This document shows, piece after piece, positions 1-64,000 of a stretch of DNA of 64,000 bases. Position numbers and translations under genes: made by a program. Location: the NCBI GenBank assembly GCA_000092065.1, contig CP000597.1; one strand, 5' to 3'. Under the pieces are notes generated by a model. The model saw nothing but the letters and a program-made list of their open reading frames with translations. It did no database searches and was not told where the DNA came from. The stretch comes from Ostreococcus lucimarinus (lineage: Eukaryota). Every line of letters starts with the position of its first letter. The stretch's first letter is position 1.

Positions 1-417
1 GCGACGAGCGAGGCGAGGCTGGACGCGATCGAACGCGCGCTGAAGCGCGCGCGCGGCGAGAACGGCGGAAACGGAAGGCGCGCGAATGCGTTCGAGGTGA
101 CGCTGGACGCGGCGGGATTGGTGCGGTTGGGGACGGCGCGCGAGACGCGCGAGGGCGGCGACGCGACGACGTTCGGCGTCGTCGAACGCGACGACGACGG
201 CGCGTGGAGACGGTCGTCGACGACGCGCGCGGTGGTGCGCGATGAAGATTTAGGCGTCGTGCGCGAGCTCGTGCGACGGACGCTGGACGACGCGGACCCG
301 GACGCGTTGGCGGCGCGCGACTTCGACGACCACTTCGACGACGCGCGCGTCGACTGGACCAACGCCGCGTTCGATCGCGCCGTCGACGCGGCGCTGAACC
401 GCGCGATAAATTCATGA
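1..417 (+). CDS. 3' end of a protein-coding gene that enters from upstream of the window (hypothetical protein with a D/R/A-rich C-terminal region)
   Basis: Frame 1 is open from base 1 to the TGA at 415-417, and ORF-track entry 97..417 is its tail. No recognisable domain. It has the GC-rich codon usage typical of the window. Confidence 0.35.
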   Translation, partial: ATSEARLDAIERALKRARGENGGNGRRANAFEVTLDAAGLVRLGTARETREGGDATTFGVVERDDDGAWRRSSTTRAVVRDEDLGVVRELVRRTLDDADPDALAARDFDDHFDDARVDWTNAAFDRAVDAALNRAINS

Positions 418-438
418 ATTCTTTGTTTTGTTTTTACA

Positions 439-488
439 CGTCGTCTCGTCTCGTCGACCTCGTCGCGTCTCGCGTCTCGCGTCTGCGC
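439..488. repeat. degenerate (CGTCTCG)n heptamer tract, inverted partner of the tract at 876-925
   Basis: cgtcgtctcgtctcgtcgacctcgtcgcgtctcgcgtctcgcgtctg. Its reverse complement matches the (GAGACGC)n tract on the other side of the small NDUFB3-like gene. Confidence 0.6.
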
Positions 489-562
489 GCGTCGCCCGAG
501 CCGCGCCGCTTTATCCTCGCCCTCGCGAGATCGCCGTCTTCGTCGCCGCTATCGCTCGTCCG

Positions 563-832
563 CTAGTGATGTCCGCCCCGACGCTCGGCCATCATGTGTC
601 TGTACTCCGTGGGCCACACCGTGACGTAGGCGACGCCGAAGACGCCGCCCATGAAGTGCCAGAGCGGCGCCGCGGATCCGGTTTGAATGTACTTTGCGTT
701 GTACTCCCTCGCGAACGTCGCCGCGCGGCCGGCGTAGTCGTACTCGCGCGCGGTCTTCACGACGAACTCGGGGAGCTCCTTGAGCTTGAGCGCGCCGACG
801 CGGGCGAAGAACGTGCGCGGAGGCGCGCTCAT
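563..832 (-). CDS. small mitochondrial-type membrane protein, likely an NDUFB3/B12-like accessory subunit of complex I
   Basis: 89-aa ORF with ATG at 832. Motifs KLKELPEFVVK and LWHFMGGVFGVAYVTVWP, plus the C-terminal ..GGHH, resemble NDUFB3 (ELPDYRQWK ... WRYMGG ... KHH) from memory. One hydrophobic helix. The assignment is tentative. Confidence 0.4.
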   Translation of the reverse strand: MSAPPRTFFARVGALKLKELPEFVVKTAREYDYAGRAATFAREYNAKYIQTGSAAPLWHFMGGVFGVAYVTVWPTEYRHMMAERRGGHH

Positions 833-875
833 GATGGACGCGGCGGCGTGTGAGGGCGCGGCGACGGGACGGGAC

Positions 876-925
876 GCGCGAGACGCGAGACGCGAGACGG
901 AGACGCGAGACGGAGACGCGAGACG
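876..925. repeat. (GAGACGC/GAGACGG)n heptamer tandem repeat
   Basis: gcgcgagacgcgagacgcgagacggagacgcgagacggagacgcgagacgc. Confidence 0.7.
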
Positions 926-1008
926 CTTCGATCGTTCGGGTGAGATTGATTCCTTAAAAGTCGCGCGATGCGCGCGATGCGCGGAGTGCTAAGCGCGCGG
1001 CGCGTCGA

Positions 1009-2439
1009 TTACGCCGATTTGGGCTTGGACGAGCGCCTCGGCGCGAAGACGGCGCCGAAGACGAGCAAGACGGCGATGCCGACGTGGCCGAAGTAGTGCA
1101 TCGATGACCACGATTGTATGCATTGCTTCAAATCGACCAAGATGAAAGCGGCGCACATGTAGTTGAGCGCGACGTGCGTAAACGCCCAGAGAGGGACGTC
1201 GACGAGGACGCGATACTTCTCCGGCACGCGCGTTTGCTTCCATCGGTACATCAAACGACCGGCGTTGACGGCGAACGCGGAGGAGACGAAGAACAGCCAA
1301 TAACCGGCGTGCAGTCCGTGCCACACGCCCGAGACGATTTGCGTGATCAAAATCTGCAACAAACCGGGCTTCTTACCCTTGGGCGTCACCCGATCGTACA
1401 CGTAGTGGCGCAACCACAATCCAGTTTTCACGTTCCACGACAACGGAATGGCGTTCAACGTCACCGACTTCTCCACGCCGATCGGGTATATATTTGCTGC
1501 CGTGTCCCAACGCGCCTTACCCATGGCGTCGTACCCGCTAAAGCCAAGTCCCGAGACGGTGGCGGCGAAATCCGCCATCATCCACACGAAGTAATACTTG
1601 GCGCGATTACCTTGACCGTACACGTACACGTGCCAAATGCGCTCGGCGAGCGAGTACTGCGCCCAGCTCGGGTTCAAGTACGTATTTTCTATCGTATACC
1701 TCATCGCGACCGCCTGGTAGATCCCCAAGCACGCGATCGCGCCGAGAAGCTTGCGCGTCGCCGGCGCGACGCGATTCGGCGTCCCTCGCGCGTACACCCC
1801 TCGATCGCGCAACCAATCCGAGTAATCCCTAAACTCGATCGCCGGCCCGCTCACGAGCGTGCACGGAAACATCAACCAGCTCGCGTAATCCAGCGCGCTC
1901 GGCAACCGCTTCAGATGCCGTCGATTTTGAAACTCGCTCATCTCGCTCGCCTTCGTCGTCGCCGCGTCTTGATAATTCAACGCGCACGCCGTCACCTTCA
2001 GCACCAGCACCATCAACAGCCCGCTGATGTCCACCTCACCGCTCTTCCACGCCGTCGCCGTGTCCGCGACGAAGTGATACCGCATCAGATACGCGAACGA
2101 CCCCGCGAAGACGACGTATCCGCACCGCCGCCGCGTCGCCAGCATCGTCGCGTACGCGCACGCCCCGAAGTGCGCGCACACCACCGTCGCGCGCCCGAAC
2201 GCCGCCGCGCTCAGCATCGTCCCCGTCACCAGCGCGTACGCCGACCTCGCGCGCGCGCGCGCGTCGTCGCGCTCGACGCCCGCGACGCGAAGCGCGCGAT
2301 CGAGCGCCGGGAACCCGAGCCCGATCGCCGGCGCGAGCGCGAGCGCGAGCAGAAACCGCGTCGATCCGCGCGGCATCGCGATCGCGACCGACGTCGCGCG
2401 CACGACGTCGTCCCACGCCGCGACGACGCCGTCGAGCAT
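1009..2439 (-). CDS. membrane-bound O-acyltransferase (MBOAT) family lysophospholipid acyltransferase (LPLAT/LPCAT-like)
   Basis: About 476 aa, multi-pass and hydrophobic. MBOAT hallmark motifs WNVKTGLWLRHYVYDR and SGVWHGLHAGYWLFF are present. The ORF track extends to a GTG at 2505; the first ATG is at 2439 (MLDGVV...). Confidence 0.8.
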   Translation of the reverse strand: MLDGVVAAWDDVVRATSVAIAMPRGSTRFLLALALAPAIGLGFPALDRALRVAGVERDDARARARSAYALVTGTMLSAAAFGRATVVCAHFGACAYATMLATRRRCGYVVFAGSFAYLMRYHFVADTATAWKSGEVDISGLLMVLVLKVTACALNYQDAATTKASEMSEFQNRRHLKRLPSALDYASWLMFPCTLVSGPAIEFRDYSDWLRDRGVYARGTPNRVAPATRKLLGAIACLGIYQAVAMRYTIENTYLNPSWAQYSLAERIWHVYVYGQGNRAKYYFVWMMADFAATVSGLGFSGYDAMGKARWDTAANIYPIGVEKSVTLNAIPLSWNVKTGLWLRHYVYDRVTPKGKKPGLLQILITQIVSGVWHGLHAGYWLFFVSSAFAVNAGRLMYRWKQTRVPEKYRVLVDVPLWAFTHVALNYMCAAFILVDLKQCIQSWSSMHYFGHVGIAVLLVFGAVFAPRRSSKPKSA

Positions 2440-2516
2440 GGCGCGCGCGTCGCGCCCTCGCGCGTCGGTCGTCGAGTGCGGATAAGGCGTCCCGCTCGAC
2501 GGCACTTCGCGACGCC

Positions 2517-3098
2517 ATGCGCGTCGCGCGCGTCGCGCGCGCGCTCGCGCGACCGCGACGCGACGACGGACGACGCGCTCGACGCGCGCCGCGACGCGCG
2601 ACGGCGACGCGCGCGTTCTTCGGACAAAAAAAGGATAAGACGGCGCGCGACGCCATCGACCTGTCGAAGCGCCGCCTCGCCGAGGACTTGGACGACCGCG
2701 GCGACGTCGTGACGGTCACCTTCCTCGGCGCCGGCGGCTCGCGCGTCGACGTCGAGTGCGGATCGAATCAGTACATCCTCGACGCCGGCCTCGAGGCGGG
2801 GATCGAGATTCCGTTCACGTGCCGCGGAGGCATCTGCGGCGCGTGCGTGGCGCGCTGCGCGTCGGGCGACGTCGATCAGAGCGACATCGCCGACCTCGAG
2901 TTCACGCTCGGCGAGGACGAGATCGAGGCGGGGATGGTGTTGCTGTGCATGGCGCGACCGGTCGGGGACGTGGAGATCGAGACGCAGAGCGATTGGGGGT
3001 ACTCGCTCGGGACGACGGAATGGGCGGGCGCGACGGGGGAGATTTTGGGTCGCGACCCCACGCCGCTGATGGGCGACACCGATCGCGTCGGATTGTAA
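2517..3098 (+). CDS. plant-type [2Fe-2S] ferredoxin precursor (R/A-rich N-terminal transit peptide plus mature Fd domain)
   Basis: The mature domain reads VTVTFLGAGG..VDVEC..YILDAGLEAGIEIPFTCRGGICGACVARCASGDVDQSD...LLC, with the Cys ligand spacing CxxxxCxxC...C typical of plant/cyanobacterial Fd. The roughly 60-aa basic presequence suggests plastid targeting. TAA at 3096-3098. Confidence 0.85.
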   Translation: MRVARVARALARPRRDDGRRARRAPRRATATRAFFGQKKDKTARDAIDLSKRRLAEDLDDRGDVVTVTFLGAGGSRVDVECGSNQYILDAGLEAGIEIPFTCRGGICGACVARCASGDVDQSDIADLEFTLGEDEIEAGMVLLCMARPVGDVEIETQSDWGYSLGTTEWAGATGEILGRDPTPLMGDTDRVGL

Positions 3099-3601
3099 GA
3101 CTCGAGCCGCGCGCGGCGTTTCGATCGTTAAACCATCGCTCGCGTTCGTCGTTTTCGCGCTCTCGCGCGTCGTTCGCGCGTCGCGTCGCGCGTCGTCGTC
3201 GGTCGAACGCGACGGCGGGCGCGATTTTGAATCGACGGTGCCCGGATCGCGGACGGGGCGCGCGCGCGCGCGTCGACGTCCGCGTCGTCGCGATCGCGCG
3301 CGCCGTCGATCGACGCCGTCGCGATCGCGCGCGACGCGCGCGCGCTCGCGGTCGCGCGCGCGCCGCGCGACCGCGAACCCGTAACACGAAATCCGTCGTC
3401 GCGCGCGCGTCGCGCGAAGGAAATTTCCTCGACACTGTTTACCACGCGTCTCGACCGCCCTCGCGGTCGCGTCGCGCGCGCGCGCGTTCGCGCGCGATGC
3501 GCCGATGATGGCGCTGTTCGCGCGCGCAATACGCGCGCGCGATCGCGACGCGCGACCCACGGACGCGGCGGCGACCGGCCGGTGCCGCGACGGTGCTGGA
3601 T

Positions 3602-3614
3602 CCCTAAACCCTAA
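3602..3614. promoter_or_regulatory. interstitial plant-type telomere repeat dimer CCCTAAACCCTAA containing a telo-box (AAACCCTAA)
   Basis: Exact match read from the sequence. It lies in the 1.45-kb gene-less, extremely GC-rich spacer between the ferredoxin and AP-endonuclease genes. Confidence 0.5.
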
Positions 3615-4552
3615 TACACGCCCGCGGGCGACCGCGGGCGACGACGGAGGCGCGAAGTCGGTTCGACCACGACCACGAGCGGGTTTCGCGGGACGTTTAC
3701 CGCCGTCGAATCGCGCGCGGAGCGCGCGCCGGGCGGCGCTCCGCGGACAAACGTCCGACGTCGCCGCGTCGCGTCCGGGGCGTCGCGCGACGCGAGGCGA
3801 AGCGAGCGCCGCGCGCGCCGCGCGTCGAGACGACGCGCGCGCGACGCGACCGACTCACCGAACACAGTCGCGAGGGCCGAGGTGCGCGAACGATCGCGCA
3901 TTGAAATCGTCGACGGGGCGTCGCGATCGTCGCGCGCTCGAACCGCGCTCGAACCGCGTCGCGAACGCGCGCGAGACGACGGACGCGCGAGACGAATCGT
4001 CGCGCGGACGCGCGCGCGTCCCGATCCCGAGTTCCCGCGGCGCGACGAACGATCGCGACGATCGAACGTCGTCGCACGACGCGGTGCGCCGTTCGGGACG
4101 TCGCGCGACGCCTACGATCGCTCGCGCGTCGCGACCGTCGCCCTCGCGCGCGCGCGCGTCCGACCCGAATCGTCACCCGTGACGACGACACGTTTCGCCG
4201 CGCGTCTCGGTCGCTCGACCGCGTCGGCGCGCGCACGGCGCGCGCGCGGACGCCGAACGCCCCGCGGCGTTCGTCTCGTCGAGCCGCCGAATCGCGCGCG
4301 GCGTCACCGGTCGGTCGCGCGCGGCGAACGCGGCACGCGCGGTCGAGTTCCAGCGCGACGACGCGACGCGCGCGGTCGCGGGACCGCGTCCGCGACGACG
4401 GGGCGGCGCGAGCCGCCTCGTGACGTCGAACGCTGCTTATTTTTTGTCTTCGCGTCGTCGCGCTCTTCGCGCGCGCGCGGCTTCGCGCGCCGCGCGACGA
4501 CGCGAGGGCCGAATCGTCGCCGCCGAATCGTCACGTCGACGCGCGCCGAGCG

Positions 4553-5488
4553 ATGGCCGCGCGCGTCGCGCGACCGGCGCTCGCGGCGCTCGCGCGCGAC
4601 GCGCGAAGACGCGCGAAGGCGCGCGCGCCGCGCGCCGCGTCCTCGTCGTCGCCCGCGACGACGCTGTCCGTCGTCTCGTGGAACGTCAACGGGCTGCGGT
4701 CGTTGCTCAAAAAGGCGCCGCGCGCGCTCGATGAGCTCGCGCGACGCACCGACGCCGACGTGCTGGTGCTGCAAGAGACAAAACTCGGCGCGGATGGACG
4801 CGGCGCGGTGGACGGCGAGGGAGAGGCGCCGAAGTTTTTGCGCGAGTACGGGACGCGCGAGTACGCGACGTCCACCGCGCGCAAGGGGTATTCGGGCACG
4901 GCGATGTTCATCCGAGACGGCGATTGGGCGAAGATGAAACGCGTCGAGGCGACGCGGTTGAGCGCTGGCGGGTTTGACGACGAGGGACGCGTGCTGACGG
5001 CGGAGTTGGATTCGTGTTTCGTCGTCAACGCGTACGTGCCGAACTCGGGCGCGGATTTAAAGCGTTTGCCCGAGCGCGTGGAGGTTTGGGAACGCGCGAT
5101 TCGCGAGCACGTGCGCGCGTTGGAATCGCGAGGTAAAGCGGTGATTTATTGCGGTGACTTGAACGTCGCGCACGAAGAAATCGATTTATGGGGTAGGCAC
5201 GCCGAAAACAGCAAATCCGCGGGATTTACGCCCGAGGAACGCGCGGCGATGACGCGGCTGCTCGAAGAGTGCGATTTGGTCGACACATTTCGCGCGCATC
5301 GACCCGACGCGCGTGCGTTTACGTATTGGAGCTATCGCGCCGGCGCGCGCGAAAAAAATCGCGGTTGGCGTCTCGATTACATTCTCGCGAGTCGGCGCCT
5401 GGCGGACTCCATCGTCGACGCGTACGCGCTGCCCGACGTGCTCGGCAGCGACCACTGCCCCGTCGGTCTGCGCGTCGCGCTGCCCTGA
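4553..5488 (+). CDS. exodeoxyribonuclease III family AP endonuclease (APE1/ARP-like) with an organellar presequence
   Basis: ATG at 4553. ExoIII/EEP motifs LSVVSWNVNGLR, VLVLQETK, YCGDLNVAHEEIDL, WSYRAGAREKNRGWRLDYIL and GSDHCPV are present. Confidence 0.85.
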   Translation: MAARVARPALAALARDARRRAKARAPRAASSSSPATTLSVVSWNVNGLRSLLKKAPRALDELARRTDADVLVLQETKLGADGRGAVDGEGEAPKFLREYGTREYATSTARKGYSGTAMFIRDGDWAKMKRVEATRLSAGGFDDEGRVLTAELDSCFVVNAYVPNSGADLKRLPERVEVWERAIREHVRALESRGKAVIYCGDLNVAHEEIDLWGRHAENSKSAGFTPEERAAMTRLLEECDLVDTFRAHRPDARAFTYWSYRAGAREKNRGWRLDYILASRRLADSIVDAYALPDVLGSDHCPVGLRVALP

Positions 5489-5660
5489 CGCCACCGTCTT
5501 AGCGATTAACACCATTAGATGTCCCAATTCCACTAGATGTCCCAAACACCGCGAGCACTTCGACGTCGCGCCTTCTACGACGTCGCGCGCCGCCGCCCGA
5601 TTCACGCGAACCCACCAGAGCGCGCCGCCCGCACACCTCGTCGCGCGCCGCGCGGTCGCG

Positions 5661-8600
5661 ATGGAGTCTATGGACGCCTCGACCGTCGCGCGCGCGTGCG
5701 CGCCGCCGAACGACGCCGACGCGAGCACGAGCGAGGCGGATTACCGAACGATGATTGAAATCCTCGAGCGGCAACGGATTCTGTCGACGATCGACCGTCG
5801 CGCGCGCGCCGCGCTCGCCCTGCGCGTCCTCGAGTGCGCGCGCTCGGTCGCCGCAAACGTCACGCATCGCGTCAAGGCGCTCGAGCGCGCGACGGCGCGG
5901 ACGACGACGCGCGCGAACGCGGGAACGGCGGCGGCGACGACGCTCGACGGCGCGCGCGGCGACGACTCAGCCGAGTCGGCGGACGCGATGCGGCACGGCG
6001 GTAAGACGACGAGCCGGTTGTCGATCGCGGATGAAAGTGAATTTCCGTCGCTCGCGTCGGGGGCGCGAAGGAACCTGGCGATGGCGTTGGACGGCACGGC
6101 GAGCGGGGACGGAAAGCCGAGGCGAGTGGCGCCGACGCCGGTGGAGACGAACGGAACGAACGGAGCGAGACCGCCCGTGGGGAACGGATTTCACGCGCAA
6201 GTGACGCACTGTGCGTCGCCGATGGGAGGTGCGCGACGAATCGCGCCGACGATGGTTTCGAGACCAGTGGATGGGGATTTGTCGTCGTCGTTTACGGCGT
6301 CGGGCGCGGCGACGCCGGCGAGCAAGCCGAGTAGTTTATCCGCGTCGCCGTCGTCCATGATGAAACGCGCGGCGGCGACTGCGACGGCGCTGACGCTGGA
6401 ACGATTGTATGTGAACGAGCCGAGACCGATGGAGCCGATAGAGTTGCCGACGCCCTTGGCGATGTTGGCGACGCTGCACGCGGCGGCGCTGCGCGCGGGA
6501 TTTCCGCTCGATCAGTCTCCGGAGCTCGCGTGGTTGTGTGCGCTCTTGGGCGCGCCCTCAGACTTGGTCGTCGAAACGATCGAGGGTAGTGCAAAGCTCG
6601 TCATGCGTACTGGACGCGAGGCGCATGCGTACGCTTCAAAAGTGCTTTCGCTCGTGCCGGCGCTCGCGTGCGCGCTCGGCGAAGGCGCGCTCGAAGCGCT
6701 CGCCGAGTCCAACGTTTTAGCTTCGCACGCTAGTGCGTTACATAGGGAAATAGTCCGTGAGTTGGGTGCCGTGCGTGTCGCTTCGGGCGAGTGCGAGCGG
6801 GCGTATCAAGTAGACGGTCGCGTGGGAAGCAAGCTGTATGGATTCGACTTGCTCGACGCTTTGGCCAAGGCGGACGAGCGACGGGGTCGCGCAAACGCCA
6901 GACCAGGTCGTGCGATTCCACTGACGGAAAATCAGGCGATAGAACACAACCGTGAACGCACTCGAGATGCGTTCTATGCGCTCTTACGCGCGTCGGCGAG
7001 CCGATCGGTGGGTTTAGGTCAAGATGCGTCCATCGCAAGCCGCGCTCGAACGCTCATCGCGAACACGCATCCGGCAAATATGCGGTGGCTTGCCGATTTA
7101 TTCGTCGCCCGTCTGTCACAAAGCAGTGCGGTAGGCGAAGTAGACGAAGAGCTTGGAAACAGCATCACGCCGGCGCGCTTATCACGCCTACACGAGCGCA
7201 TAGTAGGAAGTAACGCAGCGACGCAAGCGCCGCAAGGAGGTAGGAGCGGCGCGGGCGCGCGAGTCGATGGTAGAGGTGGCCGAGGAGGACGTGGACGTAC
7301 TCTTGGTCGAGGAGGTGGAGAAAAATCCACGAACGGAGTGACGCAGACCAACGGGTTTGGCGCTGAAGTGACGCACACGTGGCCGTCATTTGTGTGCTTG
7401 TTCCCGCCTGCGCAACAGCCCTTCGTGCGATTCATCGAAACGACGGATTCGCACAAGTTTTGCGTCGCACTTCAACGCTCGCTTGTCGCAGCGTTACATG
7501 TTCTTGACCCGAATGCGCACCCGAGTGAAGACGCCGCGCAGTCTCCGGCGAGTTCATCGAACGCTGGGCAAACGGAACGCATGTTGGCTGCTCACGCGAT
7601 GGGCTCTTTCTTGGGTTTACTCACTTTTGGATTCGCTTCAGGCGCGACTTCTGCGCGTGTGGCGTCAAATAATATGGCACTGCAAGGTATTGATTTGACG
7701 TCGACGCTTCGGCGAGCCGGAAGACGTGGAGAGCTCGTCGTGAGCGCGCCGTGGGTGCTCGCGTTTTTGCGCTTCCTGATGTGGGACGCAGATTCGCTCG
7801 ATATCGCGCACTACGCCGAAGCACTGGCGTATTTGCGTGCAATCGCGGCATCACCATGCTTAGATCCGTTCGCTGTAAAAGGCGACTTCAATTCATCGCG
7901 CATGTGTTTGCGATCCATTTTAGCAAATGGTTTGTCGGTGAATGCGCCGATTACGACAGTGCAAGCCTCGACTTGGACCTCCAACAACGTGATGGGTCTA
8001 CCGCCACCACCGCTCGCGGTGATGGATGCGTTGCCTACGACAAGCAAGGAGATTATGCAATCGTACGAAGATCCTTTAGCGATTGACAGTTGGGGCAGGG
8101 AATGGGTTCCATCGGCTTCGGCGAACGCTAGCGCCACGGCGAATTCTCAAGAAGTACCAGATTCGCCCTCCGAGTCGGACTCGAGGATCGAAACACAAAC
8201 TGCGCCAGACTTGAGTCGTGTGGGCGTAGATCGTCGCTACGTCGAAACTGTGTGCCCAAGCGTCGACCGTGCGGTGCGAACTTTGAAACAACGAGGTGCC
8301 ATCGCGCAAGCGCTCGTCGAAGAGAAAGAACAACTCACAAAGGAAGCACCTCGTTCTTTGATGCACACGCCATCGCAACCGACGAATGTGCCTCGTCGAA
8401 TGCAAGCGCAGCCACAGCGCGTAGAACCAACTTCTGTGAGCAAGTCGACGCAAGCACAAGACTTCGGCGGCGTCTTTGAAGCCAAAAACACGCTTTCGCC
8501 AACCTTTGGCGTGACTTCGCCAAACGCGGAGAGTGCACTCGCAACAATGCCGTCGATGGATTTGAAATCTTCCTCGACTGAAATTAAACATGCACTGCAG

Positions 8601-10172
8601 CGTGCTTTCTTGCAGAACGTTCCAGGTCTGCGCCGTCTCGTCGACTTTGCCGTGGACGCCGCAACGCTCGCTGCTGTCGATGACGCCACCGCGGCTATCA
8701 CCGCAAGCGCGGTAGAGAGCGCGCAAGAGGTTGTGAGTGCAGCGGCGACGCAGGCAGCGATGAAGTATGCCGAGTCGGCGAAACGAAACGGAACGTCGTT
8801 CGTTTCCCATGCGAGTTCTGTCATCGAAGAAGCTTGGACACCAGAGTTTGAGCGTGCAGTCGAGCGATCTGCAATGTCGGTGACGAGAGATGTCATATCT
8901 TCTGTAGCAAGCACCGCCGCCGACGACGCGGGTGCACGCGCCGCCGCCGCGGTTGCGGCACTTTCAGGTGCCAACACGAGCCGAGGCGGAGCAGCCGCGA
9001 CTGGGGGATCAAGCGCCGCGACGAGAGCAGCGTGCGGCGTCGCCGCTGACGCGGCGGCGTTCGCGGCGGCGGATCGGGTGCGACGAAATTTACCTTTCGA
9101 GCTTCACGCGCGCGTGGCGAGCGACGCACGAAGGTTGTTGAAGTCAGCGCTCGGCGCGGCGAAAGAGGCCATGAGCGCACCGGCGACTGAAGAGACAGAC
9201 ACTCAGAAGTCATCCTCGCGTGAAGCCGAGTACGCGAGCGTCGCCGCTTCGGCGATCGCAGCCGCGCTTTCTTCGGCGTCAAAGTGGCCCGCAGGCACCT
9301 TACTTGCCGAGTGTTCATCTTTAAAGCTGCTCGCTGATCGTAAGGCGGACGCGTTAACGCTCTCTCGCGGCATAAAAAGTGTCATCGAGTGCACCAGAAA
9401 AGTTCTCGAACAAGACGCCAAATTTATTCGCGTGCAAACGAGTCGTAAGAAGCCTTCGACGCACGTTGAAAAGCCGATTCCCGACTCTAGACCTGGAGAG
9501 CAGCTCGCGTCGATGTTAGCCCAGCTCGCGAGAGCGTACGTCAAGCTTCTTCTCGCGGCGCCCCAAAACGCGCTCTCGAAGACGACAAAGGCAAAGGAGG
9601 CGGAGGAAGGCTGGGGAATATCGCGGGACGAAGTGTGCGAAGGTCTCACCGCCACGCTCATCGCCACGTTTACCGCATCTGCACCGGCATTAAACCTCGT
9701 GTCGGCCTTAGCGCCACCGGACTCACCCGATCCTTGGAAGCGTGTGTACGACGAAATGTTCGCCGGCGAACTCTGGCTCGCCGCGCTTCGCGAGTTCCCC
9801 GAGAGCCCGTTCGCTCAAAAGCGAATTGAACTCATCTTCGCCGAGGCCATCTCAAAACTGCCGCGACGCTCCGTGTTGCGCACTGCCTTTCTCCACCTCA
9901 TTGACGACGCCGACAAGCGCGTCGGTCGACTCGGGCACGCCCTCGCGATTCGCGGCGCGATTCGTTTCTGCGCCGTCGTCGCCGCGAGCGCGACGCACGA
10001 CGACGCCGAAGAAGTCACCGCCATCGCCGCCTTCGCCGAAGATCTTCGTCAGCGATGCGAAGCCGCGGGCGAAAACAGGCTCGCTAGACGCGCCGAGGGC
10101 GCGCACCGGTCGCTCACGTCGGGATCCGTGTACGCCAACATCAAATCCGTCGCGACTCCGACAAAGTCGTAG
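5661..10172 (+). CDS. large hypothetical protein (about 1500 aa, partly low-complexity Ala/Ser/Thr-rich, with a central block of more complex sequence)
   Basis: The continuous ORF 5313..10172 overlaps the 3' end of the AP-endonuclease gene out of frame, so the start is placed at the first downstream ATG, 5661 (MESMDAST...). No recognised domain. The central part (about 7000-8300) has lower GC (about 55%) and more ordinary amino-acid composition. Start and possible introns are not resolved. Confidence 0.5.
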   Translation: MESMDASTVARACAPPNDADASTSEADYRTMIEILERQRILSTIDRRARAALALRVLECARSVAANVTHRVKALERATARTTTRANAGTAAATTLDGARGDDSAESADAMRHGGKTTSRLSIADESEFPSLASGARRNLAMALDGTASGDGKPRRVAPTPVETNGTNGARPPVGNGFHAQVTHCASPMGGARRIAPTMVSRPVDGDLSSSFTASGAATPASKPSSLSASPSSMMKRAAATATALTLERLYVNEPRPMEPIELPTPLAMLATLHAAALRAGFPLDQSPELAWLCALLGAPSDLVVETIEGSAKLVMRTGREAHAYASKVLSLVPALACALGEGALEALAESNVLASHASALHREIVRELGAVRVASGECERAYQVDGRVGSKLYGFDLLDALAKADERRGRANARPGRAIPLTENQAIEHNRERTRDAFYALLRASASRSVGLGQDASIASRARTLIANTHPANMRWLADLFVARLSQSSAVGEVDEELGNSITPARLSRLHERIVGSNAATQAPQGGRSGAGARVDGRGGRGGRGRTLGRGGGEKSTNGVTQTNGFGAEVTHTWPSFVCLFPPAQQPFVRFIETTDSHKFCVALQRSLVAALHVLDPNAHPSEDAAQSPASSSNAGQTERMLAAHAMGSFLGLLTFGFASGATSARVASNNMALQGIDLTSTLRRAGRRGELVVSAPWVLAFLRFLMWDADSLDIAHYAEALAYLRAIAASPCLDPFAVKGDFNSSRMCLRSILANGLSVNAPITTVQASTWTSNNVMGLPPPPLAVMDALPTTSKEIMQSYEDPLAIDSWGREWVPSASANASATANSQEVPDSPSESDSRIETQTAPDLSRVGVDRRYVETVCPSVDRAVRTLKQRGAIAQALVEEKEQLTKEAPRSLMHTPSQPTNVPRRMQAQPQRVEPTSVSKSTQAQDFGGVFEAKNTLSPTFGVTSPNAESALATMPSMDLKSSSTEIKHALQRAFLQNVPGLRRLVDFAVDAATLAAVDDATAAITASAVESAQEVVSAAATQAAMKYAESAKRNGTSFVSHASSVIEEAWTPEFERAVERSAMSVTRDVISSVASTAADDAGARAAAAVAALSGANTSRGGAAATGGSSAATRAACGVAADAAAFAAADRVRRNLPFELHARVASDARRLLKSALGAAKEAMSAPATEETDTQKSSSREAEYASVAASAIAAALSSASKWPAGTLLAECSSLKLLADRKADALTLSRGIKSVIECTRKVLEQDAKFIRVQTSRKKPSTHVEKPIPDSRPGEQLASMLAQLARAYVKLLLAAPQNALSKTTKAKEAEEGWGISRDEVCEGLTATLIATFTASAPALNLVSALAPPDSPDPWKRVYDEMFAGELWLAALREFPESPFAQKRIELIFAEAISKLPRRSVLRTAFLHLIDDADKRVGRLGHALAIRGAIRFCAVVAASATHDDAEEVTAIAAFAEDLRQRCEAAGENRLARRAEGAHRSLTSGSVYANIKSVATPTKS

Positions 10173-10254
10173 CTCTGTAACTCTATGGATAGAACGCTTC
10201 ACACGCCGCCGCGCCGACGCGCGCCCACCTTCGACCGCGCGACTCCGACGAACG

Positions 10255-11139
10255 ATGTCTCGCGCCATCTCCCGCGCGCCCGCGCGCGCGCCCGCGCGCG
10301 CCATCGCGCGCCGACGCCACCGGACGCGCGCGCGCGCGACCACCACCACCGCCGAAGTCGACGCGTTCGCGCGCGAAATCAGCGGCGAATGGATCGGGCA
10401 CTGCGCGAGCTTCGATCCGATCAGCGGTGAACCCTCGAGTCTGCCGTCGTCGATGGTTCCGGACGCGTTCCGCGAGTGGGGGATGGACATAAAGGATTGG
10501 CAGAGCCAGTGCTCGACGACGGTTCGGGACGCCGCGAGCGGGACGGAGTTGTACTGCAAAGACGCCCGGTTCGTTCCGGTGGTCGGATGCGAGGCCGACG
10601 CGTCGACGGTGGAGAGCTTCGAGCGCGACGCGATCGCGATCGAGCGCGTGGCCGTGGAGGCGGGCGCGCGCGGCGGGTACAGCGCGTGTTACGAGGACCA
10701 AAAAGGCGTAGAAATCGTACAGCACTGCGTCGTGAACGACGCGCTCGATCCGCCGATTCGCGTGCGCATGAAGCATCGCGCGGACGGGTGTGGTGCGGTG
10801 CGCGTGTGGCGAGAAGCGATGGATGAACCGTTTTGCGACGGCGGCTCGTTGGCGTCGTCGTGCGGCGGCAACAGCGCGGTGGCGAAATTCGCCGAGTATC
10901 CGCGAGACGCCGCCGACGTCGTCGCGCGCGTCGACGCCGATTTCACCCTTCCCACCAACGCGACGCAACTTCCCGTGGGTATTTGGTTCTCCATCGTCGT
11001 CGAGGAAGACGGTTCGTACGCGTCTCAACTCGGGTACGCCGACGAGAAAACCGCCTCGCACGTCGCGAGCGCTCGCTCGCGATCCGGCCGCGACGAGTCC
11101 TCCGTCGTCGTCCGCTTTCACCGCGCGCTCTCGCCTTAA
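10255..11139 (+). CDS. hypothetical protein with an R/A-rich N-terminal presequence (probably organelle-targeted), Cys-containing globular domain
   Basis: Track ORF 9742..11139 overlaps the end of the previous gene out of frame. The first ATG, at 10255 (MSRAISRAPARAP...), gives a 294-aa protein. Composition is protein-like after the presequence (GEWIGHCASFDPISGEP ... IWFSIVVEEDGSY). No family recognised. Confidence 0.5.
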   Translation: MSRAISRAPARAPARAIARRRHRTRARATTTTAEVDAFAREISGEWIGHCASFDPISGEPSSLPSSMVPDAFREWGMDIKDWQSQCSTTVRDAASGTELYCKDARFVPVVGCEADASTVESFERDAIAIERVAVEAGARGGYSACYEDQKGVEIVQHCVVNDALDPPIRVRMKHRADGCGAVRVWREAMDEPFCDGGSLASSCGGNSAVAKFAEYPRDAADVVARVDADFTLPTNATQLPVGIWFSIVVEEDGSYASQLGYADEKTASHVASARSRSGRDESSVVVRFHRALSP

Positions 11140-11227
11140 TTTGTAACTCCTAATCGTGCGTTCGCTTTGTCCCGGCGTTTTCGCCGCGCGCGCGTCGTCC
11201 GCGCGCGTTTTATCCAAAACTCCGAAA

Positions 11228-11235
11228 TGACGTCA
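11228..11235. promoter_or_regulatory. perfect palindromic TGACGTCA (CRE / plant C-box bZIP site) 26 bp upstream of the ATG at 11261
   Basis: Exact 8-mer palindrome in a 120-bp intergenic spacer. Confidence 0.35.
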
Positions 11236-11260
11236 CGCCTCGTCGTCACTCGCCGACGCC

Positions 11261-11950
11261 ATGTTCGCCGCGAACGGCGCGTCCGCGCTCCAGCGCCCGC
11301 GCGCGCGCGCTCGTAAAGCGTCCACCGGCGTCAACGCGCTGTTCAAGAAGAAGGCACCGCCGCCGCCGCCGCCGCAAGCGCCCAAGAAGTCGCGCTTTAG
11401 CTTTGGCGCCAAGAAATCATCGCCGCCGCCGACGCCGACGCCCGCGAAGAAGTCCCGCTTCGGCTTCGGCGCCGAGCGAGCGTCGTCGCCGGCGCCGCCG
11501 AAGCAGCAGCAGGTGCGCGACTTCGAGTACAACGCGCAAGAGTCGATGAGCGAGTCTTACGCGCGCATTCGCAAGCAGCGCGCGCGGAGAAAGGCGGAAT
11601 TCGAAGCGAAGGAGAAGGGGGGGCTGAGCGCGGCGATCTTCAGCGTGACGCGCGCGCTAGATTTCCAAGAAGACATCTCCGCCGATCGTGGATTGCTGGC
11701 GCGCGCGAAGAGCATGCAAAAGGGAGATAAGATGTCCACGGAGGAGTACGGGGCGCTGCGACGCAAAGTCGGAGGCACGAAGGGTGGATTTTTCGGGGAG
11801 AGCGTGGACGTCAAGGGTAAATACGTCGAGGCTGGGTACGTGGACGCGGAGTCGGAGCTCGTCGGCGATTTGGCGTACGCGCCGTTTTTGGGATTGGTCG
11901 TCTTCGCCGTGCTCGCCACCACGGTTTGGGTCGCGGCGCAGGTGCCGTGA
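11261..11950 (+). CDS. hypothetical tail-anchored membrane protein (Pro/Lys-rich N-terminal region, single C-terminal transmembrane helix)
   Basis: ATG at 11261. PPPPPP/KKSRF repeats come first, then a conserved-looking block (EYGALRRKVGGTKGGFFGESVDVKGKYVEAGYVD), then a C-terminal hydrophobic helix LAYAPFLGLVVFAVLATTVWVAAQVP. Confidence 0.5.
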   Translation: MFAANGASALQRPRARARKASTGVNALFKKKAPPPPPPQAPKKSRFSFGAKKSSPPPTPTPAKKSRFGFGAERASSPAPPKQQQVRDFEYNAQESMSESYARIRKQRARRKAEFEAKEKGGLSAAIFSVTRALDFQEDISADRGLLARAKSMQKGDKMSTEEYGALRRKVGGTKGGFFGESVDVKGKYVEAGYVDAESELVGDLAYAPFLGLVVFAVLATTVWVAAQVP

Positions 11951-11976
11951 TTATTTTGTAACGTAATTTAGTGCGA

Positions 11977-12489
11977 TTAATCGAGCGCGTCTAGATCGCG
12001 GTACGCCGCGTCGGAGACGCGACCGTCGGCGTCGAGCGCGCGCGCGGCTTTGTCTTTTTCGCGGTCGTCCACGCGCGGTTCCGGTGCGACGCCCGCGGAG
12101 ACGTCGTGCTCGACGCGTCTCGCGGGACGCCTCGCGGACGTCGTCGCGCGCGACGCGACCAATGGGAAGGCCTCCGCGCGCTTCAACGCGATCGCCGTCG
12201 GCGTGACGACGAGTTTGCCGGGTTCGTCGTCCGCGTCGTTCGCGTCGTCGACGTCGTCGCTTGGATGCTCGGAGTCGCGCGCGTCGACGTCCTCCTCCGG
12301 ATACGTCAAGTACGTCGGCGTCTCGTACGTCAACCCCAATCGATCCATCTCTCGTATCCTCTTCACCGCTCCCGGCGCGGTCAAATCGCTCACGTCATCT
12401 CCTCGATCGATCACCGCGTACGCTTTCGCGATGGCGAGCTCGGCGTCCTCGATCGCGCGTCGCGTCGCCGCGGCTTCGTTCACGCGCAC
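11977..12489 (-). CDS. possible small acidic hypothetical protein
   Basis: 170-aa ORF with protein-like composition. It begins with GTG and has no early ATG, so it may be spurious or may have an upstream exon. It lies 27 bp convergent to the previous gene. Confidence 0.25.
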   Translation of the reverse strand: MRVNEAAATRRAIEDAELAIAKAYAVIDRGDDVSDLTAPGAVKRIREMDRLGLTYETPTYLTYPEEDVDARDSEHPSDDVDDANDADDEPGKLVVTPTAIALKRAEAFPLVASRATTSARRPARRVEHDVSAGVAPEPRVDDREKDKAARALDADGRVSDAAYRDLDALD

Positions 12490-12853
12490 CTTGTACCCGT
12501 GATGTTTGCTGCTCGACGTGCTCGCGAATTCCTGCGACCGAGACCGCGCGCGGTGAGAACGACGCGACGCGAAATAACGCCGCGCATGCGCGCATCGCTC
12601 GCGCCGCGCGCGCGACGCGTCGTCGACGACGCACCTCGTATTCCAACTCTAACATTTCGAGCGTTTTCTCAAGCCTCGCGCGCGCGGCCCGTCTCACCGC
12701 CTTCGCGACGCGCCTTCGCGCCGCGCGCGCGCGCGACGCTCGACGCGGTTTTCGCCTCGCGCCTCCGCGTCGCCGAACGCGCGCGAATCGTCGCGACGCG
12801 CGCGTCGTGCGTCGCAAAGTGCCTCGCGCCGACGCGAAAACGCTCGTCACACC

Positions 12854-14035
12854 ATGCCTCGCCCTCGCGTCGCCGTCGTCGCCCTCGAATACGACCGAGA
12901 CGCGTTCAGCGGGAACGGGATACTGTGTCAAGGTCTGGCCCGCTCTTTGGCGGCGCACGCGGACGTCCTCGTGCTGTGCGCGCGCCCGAGAGGTTCGGGA
13001 CGGGAGGACGATGTCCCGGTGGTGACGCGCGGCGACGGTGCGACGACGACGGCGTACGTCGACGTCGACACGTGGCACCGACTCGACCGTCTCGGTCCGC
13101 ACGAGCAGTTCGCGCGCGGGTGCGCGTCGCGGGCGATTCGAGACGCGGTGGCGGCGTTCGGCGCGAGCGCGTGCGTGGGCGTCGATTTCAGCGCCGTCGC
13201 GGCGGCGACGAATTCTGGATTGTGTGGCGGCGACGTTCCGTTTATTTGGTCGCCATTTCGAATTTTTAGTCGGAGCGATTTCGATGGGCATCACGCGCTC
13301 GAGTGCGATGGCGTGCGAAGGAGCGATGGGGTGCTGGCGTTGTGCGCCAGCGACGCGGATTTCGTGACGGAGCGGCTCGGCGCGGCGGTTCGGCCGCTCG
13401 TCGTCCATCCACCGTTGAGGGAGAGCGTGTTGAAGATTGCGCGCGCGCGGCGCGGAGAGACTCGAAGACGGAAGTACTTGACGTGCGTCGTGCGCGTGAG
13501 CGAAGAGAAAGAGCCGCACAGGTTCGTCGAGCTGTGCGAGGAACTCGCGAGGCGAGGCGTTTTTGATTCCAAAGCTCTCTCGCCCGTGTTTTGCGCCAAC
13601 GCGAGCTTGTGTCAAACGAGCGCGTACGCACAAGATCTGAAGGCTCGCTTTCAAAAGTGTGCGCCCAGTGGTCGAGTGATTGAGCACTTTCTTTCGCCGG
13701 AAGAGTTGGGCGAATTGTTTAGCGAGACGATTTTGAACATTCACCCGCCGACACACGACGCCTTCGGGATGACAATCGTCGAAAGCGCAGCGTTTGGTGC
13801 GCCCTCCGTCGTACATCACGCGGGCGCGGTCGGAGCGAGTGAGTTATTACAGACCATTGGTGTGGACGTGGAAGCTCCGACGCGCGAGTTCGCTGATAAA
13901 ATCGAAGAAATTCTTCTCGACGCGCGCACGCGCGTCGTCGCCGAAAACGCCCACTCCAAAGCTTTGGAGTGGGACGAGGCCAGTTTTGGGCATGCGGTCT
14001 TCGACTTTTTGTTCAGTCACATTAGAAATCCGTAG
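12854..14035 (+). CDS. glycosyltransferase, GT4 family (RfaG/GT1-type fold)
   Basis: ATG at 12854. The C-terminal GT4 signature region reads HPPTHDAFGMTIVESAAFGAPSVVHHAG. Confidence 0.8.
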   Translation: MPRPRVAVVALEYDRDAFSGNGILCQGLARSLAAHADVLVLCARPRGSGREDDVPVVTRGDGATTTAYVDVDTWHRLDRLGPHEQFARGCASRAIRDAVAAFGASACVGVDFSAVAAATNSGLCGGDVPFIWSPFRIFSRSDFDGHHALECDGVRRSDGVLALCASDADFVTERLGAAVRPLVVHPPLRESVLKIARARRGETRRRKYLTCVVRVSEEKEPHRFVELCEELARRGVFDSKALSPVFCANASLCQTSAYAQDLKARFQKCAPSGRVIEHFLSPEELGELFSETILNIHPPTHDAFGMTIVESAAFGAPSVVHHAGAVGASELLQTIGVDVEAPTREFADKIEEILLDARTRVVAENAHSKALEWDEASFGHAVFDFLFSHIRNP

Positions 14036-14070
14036 TTCGTAGCGATTATGTAATACTAGCGCTGTGTAGC

Positions 14071-16692
14071 CTATCGCGCGTCGTTCCCGAATTCCTTCTC
14101 AAGCGCCTCGGGATGTTCAAGACACTGCAGGGCGTCCTTGTGTATGAAAAATTTAGTATCCGCCGAGTCTAAGAGTCCGCGCACGATTGTGGCGACTTGT
14201 GAGTGACAATGTTGCAAAGCACCTAACACTCTGCATGCTCCCACTCGAACGGCTTTGTCGGCGTCATCGGCGAACACGAAGATGTCTCCCACAAACTTCT
14301 TAGCCGTCTGATGGTCGTTAAAATCGCGTATCAACTGTGCAATGGTTTTCCCCAAGGCTAACAACGAACGAACACGAACCTGAGTACTTGAGGAAGTCGA
14401 GACTTGCTCTAAATATCTGGATGCGACGCGCTCGAGAAATTTTACTGCGTTTTGTCTGTCTGCCAAACATGCACATTTTTGCAAATGCAACATGGCGTCT
14501 CTCTTTTGCCGGCAAAAGACAGACGACGTTTTTTCGAATGACATCGAACATATCACGTCTATCACTCGCTTTGAACGATTTTCTAGTGATAACCAGCGCG
14601 TCAAGAATGTTTGCAACGCACTTTCTTCGGATTGCTCATCTGTCAGGGATTCCACAAACTCGCCAATTTCATCATTATACGAAATTGGCTCACTCAATGA
14701 ATTTTGAACGGCGAAACACGTGGCGGCTATATCGGCAAGCTGCGCCGTCATTTCACCCGGTCTCCATCGCATCCAATCGAGCAAAGCGTCCAGAACTGGA
14801 GCGATATTTGTGACAAAATCCGCCTTATTCAGTGTCTCATCGCCGCGTGATCGCAAGTACAAGATGAATGGTACCATGAAGTCTTTGACTGTAAGAAGTG
14901 AATCCAATGATGCATCACACGTCGCTGGGTCGATTTGTTGGGCGAGACATTCCGATATTTCAGCAACCAGTTGCGTACCGCGAAGAAGGCAAAAAAGCGC
15001 CGTGAGTGTATTTGCCCGGAACGAACGTAGTGGTACGTTACGGTCGACGATGAGACGAAATATCTCCGATGCCTCAACTTCATCCTTTGGAGTGCATGCC
15101 ATCAACATCTCGCCAGTTACGTCGATGGAAGACATTCCGCACACACAAAAGTACATAGTCTGAATTTTCACACATGCTTCAAGTTTCTTGAACTTTCGCG
15201 TCGCCATGCTAGCCTTATTCTGCTGACGAAGAATCTCTAAACATGACGCAAGGATACTTTCGACGCAATTTAGGACGCCACTTGAATCATCTAGCTTGTC
15301 ACATGAATCCAATCGAAACATAGTCTTCTCCAGACTTTCTGAAATGAACGCAACATCATCCAAGTTGAGTGCATGTGTGACGCCATGCTGCTTTCTTCTA
15401 GAGAGAAATTTTTCGCATACACACAAAGCAACCATGTGCAAAGTAAACTCGGAGTTTACGTGCAGCATCGTCGGTTCAACCCACGTCCTACGCGTCGAGG
15501 GCGCGTGAATCATCAATATTTCCATCAAATATTCCGCATCGCGCCAAACAAGACTCTTGGTCAAAGTATCTAGCAACATCTTGATGATTGAATCGACGAA
15601 CGGGGCAACGCGATCGCCGACGTGTTCGACGATGAGCGCGCACGCGCGGAGACGCCGTCCAAGGATGTCTTTGTCATCCGTGCGCCACAGCTGATCGTTT
15701 AACATGCACTGAATCATTCGTTCTAAGGTATAGTGCGTCACTGATGCAAACCCTTCATTCATAGTTTTTGTCAAGTGCGCTTTGTTCACGTAATCGATGT
15801 GCGCAAAAGGATTTCTTTTCCCGACGGCACTCACAAACATCGCGCACAGCAAAGCTGCATCCGCTTCTCTTACGGTGAAAAGCCCAGAATATATGCGTCT
15901 AACGAAGCACATGGAGACGCTACAGGACACGGCGTGTCGTACTGTGCACTTTTCATCTAAGCTCAAGCGTAACATATCACGAGCATATGCCTCGTGCACG
16001 CGCAAATCGCACAACTTCAACATCGCGGCGGTGGCCAACTCCCCGCACTGAATCGCCGCACACGCGCGGATTTTGCTGAAGCGATGACTCAAACAGAGCG
16101 TGTGGATCGTCCAAAACAGTTTCTCGAGCACTCGTATCCACTCGCTACGTCTAAAAAGTTCATTTTGAATCGCGCTCCACGCCCCGCACCACACCGCGAC
16201 TGCGACGACTTTCGAATCCTCGCTCCGCGCGTACTTTTCGAAATCCTTCACCAACTCCAGAGCGCCTTCCAACTTTCCCGTTTCATCAAAAAATTGAATT
16301 CGTCTCGCAATGTCGAACATCTCTTTCATCTCGTCCTCGATCTGTGTGTCGAGAAACAACTCTTTCGTGACGTCGTCGATCTCGGCTCGGTCAAACGCGT
16401 CGTCCGCCGCTTTGACCAAACCCGACAACACCGCCATTCTCTCGCGTTGCTGTAGTGCCTCCATCGCGATGATGAACGCGTTGTAAAGAGTCGCGATCGT
16501 GCCATCGAGCACGGCGCGCACGATCGCGTCTCGCGCGAGCGCGAGCGCGGTTTCTTTCGACGCGGCCTCGAGGACGGCGGCGCGCTCCGCGCGCGCCGAG
16601 GACGCAACACCGGCGACGTCGCGCGAAGTGAAAGGATCGAGAAACCACCGGTCAGGGGCGTCATCGTCATCATTTGCGTCGTTTTGGGGCAT
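14071..16692 (-). CDS. large (873 aa) alpha-helical (HEAT/ARM-like?) protein of unknown function, encoded by an anomalously low-GC gene
   Basis: It is a continuous 2.6-kb ORF with ATG at 16692 (MPQNDANDDDD...). GC is about 47% in sampled 60-nt lines against about 68-70% in neighbouring genes. Codon usage is AT3-rich. An ORF this long at that GC content cannot be random. No recognised domain. Confidence 0.7.
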   Translation of the reverse strand: MPQNDANDDDDAPDRWFLDPFTSRDVAGVASSARAERAAVLEAASKETALALARDAIVRAVLDGTIATLYNAFIIAMEALQQRERMAVLSGLVKAADDAFDRAEIDDVTKELFLDTQIEDEMKEMFDIARRIQFFDETGKLEGALELVKDFEKYARSEDSKVVAVAVWCGAWSAIQNELFRRSEWIRVLEKLFWTIHTLCLSHRFSKIRACAAIQCGELATAAMLKLCDLRVHEAYARDMLRLSLDEKCTVRHAVSCSVSMCFVRRIYSGLFTVREADAALLCAMFVSAVGKRNPFAHIDYVNKAHLTKTMNEGFASVTHYTLERMIQCMLNDQLWRTDDKDILGRRLRACALIVEHVGDRVAPFVDSIIKMLLDTLTKSLVWRDAEYLMEILMIHAPSTRRTWVEPTMLHVNSEFTLHMVALCVCEKFLSRRKQHGVTHALNLDDVAFISESLEKTMFRLDSCDKLDDSSGVLNCVESILASCLEILRQQNKASMATRKFKKLEACVKIQTMYFCVCGMSSIDVTGEMLMACTPKDEVEASEIFRLIVDRNVPLRSFRANTLTALFCLLRGTQLVAEISECLAQQIDPATCDASLDSLLTVKDFMVPFILYLRSRGDETLNKADFVTNIAPVLDALLDWMRWRPGEMTAQLADIAATCFAVQNSLSEPISYNDEIGEFVESLTDEQSEESALQTFLTRWLSLENRSKRVIDVICSMSFEKTSSVFCRQKRDAMLHLQKCACLADRQNAVKFLERVASRYLEQVSTSSSTQVRVRSLLALGKTIAQLIRDFNDHQTAKKFVGDIFVFADDADKAVRVGACRVLGALQHCHSQVATIVRGLLDSADTKFFIHKDALQCLEHPEALEKEFGNDAR

Positions 16693-16797
16693 GGTTTTGG
16701 ACGAAACGATCGGTCGAGCGTCGAGGTGTGACAACGCCGGCGGCGTTTTCGTTTCGTTCTCGCGAAACGACGCTCACATTATCTAAGTCTATGGAAT

Positions 16798-19149
16798 CTA
16801 TGGGTCTACACGCGCGACCGCGCGCAAGATGGCGCTCGCCTTGAGCTCTATTTCCTCCCACTCCGACACTGGATCACTGAGAATGGTGATCGCGCCTCCC
16901 GCGCCGATCCACTGCTCGTCGCCGCGCGAGAGCACGCTTCGGATGACGATGTTCAGATCGAAGGCGCGCGAAAGCGAAAAGAATCCGATCGAACCGCTGT
17001 AAACCATCCGCGGACCGGTTTCCAAGGCGTCGATGATTTCCATAGTACGTATTTTTGGCGCACCTGTCATACTACCGCCCGGATAGGTGGCGCGGACGAC
17101 ATGCATCGGGGTGACGTCGTCGCGTCGGCGACCTCGAACCGTGCTGACGAGTTGGTGCACTGTGGCGTAGGATTCAATTTGCATCAATCCTGGGACCTCG
17201 ACAGTGCCCACGTCGCACACGCGCGCGAGATCGTTTCGCAACAAGTCAACGATCATCAAATTTTCTGCACGGTCCTTGACGTTGCGCTCGAGGGCGAGCG
17301 CGGCGGCGCGGTCTGCGGCGCCGCCGAGCGGTTCGAGACGCTTGCACGTGCCTTTAATCGGCTTCGCCTCGAGCGCACCCTCGGTGGTGTGGCGTAAAAA
17401 CCGTTCGGGGGAGCAACATGAAATCACCAACGGGTGTTCGTCGCCGCCAATGCTCAGAAGCGCGGCATAAGGCGCGGCGTTACTACGGCGAAGCTCAGAA
17501 TAGAGCCGGCGCGGCTCCGCGCGCGAACCAGTTCGGCGCAACATGTTCGTCAAACACACTTCGTACGTTTCCCCCGCCTCGATGGCGTCTTGACTTGCTT
17601 TGATGTCCGATATGTACTCATCGCGATCGCGGCGCCACTTGAAACCGGTCTTCTCGAGTAACTCGGTCGATGACATCGGCGGCGAGGTCGTCGGCGGCGA
17701 ATCCGAAGCCTCGACGGTCTCCGTCGCCAGGCGCGAGACCTCGCGAGTCGTCGCCGCGACCCACGATTGCGTCGCATCGCGTCCGCGAGCGTCGTCTTCT
17801 TCGTAAACACCCACGATGTACGCCTGGCGCTCGACGTGATCGAACGCGACGAAGCGATCGGCCAAGAAGAACGCCGCGTCCGGGAGCGGCGAATCGTACT
17901 TCGGCGGAAGCGAATCGCACTCGTCGCGCAATTCATAGCCTAAATACCCCACAAAACCACCTTGGAAATCGAACGGCAACGCCGCGGCGTCCGATTCGTT
18001 GAGCGTTCTTCTCTGAAGCTCGTCGTCGAGCCAAGACACGAATCCACGCTCGAGCGTCGTCGTTGTTGAGGCTTCGCCGTCAAAAATCTCAATCGACCCC
18101 GCGGCGCGTCGACGCGTCGACGCGCCGCCCACGCGCCAACACACCTTTCCGTTATCTTCGACCGTGTCCGCGTCGCGCTCGGGCGCGGACGCGAGATTAT
18201 ATCGCACGCGTCGCCACATCGACCCCCCACGCGCGCCCATAAAGCTAAACCGCCCCTTGGACTCGTCCGCGGAATCGAGCCAAAAGCAGTCGCGCGCCAC
18301 GTCGCCCGCGTCGCCTTCGACGCCGCCAAACAAACTCCAAAATATGCCCTCCGTCGTGAACGCGCTCGACGACGCGACATCCAAACTATTAAACTCTAAT
18401 CGCACGCGCGATCGCGCTGTCATCGGGATCGACGCGCGCGTCGTCGGCTCGTCCGCCGCGCCCAGCGAGCGAGGAATCGCTTCGCCGCTCGGCGGCGCCC
18501 GCCCTCGCGTCTTCCACCACCGGTCGCTGATCGCCATAAAATTCGCATAGATCTTATCCCCGTACGTCGTGCTCACGCTTTCCGGGTGAAACTGCACGCC
18601 GAATCGCGGCAACTCGCGATGATCGATCGCCATAATCGTCCCGTCGTCCTCCGCCCACGCGCGCGCTCGATACTCCTCTCCGCACGCCGTCACCGCCAAC
18701 GAGTGATACCGCGTCGCCACGAACCCGGCGTCCCCTCCCGACGGCACGCCATCAAACAGCGCGCTCTCACCGTCGTGTCGCACCCCGCACACGCGTCCGT
18801 GCACCGCTCCGCGCGGATTCCGTTCCGCGACGCCGCCGGCCGCGAGCGCCGCGAGCGCCTGGTGCCCCAAACACACCCCGAAGATCGGCATCTCGCGCGC
18901 TTCCGCCGCGTTCGACCGCACGAGCGCGTCGCCGACGCCCAAATCGCTCGCCCGACCCGGCGTCCCGGGCCCCGGCCCGATCACGACGCGCGTCACCGTC
19001 GTTCGCAGCGCCGCTCGAAGCTCCGAAAAGTGCACCTCGTCGTTCTTAATCACCCACGGCATCGCGCCCTCGCACCGCGCGATCACGTGCGCCAGGATTT
19101 CGGCGTACGAATCGTAGTTGTTGATCAGCAGCGCGCGCGCGGGCGCCAT
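16798..19149 (-). CDS. ADCS: bifunctional aminodeoxychorismate synthase (PABA synthase; N-terminal glutamine amidotransferase PabA domain fused to C-terminal PabB chorismate-binding domain)
   Basis: The N-terminal type-1 GATase reads ALLINNYDSYAEILAH...IFGVCLGHQALA...FGVQFHPES. The C-terminal chorismate-binding domain reads LMIVDLLRNDLARVC ... RATYPGGSMTGAPKIRTMEIID ... YSGSIGFF. This GATase-then-PabB order matches plant/fungal ADCS. Confidence 0.85.
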   Translation of the reverse strand: MAPARALLINNYDSYAEILAHVIARCEGAMPWVIKNDEVHFSELRAALRTTVTRVVIGPGPGTPGRASDLGVGDALVRSNAAEAREMPIFGVCLGHQALAALAAGGVAERNPRGAVHGRVCGVRHDGESALFDGVPSGGDAGFVATRYHSLAVTACGEEYRARAWAEDDGTIMAIDHRELPRFGVQFHPESVSTTYGDKIYANFMAISDRWWKTRGRAPPSGEAIPRSLGAADEPTTRASIPMTARSRVRLEFNSLDVASSSAFTTEGIFWSLFGGVEGDAGDVARDCFWLDSADESKGRFSFMGARGGSMWRRVRYNLASAPERDADTVEDNGKVCWRVGGASTRRRAAGSIEIFDGEASTTTTLERGFVSWLDDELQRRTLNESDAAALPFDFQGGFVGYLGYELRDECDSLPPKYDSPLPDAAFFLADRFVAFDHVERQAYIVGVYEEDDARGRDATQSWVAATTREVSRLATETVEASDSPPTTSPPMSSTELLEKTGFKWRRDRDEYISDIKASQDAIEAGETYEVCLTNMLRRTGSRAEPRRLYSELRRSNAAPYAALLSIGGDEHPLVISCCSPERFLRHTTEGALEAKPIKGTCKRLEPLGGAADRAAALALERNVKDRAENLMIVDLLRNDLARVCDVGTVEVPGLMQIESYATVHQLVSTVRGRRRDDVTPMHVVRATYPGGSMTGAPKIRTMEIIDALETGPRMVYSGSIGFFSLSRAFDLNIVIRSVLSRGDEQWIGAGGAITILSDPVSEWEEIELKASAILRAVARVDP

Positions 19150-19385
19150 GGCGCCGCGCGCGCGACGGTGTGACGCGCGGACGTCGCCTCCGGGAGGTCG
19201 ACCGACGCGCCGAGCGACGGCGCGCCGCGCGCCACACCGTCGCGCCGGCGCCCGCTCGACGCGCGCGCGAAGACCGCGAGACGCGCGACGCGCGCGCGGT
19301 CGCGACGCGCGGCGCGCGCGACGACGCGCGTCGACGCGCGAAAAGGTTATCCAACGCGGCGACGATCGGTGCGACGAACGCGAAA

Positions 19386-20354
19386 ATGTCCGGCGACGAC
19401 GCGAAGCGCGCGAGCGACGCGGCGAGCGCGCGCGATAAGTTGCTGTGGATCATCATCTACTCCCTGTGCTCGTCGACGATGCTGGTGATCAATAAGCTCG
19501 CGGTGGGCGCGAACGGGCTGCCGACGGTGGTGGCGGGCGCGCAGCTCGCGGTGTCGGCGGCGGTGGTCGTCGTGATGGAATTCGCGGGCGCGGGAGTGTT
19601 GGGACCGTTTGAGAAGAAGCGGATCGTGCCGTTCGTGCTGTACACGACGATGTTCGCCATGGGGTTGTTTTCGAACATGAAGGCGCTGATGCTGACAAAC
19701 GTCGGGGCGGTGATTTCGGCGAGGTGCTGCCTGCCGCTCATCGTGTGCTCGATCGAGTGGTTTTTCATGAATCGAGCGTTCCCGAACGCTCGAAGCGTGA
19801 TGTCGCTCATGGGAGTCGTGGTTTCGGCCGGGATTTACATCGCGAACGATACCGGGGTGGACATTCAAGGCGGGGCGGGGATGTTTTGGTTGCTCGTGTG
19901 GTGGCTGTTGCTCGCGGTGCAGATGACGTACGGAAAACACCTGACGGAGAACATCGCGATGACGCAGTGGGAGCGAGTGTTTTACACGAACGCCATGGCT
20001 ATCCCGCCGACTATAGTTCTTTATTACGCCACCGGGGAAAACGAGCTCGAGATGGAGGATGGCGAAGGGGCGATGTTTTATTTGATTTTGAGTTGCGTCG
20101 TCGGCGTGGCGATTTCGTACAGCGGGTGGAAGTGCAGAAGCGTCATCACGGCGACGACCTTCACGCTCGTGGGGGTGCTGAATAAGATGGCCACGATCAC
20201 ATTCACCATCATCGTCTGGCCTAAAGATTTCTCGGTGGTTAAAACGCTCGCTTTAATCGCGAGCGTGGGGTTCGGTTTGCTCTACACGGAGGCGCCGCTG
20301 CGCAAGCCCAAGGTCGCGGGCGCAGGAACTTCGCCGCTTGGGATTAAGCACTAG
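19386..20354 (+). CDS. nucleotide-sugar / triose-phosphate transporter family (TPT/NST, GDP-mannose-transporter-like) multi-pass membrane protein
   Basis: The first ATG in the track ORF is at 19386 (MSGDDAKRA...). The protein has about 9-10 TM helices and the conserved NST-type loop KHLTENIAMTQWERVFYTNAMAIP. It diverges from the ADCS gene across 236 bp. Confidence 0.8.
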   Translation: MSGDDAKRASDAASARDKLLWIIIYSLCSSTMLVINKLAVGANGLPTVVAGAQLAVSAAVVVVMEFAGAGVLGPFEKKRIVPFVLYTTMFAMGLFSNMKALMLTNVGAVISARCCLPLIVCSIEWFFMNRAFPNARSVMSLMGVVVSAGIYIANDTGVDIQGGAGMFWLLVWWLLLAVQMTYGKHLTENIAMTQWERVFYTNAMAIPPTIVLYYATGENELEMEDGEGAMFYLILSCVVGVAISYSGWKCRSVITATTFTLVGVLNKMATITFTIIVWPKDFSVVKTLALIASVGFGLLYTEAPLRKPKVAGAGTSPLGIKH

Positions 20355-20483
20355 ATACGTTCGCGTTGGTTCATATTGTAGCATTTTCACTTTAATTGCA
20401 ACGTTCGTCCATTCGTATAAAGAAGTGTGAAAAGTTGAGCGGAGTTACTACGAACGAAGCGTCGTGGGAACTCGCCGTGGGAC

Positions 20484-21189
20484 CTAGTCTTCCTCATCGA
20501 CGTCTTGCCCCGTTTGCGCGGATTCGTCCATGTCCGACGTCCATAAAGTGAGGTTATCTCGCAACAACTGCATGATGAGCGTGCTATCTTTGTACGACTC
20601 TTCACCGAGAGTATCGAGCTCGCTGATGGCCTCGTCGAACGCCTTCTTCGCCATTTGGCACGCGCGCTCCGGGGCGTTCAAGATTTCATAGTAGAAGACG
20701 GAAAAGTTGAGCGCCAAGCCGAGCCGTATCGGGTGCGTCGACGCGAGTTCGGCTTCGGCGGTTTGCTCGGCACTCTTGTACGCCAAGAGCGTCTCCTCCG
20801 CAGCCTCCTTGCGTTCCGATCCACCCTTGAACTCGGCGAGATAACGCCAGTAATCGCCCTTCATCTTTTTGTAAAAAACCTTCGATTCGCCCGCGGAGCA
20901 TCGATCCTCCAGATGGTTCTTGAGTAAATCCAAAATCCGCGTGCAGATGTCCGTGAGTTCCTTCTCAACGTTCGCCTTGTATGCGGCGATCAACTTGCAC
21001 TTATCGCTCTCCTTCGAGTGCTTCGCTTCCTCCTTAGTTTCGATCGAACTCACGATGCGCCACGACGCGCGTCGCGCGCCGATGACATTCTTAAACGCGA
21101 CGCTCAGCAAGTTTCGCTCTTCGACGCTCAACTCTTCTTCGCTCGACTTGAGCGTCACCTCGCTCATGTAATCCATCATCTCTTCATAC
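20484..21189 (-). CDS. 14-3-3 protein, exon 2 ([13 protein letters not shown] ... to stop)
   Basis: Near-textbook 14-3-3 sequence ([42 protein letters not shown]). Exons 1 and 2 together give 261 aa. Confidence 0.85.
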
Positions 21190-21565
21190 CTATTTCGTTT
21201 CGAAACGGAAAAAGTCAGTCCTCTCGCTCCCCGCGCGCGCGTCGTCGTCGTCGTCGTCGTCGTCCTCGCGTCCGACCCCTCGCGCCTCGACCCACCGCGC
21301 GCGTCCCTCGTCGCGCGCGCGTCGACGCGCGCCCCACGTCTCGCCCCGCCGTCGTCCCTCGCCCGTCGTCGCGCCGGATCGCCGCCTCGTCCCCTTCGTC
21401 CCGATCGCGCGTCTCCCGATCCCGTCCTCGCGCGCCCATCGCGTTCGCTGCCCCCGATCGCCCGTCCCGAGTCCCGCGCCGCGTCCCATCGCGTCGCGTC
21501 CGCGCGCGTCCGCGCGTCGCGCGCGCGTCCGCGCGTCCGTCGCGTCGCCTCGCGTCGCCTCGCAC
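21190..21565 (-). other. spliceosomal intron of the 14-3-3 gene (376 nt, GT..AG)
   Basis: Inferred from the donor GTGCGAG at 21565, the acceptor ..gaaacgaaatag| at 21190, and the frame and protein continuity (AEQAER|YEEMMDYM). The intron is GC-rich and creates a spurious 151-aa ORF. Confidence 0.8.
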
Positions 21566-21645
21566 CGCTCCGCCTGCTCCGCGAGCTTCGCCTTGTACAC
21601 GAGATCTTCGCGCTTGAGCGCGCTCAGATCCTCCTTTTCGCTCAT
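21566..21645 (-). CDS. 14-3-3 protein, exon 1 ([27 protein letters not shown], first 2 nt of the R codon)
   Basis: ATG at 21645. The canonical 14-3-3 N-terminus is AKLAEQAER, and its R codon is completed by the first base of exon 2. The donor reads GAGCG|GTGCGAG. Confidence 0.8.
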
Positions 21646-21837
21646 CGCGCGCCGATCGCGATGTGACGCGTCGCGGCGCGGCGGTCGGCGCGATCGCGCG
21701 ATCGAGCGCGCGCGCGTGTGCGCTCGCCGCGCGCGCGATCGGGGTCAACGTGACAGGGCATCCGACGCTTTTTCCGCGCGGTCGGTCGTCGTGTGCGCAA
21801 ACAGTGAGACACGTCGTCGGCGCGTCACTGTTGCCGC

Positions 21838-21912
21838 CAATAGTGTTTATATACCGTCATTGTAGTTATTATATTATCTCAGAGTTCATATAAAGACGAT
21901 ACGTATACATAG
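21838..21912 (+). promoter_or_regulatory. AT-rich island with TATA-like elements (tttatatacc, tcatataaagacg) immediately upstream of the RCC1-gene ATG, within the 267-bp bidirectional 14-3-3/RCC1 spacer
   Basis: About 75 bp of roughly 25% GC in a roughly 70% GC context. TATAAA sits 27 bp from the ATG. Confidence 0.4.
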
Positions 21913-23340
21913 ATGAATACGGCCCCGTCGGTGCGCGGATTCAAATCGAAGCGCGCGCGGCGACGCGCGATCGCGCGCCGCACGACGACGCGCGCGATGG
22001 ACGCGCCCGACCGCGCCGACGCGACGCTCGCGTGCGAACTGCTCTACTGCGGCGCGACCGATTTCGCGAGCGTCGGACGACAGAAGACGAACGAATCCGG
22101 CGCGCACGCCGACCTCGTCGAACCGCATCGCTACGCGACGCTCGCGGATAAAACGTGGACGCGCGTCGCCGGCGGCGCGGCGGCGACGCACTGCGCGGCG
22201 ATCGATGACGAGGGACGATTGTACACGTGGGGACGGAACGAGCGGGGACAGCTCGGACACGGGGATTACGTGAGCCGAGGGACGCCGACGCGAGTGGAGG
22301 CGCTGGGGGAGACGCGGTGCGCGAGCGCGGCGTGCGGGAAGGGACACACGGTGGTGGTGTGCGAAAACGGGGACGTGTACGGCTTTGGATCGAATAAGTT
22401 TGGACAGTTGGGATGCGGGACGATGAAGAAACAGATGAAGAAGGGGGACGCGGAGGATGATAAGTTGACGCCGGTGAAGGCGCTCGTGACGAACGGGAAG
22501 AGCGCGTCGTGCGGGGCGGAGTTTACCGCGGTGGTGACGCGCGATGGGGAGGTGTTCACGTACGGTTTGCCGCAATACGGCCAGCTTGGACATGGGACTG
22601 ATCACGAATATAACACCAGTGCGAGTTCTATTAAGATTGTGTACGAACCGCAACCGCACCCGAAGCGCGTCGTCGCCAACGGCTTCGGCGAACGTAAAAT
22701 CGTTAAACTCGCGTGCGGGACGAATCACGTCGCGTGCTTCGACGATGCCGGCAAAATTTGGACTTGGGGGAACGGTGGTTACGGCCGTCTCGGTCATCGC
22801 GTGCAGAAAGATGAATTCGCGCCGAAAATGGTTGAGATTCAAGGCGGCGACCGCAACCTCGTTCCCGCGGACGCCGTCCTCGGCGCCGGGTCGACTTCGA
22901 CGTTTGTCTCCGCGTTACAGGGACAAATGTACGCCTTCGGTAAACTGAAAACGACTGGTGATAACACCATGTACCCGGTTCCGCTCATGGATCTGCAAGG
23001 TTGGGTATTGCGCGACTTCGCGTGCGGTAGCGTCACCTTCGCGGGGTGCGCTGAAAAGTCGGCCGTGACGTGGGGCGGAGGCGCGTACGGCGAACTCGGG
23101 TACGGGCCCAAGGGAAAGAAATCCAGCGCCAATCCCGATTTGGTGCCTTCTTTGGAGGGTAAGACGACGCGTCGCGTCGCGTGTGGGAACGGCTACACGC
23201 TTTTCCTGGTCGATAAGGAAGACGCCAAGGATTTGCCCGCATTCACTCCCGGCCCGGACCAAGAACCGAAGCCGGCGGTTGGCGCCAAGACGAAAGCCGG
23301 CGCCGCGAAGGGAGGCGCCGCGAAAAAGGCTAAAAAGTAA
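21913..23340 (+). CDS. RCC1-repeat (regulator of chromosome condensation-like) protein with a Lys-rich C-terminal tail
   Basis: ATG at 21913. It contains about seven RCC1 blades with repeating GRNERGQLGHG, GFGSNKFGQLGCG, YGLPQYGQLGHG and WGNGGYGRLGH motifs. Confidence 0.8.
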   Translation: MNTAPSVRGFKSKRARRRAIARRTTTRAMDAPDRADATLACELLYCGATDFASVGRQKTNESGAHADLVEPHRYATLADKTWTRVAGGAAATHCAAIDDEGRLYTWGRNERGQLGHGDYVSRGTPTRVEALGETRCASAACGKGHTVVVCENGDVYGFGSNKFGQLGCGTMKKQMKKGDAEDDKLTPVKALVTNGKSASCGAEFTAVVTRDGEVFTYGLPQYGQLGHGTDHEYNTSASSIKIVYEPQPHPKRVVANGFGERKIVKLACGTNHVACFDDAGKIWTWGNGGYGRLGHRVQKDEFAPKMVEIQGGDRNLVPADAVLGAGSTSTFVSALQGQMYAFGKLKTTGDNTMYPVPLMDLQGWVLRDFACGSVTFAGCAEKSAVTWGGGAYGELGYGPKGKKSSANPDLVPSLEGKTTRRVACGNGYTLFLVDKEDAKDLPAFTPGPDQEPKPAVGAKTKAGAAKGGAAKKAKK

Positions 23341-23423
23341 TCATCAAGTTATCGCACGAAGTAGTTTGCAAATTCGGAATATGAATCAAGAAATTAATGT
23401 TATTTTATCGCACACATCGCCGT

Positions 23424-25604
23424 CTAACTCAAGCCGAGAATTTGGTCGTTCTCGGTGTCCACAGAGATTTCGTAGTACGCCGGTCGCGTGGGCAAGCCCG
23501 GAATCGTCGGGAACGCGCCGACGAGCGGGACGAGGAAACCAGCACCCGCGCTCAAGCGGACGTCGCCGATGGGCAACGTGAACCCGCTCGGCGCACCCTT
23601 CAACGATTGGTCGTGAGAGAAGGAGTACTGCGTCTTGGCCATGCAAATCGGCAAATCGCCGAAGCCTTGCTCGGTGAAGAGCTTGATCTTTTCTTCGGCT
23701 CGTTCAGAGAACTCAACACCGTCAGCCTTGTAGATGTTCTTCGCCACGGTTTCAATCTTACTCTTGATGTCGAGAGAAGATTCGTATCCAAACTTGAAGT
23801 CCTTGCAGTCTTCGTTCGCCTCGCACGCCGCCTTGACGGCGTTGGCGAGCGCGACGGCGCCCTTGCCCCCGTGCGCGTGATGGGTGCAGAGAACGGCGTC
23901 TTCCGCGCCCGCGGCGAGAGAGATTTCACGAATCACCGCGTGTTCCGCTTCGGTGTCGGTCGGGAACGCGTTGATGGCGACGACGACCGGGATACCGAAA
24001 GACTTGGTGTTTTCGATGTGGCGGACCAAGTTGCACATGCCCTCGCGCACCATGTCGACGTTTTCAGTCGTGTACGAGTGATCGAGGGGCTTACCCGCGG
24101 TCACGGGCGGACCACCGCCGTGGCACTTCAACGCGCGCACGGTGGCGACGATGACGGCGCAGTTCGGCTTCAGACCAGACTTGCGGCACTTCAAGTTGAC
24201 AAACTTTTCGAGGCCGATGTCGGCGCCGAAGCCGGCTTCGGTGACGACGAAGCCACCCTTACCGACCATGGAGAGACCGATTTGATCGGCAATGATGGAC
24301 GAGTTACCGCTCGCGATGTTAGCGAATGGGCCGGCGTGCACGAGCACGGGCGTCGCTTCGAGAGTCTGCATCAACGTCGGCTTGATGGCGTCGCGCATGA
24401 GAGCCATCAACGCGCCGGTGACGCCCAAATCGTCGCACGTCACCGGGGTGCCGTCGCGCGCGGGGCCGACGACCATGTTTCCGAGACGGTTTTCCATGTC
24501 CGCGAGCGAAGTCGTCATCGCCAAAACCGCCATGATTTCCGAGGCGACGGTGATGTCGAAACCAGTCTTGCGAGTCTTGCCCTTCTCCGTCGGCGATTCG
24601 CCGACGGTGATTTCGCGCAAAAAGCGGTCGTTCATGTCGACGACGCGTCTCCACGTGATGCGCTCGGGGTCGATGTCCAAACGCACGAATTTGTTTCGCT
24701 CTTCTTCCGTCAAGTCATCGGGATTGGTTTTGTCGATTCCAAGCTTCTTCAAGCGCTTGAACATGATGGCTGAGAACTTGCGAGAACCATCCTTGGCTTG
24801 CGGCATCAAGCGCTTCCACAGCGCCTCATCGCTTTGCGTGGATTCGTGGAACACGCGCGCGTCCACCGCCGCGGCGAGCAAGTTATTCGCGACGCCGATG
24901 GCGTGAATGTCCCCGGTCAAGTGCAAGTTCATCTCCTCCATAGGAATCACCTGCGAGTACCCCCCGCCCGCGGCCCCCCCCTTGATGCCGAACGTCGGTC
25001 CCATGGACGGTTGTCGAATGCACGCCACCGCCCGCGCGTTCGTGTGCGCCTGCATCGCCTGCACCAACCCGATCGTCGTCGTGGACTTCCCCTCTCCCAA
25101 CGGCGTCGGCGTGATCCCCGCCGTCACGACGTAATACCCGTGCCCCGCCGTCGCGTCGCACGTCGGCCCGTCGCCCTCGCCCTCGCGCCCTCCCAGCGTC
25201 GAGCTCAGCTTTTCCGACAGTTTCGCCTTATACCGTCCGTACATCTCGTAATCATCCTCCGTCAATCCGCACATCTTCTCCGCGATCTCCCTGATCGGCA
25301 GCGCCTTCGCCGCGCTCGCGATTTCGATGTCGCTCGGCGTCGGCGTCGTCACCTCCTCCAACCGCCTCGCCCCGAAATCGTACCTCGCCTCGCTCGCGCG
25401 CTCGATCGTCATCCCGACCGTCGTCGTCGTCGTCGTCGTCGCGTCGCTCGCGCTCGAGCTCGACCGCGCGCGCGTCGCGCGTCGTTGGTCGTTCGCCCTC
25501 GCGACCGTCGCGCCGCGGTCTCTCGACGGTCGCGCGATCGTCGCGCGTCGCGCGCCGGCGCGCGCGAGCTGCGAGCGGGCGGTCGTCGCGAGCGCGGCGC
25601 GCAT
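23424..25604 (-). CDS. FTHFS: formate--tetrahydrofolate ligase (FTHFS) with an N-terminal organellar presequence
   Basis: ATG at 25604. FTHFS blocks include [66 protein letters not shown] and [14 protein letters not shown]. Confidence 0.9.
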
Positions 25605-25741
25605 GTACCGCCGTGCGCCGCGTCGGACGCGGGCGCGTCGCGCTGTGCGCGCGTTCGATGGATGGATGGATGACGTCGCCGCCGCCGCGTTCGGATAACG
25701 CGCGCGCGACGCCGCTTTTTAGCCCGGGTCTCGCGTTTCGT

Positions 25742-26128
25742 GATGGCGTTACGGCGCGCGCGAATACGAGGGCGTCGACCGGCGTCGCGCGGGACGTCGC
25801 GATGGGTTTATGTCGCGCGCGAGACGTCACGCTCGATGGCGTTACGTCGAGCGCGAATACGAGGGCGTCGACCGGCGTCGCGCGGGACGTCGCGATGGGT
25901 TTATGTCGCGCGCGAGACGTCACGCTCGATGGCGTCGCGACGAGCGCGAATACGACGGCGCGCGTGTGCGGGGAGTGTTCGGACACACGGAGAGCGTGAC
26001 GGTCGTGTGGGGAGTTTATATCGCGCGCGAGACGTCACGCTCGATGGCGTCACGTCGAGCGCGAATACGACGGCGCGCGTGGGCGGGGAGTGTTCGGACA
26101 CACGGAGAGCGTGACGGTCGCGTGGGGA
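25742..26128. repeat. complex tandem-repeat array: two 93-bp units (25742-25834, 25835-25927) followed by two about 115-bp related units (25928-26042, 26043-about 26128)
   Basis: The copies are near-identical when read by eye. All unit types share the ends gatggcgt.acg..gcgcgaatacga ... cgcgcgagacgtcacgctc. The array sits in the divergent spacer between the FTHFS start (25604) and the SM gene start (26340). Confidence 0.8.
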
Positions 26129-26280
26129 AACAGTGCGGGGACGAAAAACAGCGGTGCATGCGAACGCGCGACCGCGACGGGTCGGCCGGGACGGCGCGCG
26201 CGCGCGCGACGGGCGGCGCGCGCGCGAGACCGCGACGCGCGCGGGACCGTCGCGCGGCGACCGTCGCGCGACGGCGCGCG

Positions 26281-26339
26281 ACGAACCGACGAACCGACGA
26301 ACCGACGAACCGACGAACCGACGAACGAACGAACGAACG
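26281..26339. repeat. microsatellite (ACGAACCG)5 followed by (ACGA)5, immediately abutting the ATG of the downstream gene
   Basis: Read directly from the sequence: acgaaccg x5, then acgaacgaacgaacgaacga, then tgg... Confidence 0.85.
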
Positions 26340-28796
26340 ATGGGCGCGGACGCGCGCGCGACGACGATGCGCGACGCCGCGCGGCGATGGTACGACGACG
26401 CGATGGCGCCGTTCGCGCGCGACGCGGTCGTCGCGCTGGACGCGGAGGCGGCGGCGCAGGCGCGCGCGCACGCGGGCTGGGGCGGGACGAGCGGGACGGG
26501 ACGCGCGCGCGCGACGCGGGCGCTCGAGGCGTACGCGACGATGGACGACGCGATGGGCGACGAGGAAGAGGTCTGGGACGTCAGGGGGGAGCGGGTGCCG
26601 GCGGAGGCGCCGCTGGTGATCTGCGTCGCGGGACGGCTGGGGGAGGCGGCGGCGAACGTGCGGCGGTGCGTGCGGGCGCGGCGACGCGCGACGCGCGCGA
26701 CGGTGTTCGTCGGATGCGACGAGGGCGATGAGGCGCACGGGGCGTGCGTGGAGGCGCTGACGGAGGCGTGTGAAAGGATTTTGAGCGACGCGGCGGCGGA
26801 ATTCGGGGAGACGCCGACGGGGAATCGTTCGGGGGTGGGACGGAACGAAGAAGGAGACGAAGACGACGAAGAGGACTGGGGGAGTTGGGGCGACGAGGAC
26901 GAGGCGAGAGACGAGGCGCCGGTGGAGGACTCGAGGGAGGGGACGGGCGATGGGTGGAACGATGCGCCGACGCCGACGTCGAAACAAGGGCGAAATCGCA
27001 CCGCCGCCGCGGACGCCGTCGCGGGTCGGTTTTCGGTCAAGTTTTTCCCTCCTATGATGTATCGCGCGCTCGGCGACGGTGCGTTCACGCTTCCGCGAAC
27101 GCGAACGATGGGGTTGGTGAACGATGCCGCGGCTGCGTTGACGGGGGAGTCGAAAGAGAATCGCGTCATCGGGCATCACTTGGCTGAAATCGCCGCGCAC
27201 TGGGCGTTGGCGCCGGATTATTTCGCCCTCGGTCCGAACGCCGAAGCCGTGTCGCGCGTCGCAGCGCAAGCGAAGACCGATCCCGTGGGCGTGGACACGA
27301 CGGTGAAACCACGAACGGCGGCGATCATCGTCGTCGATCGCGAGGTGGACTTGATGACGCCGAGCGTGAGTCGAGACGGTTGGCTCGAGCGCGTGTTGGA
27401 GACGACGGACGACGAAGACGCGGCGTCTTCATCGACCTACGTCGACCGCGTCACGGCGACGTTGTCCCCGCTCTTGAGCGATGAAAATGTTCTCACGTTA
27501 GATGAAGCTCTGTGCGCGAAGACTGCGCGTGATGGCGCTGTGCACGTGCGGAAGTTGCTGCGCGAGGCGGCTCGCGTGGAATCCGTCGCCGCGCCGGCGG
27601 CGGATGGAAAGAGCGCGCGCGTCGTCGGTGCTGACGATATTCTTAGCTTAGTGCGAGCGCTGGAGGTTGATCCTAGCGTTGCTTTGCGTCATCGCGCGTT
27701 GATTCAGCGCGCAAAGCTCACCGCGCGGAGTTTGACGGATGAGAACGACATGAAGGCGAATAGGCAAATCATCGCTTTGCAACGACTCACCGCCGCTGCG
27801 CTCGAGCGCCAAGCCACGGGCGTGTGCGCGACGGTGGTAGAGATACTGAAAGTGATGTATTCTGCGGGAGGTACCGCCGTAGGTCACCCGAGCGAGGCGC
27901 TGGCGCTCGTCTTAGCGGCGTATGTACTCGCGACGGAGGCGAACGTTCAAGCGCAGGCGCCGACGAACGCCGCGTCGCCGTTCACGGCGCAAGACGAGGC
28001 GTCCGTGCGCGACGCACTTTTGGGCGCACTACTGGCGAGCGATCTCGCCGATGTGAAGAAGCAAGTTCCAAGTTTCAACGCCAGTGCGCTCGAAGCGCTC
28101 GAAGCGCTTCAGAACGCGACCGCGGCCGCGGCCGCCGACGCGACGCCGACGCCCTCGAAAGATGACGACGGTTGGGACGACGACGACGACGACGACTGGG
28201 GCGACGATGAATGGGGCAACTCTCCGACGGCGCCGAGTAAATCCACGACGACGAACGCGATGACGGCGATCGACGATCCCGAACTCGCCGCCGCCGCGCT
28301 CGAGGCGCGAGACGCCGTCGAGCGCGCGCTTCACAACTTCGCCCTCGCCGCGCATCGCGGCCGCGCATCGCTCAAGCACAACATCCCAGAGTCTAACTCA
28401 CTCTACGCCAACGGTCTACCCAACTCCATCCTGCTCGACATCATCTCCCGCGTCAAGACGTCCGCCGACGACGGCGGCGCGTGCGCCGATTTCGTCCACG
28501 TCGCCGCCTCCCTCGGCGGCTTACTCAAGCACGCCGCCGCCACCGCCACCGCATCCATCGTCACCGGCGCCATGGGTCGTCTCGGCAACCTCATCAACAA
28601 GGTCACCGCCGCCCCCAAACCATCCGATCGCGACGTCGTCGTCGTCTTCCTCCTCGGCGCCCTCTCCTCCGGCGAATTCGCCGCCGCCCTCACCGCGCGC
28701 GCCCCCGATCCCGCCGCCGCGCTCTTCGCCCGTCACAGGGATCGCGAGTTCATCTTCGGCGCGCTCGACCTCGCGTCCGCGCGCGCCATCGCGTGA
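26340..28796 (+). CDS. Sec1/Munc18 (SM) family vesicle-fusion protein (Vps33/Vps45/Sly1-type) with long low-complexity insertions
   Basis: ATG at 26340. SM-family hallmarks: RTAAIIVVDREVDLMTPS (compare the LILDRxxDxxTPL motif) and the C-terminal RDVVVVFLLGALSSGEFAAAL (compare VVFVVGGxTYxEi). A Trp/Asp cluster DDDGWDDDDDDDWGDDEWG sits in an insertion. Confidence 0.6.
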   Translation: MGADARATTMRDAARRWYDDAMAPFARDAVVALDAEAAAQARAHAGWGGTSGTGRARATRALEAYATMDDAMGDEEEVWDVRGERVPAEAPLVICVAGRLGEAAANVRRCVRARRRATRATVFVGCDEGDEAHGACVEALTEACERILSDAAAEFGETPTGNRSGVGRNEEGDEDDEEDWGSWGDEDEARDEAPVEDSREGTGDGWNDAPTPTSKQGRNRTAAADAVAGRFSVKFFPPMMYRALGDGAFTLPRTRTMGLVNDAAAALTGESKENRVIGHHLAEIAAHWALAPDYFALGPNAEAVSRVAAQAKTDPVGVDTTVKPRTAAIIVVDREVDLMTPSVSRDGWLERVLETTDDEDAASSSTYVDRVTATLSPLLSDENVLTLDEALCAKTARDGAVHVRKLLREAARVESVAAPAADGKSARVVGADDILSLVRALEVDPSVALRHRALIQRAKLTARSLTDENDMKANRQIIALQRLTAAALERQATGVCATVVEILKVMYSAGGTAVGHPSEALALVLAAYVLATEANVQAQAPTNAASPFTAQDEASVRDALLGALLASDLADVKKQVPSFNASALEALEALQNATAAAAADATPTPSKDDDGWDDDDDDDWGDDEWGNSPTAPSKSTTTNAMTAIDDPELAAAALEARDAVERALHNFALAAHRGRASLKHNIPESNSLYANGLPNSILLDIISRVKTSADDGGACADFVHVAASLGGLLKHAAATATASIVTGAMGRLGNLINKVTAAPKPSDRDVVVVFLLGALSSGEFAAALTARAPDPAAALFARHRDREFIFGALDLASARAIA

Positions 28797-29006
28797 GCGC
28801 GCGTCGCGTCCGCGCGCTCCCGAGCGCTATCGAAGACCCATAGTGTAGAGATTTTAAACCACGTCGAGTCCGCGCACGCCGCGCGCGCGCCGCAGTCGCC
28901 CACGCGCGCCGCTCTCGCGCCGCGCCGACGCGCCGACGCGCGCGACCGACGCGCGCCGCGCGCGAGACGACGAAAACCGCGCGCGCGACGACGAAAACCG
29001 CGAACG

Positions 29007-31343
29007 ATGAGCGCCGACCTGGCGGCGGTCCTGGATCACCAATCGCTCGATGGCTTCGTCTCCCTGCTCCAAGGGCTGCAGAGCGCCGATAACGCGCACC
29101 GAACGATGTGCGAAGAGGTGTTCGAACGGTGCAAGGCGCAGCCCGATCACCTGGCGTCGCAGTTGGTGCGAACACTGCGAGGAGGGACGGAGAGTCGACT
29201 GCGAGAGCTGAGCGCGGTGCTGGCGAGACGGGCGTTCACGAGCGATGACGGCGAATTGTACACGAAATTGAGCGAATCGGTGAAACAGATGTTTAAGAGT
29301 GAACTGTTGATGGCGCTGAGGGAAGAGGCGGAGGCGAGGGTGACGCGAAAGACGTGCGATTTGATTTACGAAGTCGCGGCGGGGGCGATGGAACGGGAAG
29401 AGCCGTGGGCGGAGTTGATGCCGTTCATGTTCGGTGCGGTTTCTGAAGGGTCGGACCGATTGAAGGAGAGCGCGTTGATGATCTTTGCGATGCTCGCGAG
29501 TTACATGAGCGATGCGTTGGTGCCGCAAATTCCGACGCTGCACGCGACGCTGAGCGCGTGCTTGGCGTCGGCGGATACGAATGTGCGACTGGCGGCGTTA
29601 CGAGCGACGTGTGCGTTCGTCGATGCGTTGGAAAATCCGAGCGATCGAATGAAGTTCCAAGATTTGTTGCCGGCGATGCTCAACACGATCGGTTCGGCGT
29701 TGAGAGGTCAAGATGAGACGTCGGCGCAAGAGGCTCTCGCGTTGTTCATCGAGCTCGCTGAAGCCGATCCGAGATTCGTGCGCAATCATCTCGTCGAGCT
29801 CGTGGAAGCGATGCTCAGCATCGCGGAACATAACGACCTCGAGGATGGCACGCGAACGTTGGCGACTGAGTTCTTGGTGACGCTCACCGAGGCGAGAGAT
29901 CGTGCGCCGGGTATGATGCGCAAGGTTCCAAATTTCGTCCAGCGCCTGTACAACTGCCTCGTCTCCTTCTTGGTCAACGACATCGAAGACGATGAAGATT
30001 GGCACACGACGGAGAACGAAGAGGACGAGGGTATCGGTCAAGGTGATTTGTACGACGTCGGTCAAGAGTGCCTGGACCGCGTCTCCATCGCGCTCGGCGC
30101 CAACTCCATGTTACCCGCGTGCGCCGCAACGATGCCGTCGCTGATTGGCGACGCGGATTGGAAGCGTCGTCACGCCGCTCTCATCGCACTCTCGCAAATT
30201 GCCGAAGGTTGCGCCAAGGGAATGAAGAAGGACGTTGTCGGCGCCATTCAGCCGTGCTTACACGCGCTCGCCACCGATCCCCATCCTCGCGTTCGTTGGG
30301 CCGCCATCAACGGGTTGGGGCAAATGTGCACCGATCTTGGCCCGAGATTGCAAGAACAGGCGCACGCTAACGTCGTACCGTTGCTCCTGAACGCCATGGA
30401 TGACGTGAAGAATCCGCGTTGCCAGGCGCACGCGGCCGCCGCGACGGTAAACTTCAGCGAAGACTGCCCTCCGGAGTGCATGGCGCCGTATTTGGACACG
30501 CTCATGAACAAGCTTTTGAGCTTACTGCAGTCTGGCAACAAGTCTGTGCAAGAAGCGGCGCTCACGGCGCTCGCATCGACCGCGGACAACGCGCAAGAAT
30601 CCTTCATCAAGTACTACGACACCGTCCTTCCGTACTTGAAGTCCATCTTGGTGAACGCCAACGGAAAGGAGTACCGCATGTTGCGCGCCAAGGCTGTGGA
30701 GTGCATTTCTCTCGTCGGTATGGCCGTTGGACGCGCCCGCTTCGCTCAAGATGCGCGTGAAGTCATGGACATGTTGATGCGTCTCCAATCTGGCGGATTC
30801 GAAGACGACGACCCAACGGTGCAATACATGCTTCAAGCCTGGACGCGTTTGTGCAAGTGCCTTGGCGAGGAATTCGTCCCGTATCTTGAAGTCGTGATGC
30901 AGCCGCTGTTGAAGTCTGCCAATTTGAAGGCGGACGTCATCGTCACGAACAAGGACGATGAAGACGGGGGCGAGGAGGAGGAAGAGGAAAACGACGATTA
31001 CGAACAGGTCGAAGTCGGCGACAAGCGAGTTTCCATTCGCACGGCGGCTTTGGAAGAAAAAGCCACCGCGTGCAACATGTTGTGCTGCTACGTCGACGAG
31101 CTCAAGGACGGTATTTTGCCCTACTTGGAGCAAATTCTGCAAACCATGATTCCCTCGCTCGAGTTTTATTTCCATGAGGACGTGCGTAGAGCCGCCGTGG
31201 CGTCGTTACCGGATCTTCTCCGCGCCGGTAAGCTTGCTGTGAGCAAGGGAGCAAAGGATAAAGCTTGGTTCCAGCAACTCGTCAATCATATCATTCCCCC
31301 CCTTATTCAAGCGATGGCGAAGGAACCGGATATCGAGATTCAG
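29007..31343 (+). CDS. importin-beta family nuclear transport receptor (importin-5 / karyopherin-beta3-like), exon 1
   Basis: ATG at 29007. HEAT repeats are present throughout (WKRRHAALIALSQIAEGC, HPRVRWAAINGLGQMCTDL). The exon ends ...KEPDIEIQ| at 31343, followed by the GTGCGTT donor. Confidence 0.8.
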
Positions 31344-31544
31344 GTGCGTTACTCAAAGTCGACGTCGACGAGAAGAAACAAGTGATGAGACTTATGGATT
31401 CCCCTTCAAGACGCCTTGAGGCTCTGGTGATAAATCCGATAACAGTCCCTGATGTTTCTGATTGTTCCTCTTTTTTTTGCATTTTTCCGTCTCGAAAATA
31501 CAGTCGTACTGACCTAGCGCCCTCTTTTCTTTTTCGCCACGCAG
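31344..31544 (+). other. spliceosomal intron of the importin gene (201 nt)
   Basis: Donor cag|gtgcgtt, branch-like tactgac, pyrimidine tract and acceptor ...ttttcgccacgcag|GCT. The frame is preserved at phase 0, and the joined protein is continuous with importin-5-like sequence (..EIQ|ARMLESLAE..). Confidence 0.8.
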
Positions 31545-32558
31545 GCTCGCATGCTCGAATCGCTCGCGGAGTCCGCCGGTGAAGCCGGTGACCTCGTGCG
31601 CGATCACTTATCGGCAATGTTAGAAACATTCAAGGTATTGCTCACGGAGTCGCTGGAGCGACGTGCGGAGCGGAACAAGCGCGCGGGCACGGACGATTTC
31701 GATGAAGAGGAAATGCACGCGCTGGAGGAGGAACAAGAAGCCGAGGACGAAGTGTTTGATCAATTCGCCGAATGCGTCGGGTCTTTGTTGAAAAGCTTCC
31801 ACAGCGCGATTCTTCCGTCTCTTGAGCCATTGCTCGCGTTCATCGTGCCGCTGCTGGACAAGAACAGGAGCCCCGCCGAGCGACGTATTGCGATTTGCGT
31901 GTTCGATGACATTTTTGAACACGCGAGTGACGGTGGCGGCGCTCTCAAATATCTCGACGGTTTCGTATCGCCTTGCATCGCTGGATGCACGGACAACGAC
32001 GCGGATGTGCGCCAGGCGTCTGTTTACGGCGTCGGCGTGATGTCCGAGCACTGCGGCCAAAGCTTTAACGCTCACGTGCCGAGCGCGCTCAGCGCGCTCG
32101 CGAGCGTCATTCAAGCGCCGGGCGCTCGAGACGATGAGAACATCTACGCCTTCGAGAACGCGGTCGCCGCGCTCGGGAAGATGTGTGAATTTCAGAACGC
32201 CGCCTTGGACGCTAGCGTCATCTTGCCTTCGTGGTTGGCGAGCTTGCCGCTGACGGAGGACAGGGTTGAGGCGAGAAACGTGCACGCGCAACTCATGCGC
32301 CTGCTCGAGAGCAACGGGCAAGCCTTGATGGGTGCCTCTTACGAGCACCTTCCCCGCGTCGTCAGTGTACTCGCGGATGTTTTACCAACCTCCGGTTTGA
32401 GCGCGAAGCTCCGTCTCGTCGAGCCCGAAGTCGCGGCAAAGATGAAGGCGTTCCTCGTGCAAATGCAATCGAGCCTTCCTCAAGACAAGCTCAGCGCCGC
32501 GTGGGGCATCTTGAGCGCGGAGAAACAAGCCGCGCTGCAGGCGGCACTTCAAGGTTAG
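31545..32558 (+). CDS. importin-beta family protein (importin-5-like), exon 2 to stop
   Basis: Continues the HEAT repeats. Total length is 1116 aa, close to IPO5/Kap121-sized proteins. Confidence 0.8.
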   Translation, partial: ARMLESLAESAGEAGDLVRDHLSAMLETFKVLLTESLERRAERNKRAGTDDFDEEEMHALEEEQEAEDEVFDQFAECVGSLLKSFHSAILPSLEPLLAFIVPLLDKNRSPAERRIAICVFDDIFEHASDGGGALKYLDGFVSPCIAGCTDNDADVRQASVYGVGVMSEHCGQSFNAHVPSALSALASVIQAPGARDDENIYAFENAVAALGKMCEFQNAALDASVILPSWLASLPLTEDRVEARNVHAQLMRLLESNGQALMGASYEHLPRVVSVLADVLPTSGLSAKLRLVEPEVAAKMKAFLVQMQSSLPQDKLSAAWGILSAEKQAALQAALQG

Positions 32559-32694
32559 GACGAAACGCTAGAAATACAACACAGAGACTTCATCAAACAC
32601 GCGCGCGTCGCGTCATATATTCGTTCGTTCGTTTTAAATTAAAACCTCCTCGAGCGCGTTCGATTCGAAACGGAACGCGAAGAGACTGCGACGC

Positions 32695-33099
32695 TCACTT
32701 CCAATGCTCTTTCACCTCTTGCACCCAGCCGTATCTTCCATCGTACTTGGACGGGTCCCAGTCCGGTAAATCACTCGCGCTTCCCGCGCCGAGATCATTC
32801 AATTCGTGCGCCGTCAACAACCTCTCATCGCGCGTCGCCGCGCTCGCCCCGCACGACCCCACCTTTAAAACCGCGCCGTACCGCCCGTCCTCGAACGCCA
32901 ACAGTTCGTTAAACATCCCGAGCCGTATCTTCAGCCTCGAAAACTTCGCCCCCGTCGCCAGCGCGATCGCCTTTCGCACGTCCGTCTTCGTGTCCGTCGC
33001 CTCGACGTCCACGTCGACGTACCACACCGCGAACGCCCCGAGCTTCGCCTCGCGCGCGTTTTCCACTGGAAAGTAACACGTCACGCGCGTCTTCACCAT
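32695..33099 (-). CDS. small hypothetical protein (134 aa), possibly ubiquitin-like/beta-grasp N-terminal domain
   Basis: ATG at 33099 (MVKTRVTCYFPVENAREAKLGAFAVWYVDVD...). Composition is protein-like. The upstream part of the track ORF is low-complexity and probably untranslated. No family assigned. Confidence 0.4.
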   Translation of the reverse strand: MVKTRVTCYFPVENAREAKLGAFAVWYVDVDVEATDTKTDVRKAIALATGAKFSRLKIRLGMFNELLAFEDGRYGAVLKVGSCGASAATRDERLLTAHELNDLGAGSASDLPDWDPSKYDGRYGWVQEVKEHWK

Positions 33100-33333
33100 C
33101 GCGTCTCGCGTCGCGCCGACGAAGGCGTCGCGCCGTCGTCGTCTTTCGTCGCTTTCGTTTTCGGTTCGCGTCGCGCGAGTGACGCGCGCGTTCGCGTCGC
33201 TTTCGCGTCGCGCGCGCGCGTCGACGCGTCGGCGTTTTCGTGCGTTTTTTTTCGCGTCGGCGTCGCGCGCGGTGTGATTTTCGCGACGCGATTGTCCCGC
33301 GCGTCGACCGTCGACGCCGCGTTCGCGCGCGCG

Positions 33334-34002
33334 ATGCGCGTGTTCGACGTCCCCGAGCCGCGCGCGCGTCCGCGCGACGACGTCGCACCGCCCGGACCGC
33401 CCGGACGGCGACGCGTCGCGCGCCCGACGCCGCGCGGACGCGAAAACGATGGCGAAAACGCGACGTCGAGCGACGACGACGCGACGGATGACGATTCGAC
33501 GCGCGAGAGCGACGACGCGAGCGACGAAAACGGCGGCGCGAGCGAACGACGCGCGCGGTATCGAAGCGTCGCGGGCGCGGGCGACGGGGCGCAGTGCTGC
33601 GTGGTGGGCGCGGACGGCGTCGCGCGAGGGGTGTGGCGCGCGACGCTCTTCGCGGAGGACGACGCGAGGGACGACGACGCGAGCGTCGAGGACGCGTTTC
33701 GAGCGCTGGTGGCGAGGAAAGAGCGGCCGTGGGTGGTGGTGCTCGCGCGGGGGGGGCACTTCGCGGCGAGCGCGTTCGACGCGAGGGAGATCGGGGAGGA
33801 GGGAGACGCGCGGGCGAGCGCGGCGAAGAGACGCGCGACGGCGAGTCGGTACGTCGTGCGAGCGAAAGCGGGAGGGAGGCAGGTGAGCAAGGACGGGGTG
33901 AAGAATATAAAGAGCGCGGGGAGCTCGATGCGACGGGCGAACGAGCGGGCGCTGGAGGCGGACATGCGAGAGGCGTTCGCTTCGATGAAGACTGAGTTGG
34001 AG
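33334..34002 (+). CDS. Vms1/ANKZF1-like ribosome-quality-control peptidyl-tRNA hydrolase, exon 1 (VLRF1/eRF1-like domain)
   Basis: ATG at 33334 (MRVFDVPEP...). VLRF1-like core RPWVVVLARGGHFAASAFD ... RAKAGGRQVSKDG. A donor GAG|GTGCGAG at 34003 is proposed. An alternative donor at 34105 is not excluded. Confidence 0.5.
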
Positions 34003-34408
34003 GTGCGAGACGACGCGCGTTTTCGCGAGCGTCGCGACGACGATCCGGATGATGAAGAACTTGCTCCCGAGACGGACGGCGCGCGCGTCGTCCGAGTGGC
34101 TGCGGTGCGCTCGCGCGTGAACGCGCGCGAGAGTAGACGAAATCTGTGTTCACGCCAGAGTCGGTGGGCGGCGAAGACGAGGCAAAGTCAAATTTGTCTC
34201 GACGACGTCGCTCCGCCTTTTCGAGCACGGATGCGGGTGGAGTTATCACGCTCTCGCGCGATCGTTCGCGCGCGCGTTGCGTCGCGTGAAGGTCGTCTAT
34301 GAGCGGTTACGTTATGAGAGCTGACGGATTGATTTTTTCGGCGAGCGACCGCGATTCGCGTACTGAATTCACCGACTGACGCGCGTTTGTACTCGTCGAC
34401 CGCGGCAG

Positions 34409-35176
34409 AGCGCGAGTCTGATTTTTGTGAGCGTCAGTAAAGTAGACGCGAGGACGATTTTCAACGATAAGAACCCGATGCTCGATAGGAAGGATCCGCG
34501 CGTGCGGCGCGTGCCGTTTATGACTGGCCGGCCGACGTTCAACGAGACGAGACGCGTCATCGGTCGCCTCGCCACCGTAAACTTAAACGTCGTTGAAGAA
34601 GAAGAACGATTGGACGAAGACGCCGACGCGCTCGCGGGATTGGCGGATACAAAGTTTGTCATCGCGGCGAAACCGAAGCCGCCGCCAATCGAGGCACCGC
34701 CAGAGGCAGAAGTCGAAATCATCCCTGAGCCGGAATTGCACGCGGCGGCGAGAGCGGGAGATTCCGAGCGAGTGCTTCATCTCCTCATCGAAGAGAACGC
34801 CGATCCGACGGAGTCGTATAAAGGAAAGTTGCCGTACGTAGTGAGTAAGGACAGAGAGACGCGCGACGCGTTCCGCCGCGCGATGGCGCAAAAGCCAGAC
34901 GCGTGGGACTGGATCGGTCGCGCCGCGGTGCCGAGTGCGTTGACCGAAGAACTCGAAGCGAAGAAGGCCGCTAAAGAAGCGGAATACGAAGCGGCGCGGA
35001 AGGAAAAAGAGAAAGAGCGCAAGAAGGCGCAGAAGGAACGCAAGAAGAAACAATCAGCGGCGGCGGCACTCTTGGAGAAAACGGCGGCGCCCGCCTCGAG
35101 CGGTGTCGCGGAGAAGAAATCCGCGGCGTTGGTGGAGCAGGTGGACAAAGTTTCGAACGATCGCCGCGAACAAATG
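34409..35176 (+). CDS. Vms1/ANKZF1-like protein, exon 2 (ankyrin repeat plus Lys/Glu-rich coiled coil)
   Basis: Acceptor cgcggcag| at 34408, phase 0. The ankyrin repeat reads LHAAARAGDSERVLHLLIEENADPTESYKGKLPYVVS. The exon ends ..REQM| with donor GTGAGTG at 35177. Confidence 0.55.
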
Positions 35177-35295
35177 GTGAGTGTTTACGTCGTCATCGCT
35201 CGTTTTTCTTGATGTTTTCCTCGACGTTTTTCTCGGCGATTTTCTCACCCTCGATCGGTCGACTCATCATTGGATCACGTTTACTAACGAAACAG

Positions 35296-35424
35296 GCTCT
35301 CGCCGCAGAGCGACGAATGCAAGCGCAAGAAGCGGCGCGCAAAGCCAGCGTCGGCGCGCTCGGGGGCGCGCGCTTTCGCGATACGACTACGATCGGTGGT
35401 GGGCCGACTGGGCCGACGCAGTAA
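35296..35424 (+). CDS. Vms1/ANKZF1-like protein, exon 3 (C-terminal VCP-interacting-motif-like ALAAERRMQAQEAARKA)
   Basis: Intron 35177-35295 has a canonical TACTAAC branch point and the acceptor gaaacag|. Exon 3 is in frame to TAA at 35422-35424. The sequence RxxxALAAERRxxAxxAA matches the VIM consensus. Confidence 0.55.
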   Translation, partial: ALAAERRMQAQEAARKASVGALGGARFRDTTTIGGGPTGPTQ

Positions 35425-35629
35425 CGCGCTCTTGCGCGAGAACGCAGAGGCGATGGCGAAGGGCGCGTTCAGTGGCATCGCGATCGCGGTCGTGCTTCAG
35501 AGCACGGCCCGGACGGCGCGTAACGGACGTGAAAAGGCACGATTAGGACGATGGCGAGATAGATAGGATGTTGTAGACAACGAAAACTGTGTAGTGTACG
35601 GGTCGGGTTGAAAAGAATCAGAGATAAAT

Positions 35630-36640
35630 TTACGGCGCGGTGCTTTCGATCGTCTTCAAGCACTCCACGACGCTCGCGCCATCGAGCATCTTTTCCGTCA
35701 ACGTGTCCCACGCGCTCTTATTCGTCTTAAGAATGCTCGCGGCTTGGAAGACGGCCCATCGCGTGAGCTCTTGCTGCGACGCGTCGGAGAGCTTCGGGTC
35801 GACTCGGTTGAGAATTCTCTGCAAATCGTACAGATCCGCGCTCTGACCCATGACTTCGTCGAACTCCATCGCTTCCGCCGCGACGCCAGACATGCTCACC
35901 ACGGCGAGCGGGAGCATCTCGCTTTCGCTCAGTTTCGCGCCTTGAAAAATTTTCCGCTCCAGCTTGGACTCCATAAAATTCACGTGCGACTGATCGATGC
36001 CGAGATCGTACGACCCCACGGGCACGCCCAGCGCGTACCCTACCAAAAAGTGCCCAGCCTCGTGTCTCGCGATCCTTCGTCGGTACTCCGGGTTCACCCT
36101 CGCCAACCGATCCGTCGCCACGCGCAGCAACCCGGGCGCCGTCGACCCCACCGCGAGCACCGCCAACGAAATCCCCCCGATCAAATACGCCCCGAACGCC
36201 CCCCAATCCCCCGGAAGCGTCGCCCCCACCACCGTGGCCAACAAGCTCGTGCTCAGCGTCACCGTGACGATGAGATTAAAGTCATTCGCGTCGCTCGGTC
36301 GCGCGATTTGTTCCGGCGCGCACTTCAGCAGCCGCTTCAGTTCATTAGGAAACACGTTTCGTCGCTGCATCGGCGCCTCGCCCGCGCTGTTCCACACTTT
36401 CACCGCGCCCGAGTCTTTCAAAGTCTTCAGCGCCGCGCGCACGTCCGTCGTCGCGCGCTCCAGCGCCTCGGCGCGCTCGCTCGGCGGCAGCGCGCGAACT
36501 TTGGATAAAACGTCATCGATGGCGTCGTACGACGCCGCGGGCGACGCGCGAGCGACGACGACGCGCGAGCGACGCGCGATGACTCGCGCGTGACGCCGCG
36601 CCGGCGCGGGGGCGCGCGCGGACGACGTCAACGTGAACAT
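35630..36640 (-). CDS. organelle-targeted FtsH-like peptidase-M41 domain protein lacking an AAA module
   Basis: ATG at 36640, with a basic presequence. The zinc-site motif IARHEAGHFLVGYALG (HEXXH) resembles the FtsH M41 block (AYHEAGHAIVG). Two TM helices. No Walker motifs. Confidence 0.6.
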   Translation of the reverse strand: MFTLTSSARAPAPARRHARVIARRSRVVVARASPAASYDAIDDVLSKVRALPPSERAEALERATTDVRAALKTLKDSGAVKVWNSAGEAPMQRRNVFPNELKRLLKCAPEQIARPSDANDFNLIVTVTLSTSLLATVVGATLPGDWGAFGAYLIGGISLAVLAVGSTAPGLLRVATDRLARVNPEYRRRIARHEAGHFLVGYALGVPVGSYDLGIDQSHVNFMESKLERKIFQGAKLSESEMLPLAVVSMSGVAAEAMEFDEVMGQSADLYDLQRILNRVDPKLSDASQQELTRWAVFQAASILKTNKSAWDTLTEKMLDGASVVECLKTIESTAP

Positions 36641-36781
36641 CGATCGGATCGGCGCGTCTCGGTGTGACGCGCGGGCTCGCGCGGCGAGCGCGAGCGAGCG
36701 CGCGAGAGATTGAATAACGATAACGATGAGATAAGAAAATCGAACGACGGCGTGCGACGGTGAACGAGCGCGACGAAGTGA

Positions 36782-38323
36782 TCACGCGGTGAAATCGACC
36801 TCGTTGGCGAGGATTTGCTCGAGGGTTTGCTTGCGACGAATGACGGCGAAACCGGCGCCGTCGGCGAGTCGCATGACTTCGGGAGCCTCGGGGAAGGAGT
36901 TGTAGTTCTTGGAACTCATGCCGGCGCAGTAGGCGCCGGACCCCTCGATGACGACGTAATCGCCGATGTTGACTTCGCCCATGCGACGCTCGGAGATGGT
37001 CTCCGGCTCGTCCGGGGCCGGGGTGAGCAAATCTCCGGATTCGCAGCAGTGCCCGACGACGACGTAATCGGCTTGCGCGGCGGGCAATTCGCCAGCCTTG
37101 CTCACCGACACCAGCGGGTGCTGAGAGCCGTACAAGCTCGGGCGTAAGACTTCGGTCATACCCATGTCGAGTTTCAAGAACGTGTGCCCTTCGGCGGTGC
37201 CGGTGACGACCTTGTCTTGCACCGAGGTGACGACGGCGCACGAGTTGGCCAACAAAAACGTACCGGGCTCGATTTCGAGCTTTAACTTACGTCCGGTCTC
37301 CTTCGCGAACGCTTCGAACGCTTCTTTCACCGGCACGCCGACGACGGCGAGATCGGTGGACTTTTCGTACGACATCCGCCCGACCTTGTAGCCGCCGCCC
37401 AGGTTGAGCGTGTCGACGCTCGGAAACTCTCGGCACAAATCCAAGGACATCCCGCTCACCTTTTGCCACACCGCCGGATCGCTTCCGCTTCCGATGTGCG
37501 TGTGCACGCGCACGACCTTCAAGTCGTACTGCTCCACGATTTCCTTCACTCGCGGCAGAGACTCGAACCAAATCCCGAACGACGAGCTCGGCCCCCCCAC
37601 GTTCGTCTTCCCCGTCCCGCCGCTGCCCAGCCCCGGGTTAAACCGCACGCCGACCTCCCCTCCCGGGAACGCCCTTCCGAATCGTTCCAACTGATCCAGC
37701 GAGCACGCGTTCACCTTCACCCCGCGTCGCACCAAATCCTCGAAAAACCTCGGCAGCTCTTGCGTCGACAGCGAGATCTCCCCCCCCTCGAATCCCGCCT
37801 TCATCGCTCGCTCGCACTCGTATCCGCTCGACGCGTCGACGTGCAGGCCAGCCTTTTTAAACGTCTTCAGGATCGCCGCGTTCGGGCTCGCCTTCATCGC
37901 GTACCGCACCGTCAATCCGTACGCGTTCGGAAACGCCCTCGCCCGCGCCGCCTGCGCGTCCAGCGTCGCGCGGTCGTACACGTACGTCGGCGTCCCGTGC
38001 GTCTCCGCCACGTCGCGCGCGTCCTCGGGCGTCAGGAACCGCAGCGTCTCCACCGCGCTCGCGCTCGAGCGCGCGCCGAGGCGCGCGCGCGGCGCCGTCG
38101 CGGTGCGCGCGCGCGTCCATCGTCCCGTCGCGCGCGTCGCGCGATCGCGTCGCGCGCGCGCCGTCGCGACGCGCGGCGCCGTCGCGGTCGCGCGCATGCC
38201 GTCTCGAGCGAGCGCTTTCGTCGTCGGCGCGCGCGTCGGCGCGTCGAGGCGTGCGGCGCGGCGACGATCGCGAAACCTCGATCGACGTCGCATCGCGACG
38301 CGCTCCGATGCGCGCGCGCGCAT
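36782..38323 (-). CDS. LYSA: diaminopimelate decarboxylase (lysine biosynthesis, plastid-type with transit peptide)
   Basis: Orn/DAP/Arg decarboxylase family 2 motifs: [20 protein letters not shown] (PLP lysine), [32 protein letters not shown]. The start may be an internal Met, because the 5' end overlaps the opposite-strand gene. Confidence 0.9.
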
Positions 38324-39696
38324 CGCGGGCGTCGACGACGTCCGCGACGGGACGGACGACGACCGCGACGCGCGCCGGCGGGCGCGGCGCGCGCGCGACG
38401 CGATGGACGACGCGCGCGAACGACGACGGCGCGGCGAACGATTCGACGACGACGACGACGACGACGACGACGGGCGCGCGCACGCGACGCGCGCTCGCGC
38501 GCGACGCGGCGTCGAGCGCGATCGCGGCGATGGCGTGGCGCGCGCGCGCGGCGGGCGCGACGACGACGGTGACGTACGAGGGGAGGACGCGGCCGGCGTA
38601 CGCGTTCGACGCGGCGCTGCGGGTGGCGACGCTGCGGCGGAGCGCGCCGCCGAACGCGGCGAACGAGTTCTCGAGGACGCAGACGAACAGGGTGAAATTT
38701 AAGATGACGGCGGTGGCGAGCGTGGGGGAGATTTACGGGAGCCTGGCGAGGGGAGGGAAGAAGACGAGGGGGGCGGACGCGACGACGCTGGGCGACGAGT
38801 GGTTGGCGCCGGCGATCGCGAATGGGTTGATACGGCCGATTCCGGGGGCGGAGTCCTCGGCGTGGTTCGCGAGGTTGTCGCCGGTGTGGCGAACGCTGGT
38901 GCGGCGAGACGCGCGCACGGGGAGGGTGAGCGCGGGGGGGGAGATTTACGGCGCGCCGTACGGGTTTGGATGCGCGGTGATCGCGTACAGAAAGGATAAG
39001 CTGCCGAAGGGGGTGAAGCCACCGCGAGATTGGGAGGATTTGTTCGATCCGAGGTTGAAGGGTTTGATCGGGATGCCCAACGCGCCGCGGTTGGTTTTGA
39101 GCGCGGCGCTGAAGGCGGAGGGGATGTCCGCGAACGCGAGCGACATCGGCGGCGCGGACGGGCGAGTGAGCGCGCGCGTGCGCGCGCTGCGCGAAAACGT
39201 CAAGGTATTCGATGACTTGCAATACACGCAAGCGATCGCGTGTGGCGATTGCGCCGTCGTCATCGGGCCTTCGGAGGATGTATTTTCCGTCGCCCGTCGA
39301 TCGACTCTGATCGGTCTCGCGGTGCCGAGCTCGGGAACGACGCTGTGGAGCGATTGTTGGGTCGTGCCCACCGCGACGGTGGCGAACAAAGGCGGTGGTC
39401 CATCGCCGGTCTTAGAGCAGTGGATCGATTACACGCTTCAGCCGGCGCGCGTGAACATGCGGGTTGGCTTGAAGGGGGGGATTTCGCCTCTCATGTTTGA
39501 CGGCCGCGGCGTCGACGGCGGTTACGCTAGGTACCCCAACGTCGCTCGTCCCGTGCTCGGGAGTGATGACGGCGATATGCTAAAAGGTTGGATACCAGAC
39601 GACTCCGTGTGGTCGGCGAGCGAGTTTCAGCTTCCGCTCAGCGACCGCGCGCGCGCACAATACGTCGCGATGTCACAGGCCATCGTGCGTCGATGA
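38308..39696 (+). CDS. bacterial-type periplasmic solute-binding protein family 1 (PotD/putrescine-binding-like), probably plastid-targeted
   Basis: ATG at 38308. The presequence contains a poly-Asp/Thr tract. The mature part resembles PotD/AfuA-type SBPs ([40 protein letters not shown]). A plant 'putrescine-binding periplasmic protein-related' family exists. Confidence 0.55.
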
Positions 39697-39715
39697 AATT
39701 AGGAATGAATTTGTC

Positions 39716-39721
39716 AATAAA
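39716..39721 (+). terminator. AATAAA hexamer 20 nt after the stop of the solute-binding-protein gene, inside a 37-bp convergent spacer shared with the kinesin-13 3' end
   Basis: Exact hexamer. Its function as a poly(A) signal in this organism is not established. Confidence 0.3.
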
Positions 39722-39733
39722 TGGAATAGCGTT

Positions 39734-41710
39734 CTAGCACTTCGCTGCGGTGGTGGATAAAACCAGGGTCGATAACTCCTCCTCTTGCCTGAGGAGCGTG
39801 CGAAATTTATCGACGCGCGCGCGCAAACGTTCGACATCTGCGGCGCGTTCCGCGAGCACCGCGTCTAGTTCGTCGACGTACGCGTCCACCGCCGATCCTG
39901 GCTTGTCCACACGAGCGAGGAACTCCATCTCGTGCTTGACCATCTCCATTGATCTCTCGATGTGCCCTCGATGGGCGGCGATTATGGAGTCTTCTTCACC
40001 GAGAATGACATTGATGAGCGCGTCGTGCGCTTGCTCGGCTTCTTCTCGCGACATGCTCGCCGTCGAGTCGACGAAAGTCGGAAGCGTTGTCGCGCTCACG
40101 CTCGCGCGCCGACTCGCACTCGTCGTGGATTTTCGACCATTCACGCGCGAAGGCGCGCTCGAACCATCTTGTGGAGGCGTGGATCGAATCAGCGACTGTC
40201 GCGTTGCGCCGGGCGTCGACGCTCGCGGCGCAAACGCCATCGTGCGCGGATCCCGAGTCGGTGTCGATGCCGTGGTCAACGATGGTGGCGCCACGATCGG
40301 TTCCCCACTGCTAGTACCACGCGTGAGCTCTTTTACACGATCGGCATATCGCAGCGTGTTGAGCGTGTGCTCGCACGAACCCTCCGCCGGGGAGATGTTC
40401 GCGATCATCACCGTTCGCGAATCCCCCAAGAACGAATCCCGAAGCACTTCCGTGAGTTTTGACCCGCGAAACGGCACGTGCGACGCCCCTGAATCAAGCG
40501 CACGTATGCACTCTTTCAGTGCGAGCAGAGATTTGTTGATTTCCGCGCCCTCGATGCGGGTTTGTCGATCGTTATCCGTCGTGTCCGCGCCGCGCTCGCT
40601 CCCAGCCAAATCTATAAAGGAAAGTTTGCCAAAGATTTCCGTTGCAGGCGCGTCGTTCGGCGCTAGCGCCGCCGCCACTGCGTTTCGATGCTTTAATTCG
40701 ATCGGTTTCTTCAGCACGAGCTGTAATATTGCGTGCGATCGAGATGATTCTGCGTTAGCACCCGTGCTACCGACGCATCGAGCCTTTGTGCTGTGCTCGA
40801 CGAGTCGATCGAACGTGTCGTCGGCGTCAACGCGGTACTCTTGCAATCCAACGACGCAAATCTGTGATTTGGAATCTTCGAGCACGCGGAGTTTTCGTCG
40901 TCCGTTAAGCAAGTCGAAAACGCGTCCGCCGTAGATTTCAAACGCGCTGACCCAGAGTTGCAGATCTGCGCGACTGTCGGCGGATTCGGCTCGATTGACG
41001 GCGGCGAGAATATCCCTCGCCGCGCGTCCCGGCAACGGCTGCATCGTGTACGTCTTCCCGCTTCCCGTTTGTCCGTACGCAAAGCACGTCGCATTAGCGC
41101 GGCTGAGCGCAAACTCCACCAAAGGCGCGACCTCGCTCACGTACACGTCGTCGTTGGACGCCGACTCGTCGAAGACGGCGTCAAACGAGAAGGCGTGCTT
41201 CTCTACGAATCGCGTCAAGTCAACCTTCACTTTAGGTTCCCAAACCGTGAGCTCGCGCGAAATATCATCGCTCGTACAAATATCGCGCTCTTTTCTCGAC
41301 TGTTCTTTCGCGTTCAGCGGTCGCTTACGCACGGAAACTCGGATTTTTGACTTTCGCTGCGGCGACTTGGGCCTCGGCGTTGACTTTCGAGGTGACGGCG
41401 CCGTCGATTCGTCTTCGTCTACGTCACCACCGTCCTCGACGTTTCGTCGTTCGTCTGCATCCATCTCCGAGTTAGTTTTCGCATCGTCATCCTCGTCACC
41501 ACCTGCGTCGCCGCCCTCATCGCCATCCTTCGGCTCGGCCTCCGCCGTCGCGCTCGCGTTCGCGAAATCCCGACACATTTCCTTCACCATCCGCATCGCC
41601 TTCGCTCGATCCGCCACGTCCCGTATCCCGAGCTCGCTCAAATCGTCTCCGCGCAGCTTACAAACCTCACCGAACTCCAAATGCTTCAGATTATCGCGAT
41701 ACCGCGCCAA
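39734..41710 (-). CDS. kinesin-13 (MCAK/KinI-type microtubule depolymerase)
   Basis: The motor domain carries kinesin-13 signatures: VRKRPLNAKE, KVDLTRFVEKHAFSFDAVFDESASNDDVY, FAYGQTGSGKTYTM, ISFIDLAGSERGADTTDNDRQTRIEGAEINKSLLALKECIRAL, LTEVLRDSFLGDSRTVMI. It is very similar to plant KINESIN-13A. The track start at 41710 is a TTG. The true 5' end may lie in an upstream exon or at an internal ATG (41596). Confidence 0.85.
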   Translation of the reverse strand: MARYRDNLKHLEFGEVCKLRGDDLSELGIRDVADRAKAMRMVKEMCRDFANASATAEAEPKDGDEGGDAGGDEDDDAKTNSEMDADERRNVEDGGDVDEDESTAPSPRKSTPRPKSPQRKSKIRVSVRKRPLNAKEQSRKERDICTSDDISRELTVWEPKVKVDLTRFVEKHAFSFDAVFDESASNDDVYVSEVAPLVEFALSRANATCFAYGQTGSGKTYTMQPLPGRAARDILAAVNRAESADSRADLQLWVSAFEIYGGRVFDLLNGRRKLRVLEDSKSQICVVGLQEYRVDADDTFDRLVEHSTKARCVGSTGANAESSRSHAILQLVLKKPIELKHRNAVAAALAPNDAPATEIFGKLSFIDLAGSERGADTTDNDRQTRIEGAEINKSLLALKECIRALDSGASHVPFRGSKLTEVLRDSFLGDSRTVMIANISPAEGSCEHTLNTLRYADRVKELTRGTSSGEPIVAPPSLTTASTPTRDPRTMAFAPRASTPGATRQSLIRSTPPQDGSSAPSRVNGRKSTTSASRRASVSATTLPTFVDSTASMSREEAEQAHDALINVILGEEDSIIAAHRGHIERSMEMVKHEMEFLARVDKPGSAVDAYVDELDAVLAERAADVERLRARVDKFRTLLRQEEELSTLVLSTTAAKC

Positions 41711-42186
41711 TCCGTGCGCTCGAATGTACCTGCGCGCGCCTCGCGAGCGTCGTCAGTGATGAATACGAACGGACACCGCGCGATCATCGCGCGCGCGTCG
41801 ACGCCCTTGCCGTTCGCGAGCGCGCGCGCGACGCAAACACTTCGCTCGCGCACCATCGCGCGTCGCGCCGCGCCATCCTCGCCCTCGCGCGTCCGCGCCG
41901 TCGCGCGCCGTCGCGCTCGATAGATTCGATAGATTCGATTCGTGTTCACCGCGCGCGCACGTCGTCTCCAGCGCCTCGCTCGCCGCGCGCGCGCGCGAGC
42001 GTGCGGCGCGATCGATGTCACGCCCGTCGACCGCGCGCGCTCGCACCGCGGGCGCTCGCGCGCGACGCGCGGCGCGTCTGAATGTGCCGCGCGCGCGTCC
42101 ACCGTTGACTCGACTCGTCATTCGTCGTCGCGCGCGCGCGCGCCGACGCGCGCGCGTCGCGTCGCGCGCGCGCGCGAGCGCGCATC

Positions 42187-42461
42187 ATGACGCGTGACCT
42201 CCCTCGCGCGCGCGAGGGCCGGGCGCGCGACGACGACGTCGCGAGCGACCGAGAAGTTTTGCTCGCGTCGTCCGTCGATGGCGACGCGAGAGACGCCGCG
42301 ACGACGACGTACGAGCGCGCGATGGACGCCGTGAGCGAAATCGCGTCGTCGAGCGCGCTCGCGGGCGCGCTCGCGGGGCCGCTGGGCATCGCTCGAGGGA
42401 CGGAGGCGACGGCGGCGACGGAGACGACGGCGGCGAGCGCGCGCGCGAACGAGGGCGCCGA

Positions 42462-42502
<41 letters not shown>

Positions 42503-43461
42503 GAACGCGAGCGCTGGAGAGTCAAGGGCGCATAGTCTCGCTGCTGGCGAGTTTTGAGCGCGGGACGCCGATGATGGCGCTGTTCTTGATGATTTTCTTT
42601 TATAAACACTTCGCGCAGCTCGCGTTCGTGGGGTGGTTGACGTACGCGCTGCTGCGGGCGAACGGACGGACGGTGACGGAGGTGGCGAAAAGAGAGGCGA
42701 GGAAGGTGGCGGACGTGGGAGCGGTGATGGTGGCGCTGCTCGCGCACTTGCTCGTCGTGTGGACGATGACACCGACCGGGCGACGGGCGCGAGGGATGTT
42801 TCAGGAACCGGCGGGATTTTGGACGTGCGCGTTTGACGTCGCGGCGCTCGATTTGTGCGCGAGGTACGCGTTCATCGTCGCGAAGTTGTTGATCGTGGCG
42901 TTGCCTATGCACGTGTTGCAGCGCGTGCTGAGAATTTCTAGCAAGGCGGCGGCGAAGATGCCGACTGCGCGCGTGTACAGACGGCGCGCGTCGTTGTTGA
43001 GCACGATCGAGTACGCGAACGCGGCGTGTCGAACGATGATTCCCGCGCCCGTGTGGTTAGCTTACTTCAAGAGAGAGCTTCCAAGCTTGTTTGCTTCCTT
43101 CGTCACGGGGCTTTACGTGATTTTCAAGCTCAGAGGCGTCGTTCAGCGCGGATTCGACTTCATCAACGCGGCGTCGATGTGGTTGACGGCGAGCAAAAGA
43201 GCGGGCGACATCGCGACGAGTGAAGACTTGATGGAAGCGGGCGATGTGTGCGCGATTTGCCGAGAACCGTGCGTGGACGCCACGAAACTGCGCTGTTCGC
43301 ACATATTTTGCGAAGACTGTATAGGAGAGTGGTTCGACCGACAGCCAAGTCGCGGAGCGAGTAGGGAGAAGACGTGCCCGGTGTGTCGAGCCGTCGTTCA
43401 CTCTGGAACGCTCAAAAGTTTTGGCGATGGCTCGACGCAGCTGTCGCCATTGTTCTTCTAG
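42187..43461 (+). CDS. RING-finger transmembrane E3 ubiquitin ligase (RNFT1/2-like)
   Basis: ATG at 42187. There are multiple TM helices, then a C-terminal C3HC4 RING: CAICREPCVDATKLRCSHIFCEDCIGEWF...CPVCR. Confidence 0.7.
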
Positions 43462-43569
43462 TACGTAGAGTTGTTGAAGGAGAGATGAATGAATATAAAA
43501 GTGCGATAGTTCACTATAGACTAGCGACTCTATGAGAAAGGTTTGGTGACGCTCAACACAACAATACAC

Positions 43570-44733
43570 TTACAGCTTTTCGTCGCCGTCCGCAGCGCGC
43601 AACTGACCGAGTTCGGTCGGCGCTTGCGTGCCACAGATGGTGGACTTACCGAAAGCGGCGGCGGTGTCAACACCCTTGGCCTTCTCTTCGGCAATCTTGC
43701 TCGAGATCCACTCAAACGTAACCTTCAAGCCGTCCGCGAGCTTGACAGACGGCGCCCAACCGAGCTTTTCCTTGATGAGTTCGTTGTTGGAGTTGCGACC
43801 GCGCACACCTTCCGGACCCGGAATATGCTTGATTGGCAAGTCCTTGCCCGCGAACTTCAACGTCATGGCTTGCATATCGTTCATGGAGATCATTTCGTCG
43901 GAACCGATGTTCACCGGCTCGGCGAAGTCGCTCTTGGTGAGACGCAAGATGCCCTCGACGCAATCGTCGATGTAGGTGAAAGAGCGCGTTTGCTTACCGT
44001 CACCCCACATTTCGACTTCGCTTTCAGCCGTCGCAGCCTTACGGCAGAACGCCGCCGGCGCCTTTTCGCGACCGCCCTTCCACGTGCCGTACGGACCGTA
44101 AATGTTGTGGAATCGACCGATGCGCGTCTGAATACCAAAATCTTGCTGGTAGTGCTTGTACACTTCCTCGCTCGCGAGCTTTTCGAGACCATACGCGTCT
44201 TGCGGCTGCGCCGGCCACGCGCTCGCTTCCTTCAACCCGTCTTGCATCTCCGTGCTCAACTGCGTGCCCTCCGGGTAGATGCACGCGCTCGACGCGTAAA
44301 AGCATCGCGTCACGCCCTGCACCCGCATCGCTTCCATCATATTGAAGGAAATCATCACGTTGTTGTAGAAGATGACGGAGTGGTTGGACTGAATGAATCC
44401 CATCCCTCCCATGTCCGCCGCGAGGTTGAAGCAGTGGTCGCACCCCTCGAGAACCTTTTTACAGTTTTCGTACAGCCTCAAATCAGCCAAGATGAACTCA
44501 TCGCAGAACATCGCCTCTTCCATGTGTTCATTGCGCTTCCAATCGCACGCCACGACGTGATGTCCCTCCTCTTTCAATCGTTTCGCGAGATGCGACCCGA
44601 TGAAACCTCCCGCGCCCGTCACGCAAATCTTCAGCTTCTTCTCCGGCCAGTACTCCTCCGTGCCGTAAATCCCGCGCAATTCGTACCCTGCGCGCGGCGA
44701 AACATCGTCAGTATTATTTTCCCTCCAAATCAT
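43570..44733 (-). CDS. GME: GDP-mannose 3,5-epimerase (ascorbate biosynthesis)
   Basis: ATG at 44733 (MIWRENNTDD...). It is nearly collinear with plant GME: YWPEKKLKICVTGAGGFIGSHLAKRLK, NHSVIFYNNVMISFNMMEA, ...GTQAPTELGQLRAADG. The upstream part of the track ORF is a GC-rich 5' region. Confidence 0.9.
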   Translation of the reverse strand: MIWRENNTDDVSPRAGYELRGIYGTEEYWPEKKLKICVTGAGGFIGSHLAKRLKEEGHHVVACDWKRNEHMEEAMFCDEFILADLRLYENCKKVLEGCDHCFNLAADMGGMGFIQSNHSVIFYNNVMISFNMMEAMRVQGVTRCFYASSACIYPEGTQLSTEMQDGLKEASAWPAQPQDAYGLEKLASEEVYKHYQQDFGIQTRIGRFHNIYGPYGTWKGGREKAPAAFCRKAATAESEVEMWGDGKQTRSFTYIDDCVEGILRLTKSDFAEPVNIGSDEMISMNDMQAMTLKFAGKDLPIKHIPGPEGVRGRNSNNELIKEKLGWAPSVKLADGLKVTFEWISSKIAEEKAKGVDTAAAFGKSTICGTQAPTELGQLRAADGDEKL

Positions 44734-45372
44734 CGCCTCCCGCCCCGCGCGCGTCGTCGCGCGCGCCGCACCGCGCCGCCACGCGCGCCGTTTCCGGGTT
44801 CCGCACTCGCCCACGTCATCGGATAACTCGCGCGCGTCGCGCGTCGCGCGACGCCGCGCGCGACGCCGCGCGATCCGCGGGCGGCGCGAAAAATTCCCAC
44901 GCCTCGTTCTCGAGGTCGTCACGCACCGGCGGCCGCCATGTCGAGCGACGTTCGTCTCGTCTCGTTGTGCGGACGCGCGACGCTTTTCGCGCGTCGCGGC
45001 GGCGGCTCTCCGCAAACGACGCCGCGTGCGCAAACAGTGACGCGCTAAAAACCTGCGCGCGACGCGCGCACTTTTTCGTCTCATCGGCCTTTAAGACATC
45101 GCGATGCGATATCGCGCGCGCGTTCGTCCATTATGACTCATTCGACGGTTCGCGACTCGTCGATTGATTCGCCGCTAAAATCCGTCCCCTTGGCGGCGGC
45201 GCCCGGTCGCGGCGCCGCATTCCTCGACCGACGCGCGCGACGCGCGGGCGTGGACGCGCGCGCGGACGCGAACGAACGCGAGCGAACGATCGAGACGCCT
45301 CGCGATCGCGACGACCGCGCTCGAGCGGGCGAGCGGGCGCGAGGGGACGACGGGAACGGGCGACGCGTGACG

Positions 45373-45734
45373 ATGGCGCCGCCGCCGGCGAGCGCGGTGG
45401 ATGACGCGCGACTCGGGCCGTTGCTGGCGCCCGTGGAGGAGTATCTGCGCGCGTGTGGACTGAATAAGACGGTGCAAGCGATGCGGAGCGAACGGAAGCT
45501 GAAGGCGCACCGGACGCTGGTGGAGGCGAGCGAGGCGGCGGGGGCGGACGCGAGCGAGGGCGGCGCCGAGGCGCTCGTGGAGGCGTGGGAGGAGAGTCGA
45601 GGGGCGAAGCGCAAGGCGAATGATTCTAGCGGAGGGTCGGCGGCGAAGAAGGCGAAACCGGCGGATTCGAGCTCGTCGAGCGAGTCGGGGAAGAAAAGCG
45701 CGAGTGGGTCGGGTTCGAAGTCGTCGTCTTCGTC

Positions 45735-45770
<36 letters not shown>

Positions 45771-46634
45771 GGAGGAAGCGAAGAAGGAAAAGTCCAGCTC
45801 CTCGTCGTCGAGCAGCAGCAGCAGTAGTAGCTCGGAGAAAAAGGAGAAGTCGAGCGCATCTTCGAGCGATAGCGAATCGGACAAGAGCAAGAGCAAGAGC
45901 AAGAGCAAGAGTAGCTCTTCGTCTTCGTCTTCGTCTTCGTCTTCGTCTTCGTCTTCGTCTTCGTCTGAAAAACAGGAGGAAGCCAAGAAGGATGACTCGT
46001 CTTCGTCTTCGTCGTCTTCGTCGTCTTCGTCGTCTTCGTCAGAGAAGAAGAAAGAAAGCTCTTCCTCCTCATCGTCGTCCTCCTCCTCCTCTTCCTCGTC
46101 GGAAAAGAAGGAAGAAGCCAAGAAGGATTCCTCCTCTTCCTCCTCTTCCTCCTCTTCCTCCTCTTCCTCCTCTTCCTCCTCTTCCTCCTCTTCTTCTTCC
46201 TCGGAACAAAAGAAGGAAGAGACCAAGGATGACGCCTCCTCGTCATCTTCTTCTTCATCATCTTCTTCTTCTTCTTCTTCCTCGGAAGAAAAGAAGGAAG
46301 AGGAGAAGGATGACTCTTCGTCTTCCAGCAGCTCTTCGAGCTCTTCCTCAAAGTCCAAGTCCAAGTCCAAGTCGTCCTCATCTTCATCTTCATCTTCATC
46401 TTCATCTTCTTCGGAAAAGGCGGAAGAAGAGGCGAAGAAGGATGATTCTTCCTCGTCATCAAGCTCTTCAAGCTCCTCCTCCGACGCGAAATCTGAGTCC
46501 AAGTCGTCTTCGTCGTCCTCGTCTTCGTCTTCCAGCAGCTCGTCGAGCTCGAGCGACAAGGTACGCAAGGATAGCGCGAAGGGAAGCAAGAGCGCGCCTC
46601 CGGGCGAGAAGCAACCGGGTGTGCCTTTTCAAAG
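45373..46634 (+). CDS. Nopp140/SRP40-like nucleolar phosphoprotein, exon 1 (N-terminal LisH motif plus alternating poly-Ser/acidic and Lys-rich repeats)
   Basis: ATG at 45373. The LisH-like segment reads LGPLLAPVEEYLRACGLNKTVQAM. About 330 aa are alternating SSSSS/E/D and KK(E)K blocks, encoded by (AGC)n and (TCTTCG)n repeats. The exon ends ..GVPFQ(AG)| with donor GTGAGAG at 46635, phase 2. Confidence 0.7.
45736..45768 (+). repeat. (AGC)11 trinucleotide repeat encoding poly-Ser inside the Nopp140-like gene (one of many Ser-codon microsatellites between 45700 and 46560)
   Basis: Read directly. Adjacent tracts are (TCTTCG)n, (TCCTCT)n and (TCG)n. Confidence 0.9.
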
Positions 46635-46773
46635 GTGAGAGCCTTCTTGTCCTCGGTGGCGCGTTTGACACCCTCATCGATGCATCGACACTCGTCTCGT
46701 TTGAAAAACTCGCGACTATTAACTCGTTTCTGAGACTGACGGCGACGCGTTATTCGTTTTCTTCACCGCACAG

Positions 46774-46996
46774 AGTTAATAGCGCGGAATGGTTGGGCAA
46801 GAAAGGCTCGTGGGATATGTCTTATGAAGGTACATTCGGTGATGCGGGATACGGCGCCAAGGCGCAGGAAGTCCTCGGACAAGTGCGTGGCGCGCGTTTT
46901 CAACACGAGAAGAACAAACGTAAACGAAGCTACTTTGGCGGAGCCATTGACGACAGCGCCGTGAATTCTATTAAATTTCAATCGGATAGCGAATAA
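46774..46996 (+). CDS. Nopp140/SRP40-like protein, exon 2 (SRP40_C conserved C-terminal domain)
   Basis: The acceptor ..cgttttcttcaccgcacag| at 46773 restores frame (AG+A = Arg). The sequence ..PFQRVNSAEW...ARFQHEKNKRKRSYFGGAIDDSAVNSIKFQSDSE matches the SRP40_C block (FRHEKTKKKRGSYRGG.I...VNSIKF). The intron is 139 nt. Confidence 0.7.
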
Positions 46997-47027
46997 GTTG
47001 TTAAAAACGACACTTCATAAAAGCAAA

Positions 47028-47051
47028 GAATGAATGAATGAATGAATGAAT
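47028..47051. repeat. (GAAT)6 microsatellite in the 58-bp convergent spacer between the Nopp140-like and channel genes
   Basis: gaatgaatgaatgaatgaatgaat, read directly. Confidence 0.9.
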
Positions 47052-47054
47052 GCA

Positions 47055-48317
47055 TTAAAACGCTACGTCTTCCTCTAATTCGAGCTCCAAACCGTCCAGG
47101 CCCGCCAAAAGATCGGCTTCGTCCAACGCCTTTCGGAGCTTTCTATTCTCCGTCCTCAGCGCTGCGATGGAGATCTCCTGAGATTTGATCTTCTTTCTCG
47201 CATCTCTCAACTCTTCGCGCTCTCGAAGGCGCAACCACTGCGAATCTTCGTCCATGGTCCCGCTCCAAAAATCGTTACCGAAGTCAGACGCCATCGTCGA
47301 CATCGCCTCTTCCTCTTGCGGCGACCTCCTCTTCGGCGCGATCGGCGGCCCCGCGAGTCCAATTTTTGCCATCGACGGCGGAGGCGCACTCAATGTCGCG
47401 CCTCCCTCTCCTATTCGTGCCTGCGCTTCGGTTTGCGCGGACACTAAAACCGCGAGCTGCAACGGGACGACGACGACGGCGGTTAAAATCGAAACCACCG
47501 TCGCCACGCGCCCTTGCGCCGTCGTCGCCTCGAAAGGTTGTCCGATGCCCGTCAGGGTCAAAAAACTCCAATAAATCGCGTCGCCTACGTCCGAAATGTT
47601 CGGATTCGTGTCGACTTCTAAATCATAAAACAACTCCCCGCTGATTAAAAACACGCACAAAAACTCCACGGCGACGGCGACGACTTTTTCGTTTTGCGTC
47701 TTCTCCCGCTTCGTCGTCTCGCGCGTCTTCTCTCCGTCGAGATCTAACACCCGGAGCAAGCGCAGCGCTCGAAACAAACGCAACGGGCGGAACTGCTCCG
47801 TCGCGCCCTGCCCCGCCCCCCCGATCCCGACTAAACTCAAGATGAACCCAAACGTCGGCAGCAGCGACAAAAAATCGATGAGCGCCACCGGCGAGCGCAA
47901 ATACTTCAACTGAAACTCCTCGCTCCACGCCCGCACGACGTACTCAAACAAGAATATCGCCTGCAAGCACGATTCCGCGCGTTCGATCCCCCCGTCCGCC
48001 AGCGCCGGCGCGAACGCCTTCGGCACGAATTGCGGCAGCACGTACTCCAGCGACACGCCTCGCGTCGCCGCCTCCGCCTCCAACGACTCGAATCCCGCGA
48101 TCACGAACACCAGCGCCGTCGTCCCGACCGTCCATATCCCGCTCGAATCCGCCAATTTCAAGCAATCCCTCGTGCGCTTCGCCAGCGACTGCGACGTCCA
48201 CTCCGCGAGCTCGAACGCCGCGCGCTCCGGGTCGTCGTCGTCGTTCTCCCGCCCCGTCCCTCGCGCGCCGCCGTCGACGTCGTCGAACGAGTCGTACGTC
48301 CCCGACCCGAAAAACAT
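47055..48317 (-). CDS. six-TM voltage-gated cation channel (Kv-like architecture, non-canonical pore signature TLTGIGQ)
   Basis: ATG at 48317 (MFFGSGTYD...; the track ORF starts upstream at a TTG). The S4-like segment is FRPLRLFRALRLLRVLD. The pore loop is DAIYWSFLTLTGIGQ. The C-terminal region is coiled-coil. Confidence 0.6.
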   Translation of the reverse strand: MFFGSGTYDSFDDVDGGARGTGRENDDDDPERAAFELAEWTSQSLAKRTRDCLKLADSSGIWTVGTTALVFVIAGFESLEAEAATRGVSLEYVLPQFVPKAFAPALADGGIERAESCLQAIFLFEYVVRAWSEEFQLKYLRSPVALIDFLSLLPTFGFILSLVGIGGAGQGATEQFRPLRLFRALRLLRVLDLDGEKTRETTKREKTQNEKVVAVAVEFLCVFLISGELFYDLEVDTNPNISDVGDAIYWSFLTLTGIGQPFEATTAQGRVATVVSILTAVVVVPLQLAVLVSAQTEAQARIGEGGATLSAPPPSMAKIGLAGPPIAPKRRSPQEEEAMSTMASDFGNDFWSGTMDEDSQWLRLREREELRDARKKIKSQEISIAALRTENRKLRKALDEADLLAGLDGLELELEEDVAF

Positions 48318-48941
48318 GCGTCTGACGTCTCTCGCGCGCCGTCGCGCGTTCGCGCGCGTCCCGCGCGCGTCCCGCGCGTCCCGCGCGCGTCTCGCCGTCG
48401 CCGTCGCCGTCGCCGTCGTCGCGTCGTCGCGCCGTCGCGTCGCCGTCGCGCGCGCCCGCGCGCGCGCGCGCCGCGCGCCGTCGCGCGCGACGCCGCGCGC
48501 GCCGATCTCGACGCGCGCGCGCGCGCGCGCCGCCATCGCCGCCGTCTGCCGCGCCGCGCGCGCGCGCCGCGCGCGATGGGTCGCGAACCCGGCCGATCGC
48601 CCGTCGCCCAACCTCGCGCCGTCGATCGACGCCGCGCGCGCGAAACTCGCCTCGACGGGTCGCGCGCGCGCGTCGTGACGTCACGGCGTTTCGCGGTTAT
48701 AGCGCGCCAGGCCCCCTCCGTCGGCACCGTCGCGTGATTTTCGCATCGTTTCATAGCGTCATTCACATCGTTATACGCGCTCAATCCGTTATCCGTCGCC
48801 GTGTGCCACGACTCGATGCGTGTAACTGTAATTACACTGTATGCGCAGCCACGCGTGTCCGAACGGGTCGTCTCGCGTCGGTTCGGCGCGCGCGCGCGTC
48901 GCCGCGCCCCGCACACGGCGACGCGCGCGACGACGGCGACG

Positions 48942-50294
48942 ATGTACGCCCTCCGACGACGCGCGCTCGGCGCGGCGCGCGAACAAATCCACGCGCGTCT
49001 CGCTCGCGGCGCGTCCGCGGCGAACGCGACGGCGGCGACGACGCGCGACGTCGCGATGGCGACGACGCAGGGGGGCGTGCGCGCGAAGAGCGCGGGCGCG
49101 CACCACCTCGGCGACTTCAGCGATAAGGGGTTCCACGATCGCCCGCTCGCGCTCGAACACAACGGTGGATTGAAGGAGTACTCCGTCGTGTACACGGATC
49201 GAGCGATCAATCACATGTCGCCGGTGTTCTGCGAGACGATGAAGAACATCGACGGGATGATGAAGCGGGCGTACAACGCGAGCGGCGTGGTGATCATGCC
49301 GGGAAGCGGGACGTACGGGATGGAGGCGGTCGCGCGACAGTGGTGCAGCGGGAAAAAGGCGCTCGTGATTCGTAATGGGTACTTTAGCTATCGATGGACG
49401 GATATTTTTGAGCAAACGCAAATCCCGAGCGAGACGATCGTGATGCGAGGACGCGCGGTGGACGACGAAAAGACGCCGGCGTTCGCGCCACCGCCCTTGG
49501 CGGAGGTCGTGGAGATGATCAACAAGGAAAAACCCGCGGTGGTGTTCGCGCCGCACGTGGAGACGTCGACTGGGATCATTCTGCCGGATTCGTACATCAA
49601 GGCTGTGGCCGACGCCGTGCACGCGCACGGGGGGCTGTTCGTGCTCGATTCCATCGCGAGCGGCACGATTTGGGTGGACATGAAGGCGACCGGCGTGGAC
49701 GCCATCTTGAGCGCGCCGCAAAAGGGCTGGACTGGTCCGGCGTGCGCGAGCGTGATCATGCTCGGCGAACGCGGCGTGCACGCGACGCGCAACTCGCAAT
49801 CCACCTCCATGGTCATCAACATGCGCAAGTGGCTCGAAGTCATGGATGCCTACTTGGCGGGCGGGTTCGCGTACTACACCACCATGCCCACCGACGCGTT
49901 GACTTTGTTCGAACGCGCGGCGATGGCGACCGAAAAGGTTGGTTTCGACAAGGTCAAGCAAATGGCATGGGATCTCGGCACTGAGTGCCGCAAGATGATG
50001 GCGAGCAAGGGATTGAAATCCGTCGCCGCCAAGGGGTTCGAGGCGCCGGGCGTCGTCGTGTCGTACACGGATGACGCCACCATGTTCGCCAAGTTCAAGT
50101 CTAAGGGTTTCCAAATCGCCGCGGGCGTTCCGTTCATGATCAACGAACCCGCCGGCAACAACACTTTCCGCATCGGTTTGTTCGGCTTGGACAAAATCAT
50201 GAACAAGGACAACTGCATCAACACCCTCGAGCCGACGTTGGATGAAATTTTACGCGAAAACGCCGAAGCGGCCGGCGCCGAAGCCGCCTCTTAA
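48942..50294 (+). CDS. class V pyridoxal-phosphate aminotransferase (alanine/serine--glyoxylate or 2-aminoethylphosphonate--pyruvate aminotransferase-like) with a mitochondrial-type presequence
   Basis: ATG at 48942 (MYALRRRALGA...). Class-V features: PGSGTYGMEA, VLDSIASGTIWVDMKATGVDAILSAPQKGWTGP (PLP Lys in a QKG context), NNTFRIGLFG. Confidence 0.7.
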   Translation: MYALRRRALGAAREQIHARLARGASAANATAATTRDVAMATTQGGVRAKSAGAHHLGDFSDKGFHDRPLALEHNGGLKEYSVVYTDRAINHMSPVFCETMKNIDGMMKRAYNASGVVIMPGSGTYGMEAVARQWCSGKKALVIRNGYFSYRWTDIFEQTQIPSETIVMRGRAVDDEKTPAFAPPPLAEVVEMINKEKPAVVFAPHVETSTGIILPDSYIKAVADAVHAHGGLFVLDSIASGTIWVDMKATGVDAILSAPQKGWTGPACASVIMLGERGVHATRNSQSTSMVINMRKWLEVMDAYLAGGFAYYTTMPTDALTLFERAAMATEKVGFDKVKQMAWDLGTECRKMMASKGLKSVAAKGFEAPGVVVSYTDDATMFAKFKSKGFQIAAGVPFMINEPAGNNTFRIGLFGLDKIMNKDNCINTLEPTLDEILRENAEAAGAEAAS

Positions 50295-50513
50295 TTTCTT
50301 CGTCCGCGGAGATTAAGCACTTATACTCGAGCGACTCAAGCGAGCGACGCAAGTATCATTTAGCACGGCTGTAACTTTAACCACTTTACTCGTTTCGTTT
50401 TCGCCGTCGCCCAGAGCTCGAGTTCCAATTCTTGGCGCGCGAACGCGCGTCGTCCGCACTTCCACGCGCGTCGCGCACCCGCGCGCTCGCACGCACGCGC
50501 ACGCGCGCACACG

Positions 50514-51995
50514 ATGCAACGCCTCGCGCGCGGCGCCTCGTTCGCCCTGCGCGCGCGTCCATCGCGCGCGCAAACGCGACGTTTCGTAACCTCCGCCGCC
50601 GCCACCGCGCCGAGAAAACCGTCGACGAGCGGTCGTGGACGCCCCGACGGCGGCCGTCGCGCGCAGTCCTCGAGCGCGGACGTTGTGCAGCGCCAGCGAC
50701 GGAACTTTGACGGCGAACAGAGCGCGAATCTGGAGGACGCGCGGCGGAGCGCGCTGACGCGCGTGGTGGTGGCTCGAGGCAAGGCGAACATGTTCTTGGA
50801 CGGTAATCCTATCGTCTACGCGGGCGCGATCGAACGCGTGGAGGGCGAAGCGCGAACGGGCGATTGGGTGCAAGTCACCGATCACGCGCTCTCGCCGATA
50901 TGCTACGGATTTTATAACGAGACTAGCTCGTATTCGGTGCGGGCGCTGAGCCAGGCGTGGGAGCGAGGATGCGAAGACGGCGACGGCGTCGTGGCGCAGA
51001 GGATACGCGAAGCGTACGAGTTGAGACGGGATTTAGGGTTAGTCGGGAACGAACGAACGACGTGTTACAGGCTGCTGAACTCGGAGGGGGATAAGATTTC
51101 TGGGTTAAACGCGGACGTGTACGGCGAAATCGTCGTGGCGAGCTCCACGGCGGCGTGGGTGGAGCAGAGACGAGACGTCATCTTGCGCGCGTTCGCGGAC
51201 GTTTTGGGGGCGAACACGAAGGTGGTGTGGCGACGAGACGAGAAAATGTACGAAGTCGAGGGAACGCCCTGGGAAGGGGAAAACTTGATTGATTATTACG
51301 ACGCCGCGACGGGCGCCAAAGTCGGAGAAGCGGTGCCGAGCGACGTGAAGGTGCTCGAAGACGGCGTGCAATACGCGATCGACATCGCCGGTGGTCACAA
51401 GACAGGATTCTACGTCGATCAACGAGATAATCGCAAGGTGATGCGCGAGATCGCGCGCGGAAAACGCGTTTTGGACGTTTGCTGTTACACCGGTGGCTTC
51501 GCGCTGAACGCGGCGCTCGGAGGCGCCTCGGACGTCGTCGCCGTCGACAGCTCCGAGTCCGCGCTCGACATGGCGAAAAAGAACGCCGAGTTAAACGGTC
51601 TTCAGGACAAAGTCAACTTTGTTCGCGCAGACGCGTTCGATTTCATGCAAGCCGAGATCGACGCCGGCCGCGCCGGATCGTACGACGTCGTAGTTTTGGA
51701 CCCGCCCAAGTTCGCGCCGACCAAGCCCGCGCTCAAAAAAGCCATCCCGAAGTACGTCGGGTTGAACAAGCGCGCGATGACCTTGCTTCGTCCGGGCGGT
51801 ATTTTAATCACCTGCTCGTGTTCGGGCGCGGTGACGCAAGAGCGGTTGCTTCCCAAAATCGTCGAAAACGCCTCGCGCGCCAGCGGCGTCTCCGCCACGA
51901 TGCTCTCCATCCGCGGCGCCGGGTGCGATCAGCCCATCGACCCCGCGTACGCGTTCGGCGAGTATTTATCCGTCGTCACAGCGCGCATCGCGTGA
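50514..51995 (+). CDS. SAM-dependent rRNA (cytosine-C5) methyltransferase of the RlmI/YccW family (PUA-like domain plus class I MTase), organelle-targeted
   Basis: ATG at 50514 with a basic presequence. The sequence includes CYRLLNSEGD.ISGLNADVYG..VVASS, KTGFYVDQRDNRK and VLDVCCYTGGFALNAA, together with the motif IV-like VVLDPPKFAP. Confidence 0.75.
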   Translation: MQRLARGASFALRARPSRAQTRRFVTSAAATAPRKPSTSGRGRPDGGRRAQSSSADVVQRQRRNFDGEQSANLEDARRSALTRVVVARGKANMFLDGNPIVYAGAIERVEGEARTGDWVQVTDHALSPICYGFYNETSSYSVRALSQAWERGCEDGDGVVAQRIREAYELRRDLGLVGNERTTCYRLLNSEGDKISGLNADVYGEIVVASSTAAWVEQRRDVILRAFADVLGANTKVVWRRDEKMYEVEGTPWEGENLIDYYDAATGAKVGEAVPSDVKVLEDGVQYAIDIAGGHKTGFYVDQRDNRKVMREIARGKRVLDVCCYTGGFALNAALGGASDVVAVDSSESALDMAKKNAELNGLQDKVNFVRADAFDFMQAEIDAGRAGSYDVVVLDPPKFAPTKPALKKAIPKYVGLNKRAMTLLRPGGILITCSCSGAVTQERLLPKIVENASRASGVSATMLSIRGAGCDQPIDPAYAFGEYLSVVTARIA

Positions 51996-52157
51996 GATCG
52001 AACGGCGCGCGTATTTTGTATTTTCACGCCCCGTTCCGCGCCTCCGACGCAACTAAACCCCAAGATTTCACGGTGAGTAAAGATTGCCGCCCGCGCGCGC
52101 ACACGCGCGCGCGCGCGCATTCGCGACGCCGCGATCGCCTGAATCGATCCACGCGCG

Positions 52158-53081
52158 ATGTCCCCGCTCGACCTCGACGCCTGGCTCGCCAAGATCCGCC
52201 GCTGCGAGCCGCTCGAAGAGCACGAACTGAGAAATCTCTGCGCCCGCGTCAAAGAGCTCCTCGTCGAGGAATCCAACGTCCAGAGCGTGCACAGCCCGGT
52301 GACGGTGTGCGGTGACATTCACGGACAGTTTCACGACCTGATGAAACTGCTCGAGACCGGCGGAGAGGTGCCGGGGACGAATTACATTTTCATGGGCGAC
52401 TTCGTCGATCGCGGATACAACAGTCTGGAGTCGTTCACGCTGCTGATGCTGCTGAAAGCGCGCTGGCCCGCGCACGTGACGCTGTTGCGAGGAAATCACG
52501 AGAGCCGACAGATCACGCAGGTGTACGGGTTCTACGATGAGTGTCAGAGGAAGTACGGAAGCGCGAACGCGTGGCGGTGGTGCACGGACGTGTTCGATTA
52601 CTTGGGGTTGGCGTGCGTGATCGATGGGAAGGTGCTGTGCGTGCACGGTGGGTTGAGTCCAGACATACGAACGATTGATCAAGTGCGGACGATCGATCGG
52701 TTGTGCGAGATTCCGCACGAGGGACCGTTTTGTGATTTAATGTGGAGCGACCCGGAGGACATCGAGACGTGGGCGGTGAGCCCGAGAGGGGCGGGGTGGT
52801 TGTTCGGCCGAAGGGTGACGGACGAGTTCAACGAGATAAATGGATTAAACTTGATTTGTAGGGCGCATCAGTTGGTGCAGGAAGGGTTGAAGTACATGTT
52901 TCCGGATAAGAATTTGGTGACGGTTTGGAGCGCGCCGAATTATTGCTACCGGTGCGGCAACGTCGCCTCCATCTTAGCTTTTGACGATAACCTCGATCGC
53001 GAGGTTAAGTATTTCACGGAAACCACCGAAAACTCAACCATGATGGCGCCTCGCGCGACGTTGCCCGGTTATTTCCTATAA
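52158..53081 (+). CDS. serine/threonine protein phosphatase PP6-type catalytic subunit (PPP family; Sit4/FyPP-like)
   Basis: [30 protein letters not shown] and the C-terminal ..GYFL are present. The blocks [33 protein letters not shown] and [13 protein letters not shown] match PP6 better than PP2A or PP4. Confidence 0.85.
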
Positions 53082-53328
53082 CCCCGGCGGCGCTATCGGC
53101 GACCGACGGAGCGAACGAACGAACGAGGCGACGCCGTTCGTCATCCCTAGCGTGAAACTTATTAGCGGGTTGTACTGTGACCACACAGCGAGTAGCACAC
53201 AAAACACTACAGTATACGATGTTCGGTATTTTACATCCTCGCGCGATCGACGCGTCGTTTTCGCGATCCCGCGGCTTTTTCGCCTCTCAGCCGCCGCGTC
53301 CCGCCCTCGCGTTCCCGCGACCTCGCCC

Positions 53329-53727
53329 TCACGCCCCGCCCCCGTGTTTGCGCTCCTTCAGCGTCAACTTCGCTCGCAAGTTCTTCAATTCCTTCGCCGT
53401 CGCCTTATCGAGCGTTCCCTTCGCCTCCTCCGCGCTCAGCGCGTCCACCTTGGCTCGCAGTTCCACAAACTTTTGATAGTCCGCGCCGCGATTCCGCGCG
53501 ATCGGCGCCCGTCGCGCCGGTCGGCTCTTGCTGCGAAACGCGCTCAGTCCCGAGACGCCGTACCGTCCGCGACTGCCGCCCTTGGCGAGCTTTTGCCGCT
53601 GAATCTTCCCCGCCATCGTCGACGCGACGCGGCACTGTGTGGCGGCCGCCGTCCCGTCGCGCGAGCGTCGCGCGCGATGCCCGCGTGCTGTCGAGGCGTG
53701 GGACGATCCGGAATTGCTCTTACCCAT
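53329..53727 (-). CDS. small basic hypothetical protein with a C-terminal coiled coil
   Basis: 132 aa, ATG at 53727. Lys/Arg-rich, with the C-terminal region YQKFVELRAKVDALSAEEAKGTLDKATAKELKNLRAKL. No family recognised. It could be a ribosome or nucleolus-associated factor. Confidence 0.4.
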   Translation of the reverse strand: MGKSNSGSSHASTARGHRARRSRDGTAAATQCRVASTMAGKIQRQKLAKGGSRGRYGVSGLSAFRSKSRPARRAPIARNRGADYQKFVELRAKVDALSAEEAKGTLDKATAKELKNLRAKLTLKERKHGGGA

Positions 53728-53790
53728 GGTGTGAGACCTCGTGTTGCGCGTGTCTAGTTAGAGTTGTATTTACATGCTTCATCTATTGCG

Positions 53791-56700
53791 CTACGTGACG
53801 GTGATGATGAATGGCGCGTTGCGGGCATCCGTCGGAACGGCGACGCGAGCGCCGTCGGTGGCTCGCGAGACCGAGGATATGGACATCGATCCCGGCGTCG
53901 CGGAGGGCGCGGGCGCAGTTTCGGTCCAGCTCAGCGTGTAACCATCTAAAATGTGATCGCCTTTGGCGAAACACGCGATGGTGAGGGGGAAATTGAAAAC
54001 CGCGCCAGGGGCGACGTTTTTGGCGACGCGGCGCACTGGGCCAACCCACACAATAGGTTTGCCAGGCGGCAGGGGAATCGGCCGTCGGCGCTTGTCCTCG
54101 CTTGTGGGTAGCGTTTCTCGGTTTTGCCACGCGTTCTTATCGATTTCCAGAGACCAGCCGCCGCTTTCAACGTTGGCGGGCGCCGATGACGTCGCGTCGG
54201 CGACAAAGACAATGTCGAGCGCGTCGTCGGATTCGTTCCGAGCGCTCAAGGTGACGGATGAGTACGTCATGTTACCTGGCGCCGTCTCGTCGAGCTTAAT
54301 CGTGCTAGCATAATTGATTGTCCAGGTCACCTTGCTTTTCAGCTCGTTGGGTGTGCGGGTAGTATCCGTGCACCGCGTGAGCTCGACGACGTTGCGTACG
54401 TGCTGCGCGCCGACGACATCTCCACCCTTCAACGACCATGTTATCATCAAACCATCCGTGATCGCTTCGTTGCGCACTTTCAACGCACGTTTTGCATCGT
54501 TCTTTTTGAATGAATTGTGAAACGCAAACAAGGGTTTCGCGCTTTCTTCCGGGATGGCGTCCACAAAGTTGAGCAGTTCCTTCGCGTTTGCCTCCTCGCT
54601 CGGCGAACATTTTATGAGCGTCTCGATCGTCTCCCCGGGAGCAATCAATCGCGGTGCCGTGGCGTGCTTCATGAGAGGTATCAGTTCGTACTTCACGCGA
54701 TCTTTGCTCGATCCAAGCCGCACGCTTCCGAGTTTGAAGATATCCGTTTGCTCTCGCCCACTCGCAATGGACAATCGAATGACTCGCGCCAACGGATGCG
54801 AAGGCGACGGTATCGTCATCGCGCTCACGCGCATGGAAGGTGTGACCTCCACGCTTTCAAAGATACGAATCGTACGATAGCGCAATAACTTTGGCGCTGG
54901 AGGTTCGGGCTGATAGCACACGCAGATGCGCACAGCGGTGCGACCGACGGCGTTTGGATGAAACCACAGTGGCCAGCGAATCGTTGACCCAGACTCGAGC
55001 GTCTCCCAAGCAGGCAGCGCGTAGATCACACCATCGCTATCTACGACGTCATCGTCCCCACCGTCACCATCACCGCGATTTATCGAGTCTCTTTCGAGAT
55101 CCTCTCGACTCGAATTACGCTTCACGGTCGGTTCGGTCACGGGCACGTGAGACGCGTCAACTGGACGGAGAACGGATCTCGGCAAACGCACCCGGATCCA
55201 TTTTGCCATCGGTTGCGTGACGTTGGAGATGACTAAGTCTATTCTCTGCAGAGCGCCATCCATTGAGCGCTTGGGGACGCCTTCGAGCGTGCCATCACAT
55301 CTTGGCACCGTCTCGCAAACGTTAAACACCAACCGTTTGTGCTTTGTGACGTCGCGTAACCACTCGCCGTTTGCCCCACGACGCGTTCGAGGCGCACTGA
55401 CATCGAAGTATCGACGGCCGTGTAGCACCCGTTTCGACCCCACGGTCCACGCCACGCCTGACACGCGTAAGACACCCGAAGCGCTCGGCGTGATGGTGAG
55501 CCGAATCGTTTGCTCTGACTGCGGCGCGAAAACTTTATTCTCCACCTTTGCTCGCACGAGTGCGTCCGAAGTCTCGCCGCGGTCGTTTGATACTAACGTC
55601 CCATTCGATGGCGTAAACTCCCACAGCAAACGCAGATTATTCACGTCCAAAGGCAAGCGGAGTGGATTCTTCAAATCGACGTCTATTTTCACGTCTTCGC
55701 CGGAGGCGCACACTGCTGTTTGCTCGATCTCAATCGTGCGAGGACCACCACTCAGCCAATTCGCTCCCGGTGCGGCCGCAAGCAAGTTCTGTGGGATAAC
55801 TCCACCCCGTTCAATGGCGCTCCACGCTTCTTCACCGTGATCAGAAGTCGATTCGCTCGACTCACGATCGTCCGCAAATATCACTTTGACTTTTTGGACG
55901 TTCATTTCGGGCAAGGGACACGCCAGCTCGTCGTCTTTCGCGTTGCGCTGCTCCGCGGGCACTTCACTCGCGTATTTCGCAGCGAATTCTTCGAGCGCAT
56001 CGATACGAACGGTTTGTGCGTCGGCCGGTAAATATGCCGCACACCCCACCGCGTCTCTGAAAAACTCCAGCGCCGCTTTCGTGTGTCCGATGTTCGCCAC
56101 GAGACGACCGAGGGTGGTGTTCAAGTGCTCTAATGCCGCACTCCAGCCATACTCGTTCGACACCGGCAGAGCGAAGGAGTAGCATCGAGTCGCAGCCGCT
56201 ATAGCGCCCGCACGCACGTACCTCGCGCCGGCTAAAATCATGTACGACGCGAATTTGCGCACCATAGGAGGGTGACAGCGGACGAACGCGAACGCGGCGC
56301 GCTCAAGCAAGAGTGCCGCTCGCAGATCGGAGTGTACAAATGCAGACGCCGAAACAAGTGGCGCGTGCGCTTCCCGATACGCACCGATGGCTGTCAGCGC
56401 CTTGGCATGTTCCACCGCCGAACGCGCCTTCAACATCTCGACGTGCGCTAGATGCAAATCACCAACCCCACCGATCGTTTCGTACTTCAACAGACTCGTC
56501 ATCGCGCTGTCATATGCGTGGTTGATGTCTTTTTTCAAATCCGCCTTATTGCGCAAATGACGAGTCGCTACGTACACGTGCGCCATGGCTTCGTACGAAC
56601 TCGCCAATCGCTTCCACGCACTTTGCGATTTGTAATCCGAATGTACGAGCTTGAAATTCGCCAACGCAGTGTCGTAATCGCCGAGCATGAACGCTAAATC

Positions 56701-57813
56701 TCCGGCGAGCCGAATTTGTCCCTCGGGCGATCGATGGCCTTGTTCGCCATCTCGATGTGCCGTCGCCGTCGCCGTGCTTCGTCCCCAAAAGGTCTTGAAT
56801 TGATTTCTTAAACCTTTTCTCGTGTTGTAAATCTGTGTCGATAGCGCGAAGAGCTTTCGCTCCATGTGTGGAAGTAAGGTTTTCGTTACGAACACTCGCA
56901 CGTACGTTTTTGCCCGATCGACGTCTTCCAAGCTCATGTAACGCCCCATGGTTTTACTCGCCTCGTTCGCCACGCCCGCGCGCTCAGCCGCGGCGCGGGA
57001 AATAACCGTTTCCCTATGCTCGTTCCAATCGACCCCAGACGCGCACGTGCCTTCGAGATCGGAATTCAGTGTCAATAGTTCGCAGTCCCAGGCCCCTGTC
57101 TGACGCACGCGCTGCAACAAAGCCTCCGCTTCTTCCTTTGTCGTCGCTCCATCTCTCGCGTCCCACACGAGCACCTTCCCGAAACACGTCTCTGGATCCG
57201 CTCCACCCGTGGCGAACACCGGCAGTCGCAAAAACTGCTGTTTTAAGTCCTCGAATGATTGTAGCACGTCCTCGTACGAAGATTTTCCCGCGCGCACGCA
57301 AAGAATCGCTCCGAGCGCGTGATCAAACGCCTCGCACTCGTTAAACGCCGTCGCCCGCTCGTTCGCGTCAAAGAATTTCTCAAACCTCCCGCTCGTCTCC
57401 GCCTCCGTTCTCGCTCGTCGCACGCACGCATCACCCGTCTCTCGTCGCGCCCGTCCGCACGTATCGTCGGTCATGGTCGAAACATCGAAGCATTCGCTCG
57501 CGACGGCGTCCCGGCCGCGCGCTTCCGCGTCGTCCCGCGTCGCCGACGTCGCCCCCGAATCGCTCTTAAACCGCACCTCTAGCGCCCGCACGCTCAGCGC
57601 TCGCTGCGGGTTCTCCGCGTCCGCGCGCACGACGACGTTCAGGTCGTCGACGACGCGAAACGGGCGCAAAACGTCGACGAGTCTGGGGACATCCAGCGCC
57701 GCGCTCAAACTTTCGCGCGCGCGCGCATCGTCGTCGGGCGTGAGCACGACCACGCACGGCGCGCGCCGCGCGCGTTGGCGTTCGATGTACGCCGCGACGT
57801 CGCGCGGGTCCAT
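53791..57813 (-). CDS. TRAPP complex subunit 8-like (TRS85/TRAPPC8) large protein
   Basis: 1340 aa, ATG at 57813. The TPR-like block QIRLAGDLAFMLGDYDTALANFKLVHSDYKSQSAWKRLASSYEAMAHVYVA resembles the conserved TRS85 motif. The gene has reduced GC (about 50-55%). Confidence 0.55.
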   Translation of the reverse strand: MDPRDVAAYIERQRARRAPCVVVLTPDDDARARESLSAALDVPRLVDVLRPFRVVDDLNVVVRADAENPQRALSVRALEVRFKSDSGATSATRDDAEARGRDAVASECFDVSTMTDDTCGRARRETGDACVRRARTEAETSGRFEKFFDANERATAFNECEAFDHALGAILCVRAGKSSYEDVLQSFEDLKQQFLRLPVFATGGADPETCFGKVLVWDARDGATTKEEAEALLQRVRQTGAWDCELLTLNSDLEGTCASGVDWNEHRETVISRAAAERAGVANEASKTMGRYMSLEDVDRAKTYVRVFVTKTLLPHMERKLFALSTQIYNTRKGLRNQFKTFWGRSTATATAHRDGEQGHRSPEGQIRLAGDLAFMLGDYDTALANFKLVHSDYKSQSAWKRLASSYEAMAHVYVATRHLRNKADLKKDINHAYDSAMTSLLKYETIGGVGDLHLAHVEMLKARSAVEHAKALTAIGAYREAHAPLVSASAFVHSDLRAALLLERAAFAFVRCHPPMVRKFASYMILAGARYVRAGAIAAATRCYSFALPVSNEYGWSAALEHLNTTLGRLVANIGHTKAALEFFRDAVGCAAYLPADAQTVRIDALEEFAAKYASEVPAEQRNAKDDELACPLPEMNVQKVKVIFADDRESSESTSDHGEEAWSAIERGGVIPQNLLAAAPGANWLSGGPRTIEIEQTAVCASGEDVKIDVDLKNPLRLPLDVNNLRLLWEFTPSNGTLVSNDRGETSDALVRAKVENKVFAPQSEQTIRLTITPSASGVLRVSGVAWTVGSKRVLHGRRYFDVSAPRTRRGANGEWLRDVTKHKRLVFNVCETVPRCDGTLEGVPKRSMDGALQRIDLVISNVTQPMAKWIRVRLPRSVLRPVDASHVPVTEPTVKRNSSREDLERDSINRGDGDGGDDDVVDSDGVIYALPAWETLESGSTIRWPLWFHPNAVGRTAVRICVCYQPEPPAPKLLRYRTIRIFESVEVTPSMRVSAMTIPSPSHPLARVIRLSIASGREQTDIFKLGSVRLGSSKDRVKYELIPLMKHATAPRLIAPGETIETLIKCSPSEEANAKELLNFVDAIPEESAKPLFAFHNSFKKNDAKRALKVRNEAITDGLMITWSLKGGDVVGAQHVRNVVELTRCTDTTRTPNELKSKVTWTINYASTIKLDETAPGNMTYSSVTLSARNESDDALDIVFVADATSSAPANVESGGWSLEIDKNAWQNRETLPTSEDKRRRPIPLPPGKPIVWVGPVRRVAKNVAPGAVFNFPLTIACFAKGDHILDGYTLSWTETAPAPSATPGSMSISSVSRATDGARVAVPTDARNAPFIITVT

Positions 57814-58039
57814 GCGCGCGATCGACGACGCGCGAGCGCGTGACGACGTGTGCGGAGGGCGGTTGGCTGTTGGTTGTCACCCCGCAGCGTCGCTAATGTT
57901 TGAGTTCGCGCGCGCGTGCGCGGTCGATCGCGACCGAGCGTCGATCGAGGCGATCGAAATTATTTTCATCTCTTGGATCGCGCGCTTTCAACGCGAAATC
58001 GACGGATCTCGGGCGGTTTCGATCGCATCATTGGACGTA

Positions 58040-58079
58040 CCAACATGTGACGGCCAACATGTGACGGGACGTGTGACCG
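58040..58079. promoter_or_regulatory. tandemly repeated motif CCAACATGTGACGG x2 followed by GACGTGTGACCG, ending 18 bp upstream of the FMO ATG
   Basis: Direct repeat read from the sequence. It contains CATGTG/CACGTG-like E-box/G-box-related cores. Confidence 0.35.
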
Positions 58080-58097
58080 CACATTTACGCGCGCACG

Positions 58098-59801
58098 ATG
58101 CGATTTCTCGACGACCGCGAGTTCCCGACGACGCAAGACGCGTTATTGTTTTACGCCGCGTTCGTCCTGGCTTGGGCTGTCTTTTTACCGCCGGTGTTTT
58201 GGGTATGCGTCGAGCTCGCTCGAGCCTTGTGCCTCTGCTGCAAGTACATCGCGTTCGCGTTCGCGGCGATGTTTCCAGCGTGGTGCGTCATGGCGTACGT
58301 GAACGCGAAAAAAATGCGCGAGTCGGTTCCGCTTGGTGTGCGTCGAAAGACTGTCGGCGAAGCGGATCCGCTCCAGGGGCGATCGAACGGTGCGAAAAGG
58401 CTATGCATCGTCGGCGCCGGCGCCGCCGGCTTGTGCGCGACGAGAGCAGCGTTACGCCGCGGGTTCAAGGTGTGCACTTACGAGAAAAGCGACTCGCCGG
58501 GAGGCGTCTGGGCTTACGGGCGGCGATCAGGCAAAGTTTTCAACTCTGTTTTACAAAACGTGACGAAGATGGCGAATTGTTTCGCGGACTATCCCGCGCC
58601 CCGATCTTTTCCGGCCTACGTTGGATGGCGGAAAACGATGGAGTACCTCTGCGGCTACGCTGCGGCTTTTCAGTTAACTTCAGTGATTGAACTGAACGCG
58701 GAGGTGATCAGTGTCGAAAAATGCGCGAACGGCGAGTTCGAAGTGACGATCGCGAGCGGGACGCCGCGGAAAGACTCGAACCTCTCGCATCGCGTGGAGA
58801 GGTTCGACTTCGTGTGGGTCGCGTCCGGGCAATTGACCAAACCCGAGACTCCGGTGGTGCGCGGGTTGGATTCTTTCACGGGCGACGTGATGCACTCGAG
58901 TGAATACACCGAGCCGACGTCGTTTCTCAATCGTCACGTGCTCGTCGTCGGGCTCGGTGCCGCGAGCGGATCGGACATCGCGCAGGATCTTTCGACGACG
59001 GCTGCGTCGGTGACCCTGAGCATTCGCACCGAGCGATACGTCATGAGTCGTGGGTTGAAGCATGGCATAGCCACGTTTTTGAATTGGATATCGCTATTCA
59101 CGCCCGCTTGGCTCGGCGTCGTTGGATACACGTATTTCGATTGGTGGCCGTGTGTTCACAGGATCTCCCCGGGCGTGACTGATTCGGGCGATTTGCTCAA
59201 AGAGTTTGCGCTACAACGCATCAAGCGGGCCACACTCGTCGATCGAATTCAAGGACGCGAAGTATTCTTCGTCGACGGCACGAGTGGAAAGTTTGATGCG
59301 ATCATTTTCGCCACTGGGTACCGGCGCGAGTTCAACTTTATGGCGGAAAATCTCCGACCGACGAGCGGATTGTTCGAGCACTGCGTGCTGCCTACAGAGC
59401 CGCGCGTCGGGTACATTCTATTCGTTCTACCCTTCGGCACGCACTGGCAAGTCGCCGAGTTGCAAGCGAATTACCTCGCCCGCGTGCACGATGGGACGAT
59501 TCCACTGCCTTCGATTGAAACAATGTCCGTGCTCGCCGAACGATTCCAGACGAGCTCGCACCACGAACACTTCGCCGAGTACTTCAGAATGAAGTACCTG
59601 TTTCTACTCGCGCCGTACATCTTCCCAAAGCTTGAGACGCTTTTACGACAACCGCGGCTTTTGATGCGAATCTTGTGGTCGCCGTACGTCGCACCGCCGT
59701 GCGAGTGGGCGAGCGAATCGTGGCGAGATCGTACGGCGTACGGCGACGCCCGCGGGCACATGAGCGTCAAATGGAACAAGTTTCGCTGGAATAGATGGTG
59801 A
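58098..59801 (+). CDS. flavin-containing monooxygenase (FMO; FAD/NADPH-binding) with an N-terminal membrane anchor
   Basis: ATG at 58098. FAD motif CIVGAGAAGLCATRAAL, FMO motif FTGDVMHSSEY, NADPH motif VVGLGAASGSD, and ATGYR near the C-terminus. Confidence 0.85.
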   Translation: MRFLDDREFPTTQDALLFYAAFVLAWAVFLPPVFWVCVELARALCLCCKYIAFAFAAMFPAWCVMAYVNAKKMRESVPLGVRRKTVGEADPLQGRSNGAKRLCIVGAGAAGLCATRAALRRGFKVCTYEKSDSPGGVWAYGRRSGKVFNSVLQNVTKMANCFADYPAPRSFPAYVGWRKTMEYLCGYAAAFQLTSVIELNAEVISVEKCANGEFEVTIASGTPRKDSNLSHRVERFDFVWVASGQLTKPETPVVRGLDSFTGDVMHSSEYTEPTSFLNRHVLVVGLGAASGSDIAQDLSTTAASVTLSIRTERYVMSRGLKHGIATFLNWISLFTPAWLGVVGYTYFDWWPCVHRISPGVTDSGDLLKEFALQRIKRATLVDRIQGREVFFVDGTSGKFDAIIFATGYRREFNFMAENLRPTSGLFEHCVLPTEPRVGYILFVLPFGTHWQVAELQANYLARVHDGTIPLPSIETMSVLAERFQTSSHHEHFAEYFRMKYLFLLAPYIFPKLETLLRQPRLLMRILWSPYVAPPCEWASESWRDRTAYGDARGHMSVKWNKFRWNRW

Positions 59802-59820
59802 TTTGTGATCACAATGCGCG

Positions 59821-59954
59821 CTACGGCATATCACTCATCTCTATCTGCGCGTCGATCGACACGTCGTCCTCGAGCCGCTGCCACTGTCTACGGCATATCA
59901 CTCATCTCTATCTGCGCGTCGATCGACACGTCGTCCTCGAGCCGCTGCCACTGT
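59821..59954. repeat. perfect tandem duplication of a 67-bp unit (59821-59887 and 59888-59954)
   Basis: ctacggcatatcactcatctctatctgcgcgtcgatcgacacgtcgtcctcgagccgctgccactgt occurs twice in direct succession. The copies encode the last 15 or so codons and the stop of the minus-strand aspartic protease. Confidence 0.9.
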
Positions 59955-61498
59955 CTTTCGTTGCCTCTCGACGCCCACGTAAACGCGTTCGCAAACACGT
60001 CAGACCTTTGTAGCTTCTTTGAACCGAAGCAAACGCCTATAATCGCTACGATTAACGCCCCTAGTGAAACAAACACCTCCGTCAATGCGTCTCCACCGCC
60101 GCTCGGCGTAGATGAATTCGACGGCGTCGGCTCGGGGGAATCGTGGGTGTACTTTTCTCGTAGTCGCCTGCAATTCGCCGGCGCCATACCTACGCGAGAG
60201 TTCGCGACATCAAACTCCATGAGCGTATCGCGCATGGTGATTTGCCCTAATAAAATCTGATTATTTGGATTCGCAAAAATACCCACACAAAACGCCGCCG
60301 AGTTCGTCTCGTGCGCGAAGAGATAATTCTCCGGCCCGAGCGTCAACGAAACTCCGCCTTCGTACGCGATCGTGAGCGGCGGGAACCACTCGCTCACGGT
60401 GCTTTGACTCAACGTCATGTTCATCGCCGCCGCGGAAACGCCGTAGCACACGTCGTCGTACTGTGGATCTGGTCCCGCGACGATCTCTAGTCCCGCCTGC
60501 GTCGCCTGCGTGTCCAATCGCGTCTTGAAGCTGACCCACACACTTCGCGGAACGAACGTAAACGTCGTCCCCGAATCCAGCGTCGTCGTGTACGAGTTTA
60601 AATGCTCGATCAAACTATCGCCCAGCTTCCACGAACTCGTTCGTACGTTGTGAAACGCGGGATTGGCGGGATCCGCGACCAACGGCGTCCGCGCCAACGC
60701 CGGCGCGTCGGCGCCGAAATCAAACCTCCCGAGCGTCAACACCCCCCCATTCGCCCCGAACCCCTCGACGCAGAACGAAAACACATTTTCAATCAATCCC
60801 GCGCTCGCCAATTGCGCGTGCACCGTCGCCGTTCCCCGTCCGAATCCAAACAATCCGTCCGCCTTTTGCTCGTAAATCGCGTTCGTCTCCGCCTCCTCGC
60901 ACCCGAACGCCAACATCGCGCTCAACGTCCCCTCCCCCAGTCGCACTCTGTCCCGCACGACGTACCCACGACTCGAGCTCCCCTCCGCGTAACTCACGAC
61001 GTACGAACACCTCCCATCGCTCTGACACGTCCCCTTCATCGTCTCCTCGCAAAGCGTCGCGTCGCTCGCCTCGCCGCAGTCCAACCTCTCGAATTCCATC
61101 GACCGATCGTAATCGTAATACCCGTGCGCGTGCTCCCCGCACCGCGCGCATCCCTTACACGGCACGTACGTCCGCGCGCTTCCCGTGTCGACGATCAAAT
61201 CGTACGTCTGTCCATCCGCGAGCGCGTACTCGGCGACGAGCGTCCCCGTCCCGAGCACGCCGCCGCGCAGTCGCGTCGCCGCGCTCGCCGTCGCCGCCGT
61301 CGATCGCGCGCGCGCGCTCGGACGCGCGTCGCGCTCGATCGTCGTCCGTCGCATCGCCGTCGCGACGCCTCCGCCGCGCGCGACGCATCGCGCGCGCGCG
61401 ACGCACGCGCACAAGATGACGCATCGCAGCGCGACCGCGCGCGTCCCGTCGACGCGTTTGGCGCGCGCGCGCGCCGCGCGCGACGCCGCGCGCGCCAT
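59888..61498 (-). CDS. pepsin-like (A1 family) aspartic peptidase with an N-terminal signal/presequence and a C-terminal transmembrane anchor
   Basis: ATG at 61498. The catalytic motifs are LIVDTGSARTYV and TTLDSGTTFTFV. There are multiple Cys pairs and a C-terminal hydrophobic helix LGALIVAIIGVCF. Confidence 0.8.
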   Translation of the reverse strand: MARAASRAARARAKRVDGTRAVALRCVILCACVARARCVARGGGVATAMRRTTIERDARPSARARSTAATASAATRLRGGVLGTGTLVAEYALADGQTYDLIVDTGSARTYVPCKGCARCGEHAHGYYDYDRSMEFERLDCGEASDATLCEETMKGTCQSDGRCSYVVSYAEGSSSRGYVVRDRVRLGEGTLSAMLAFGCEEAETNAIYEQKADGLFGFGRGTATVHAQLASAGLIENVFSFCVEGFGANGGVLTLGRFDFGADAPALARTPLVADPANPAFHNVRTSSWKLGDSLIEHLNSYTTTLDSGTTFTFVPRSVWVSFKTRLDTQATQAGLEIVAGPDPQYDDVCYGVSAAAMNMTLSQSTVSEWFPPLTIAYEGGVSLTLGPENYLFAHETNSAAFCVGIFANPNNQILLGQITMRDTLMEFDVANSRVGMAPANCRRLREKYTHDSPEPTPSNSSTPSGGGDALTEVFVSLGALIVAIIGVCFGSKKLQRSDVFANAFTWASRGNERQWQRLEDDVSIDAQIEMSDMP

Positions 61499-63428
61499 GC
61501 CGACGCGCGCGTCTCCGTTCCGTCGACGCCCGCGCGTCGACGCGCGCGCGACGGCGCGGTGTGCGGCGTCAGACGCCGACGCATCGATGCGTCGCGCGCG
61601 GCGCGCGTGCCAGCGCGCGCTCGGCGCCGCGCGCGGCGCGCGCGCGGCGACGACGCTGACGTCGACGTCCGTCGACGCGCGCGCGTCGACGCGCGCGCGC
61701 GGCGCGACGCGGCGGCGCCGACCGCCGACCGAGCGCGCGCTGCCGAGACTCCCGCCGACGACGCTGACGCCGCGACCGGGCGACCGCGAGCGCTACGCGC
61801 GATCGCTGCGAGAGCAATTCGCGCGATGCGCCGTCGTGCGGGAGCGCGAGCACGGCGTGCCGAGGGCGACGCGATTGACGCGAGACGCGCCGGGGGGGAC
61901 GACGCGCGCGCTCGAGCGGCTGCGAAGACGGGCGGGGGCGGACGCGTACGTCGTCGGAGGCGCGGTGCGGGATTGGATCGCGCTCGGGGAGCGGGCGAAA
62001 CCGCGAGACGTGGATCTGGTGACGAGCGCGACGTACGAGGAGATCGAGGCGGCGATGGATGGACGGGCGAAGGTGGTGGGACGACGGTTTCGAGTGGCGC
62101 TGGTGCGCGCGAACGCGGGACGGTGGATCGAGGTGGCGAGCTTTGAGAGCGAGGGCGAGGGCGAGGGCGAGGGCGAGAGTGAGGAAGACGCGACGCGCGC
62201 GGACGCGGAGGGCGCGCCGGTGACGGCGAGTGGGGAGACGGATTACGACGCGATGTTGCGACGGCGGCGCGCGGAGCGAGCGAAGCGCGAGGCGACTTCG
62301 ACGTCGACGACGTCGTCGCGACGAGCGTCGACGACGGAGACGATCGCGGAGGATGGATCGCGGGATGATTTCGCGAGATTGTTGGCGGTGCACGATAACG
62401 CGAGGAGGCGCGATTTCACGGTGAATGCGATGTATTACGATCCGTGGAGGAATGAAATTTTAGACTTTCACGGCGGGATGAACGACACGCACGCGGGCGT
62501 CGTTCGTACGGTGGGCGACACGAACGTGAGTTTGAGGGAAGATCCCGTGCGGATGTTGCGTGCCATTCGTCTCGCCGCGCGTCATGGATTCACGATGACG
62601 AAAGAGTTGCGAGCGGCTTTGAGGGCGTACGCGGCGACGCTCGCGTCGGCGTCTCCTCGTCGCGTGGCGTCAGAGATCGAGACTTTGATGCAGAACGGGT
62701 ACTCCGAGGCGAGTTTCAAGCTACTCTGGCACTCGACGTTGATGAAGTACGCGTTTCCGGTGCAGCACGAATTTTTCAAACCGCGGTTGCCCAACAAATC
62801 GTCGTTGACGTACGACTTGGAGAGTTTGGTATCGCCGAATCGCGACTTCGACGGCGGCGCGCGCGTGCTGTTCGACGCTTTGAAGGCGTACGACGGACAC
62901 GTCTCAGACGATATCAGTAAATCTAGTGTCGCACAATGGCTCGCTATCATCGTCGCGCCGGTGGCGATGCACAGAATGGCCACGCGGCGCGACTCGGAGG
63001 AAGACCCGTACGCCTTGCCTCCGCGTTGGAGCGATGTCGATGCGGCGTCGCGCGATGAGGTCAGAGCGCACTGGAACGCATTTACCGCGTCCGTGCTCGA
63101 CGTTTTCGACGAGATGCTCGAGCGCACAGCCGCCGAAACGCGCGACGGAGGTCGAACGGAGCTGTCGATTTTGAACAGATCCGAGTGCGCGAGCGCGCTT
63201 TTGCTTCTCCTCGCGCACGGACCGGTGTTTGCCGACGCCCCGAGCGGGGACTTAAAATGGCGTCACGCGTCGTTCGAATCGCTCGTGGATCGTGGCGAAC
63301 GCGTATTCGCCTTAGTAAAGACGAAGCGAAGGAACGAGTGGAGCGACGCCAACAAGGCGTCGCCGACAGCCGAAGCCGAAGTCGTTCGCGCCAGCCTCGA
63401 AGTCGCGACGACGACGACGACGCGATAG
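61497..63428 (+). CDS. bacterial-type poly(A) polymerase / tRNA nucleotidyltransferase (PcnB/CCA family head domain), organelle-targeted
   Basis: NTase motifs: YVVGGAVRDWIALGERAKPRDVDLVTSATYEEI and RRDFTVNAMYYDPWRNEILDFHGGMND...DPVRMLRAIRLAARHGF. A very long R/A-rich N-terminal extension is present. The start is uncertain (ATG 61497 overlaps the protease ATG; the next ATG is at 61587). Confidence 0.7.
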   Translation: MPTRASPFRRRPRVDARATARCAASDADASMRRARRACQRALGAARGARAATTLTSTSVDARASTRARGATRRRRPPTERALPRLPPTTLTPRPGDRERYARSLREQFARCAVVREREHGVPRATRLTRDAPGGTTRALERLRRRAGADAYVVGGAVRDWIALGERAKPRDVDLVTSATYEEIEAAMDGRAKVVGRRFRVALVRANAGRWIEVASFESEGEGEGEGESEEDATRADAEGAPVTASGETDYDAMLRRRRAERAKREATSTSTTSSRRASTTETIAEDGSRDDFARLLAVHDNARRRDFTVNAMYYDPWRNEILDFHGGMNDTHAGVVRTVGDTNVSLREDPVRMLRAIRLAARHGFTMTKELRAALRAYAATLASASPRRVASEIETLMQNGYSEASFKLLWHSTLMKYAFPVQHEFFKPRLPNKSSLTYDLESLVSPNRDFDGGARVLFDALKAYDGHVSDDISKSSVAQWLAIIVAPVAMHRMATRRDSEEDPYALPPRWSDVDAASRDEVRAHWNAFTASVLDVFDEMLERTAAETRDGGRTELSILNRSECASALLLLLAHGPVFADAPSGDLKWRHASFESLVDRGERVFALVKTKRRNEWSDANKASPTAEAEVVRASLEVATTTTTR

Positions 63429-63498
63429 CCTTAGAACCTAGCGTAGCCTTGTTTTGTTTTCTAGAATGTAGCTGTCCCTATATTTCAATTCGTCGTCT

Positions 63499-64000
63499 TC
63501 AAATCGCGCTAAGATCGCTCGCGCTCGCGTTCAATTTTCGTTTCTTCGCATTCGTCTTCGGCGCCGTCTCCGAGGGCTCGTACGTAAACACGTGATAATG
63601 TGGCACGTCCACGGAATGGTTCTCATTTAAATCGAAATTCCATTCTGTCACGTTCGGTTTATTCTCCCGCAGCCACGCGCACGTCCAATCCACGATCGCC
63701 TCCCCGTCCATCTCCTCCCGACTCCACAGCGTCATGTGCGTCACCCCGCGCGGCGTCTCGTACGGAAACATGTTCGTCTCGATCGCCACCGGTTTCCCTT
63801 TCAGCACCGTCCGCTCGATGTGTTCCTCCACGCCGTAATATCCCAGCTCGTCGTCCAACCTATCGATGTGCGCGCGTTTCGCCTCCGTCGTCGTCTCGTC
63901 CCTCGTCCAATACTCCAGCCGCAGCGTCGCCGGCGGCGTCGCCGCGCGTCTTCGCGCCTCCCCCACGCACCCGCTCCGCGCCAGAAAATCGCGCGCGAAA
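63499..64000 (-). CDS. 3' portion of a gene running off the window end (hypothetical conserved protein; HYHVF motif)
   Basis: The frame is open from the window edge to the stop at 63499. Composition is protein-like (...TNMFPYETPRGVTHMTLWS ... NFDLNENHSVDVPHYHVFTYEPSE...). The upstream end is truncated. Confidence 0.4.
   Translation of the reverse strand, partial: FARDFLARSGCVGEARRRAATPPATLRLEYWTRDETTTEAKRAHIDRLDDELGYYGVEEHIERTVLKGKPVAIETNMFPYETPRGVTHMTLWSREEMDGEAIVDWTCAWLRENKPNVTEWNFDLNENHSVDVPHYHVFTYEPSETAPKTNAKKRKLNASASDLSAI

Follow-up and report, generated by a model that had tools for sequence, protein, structure and literature searches.

A native, fast-evolving gene forms the GC-poorest stretch of a 64-kb chromosomal window in Ostreococcus lucimarinus

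The genomes of Mamiellophyceae hold more GC than mutation would give them, with an equilibrium GC content (GCeq) of 36.8–46.2% against 56–64% observed, and gene conversion or selection has been invoked for the difference (PMC5455958). In Ostreococcus tauri, codon bias is stronger in more highly expressed genes, and G or C is the last base of nearly all optimal codons (PMC3673656), and population data from this species support gene conversion, with linkage disequilibrium halved within 2 kb (PMC5498103). Two kinds of described GC-poor region come closest to the locus reported here. The outlier-chromosome regions of Mamiellales (the candidate mating-type locus on the big outlier chromosome, and the small outlier chromosome) have lower GC and GC3 and faster-evolving genes, extend over 150–650 kb of suppressed recombination and are richer in introns and transposons or hold numerous species-specific genes; the usual explanation invokes a reduction of GC-biased gene conversion together with weaker selection (PMC8557840, PMC5498103). 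In addition, for some yeasts, diatoms, a red alga and Pelagomonas, GC-poor troughs have been proposed to mark centromeres (10.1101/2021.10.25.465678). A search of the literature turned up no report from Ostreococcus of a GC trough restricted to one gene or of a GC gradient within genes.

Here we analyze a GC trough in a stretch of 64 kb (hereafter the window) of a 366-kb chromosome of O. lucimarinus strain CCE9901, an assignment that rests on exact protein matches to the CCE9901 entries XP_001422115.1, XP_001422118.1 and XP_001422233.1. Like the outlier regions, the locus combines lower GC and GC3 with fast evolution, but it consists of one intron-less 2.6-kb gene within a collinear, GC-rich standard region. 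With the centromere troughs (those of some yeasts, Phaeodactylum and Cyanidioschyzon and the Pelagomonas candidates) it shares a short trough in a GC-rich, small chromosome, whereas it differs from them in being a conserved, selected coding sequence whose trough is shallow or absent in O. tauri.

The layout of the locus is given in table 1. The upstream aminodeoxychorismate (ADC) synthase, identified by Pfam matches to GATase, Anth_synt_I_N and Chorismate_bind, lies 105 bp away, as the preliminary description of this DNA had correctly stated; this spacer is of comparable size in all lineages compared and, we infer, must contain the promoter of the GC-poor gene. The low-GC block spans the 3′ ∼2.3 kb of the coding sequence (CDS), the 35-bp spacer beyond it and the last codons of the GT4 glycosyltransferase gene. 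At the composition of the gene, the probability of 873 codons staying open is ∼8e-20, and a scan with Rfam and for tandem repeats found no RNA gene or repeat able to account for the composition.

Table 1. Features of the locus, with coordinates as positions in the 64-kb window
Feature	Coordinates	Strand	Description
CDS of the GC-poor gene	14071..16692	minus	ATG-to-stop ORF, 873 codons
Low-GC block	13981..16380 (∼2.4 kb)	none	GC 48.2%; minimum 42.5–45% in 200-nt intervals
GC-rich CDS start, first 300 nt	16393..16692	minus	GC 64%, GC3 0.75
Spacer, ADC synthase stop codon to start of the GC-poor gene	16693..16797	minus	105 bp, genes in tandem
Spacer between convergent stop codons of GT4 and the GC-poor gene	14036..14070		35 bp, 43% GC
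Bifunctional aminodeoxychorismate (PABA) synthase (ADC synthase)	16798..19149	minus	783 aa, GC 63.7%, upstream anchor
GT4 glycosyltransferase	12854..14035	plus	393 aa, GC 62.2%, convergent downstream anchor

We confirmed that no other stretch of the window is as poor in GC as this gene. The 2-kb interval with the lowest value (13980–15979) has a GC of 0.474 (z = −2.9 against non-overlapping intervals), and the next-lowest outside the gene (45779–47778) has 0.523. For the entire ORF, GC is 50.3% where the window averages 62.3%; compared with the 26 other genes of the window, the gene is low in total GC (0.503 vs. a mean of 0.626, sd 0.034; z = −3.6), in GC3 (0.569 vs. 0.769; z = −3.45, falling to 0.545 without the first 300 nt) and in GC1+2 (0.471 vs. 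0.555; z = −2.1). The value of about 47% GC in the preliminary description is accurate for the block at ∼13980–16380 (47–48%) but not for the ORF as a whole, and the surroundings, put there at 68–70%, are well below this, both in the window mean and in the two flanking genes. Similarly, the codons are not AT3-rich in absolute terms (GC3 0.57), although their third positions are the least GC-rich in the window. Its statement that GC is strongly gene-specific here was right, gene GC3 ranging from 0.57 to 0.85, and the milder dips it noted in the big ORF (1503 aa) and the TRAPPC8-like gene are real. The edges of the block do not coincide with those of the CDS, as had been claimed, because the first 300 nt of the CDS are 64% GC (0.665–0.670 in 200-nt intervals over 16400–16699); GC then falls gradually from 5′ to 3′, and the last ∼500 nt of GT4 are also low (0.54–0.57). 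Synonymous sites are not depressed in ADC synthase and only slightly in GT4, and the effect hence tracks the gene rather than the region.

Codon bias in the gene is nearly absent. Its effective number of codons (Nc) is 57.2, where GC3 alone would give 60.0 and the other genes of the window lie 4–10 units under their own expectation, and its codon adaptation index (CAI) is the lowest of 27 genes, the two longest genes coming next. The 5′ GC peak of the gene is usual, being present in almost all genes of the window: in the 26 others, GC3 averages 0.847 over the first 300 nt and 0.737 further in (p = 1e-4), and the gradient in the GC-poor gene has the same shape at a level ∼0.2 lower. Gene length and distance from the 5′ end nonetheless explain the effect only in part. 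A regression on gene length leaves the GC3 of the gene 3.2 sd too low; when genes are compared in 300-nt bins matched for distance from the start codon, the gene takes the lowest rank in six of the nine bins and the second-lowest in two others; and ADC synthase, of similar length, holds its GC3 at 0.67–0.89. This pervasive 5′-to-3′ gradient in GC3 may be of wider relevance and use than the GC-poor gene itself.

The gene is native, vertically inherited and old. Eight loci were compared (the window, L004, L001, L006, the O. tauri-type L007, L009, L010 and L012), and orthologues occupy the same slot, between ADC/PABA synthase and a convergent GT4, in at least five Ostreococcus lineages. ADC synthase lies directly upstream in 8/8 loci, and GT4 is convergent downstream wherever the contig extends that far, except in L010/L011; the flanks are collinear with those of relatives at 92–95% nucleotide identity, and trees of the gene, ADC synthase and GT4 give the same clades. 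The O. tauri orthologue (XP_003084133.2, CEG00721.1, UniProt A0A096P9V3; 824 aa, annotated "Armadillo-type fold") sits in this slot at L007, is similar in length and all-alpha and shares with the rest of the family motifs including RWRPGE, HR...R...CG.L and F.DD....VR, at an amino-acid identity to the O. lucimarinus protein of 29%. A word-indexed protein search, even with an eight-sequence profile, reached the three closest clusters only, and the distant orthologues were recovered by an exhaustive HMMER scan of 1.84 billion representative proteins, in which the full-length matches were all syntenic Ostreococcus orthologues, the others were short fragments and no paralogue appeared. A metagenome scan anchored on ADC synthase and aimed at Micromonas or Bathycoccus yielded a single truncated Ostreococcus-like contig, plus 79 distant matches (28–41% identity, mostly from soil or freshwater metagenomes), and a profile search of 1838 ORFs from the metagenome ADC-synthase loci gave no homologue of the gene. 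In these sequence searches the family is detected in the genus Ostreococcus only.

A lone gene of this kind invites the hypothesis of a recent horizontal acquisition, for instance from a prasinovirus of 40–45% GC, with the low GC as an unameliorated donor signature. The base composition is unusual at every codon position, and the protein matches no Pfam family above threshold and has no homologue outside its narrow group, as a foreign gene might; however, the hypothesis is inconsistent with the shared position downstream of ADC synthase, the congruent trees and the near-normal GC of the more distant orthologues, and also with the gradual borders of the block, which are not at the CDS ends. A viral relative was likewise found neither in IMG/VR scans with two pattern sets nor in the HMMER scan, and a BFVD fold search gave no match at E ≤ 0.001 and none from a prasinovirus. 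The preliminary description, which had raised this origin, had itself named syntenic orthologues of equally low GC and a vertical phylogeny as the observations that would refute it; the two closest relatives are indeed syntenic and equally GC-poor, and we consider a foreign origin next to impossible.

The comparison across lineages further shows that the depression is graded. Orthologue GC stands against that of the local ADC synthase at 0.503 vs. 0.637 in the window, 0.512 vs. 0.652 in L004 and 0.488 vs. 0.633 in L001; at 0.591 vs. 0.636 in L006, 0.592 vs. 0.610 in L007 and 0.633 vs. 0.655 in L009; and at 0.519 vs. 0.568 in L010 and 0.544 vs. 0.589 in L012. In most loci the difference is hence 0.02–0.05, and in one clade it is 0.13–0.15. 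The strong depression is confined to the O. lucimarinus clade (49–51% vs. 59–63% in three other lineages); the O. tauri orthologue, at 59.2% GC and a GC3 of 0.69, is near its neighbors, where the O. lucimarinus gene has 50.3% and 0.57. These data also bear on the proposal that the gene is a relic of a low-GC outlier-chromosome compartment, big or small, that was shifted to a standard chromosome. Its GC3 deficit of ∼0.2 relative to its neighbors does resemble that of core mating-type-region genes of Mamiellales (PMC8557840). However, the depression covers one gene and 2.4 kb rather than hundreds of kilobases, the gene lacks both introns and a paralogue, collinearity at the locus is kept among Ostreococcus lineages, the O. 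tauri-type L007 included, and the orthologues of the L006, L007 and L009 lineages have near-normal GC; this proposal of the preliminary description is unsupported, and we regard such a relic as extremely improbable.

Substitution patterns indicate that the silent sites of the gene are at compositional steady state and are not ameliorating. Among polarized third-position changes, 21 are AT-to-GC and 21 GC-to-AT, giving an equilibrium (GC*) of 0.567 that equals the present GC3; over all positions there are 48 AT-to-GC and 71 GC-to-AT changes (GC* 0.41, vs. 0.57 and 0.65 in the neighbors), although the counts are small and parsimony polarization with a fairly distant outgroup is approximate. The absence of an AT-to-GC excess is a further argument against a foreign gene. 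Positions 1+2 carry a GC-to-AT excess (50 vs. 27), and the protein composition may therefore still be drifting or facing directional selection. The GARP fraction is 0.23 and the FYMINK fraction 0.22 in the O. lucimarinus clade, compared with 0.29–0.35 and 0.14–0.17 in the L006, L007 and L009 lineages, and the composition of ADC synthase is unchanged between these lineages.

The protein also evolves quickly, with a divergence two to five times that of its neighbors in every lineage pair. Amino-acid identity to the nearest relative is 85% (ADC synthase 94%, GT4 96%), to the next relative 59% (89% and 86%) and to L006, which is sister to the O. tauri-type locus, 30% (ADC synthase 65%). In two comparisons dN is 0.076 against 0.027–0.049 in the neighbors and 0.29 against 0.06–0.09, and dN/dS is 0.71 (nearest relative) and 0.33, where the neighbors have 0.14–0.32. 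The ORF is intact and under purifying selection, with dN/dS below 1.

We hypothesize that weak constraint on protein and codons, together with little GC-biased gene conversion, has let the GC-to-AT mutation bias dominate this gene, and we hold this to be the best reading of the data and a reasonably probable one. Mutation in Mamiellophyceae is biased from GC to AT, with a mutational-equilibrium GC of 37–46%, and two forces, GC-biased gene conversion and selection for G- or C-ending codons in expressed genes, would keep genomic GC at ∼60%. The gene would feel little of either GC-raising force because its protein is weakly constrained, because its codon usage is almost unbiased and because most of its length is far from any 5′ gene end, GC peaking at 5′ ends and the gene standing tail-to-tail with GT4. 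With these forces weak, all three codon positions would thus have relaxed towards mutational equilibrium, and amino-acid composition would have followed, with fewer Gly, Ala, Arg and Pro and more Phe, Tyr, Met, Ile, Asn and Lys. A mild depression is present genus-wide, and the deep one would have arisen in the common ancestor that O. lucimarinus shares with its two nearest relatives. The preliminary description had suggested that the gene may evolve fast or be very weakly expressed and escape GC-biased gene conversion; fast evolution and near-absent codon bias bear this out directly, whereas low expression is suggested by the codon usage and low local gene conversion is what we infer. This hypothesis does not account for the effect being stronger in the O. 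lucimarinus clade than in O. tauri.

Rapid change might instead be adaptive, as at the interface of a host–virus or other conflict, with AT-rich, unbiased codon usage as a by-product of, or itself selected for, tight low-level expression. The high divergence in every lineage pair, the dN/dS of 0.71 and the directional excess at positions 1+2 are compatible with this, as are three 100-codon segments with point estimates of dN/dS above 1 against the nearest relative (1.22, 1.51 and 1.39); however, these estimates rest on 5.5–6.3 synonymous changes each and are not significant, and in the longer comparison dN/dS is 0.16–0.51 in every segment. Amino-acid change moreover runs in the direction of the nucleotide bias, with GARP falling and FYMINK rising, which is what mutation pressure, and not specific adaptive substitution, would produce. 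We therefore consider an adaptive origin unlikely. In pairwise protein polymorphism among variants from metagenomes, the gene did not stand out from its neighbors.

Mutation bias under weak constraint may also be contrasted with a regional cause, a recombination cold spot, fixed across the O. lucimarinus clade, that locally removes GC-biased gene conversion whatever the expression of the gene and whose extreme form would be the centromere of this 366-kb chromosome. The trough is the deepest in the 64 kb and looks unique there, its depth is clade-specific, the GT4 3′ end and the 35-bp spacer are depressed as well, and missing gene conversion would again explain the likeness to the GC-poor troughs proposed as centromere markers elsewhere (10.1101/2021.10.25.465678); a brief literature search found no paper describing Ostreococcus centromeres. 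On the other hand, the flanking synonymous sites are hardly depressed, the gene opens with 300 GC-rich nucleotides, and the O. tauri orthologue has hardly any trough despite conserved synteny. In 12 natural variants, all four gametes occur for 14 of the 45 polymorphic residue pairs, which suggests recombination within the gene, although chimeric assemblies could mimic this. Instead of a non-coding or transcriptionally inert core, the trough is an intact 873-codon ORF under purifying selection (dN/dS 0.33–0.71) that is conserved in eight loci. A cold spot thus seems to us improbable. The stronger version, a heritable local suppression of meiotic recombination and gene conversion dating from the O. 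lucimarinus lineage, at the extreme a short regional centromere overlapping a transcribed gene, is very unlikely.

The gene is hence a real but fairly ordinary anomaly. A lone GC-poor gene in a GC-rich algal chromosome looks viral or foreign, and recognizing it as native removes a tempting false positive. It offers a clean natural example of one gene sliding towards mutational equilibrium under weak GC-raising forces, and the graded depression, seen at eight loci from at least five Ostreococcus lineages, makes the locus well suited to telling apart the effects of gene conversion, codon selection and protein constraint in this genus.

The product is predicted to be an all-alpha solenoid of the HEAT/ARM type with an uncharacterized role. 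The AlphaFold2 model (pLDDT 75.1) is built entirely of helices, arranged as tandem antiparallel pairs that form a superhelix, and Foldseek relates it to CAND1, Kap121, Kap123 and importin-beta (E 1e-6 to 1e-5), with low full-length TM-scores (0.14–0.27). A Pfam scan of the protein and eight orthologues gave HEAT matches below threshold only (HEAT_EZ at 17 bits, cut-off 27; HEAT_2 at 15 bits, cut-off 27.7), with 4/8 orthologues matching at all. The PDB yielded no sequence match to the single protein; with the family profile it yielded only generic HEAT-consensus matches, to CLASP TOG and transportin. As in the HEAT-repeat solenoids (importin-beta and other karyopherins, CAND1, PP2A-A and the TOG domains of XMAP215 and CLASP), helical hairpins are stacked along the whole chain; unlike in the characterized members, no family-specific motif or domain order is recognized, and orthology to any of them cannot therefore be claimed. 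The TOG-like resemblance is a weak lead, and the HEAT consensus D....VR..A is found in the C-terminal repeats.

The GC-poor gene is a genuine compositional outlier. At its own composition, the chance of 873 open codons is ~8e-20, and its GC content is 50.3% (codon positions 1/2/3: 0.543/0.398/0.569) in a 64-kb window of 62.3% overall GC. Compared with the 26 other confidently coding ORFs of the window, it lies at −3.6 sd for GC, −3.45 sd for GC3 and −2.1 sd for GC1+2, and it holds the lowest of all 2-kb windows in the 64 kb (13980–15979; 0.474, z = −2.9), the next-lowest stretch outside it being at 0.523. The preliminary description of a single GC-poor 2.6-kb gene is thus borne out, but the surroundings are less GC-rich than the 68–70% it gave (GT4 glycosyltransferase gene, 62.2%; aminodeoxychorismate [ADC] synthase gene, 63.7%), and the low-GC block does not coincide with the CDS: GC is 64% over the initial 300 nt of the CDS and falls gradually along the gene, and the convergent GT4 gene is itself depressed over its final ~500 nt (54–57%). 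Codon usage, described as AT3-rich, does have the lowest GC3 of the window, without being AT-rich in itself.

Genes of the window named in the text
Feature	Coordinates	Strand	Remarks
294-aa gene	10255-11139	+	XP_001422115.1, exact sequence match
GT4 gene	12854-14035	+	convergent with the GC-poor gene
GC-poor gene	14071-16692	-	ATG to stop, 873 codons
ADC synthase	16798-19149	-	783 aa
Gene	19386-20354		XP_001422118.1, exact sequence match
Gene	53791-57813		XP_001422233.1, exact sequence match

Exact protein matches assign the window to a 366,173-bp record of Ostreococcus lucimarinus CCE9901, and because it is GC-rich and collinear with the O. tauri-type locus L007, we infer that it lies on a standard rather than an outlier chromosome. 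Several neighbouring genes match O. lucimarinus accessions in NCBI, UniRef or EukProt, but none of these accessions matches the exact GC-poor gene or ADC synthase product, both of which occur in the protein collection searched only as entries from metagenome/SRA assemblies; the reference models for the two genes may be missing or different.

A word-indexed protein search with the 873-aa product returned only three clusters (identity 100%, 85% and 57%), and when 1.84 billion representative proteins were searched exhaustively with a HMMER profile there were 13 matches in total, among them five further full-length proteins (823–901 aa). O. tauri XP_003084133.2/A0A096P9V3, annotated “Armadillo-type fold”, belongs to one of the clusters of relatives. 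On the relatives' contigs the common gene order is 14-3-3, a ~310–320-aa gene (a DMT nucleotide-sugar transporter by O. lucimarinus annotation), ADC/PABA synthase, the GC-poor gene and convergent GT4; loci L010/L011 have no GT4 gene at this point, and contig L012 stops at the GC-poor gene. The same clades emerge from neighbor-joining trees of the GC-poor gene, ADC synthase and GT4, namely the window with its nearest (L004) and next (L001) relatives, L006 with the O. tauri-type L007, and L010 with L012, L009 standing apart. Conserved gene order and matching trees thus establish that the gene is native and has been vertically inherited since at least the Ostreococcus ancestor.

A recently acquired foreign gene, perhaps from a prasinovirus, had been suggested and is rejected on the strength of this synteny, the congruent trees, the lack of viral relatives and the lack of movement towards host GC. 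Two IMG/VR scans found no relative. Nothing in BFVD reached E ≤ 0.001 in a Foldseek search, and no prasinovirus entry was matched. Polarised with L001, changes along the window and L004 branches number 48 AT-to-GC and 71 GC-to-AT over all positions and 21 of each at third positions, giving an equilibrium GC3 of 0.567, which is the present value; drift towards host composition was absent. Equilibrium GC is 0.41 for the GC-poor gene, 0.57 for ADC synthase and 0.65 for GT4. The low GC is hence a steady state, not a fading donor signature. A relic of a differently composed outlier chromosome region, also proposed earlier, is likewise rejected.

A slight depression of the gene is genus-wide, and the deep one is restricted to the O. 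lucimarinus clade. GC drops from the 5′ end in every lineage and bottoms out in the central or 3′ third, where the gene also evolves fastest.

GC content of the GC-poor gene and ADC synthase across Ostreococcus loci
Locus	GC-poor gene	ADC synthase
Window	0.503	0.637
L004	0.512	0.652
L001	0.488	0.633
L006	0.591	0.636
L007 (O. tauri-type)	0.592	0.610
L009	0.633	0.655
L010	0.519	0.568
L012	0.544	0.589

Amino acid usage tracks the nucleotide shift (Gly/Ala/Arg/Pro 0.23 here vs. 0.29–0.35 in the L006, L007 and L009 lineages; Phe/Tyr/Met/Ile/Asn/Lys 0.22 vs. 0.14–0.17), whereas that of ADC synthase is unchanged.

The gene evolves rapidly, as had been proposed, with dN 2–5 times that of its neighbours. 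The product is 85% identical to that of the nearest relative (ADC synthase 94%, GT4 96%), 59% to that of the next (89% and 86%) and 30% to that of L006, the sister of the O. tauri-type locus (ADC synthase 65%), falling to 29% for L007 itself. Its dN/dS of 0.71 on the short branch and 0.33 on the longer one (neighbours 0.14–0.32) points to purifying selection that is weak. Adaptive evolution is possible but has no statistical support: dN/dS exceeds 1 in three 100-codon segments on the short branch, each on only ~six synonymous changes, and is 0.16–0.51 in all segments on the longer branch. Divergence from the nearest relative peaks in the stretch 14644–15516 (residues ~400–600; 85–89% nucleotide identity, several indels; dN/dS point estimates 1.4–1.5 on very few synonymous changes), which is also the GC minimum of the gene in most Ostreococcus lineages. 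Codon usage is nearly unbiased (Nc 57.2 vs. 60.0 expected from GC3), whereas all other genes fall 4–10 units under expectation; by CAI the gene ranks bottom among 27, the two longest genes coming next.

AlphaFold2 with eight orthologues predicts an all-helical solenoid (pLDDT 75.1, pTM 0.60), and the product is, by this model, a HEAT/ARM-type scaffold, although Pfam HEAT models score below threshold against it and its orthologues. The top PDB profile match, a CLASP TOG domain (E 8e-5), aligns only over the HEAT consensus D....VR..A and is a lead, not a finding.

Part of the low GC3 reflects position and length. GC3, like GC1+2, declines 5′ to 3′ in almost every gene of the window (mean GC3 over 26 genes 0.847 in the first 300 nt and 0.737 in later bins, Wilcoxon p = 1e-4; e.g., 1009–2439(−), 23424–25604(−), 26340–28796(+) and 38308–39696(+)), reaching 0.51–0.60 inside the two longest genes, and the corresponding loci of other Ostreococcus lineages have a gradient of the same shape. 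It could arise from promoter-proximal gene conversion or from selection close to the translation start; our literature search found no paper pairing Ostreococcus with a GC gradient. The GC-poor gene shows this profile at a lower level (0.75 to 0.45–0.52), ranking last of all genes in six of nine bins and last but one in another two, and it remains 3.2 sd low after regression on length, so that position and length do not account for all of the effect. Because the adjoining ADC synthase synonymous sites show no depression and the GT4 3′ end only a slight one, the effect follows the gene itself and not its wider surroundings. As judged from 64 kb, a regional recombination cold spot or centromere trough is disfavoured, since the trough is an intact, selected ORF, its shape is bound to the gene, O. 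tauri almost lacks it, and four gametes in 14/45 site pairs among natural variants hint at recombination, with chimeric assemblies as a caveat.

In Mamiellophyceae, mutation accumulation gives a mutational-equilibrium GC of 36.8–46.2% vs. 56–64% observed, a gap ascribed to gene conversion and/or selection (PMC5455958). In O. tauri, more highly expressed genes have stronger codon bias, and almost every optimal codon has G or C at its third position (PMC3673656). Population data support GC-biased gene conversion, LD falling by half within 2 kb (PMC5498103). GC3 is lower by ~0.2 in non-recombining low-GC regions (PMC8557840). As the simplest account in light of these findings, we hypothesize that the gene, being weakly constrained, probably weakly expressed and for the most part far from any 5′ gene end, would experience little GC-raising pressure and settle near mutational equilibrium. 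We infer low expression and low local gene conversion, and likewise the cause of the clade-specific deepening. The outlier is real and its explanation ordinary; it joins the GC-poor, fast-evolving genes already known from GC-rich Mamiellales genomes.

Ser-codon repeats account for the low GC of 45779–47778 (52%), second-lowest in the window, a stretch that involves a poly-Ser/Lys/Glu low-complexity gene, 45133–46996(+), resembling Nopp140/SRP40. Its long Ser-rich ORF ends at 46638 and a C-terminal piece, SRP40-like by eye, continues to 46996 in another frame, which suggests an intron or frameshift.

Contigs L003–L005, of the closest relative, carry ~3 kb with two extra genes (L004 14753–17797, matching window point 11967–11977), a 343-aa NAD-dependent epimerase and a 487–554-aa RRM protein, neither having a counterpart at the matching point or elsewhere in the window; in L010/L011 a 192-aa gene and then the epimerase follow the GC-poor gene. 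The 294-aa gene encodes a protein 100% identical to that of L003 18647–19531 (dS 0.005). Neighbouring genes have dS 0.11–0.17 to L004, and over the 294-aa gene L004 itself shows ~2% nucleotide difference. The pattern reflects either mosaic metagenome contigs or recent gene flow between these lineages.
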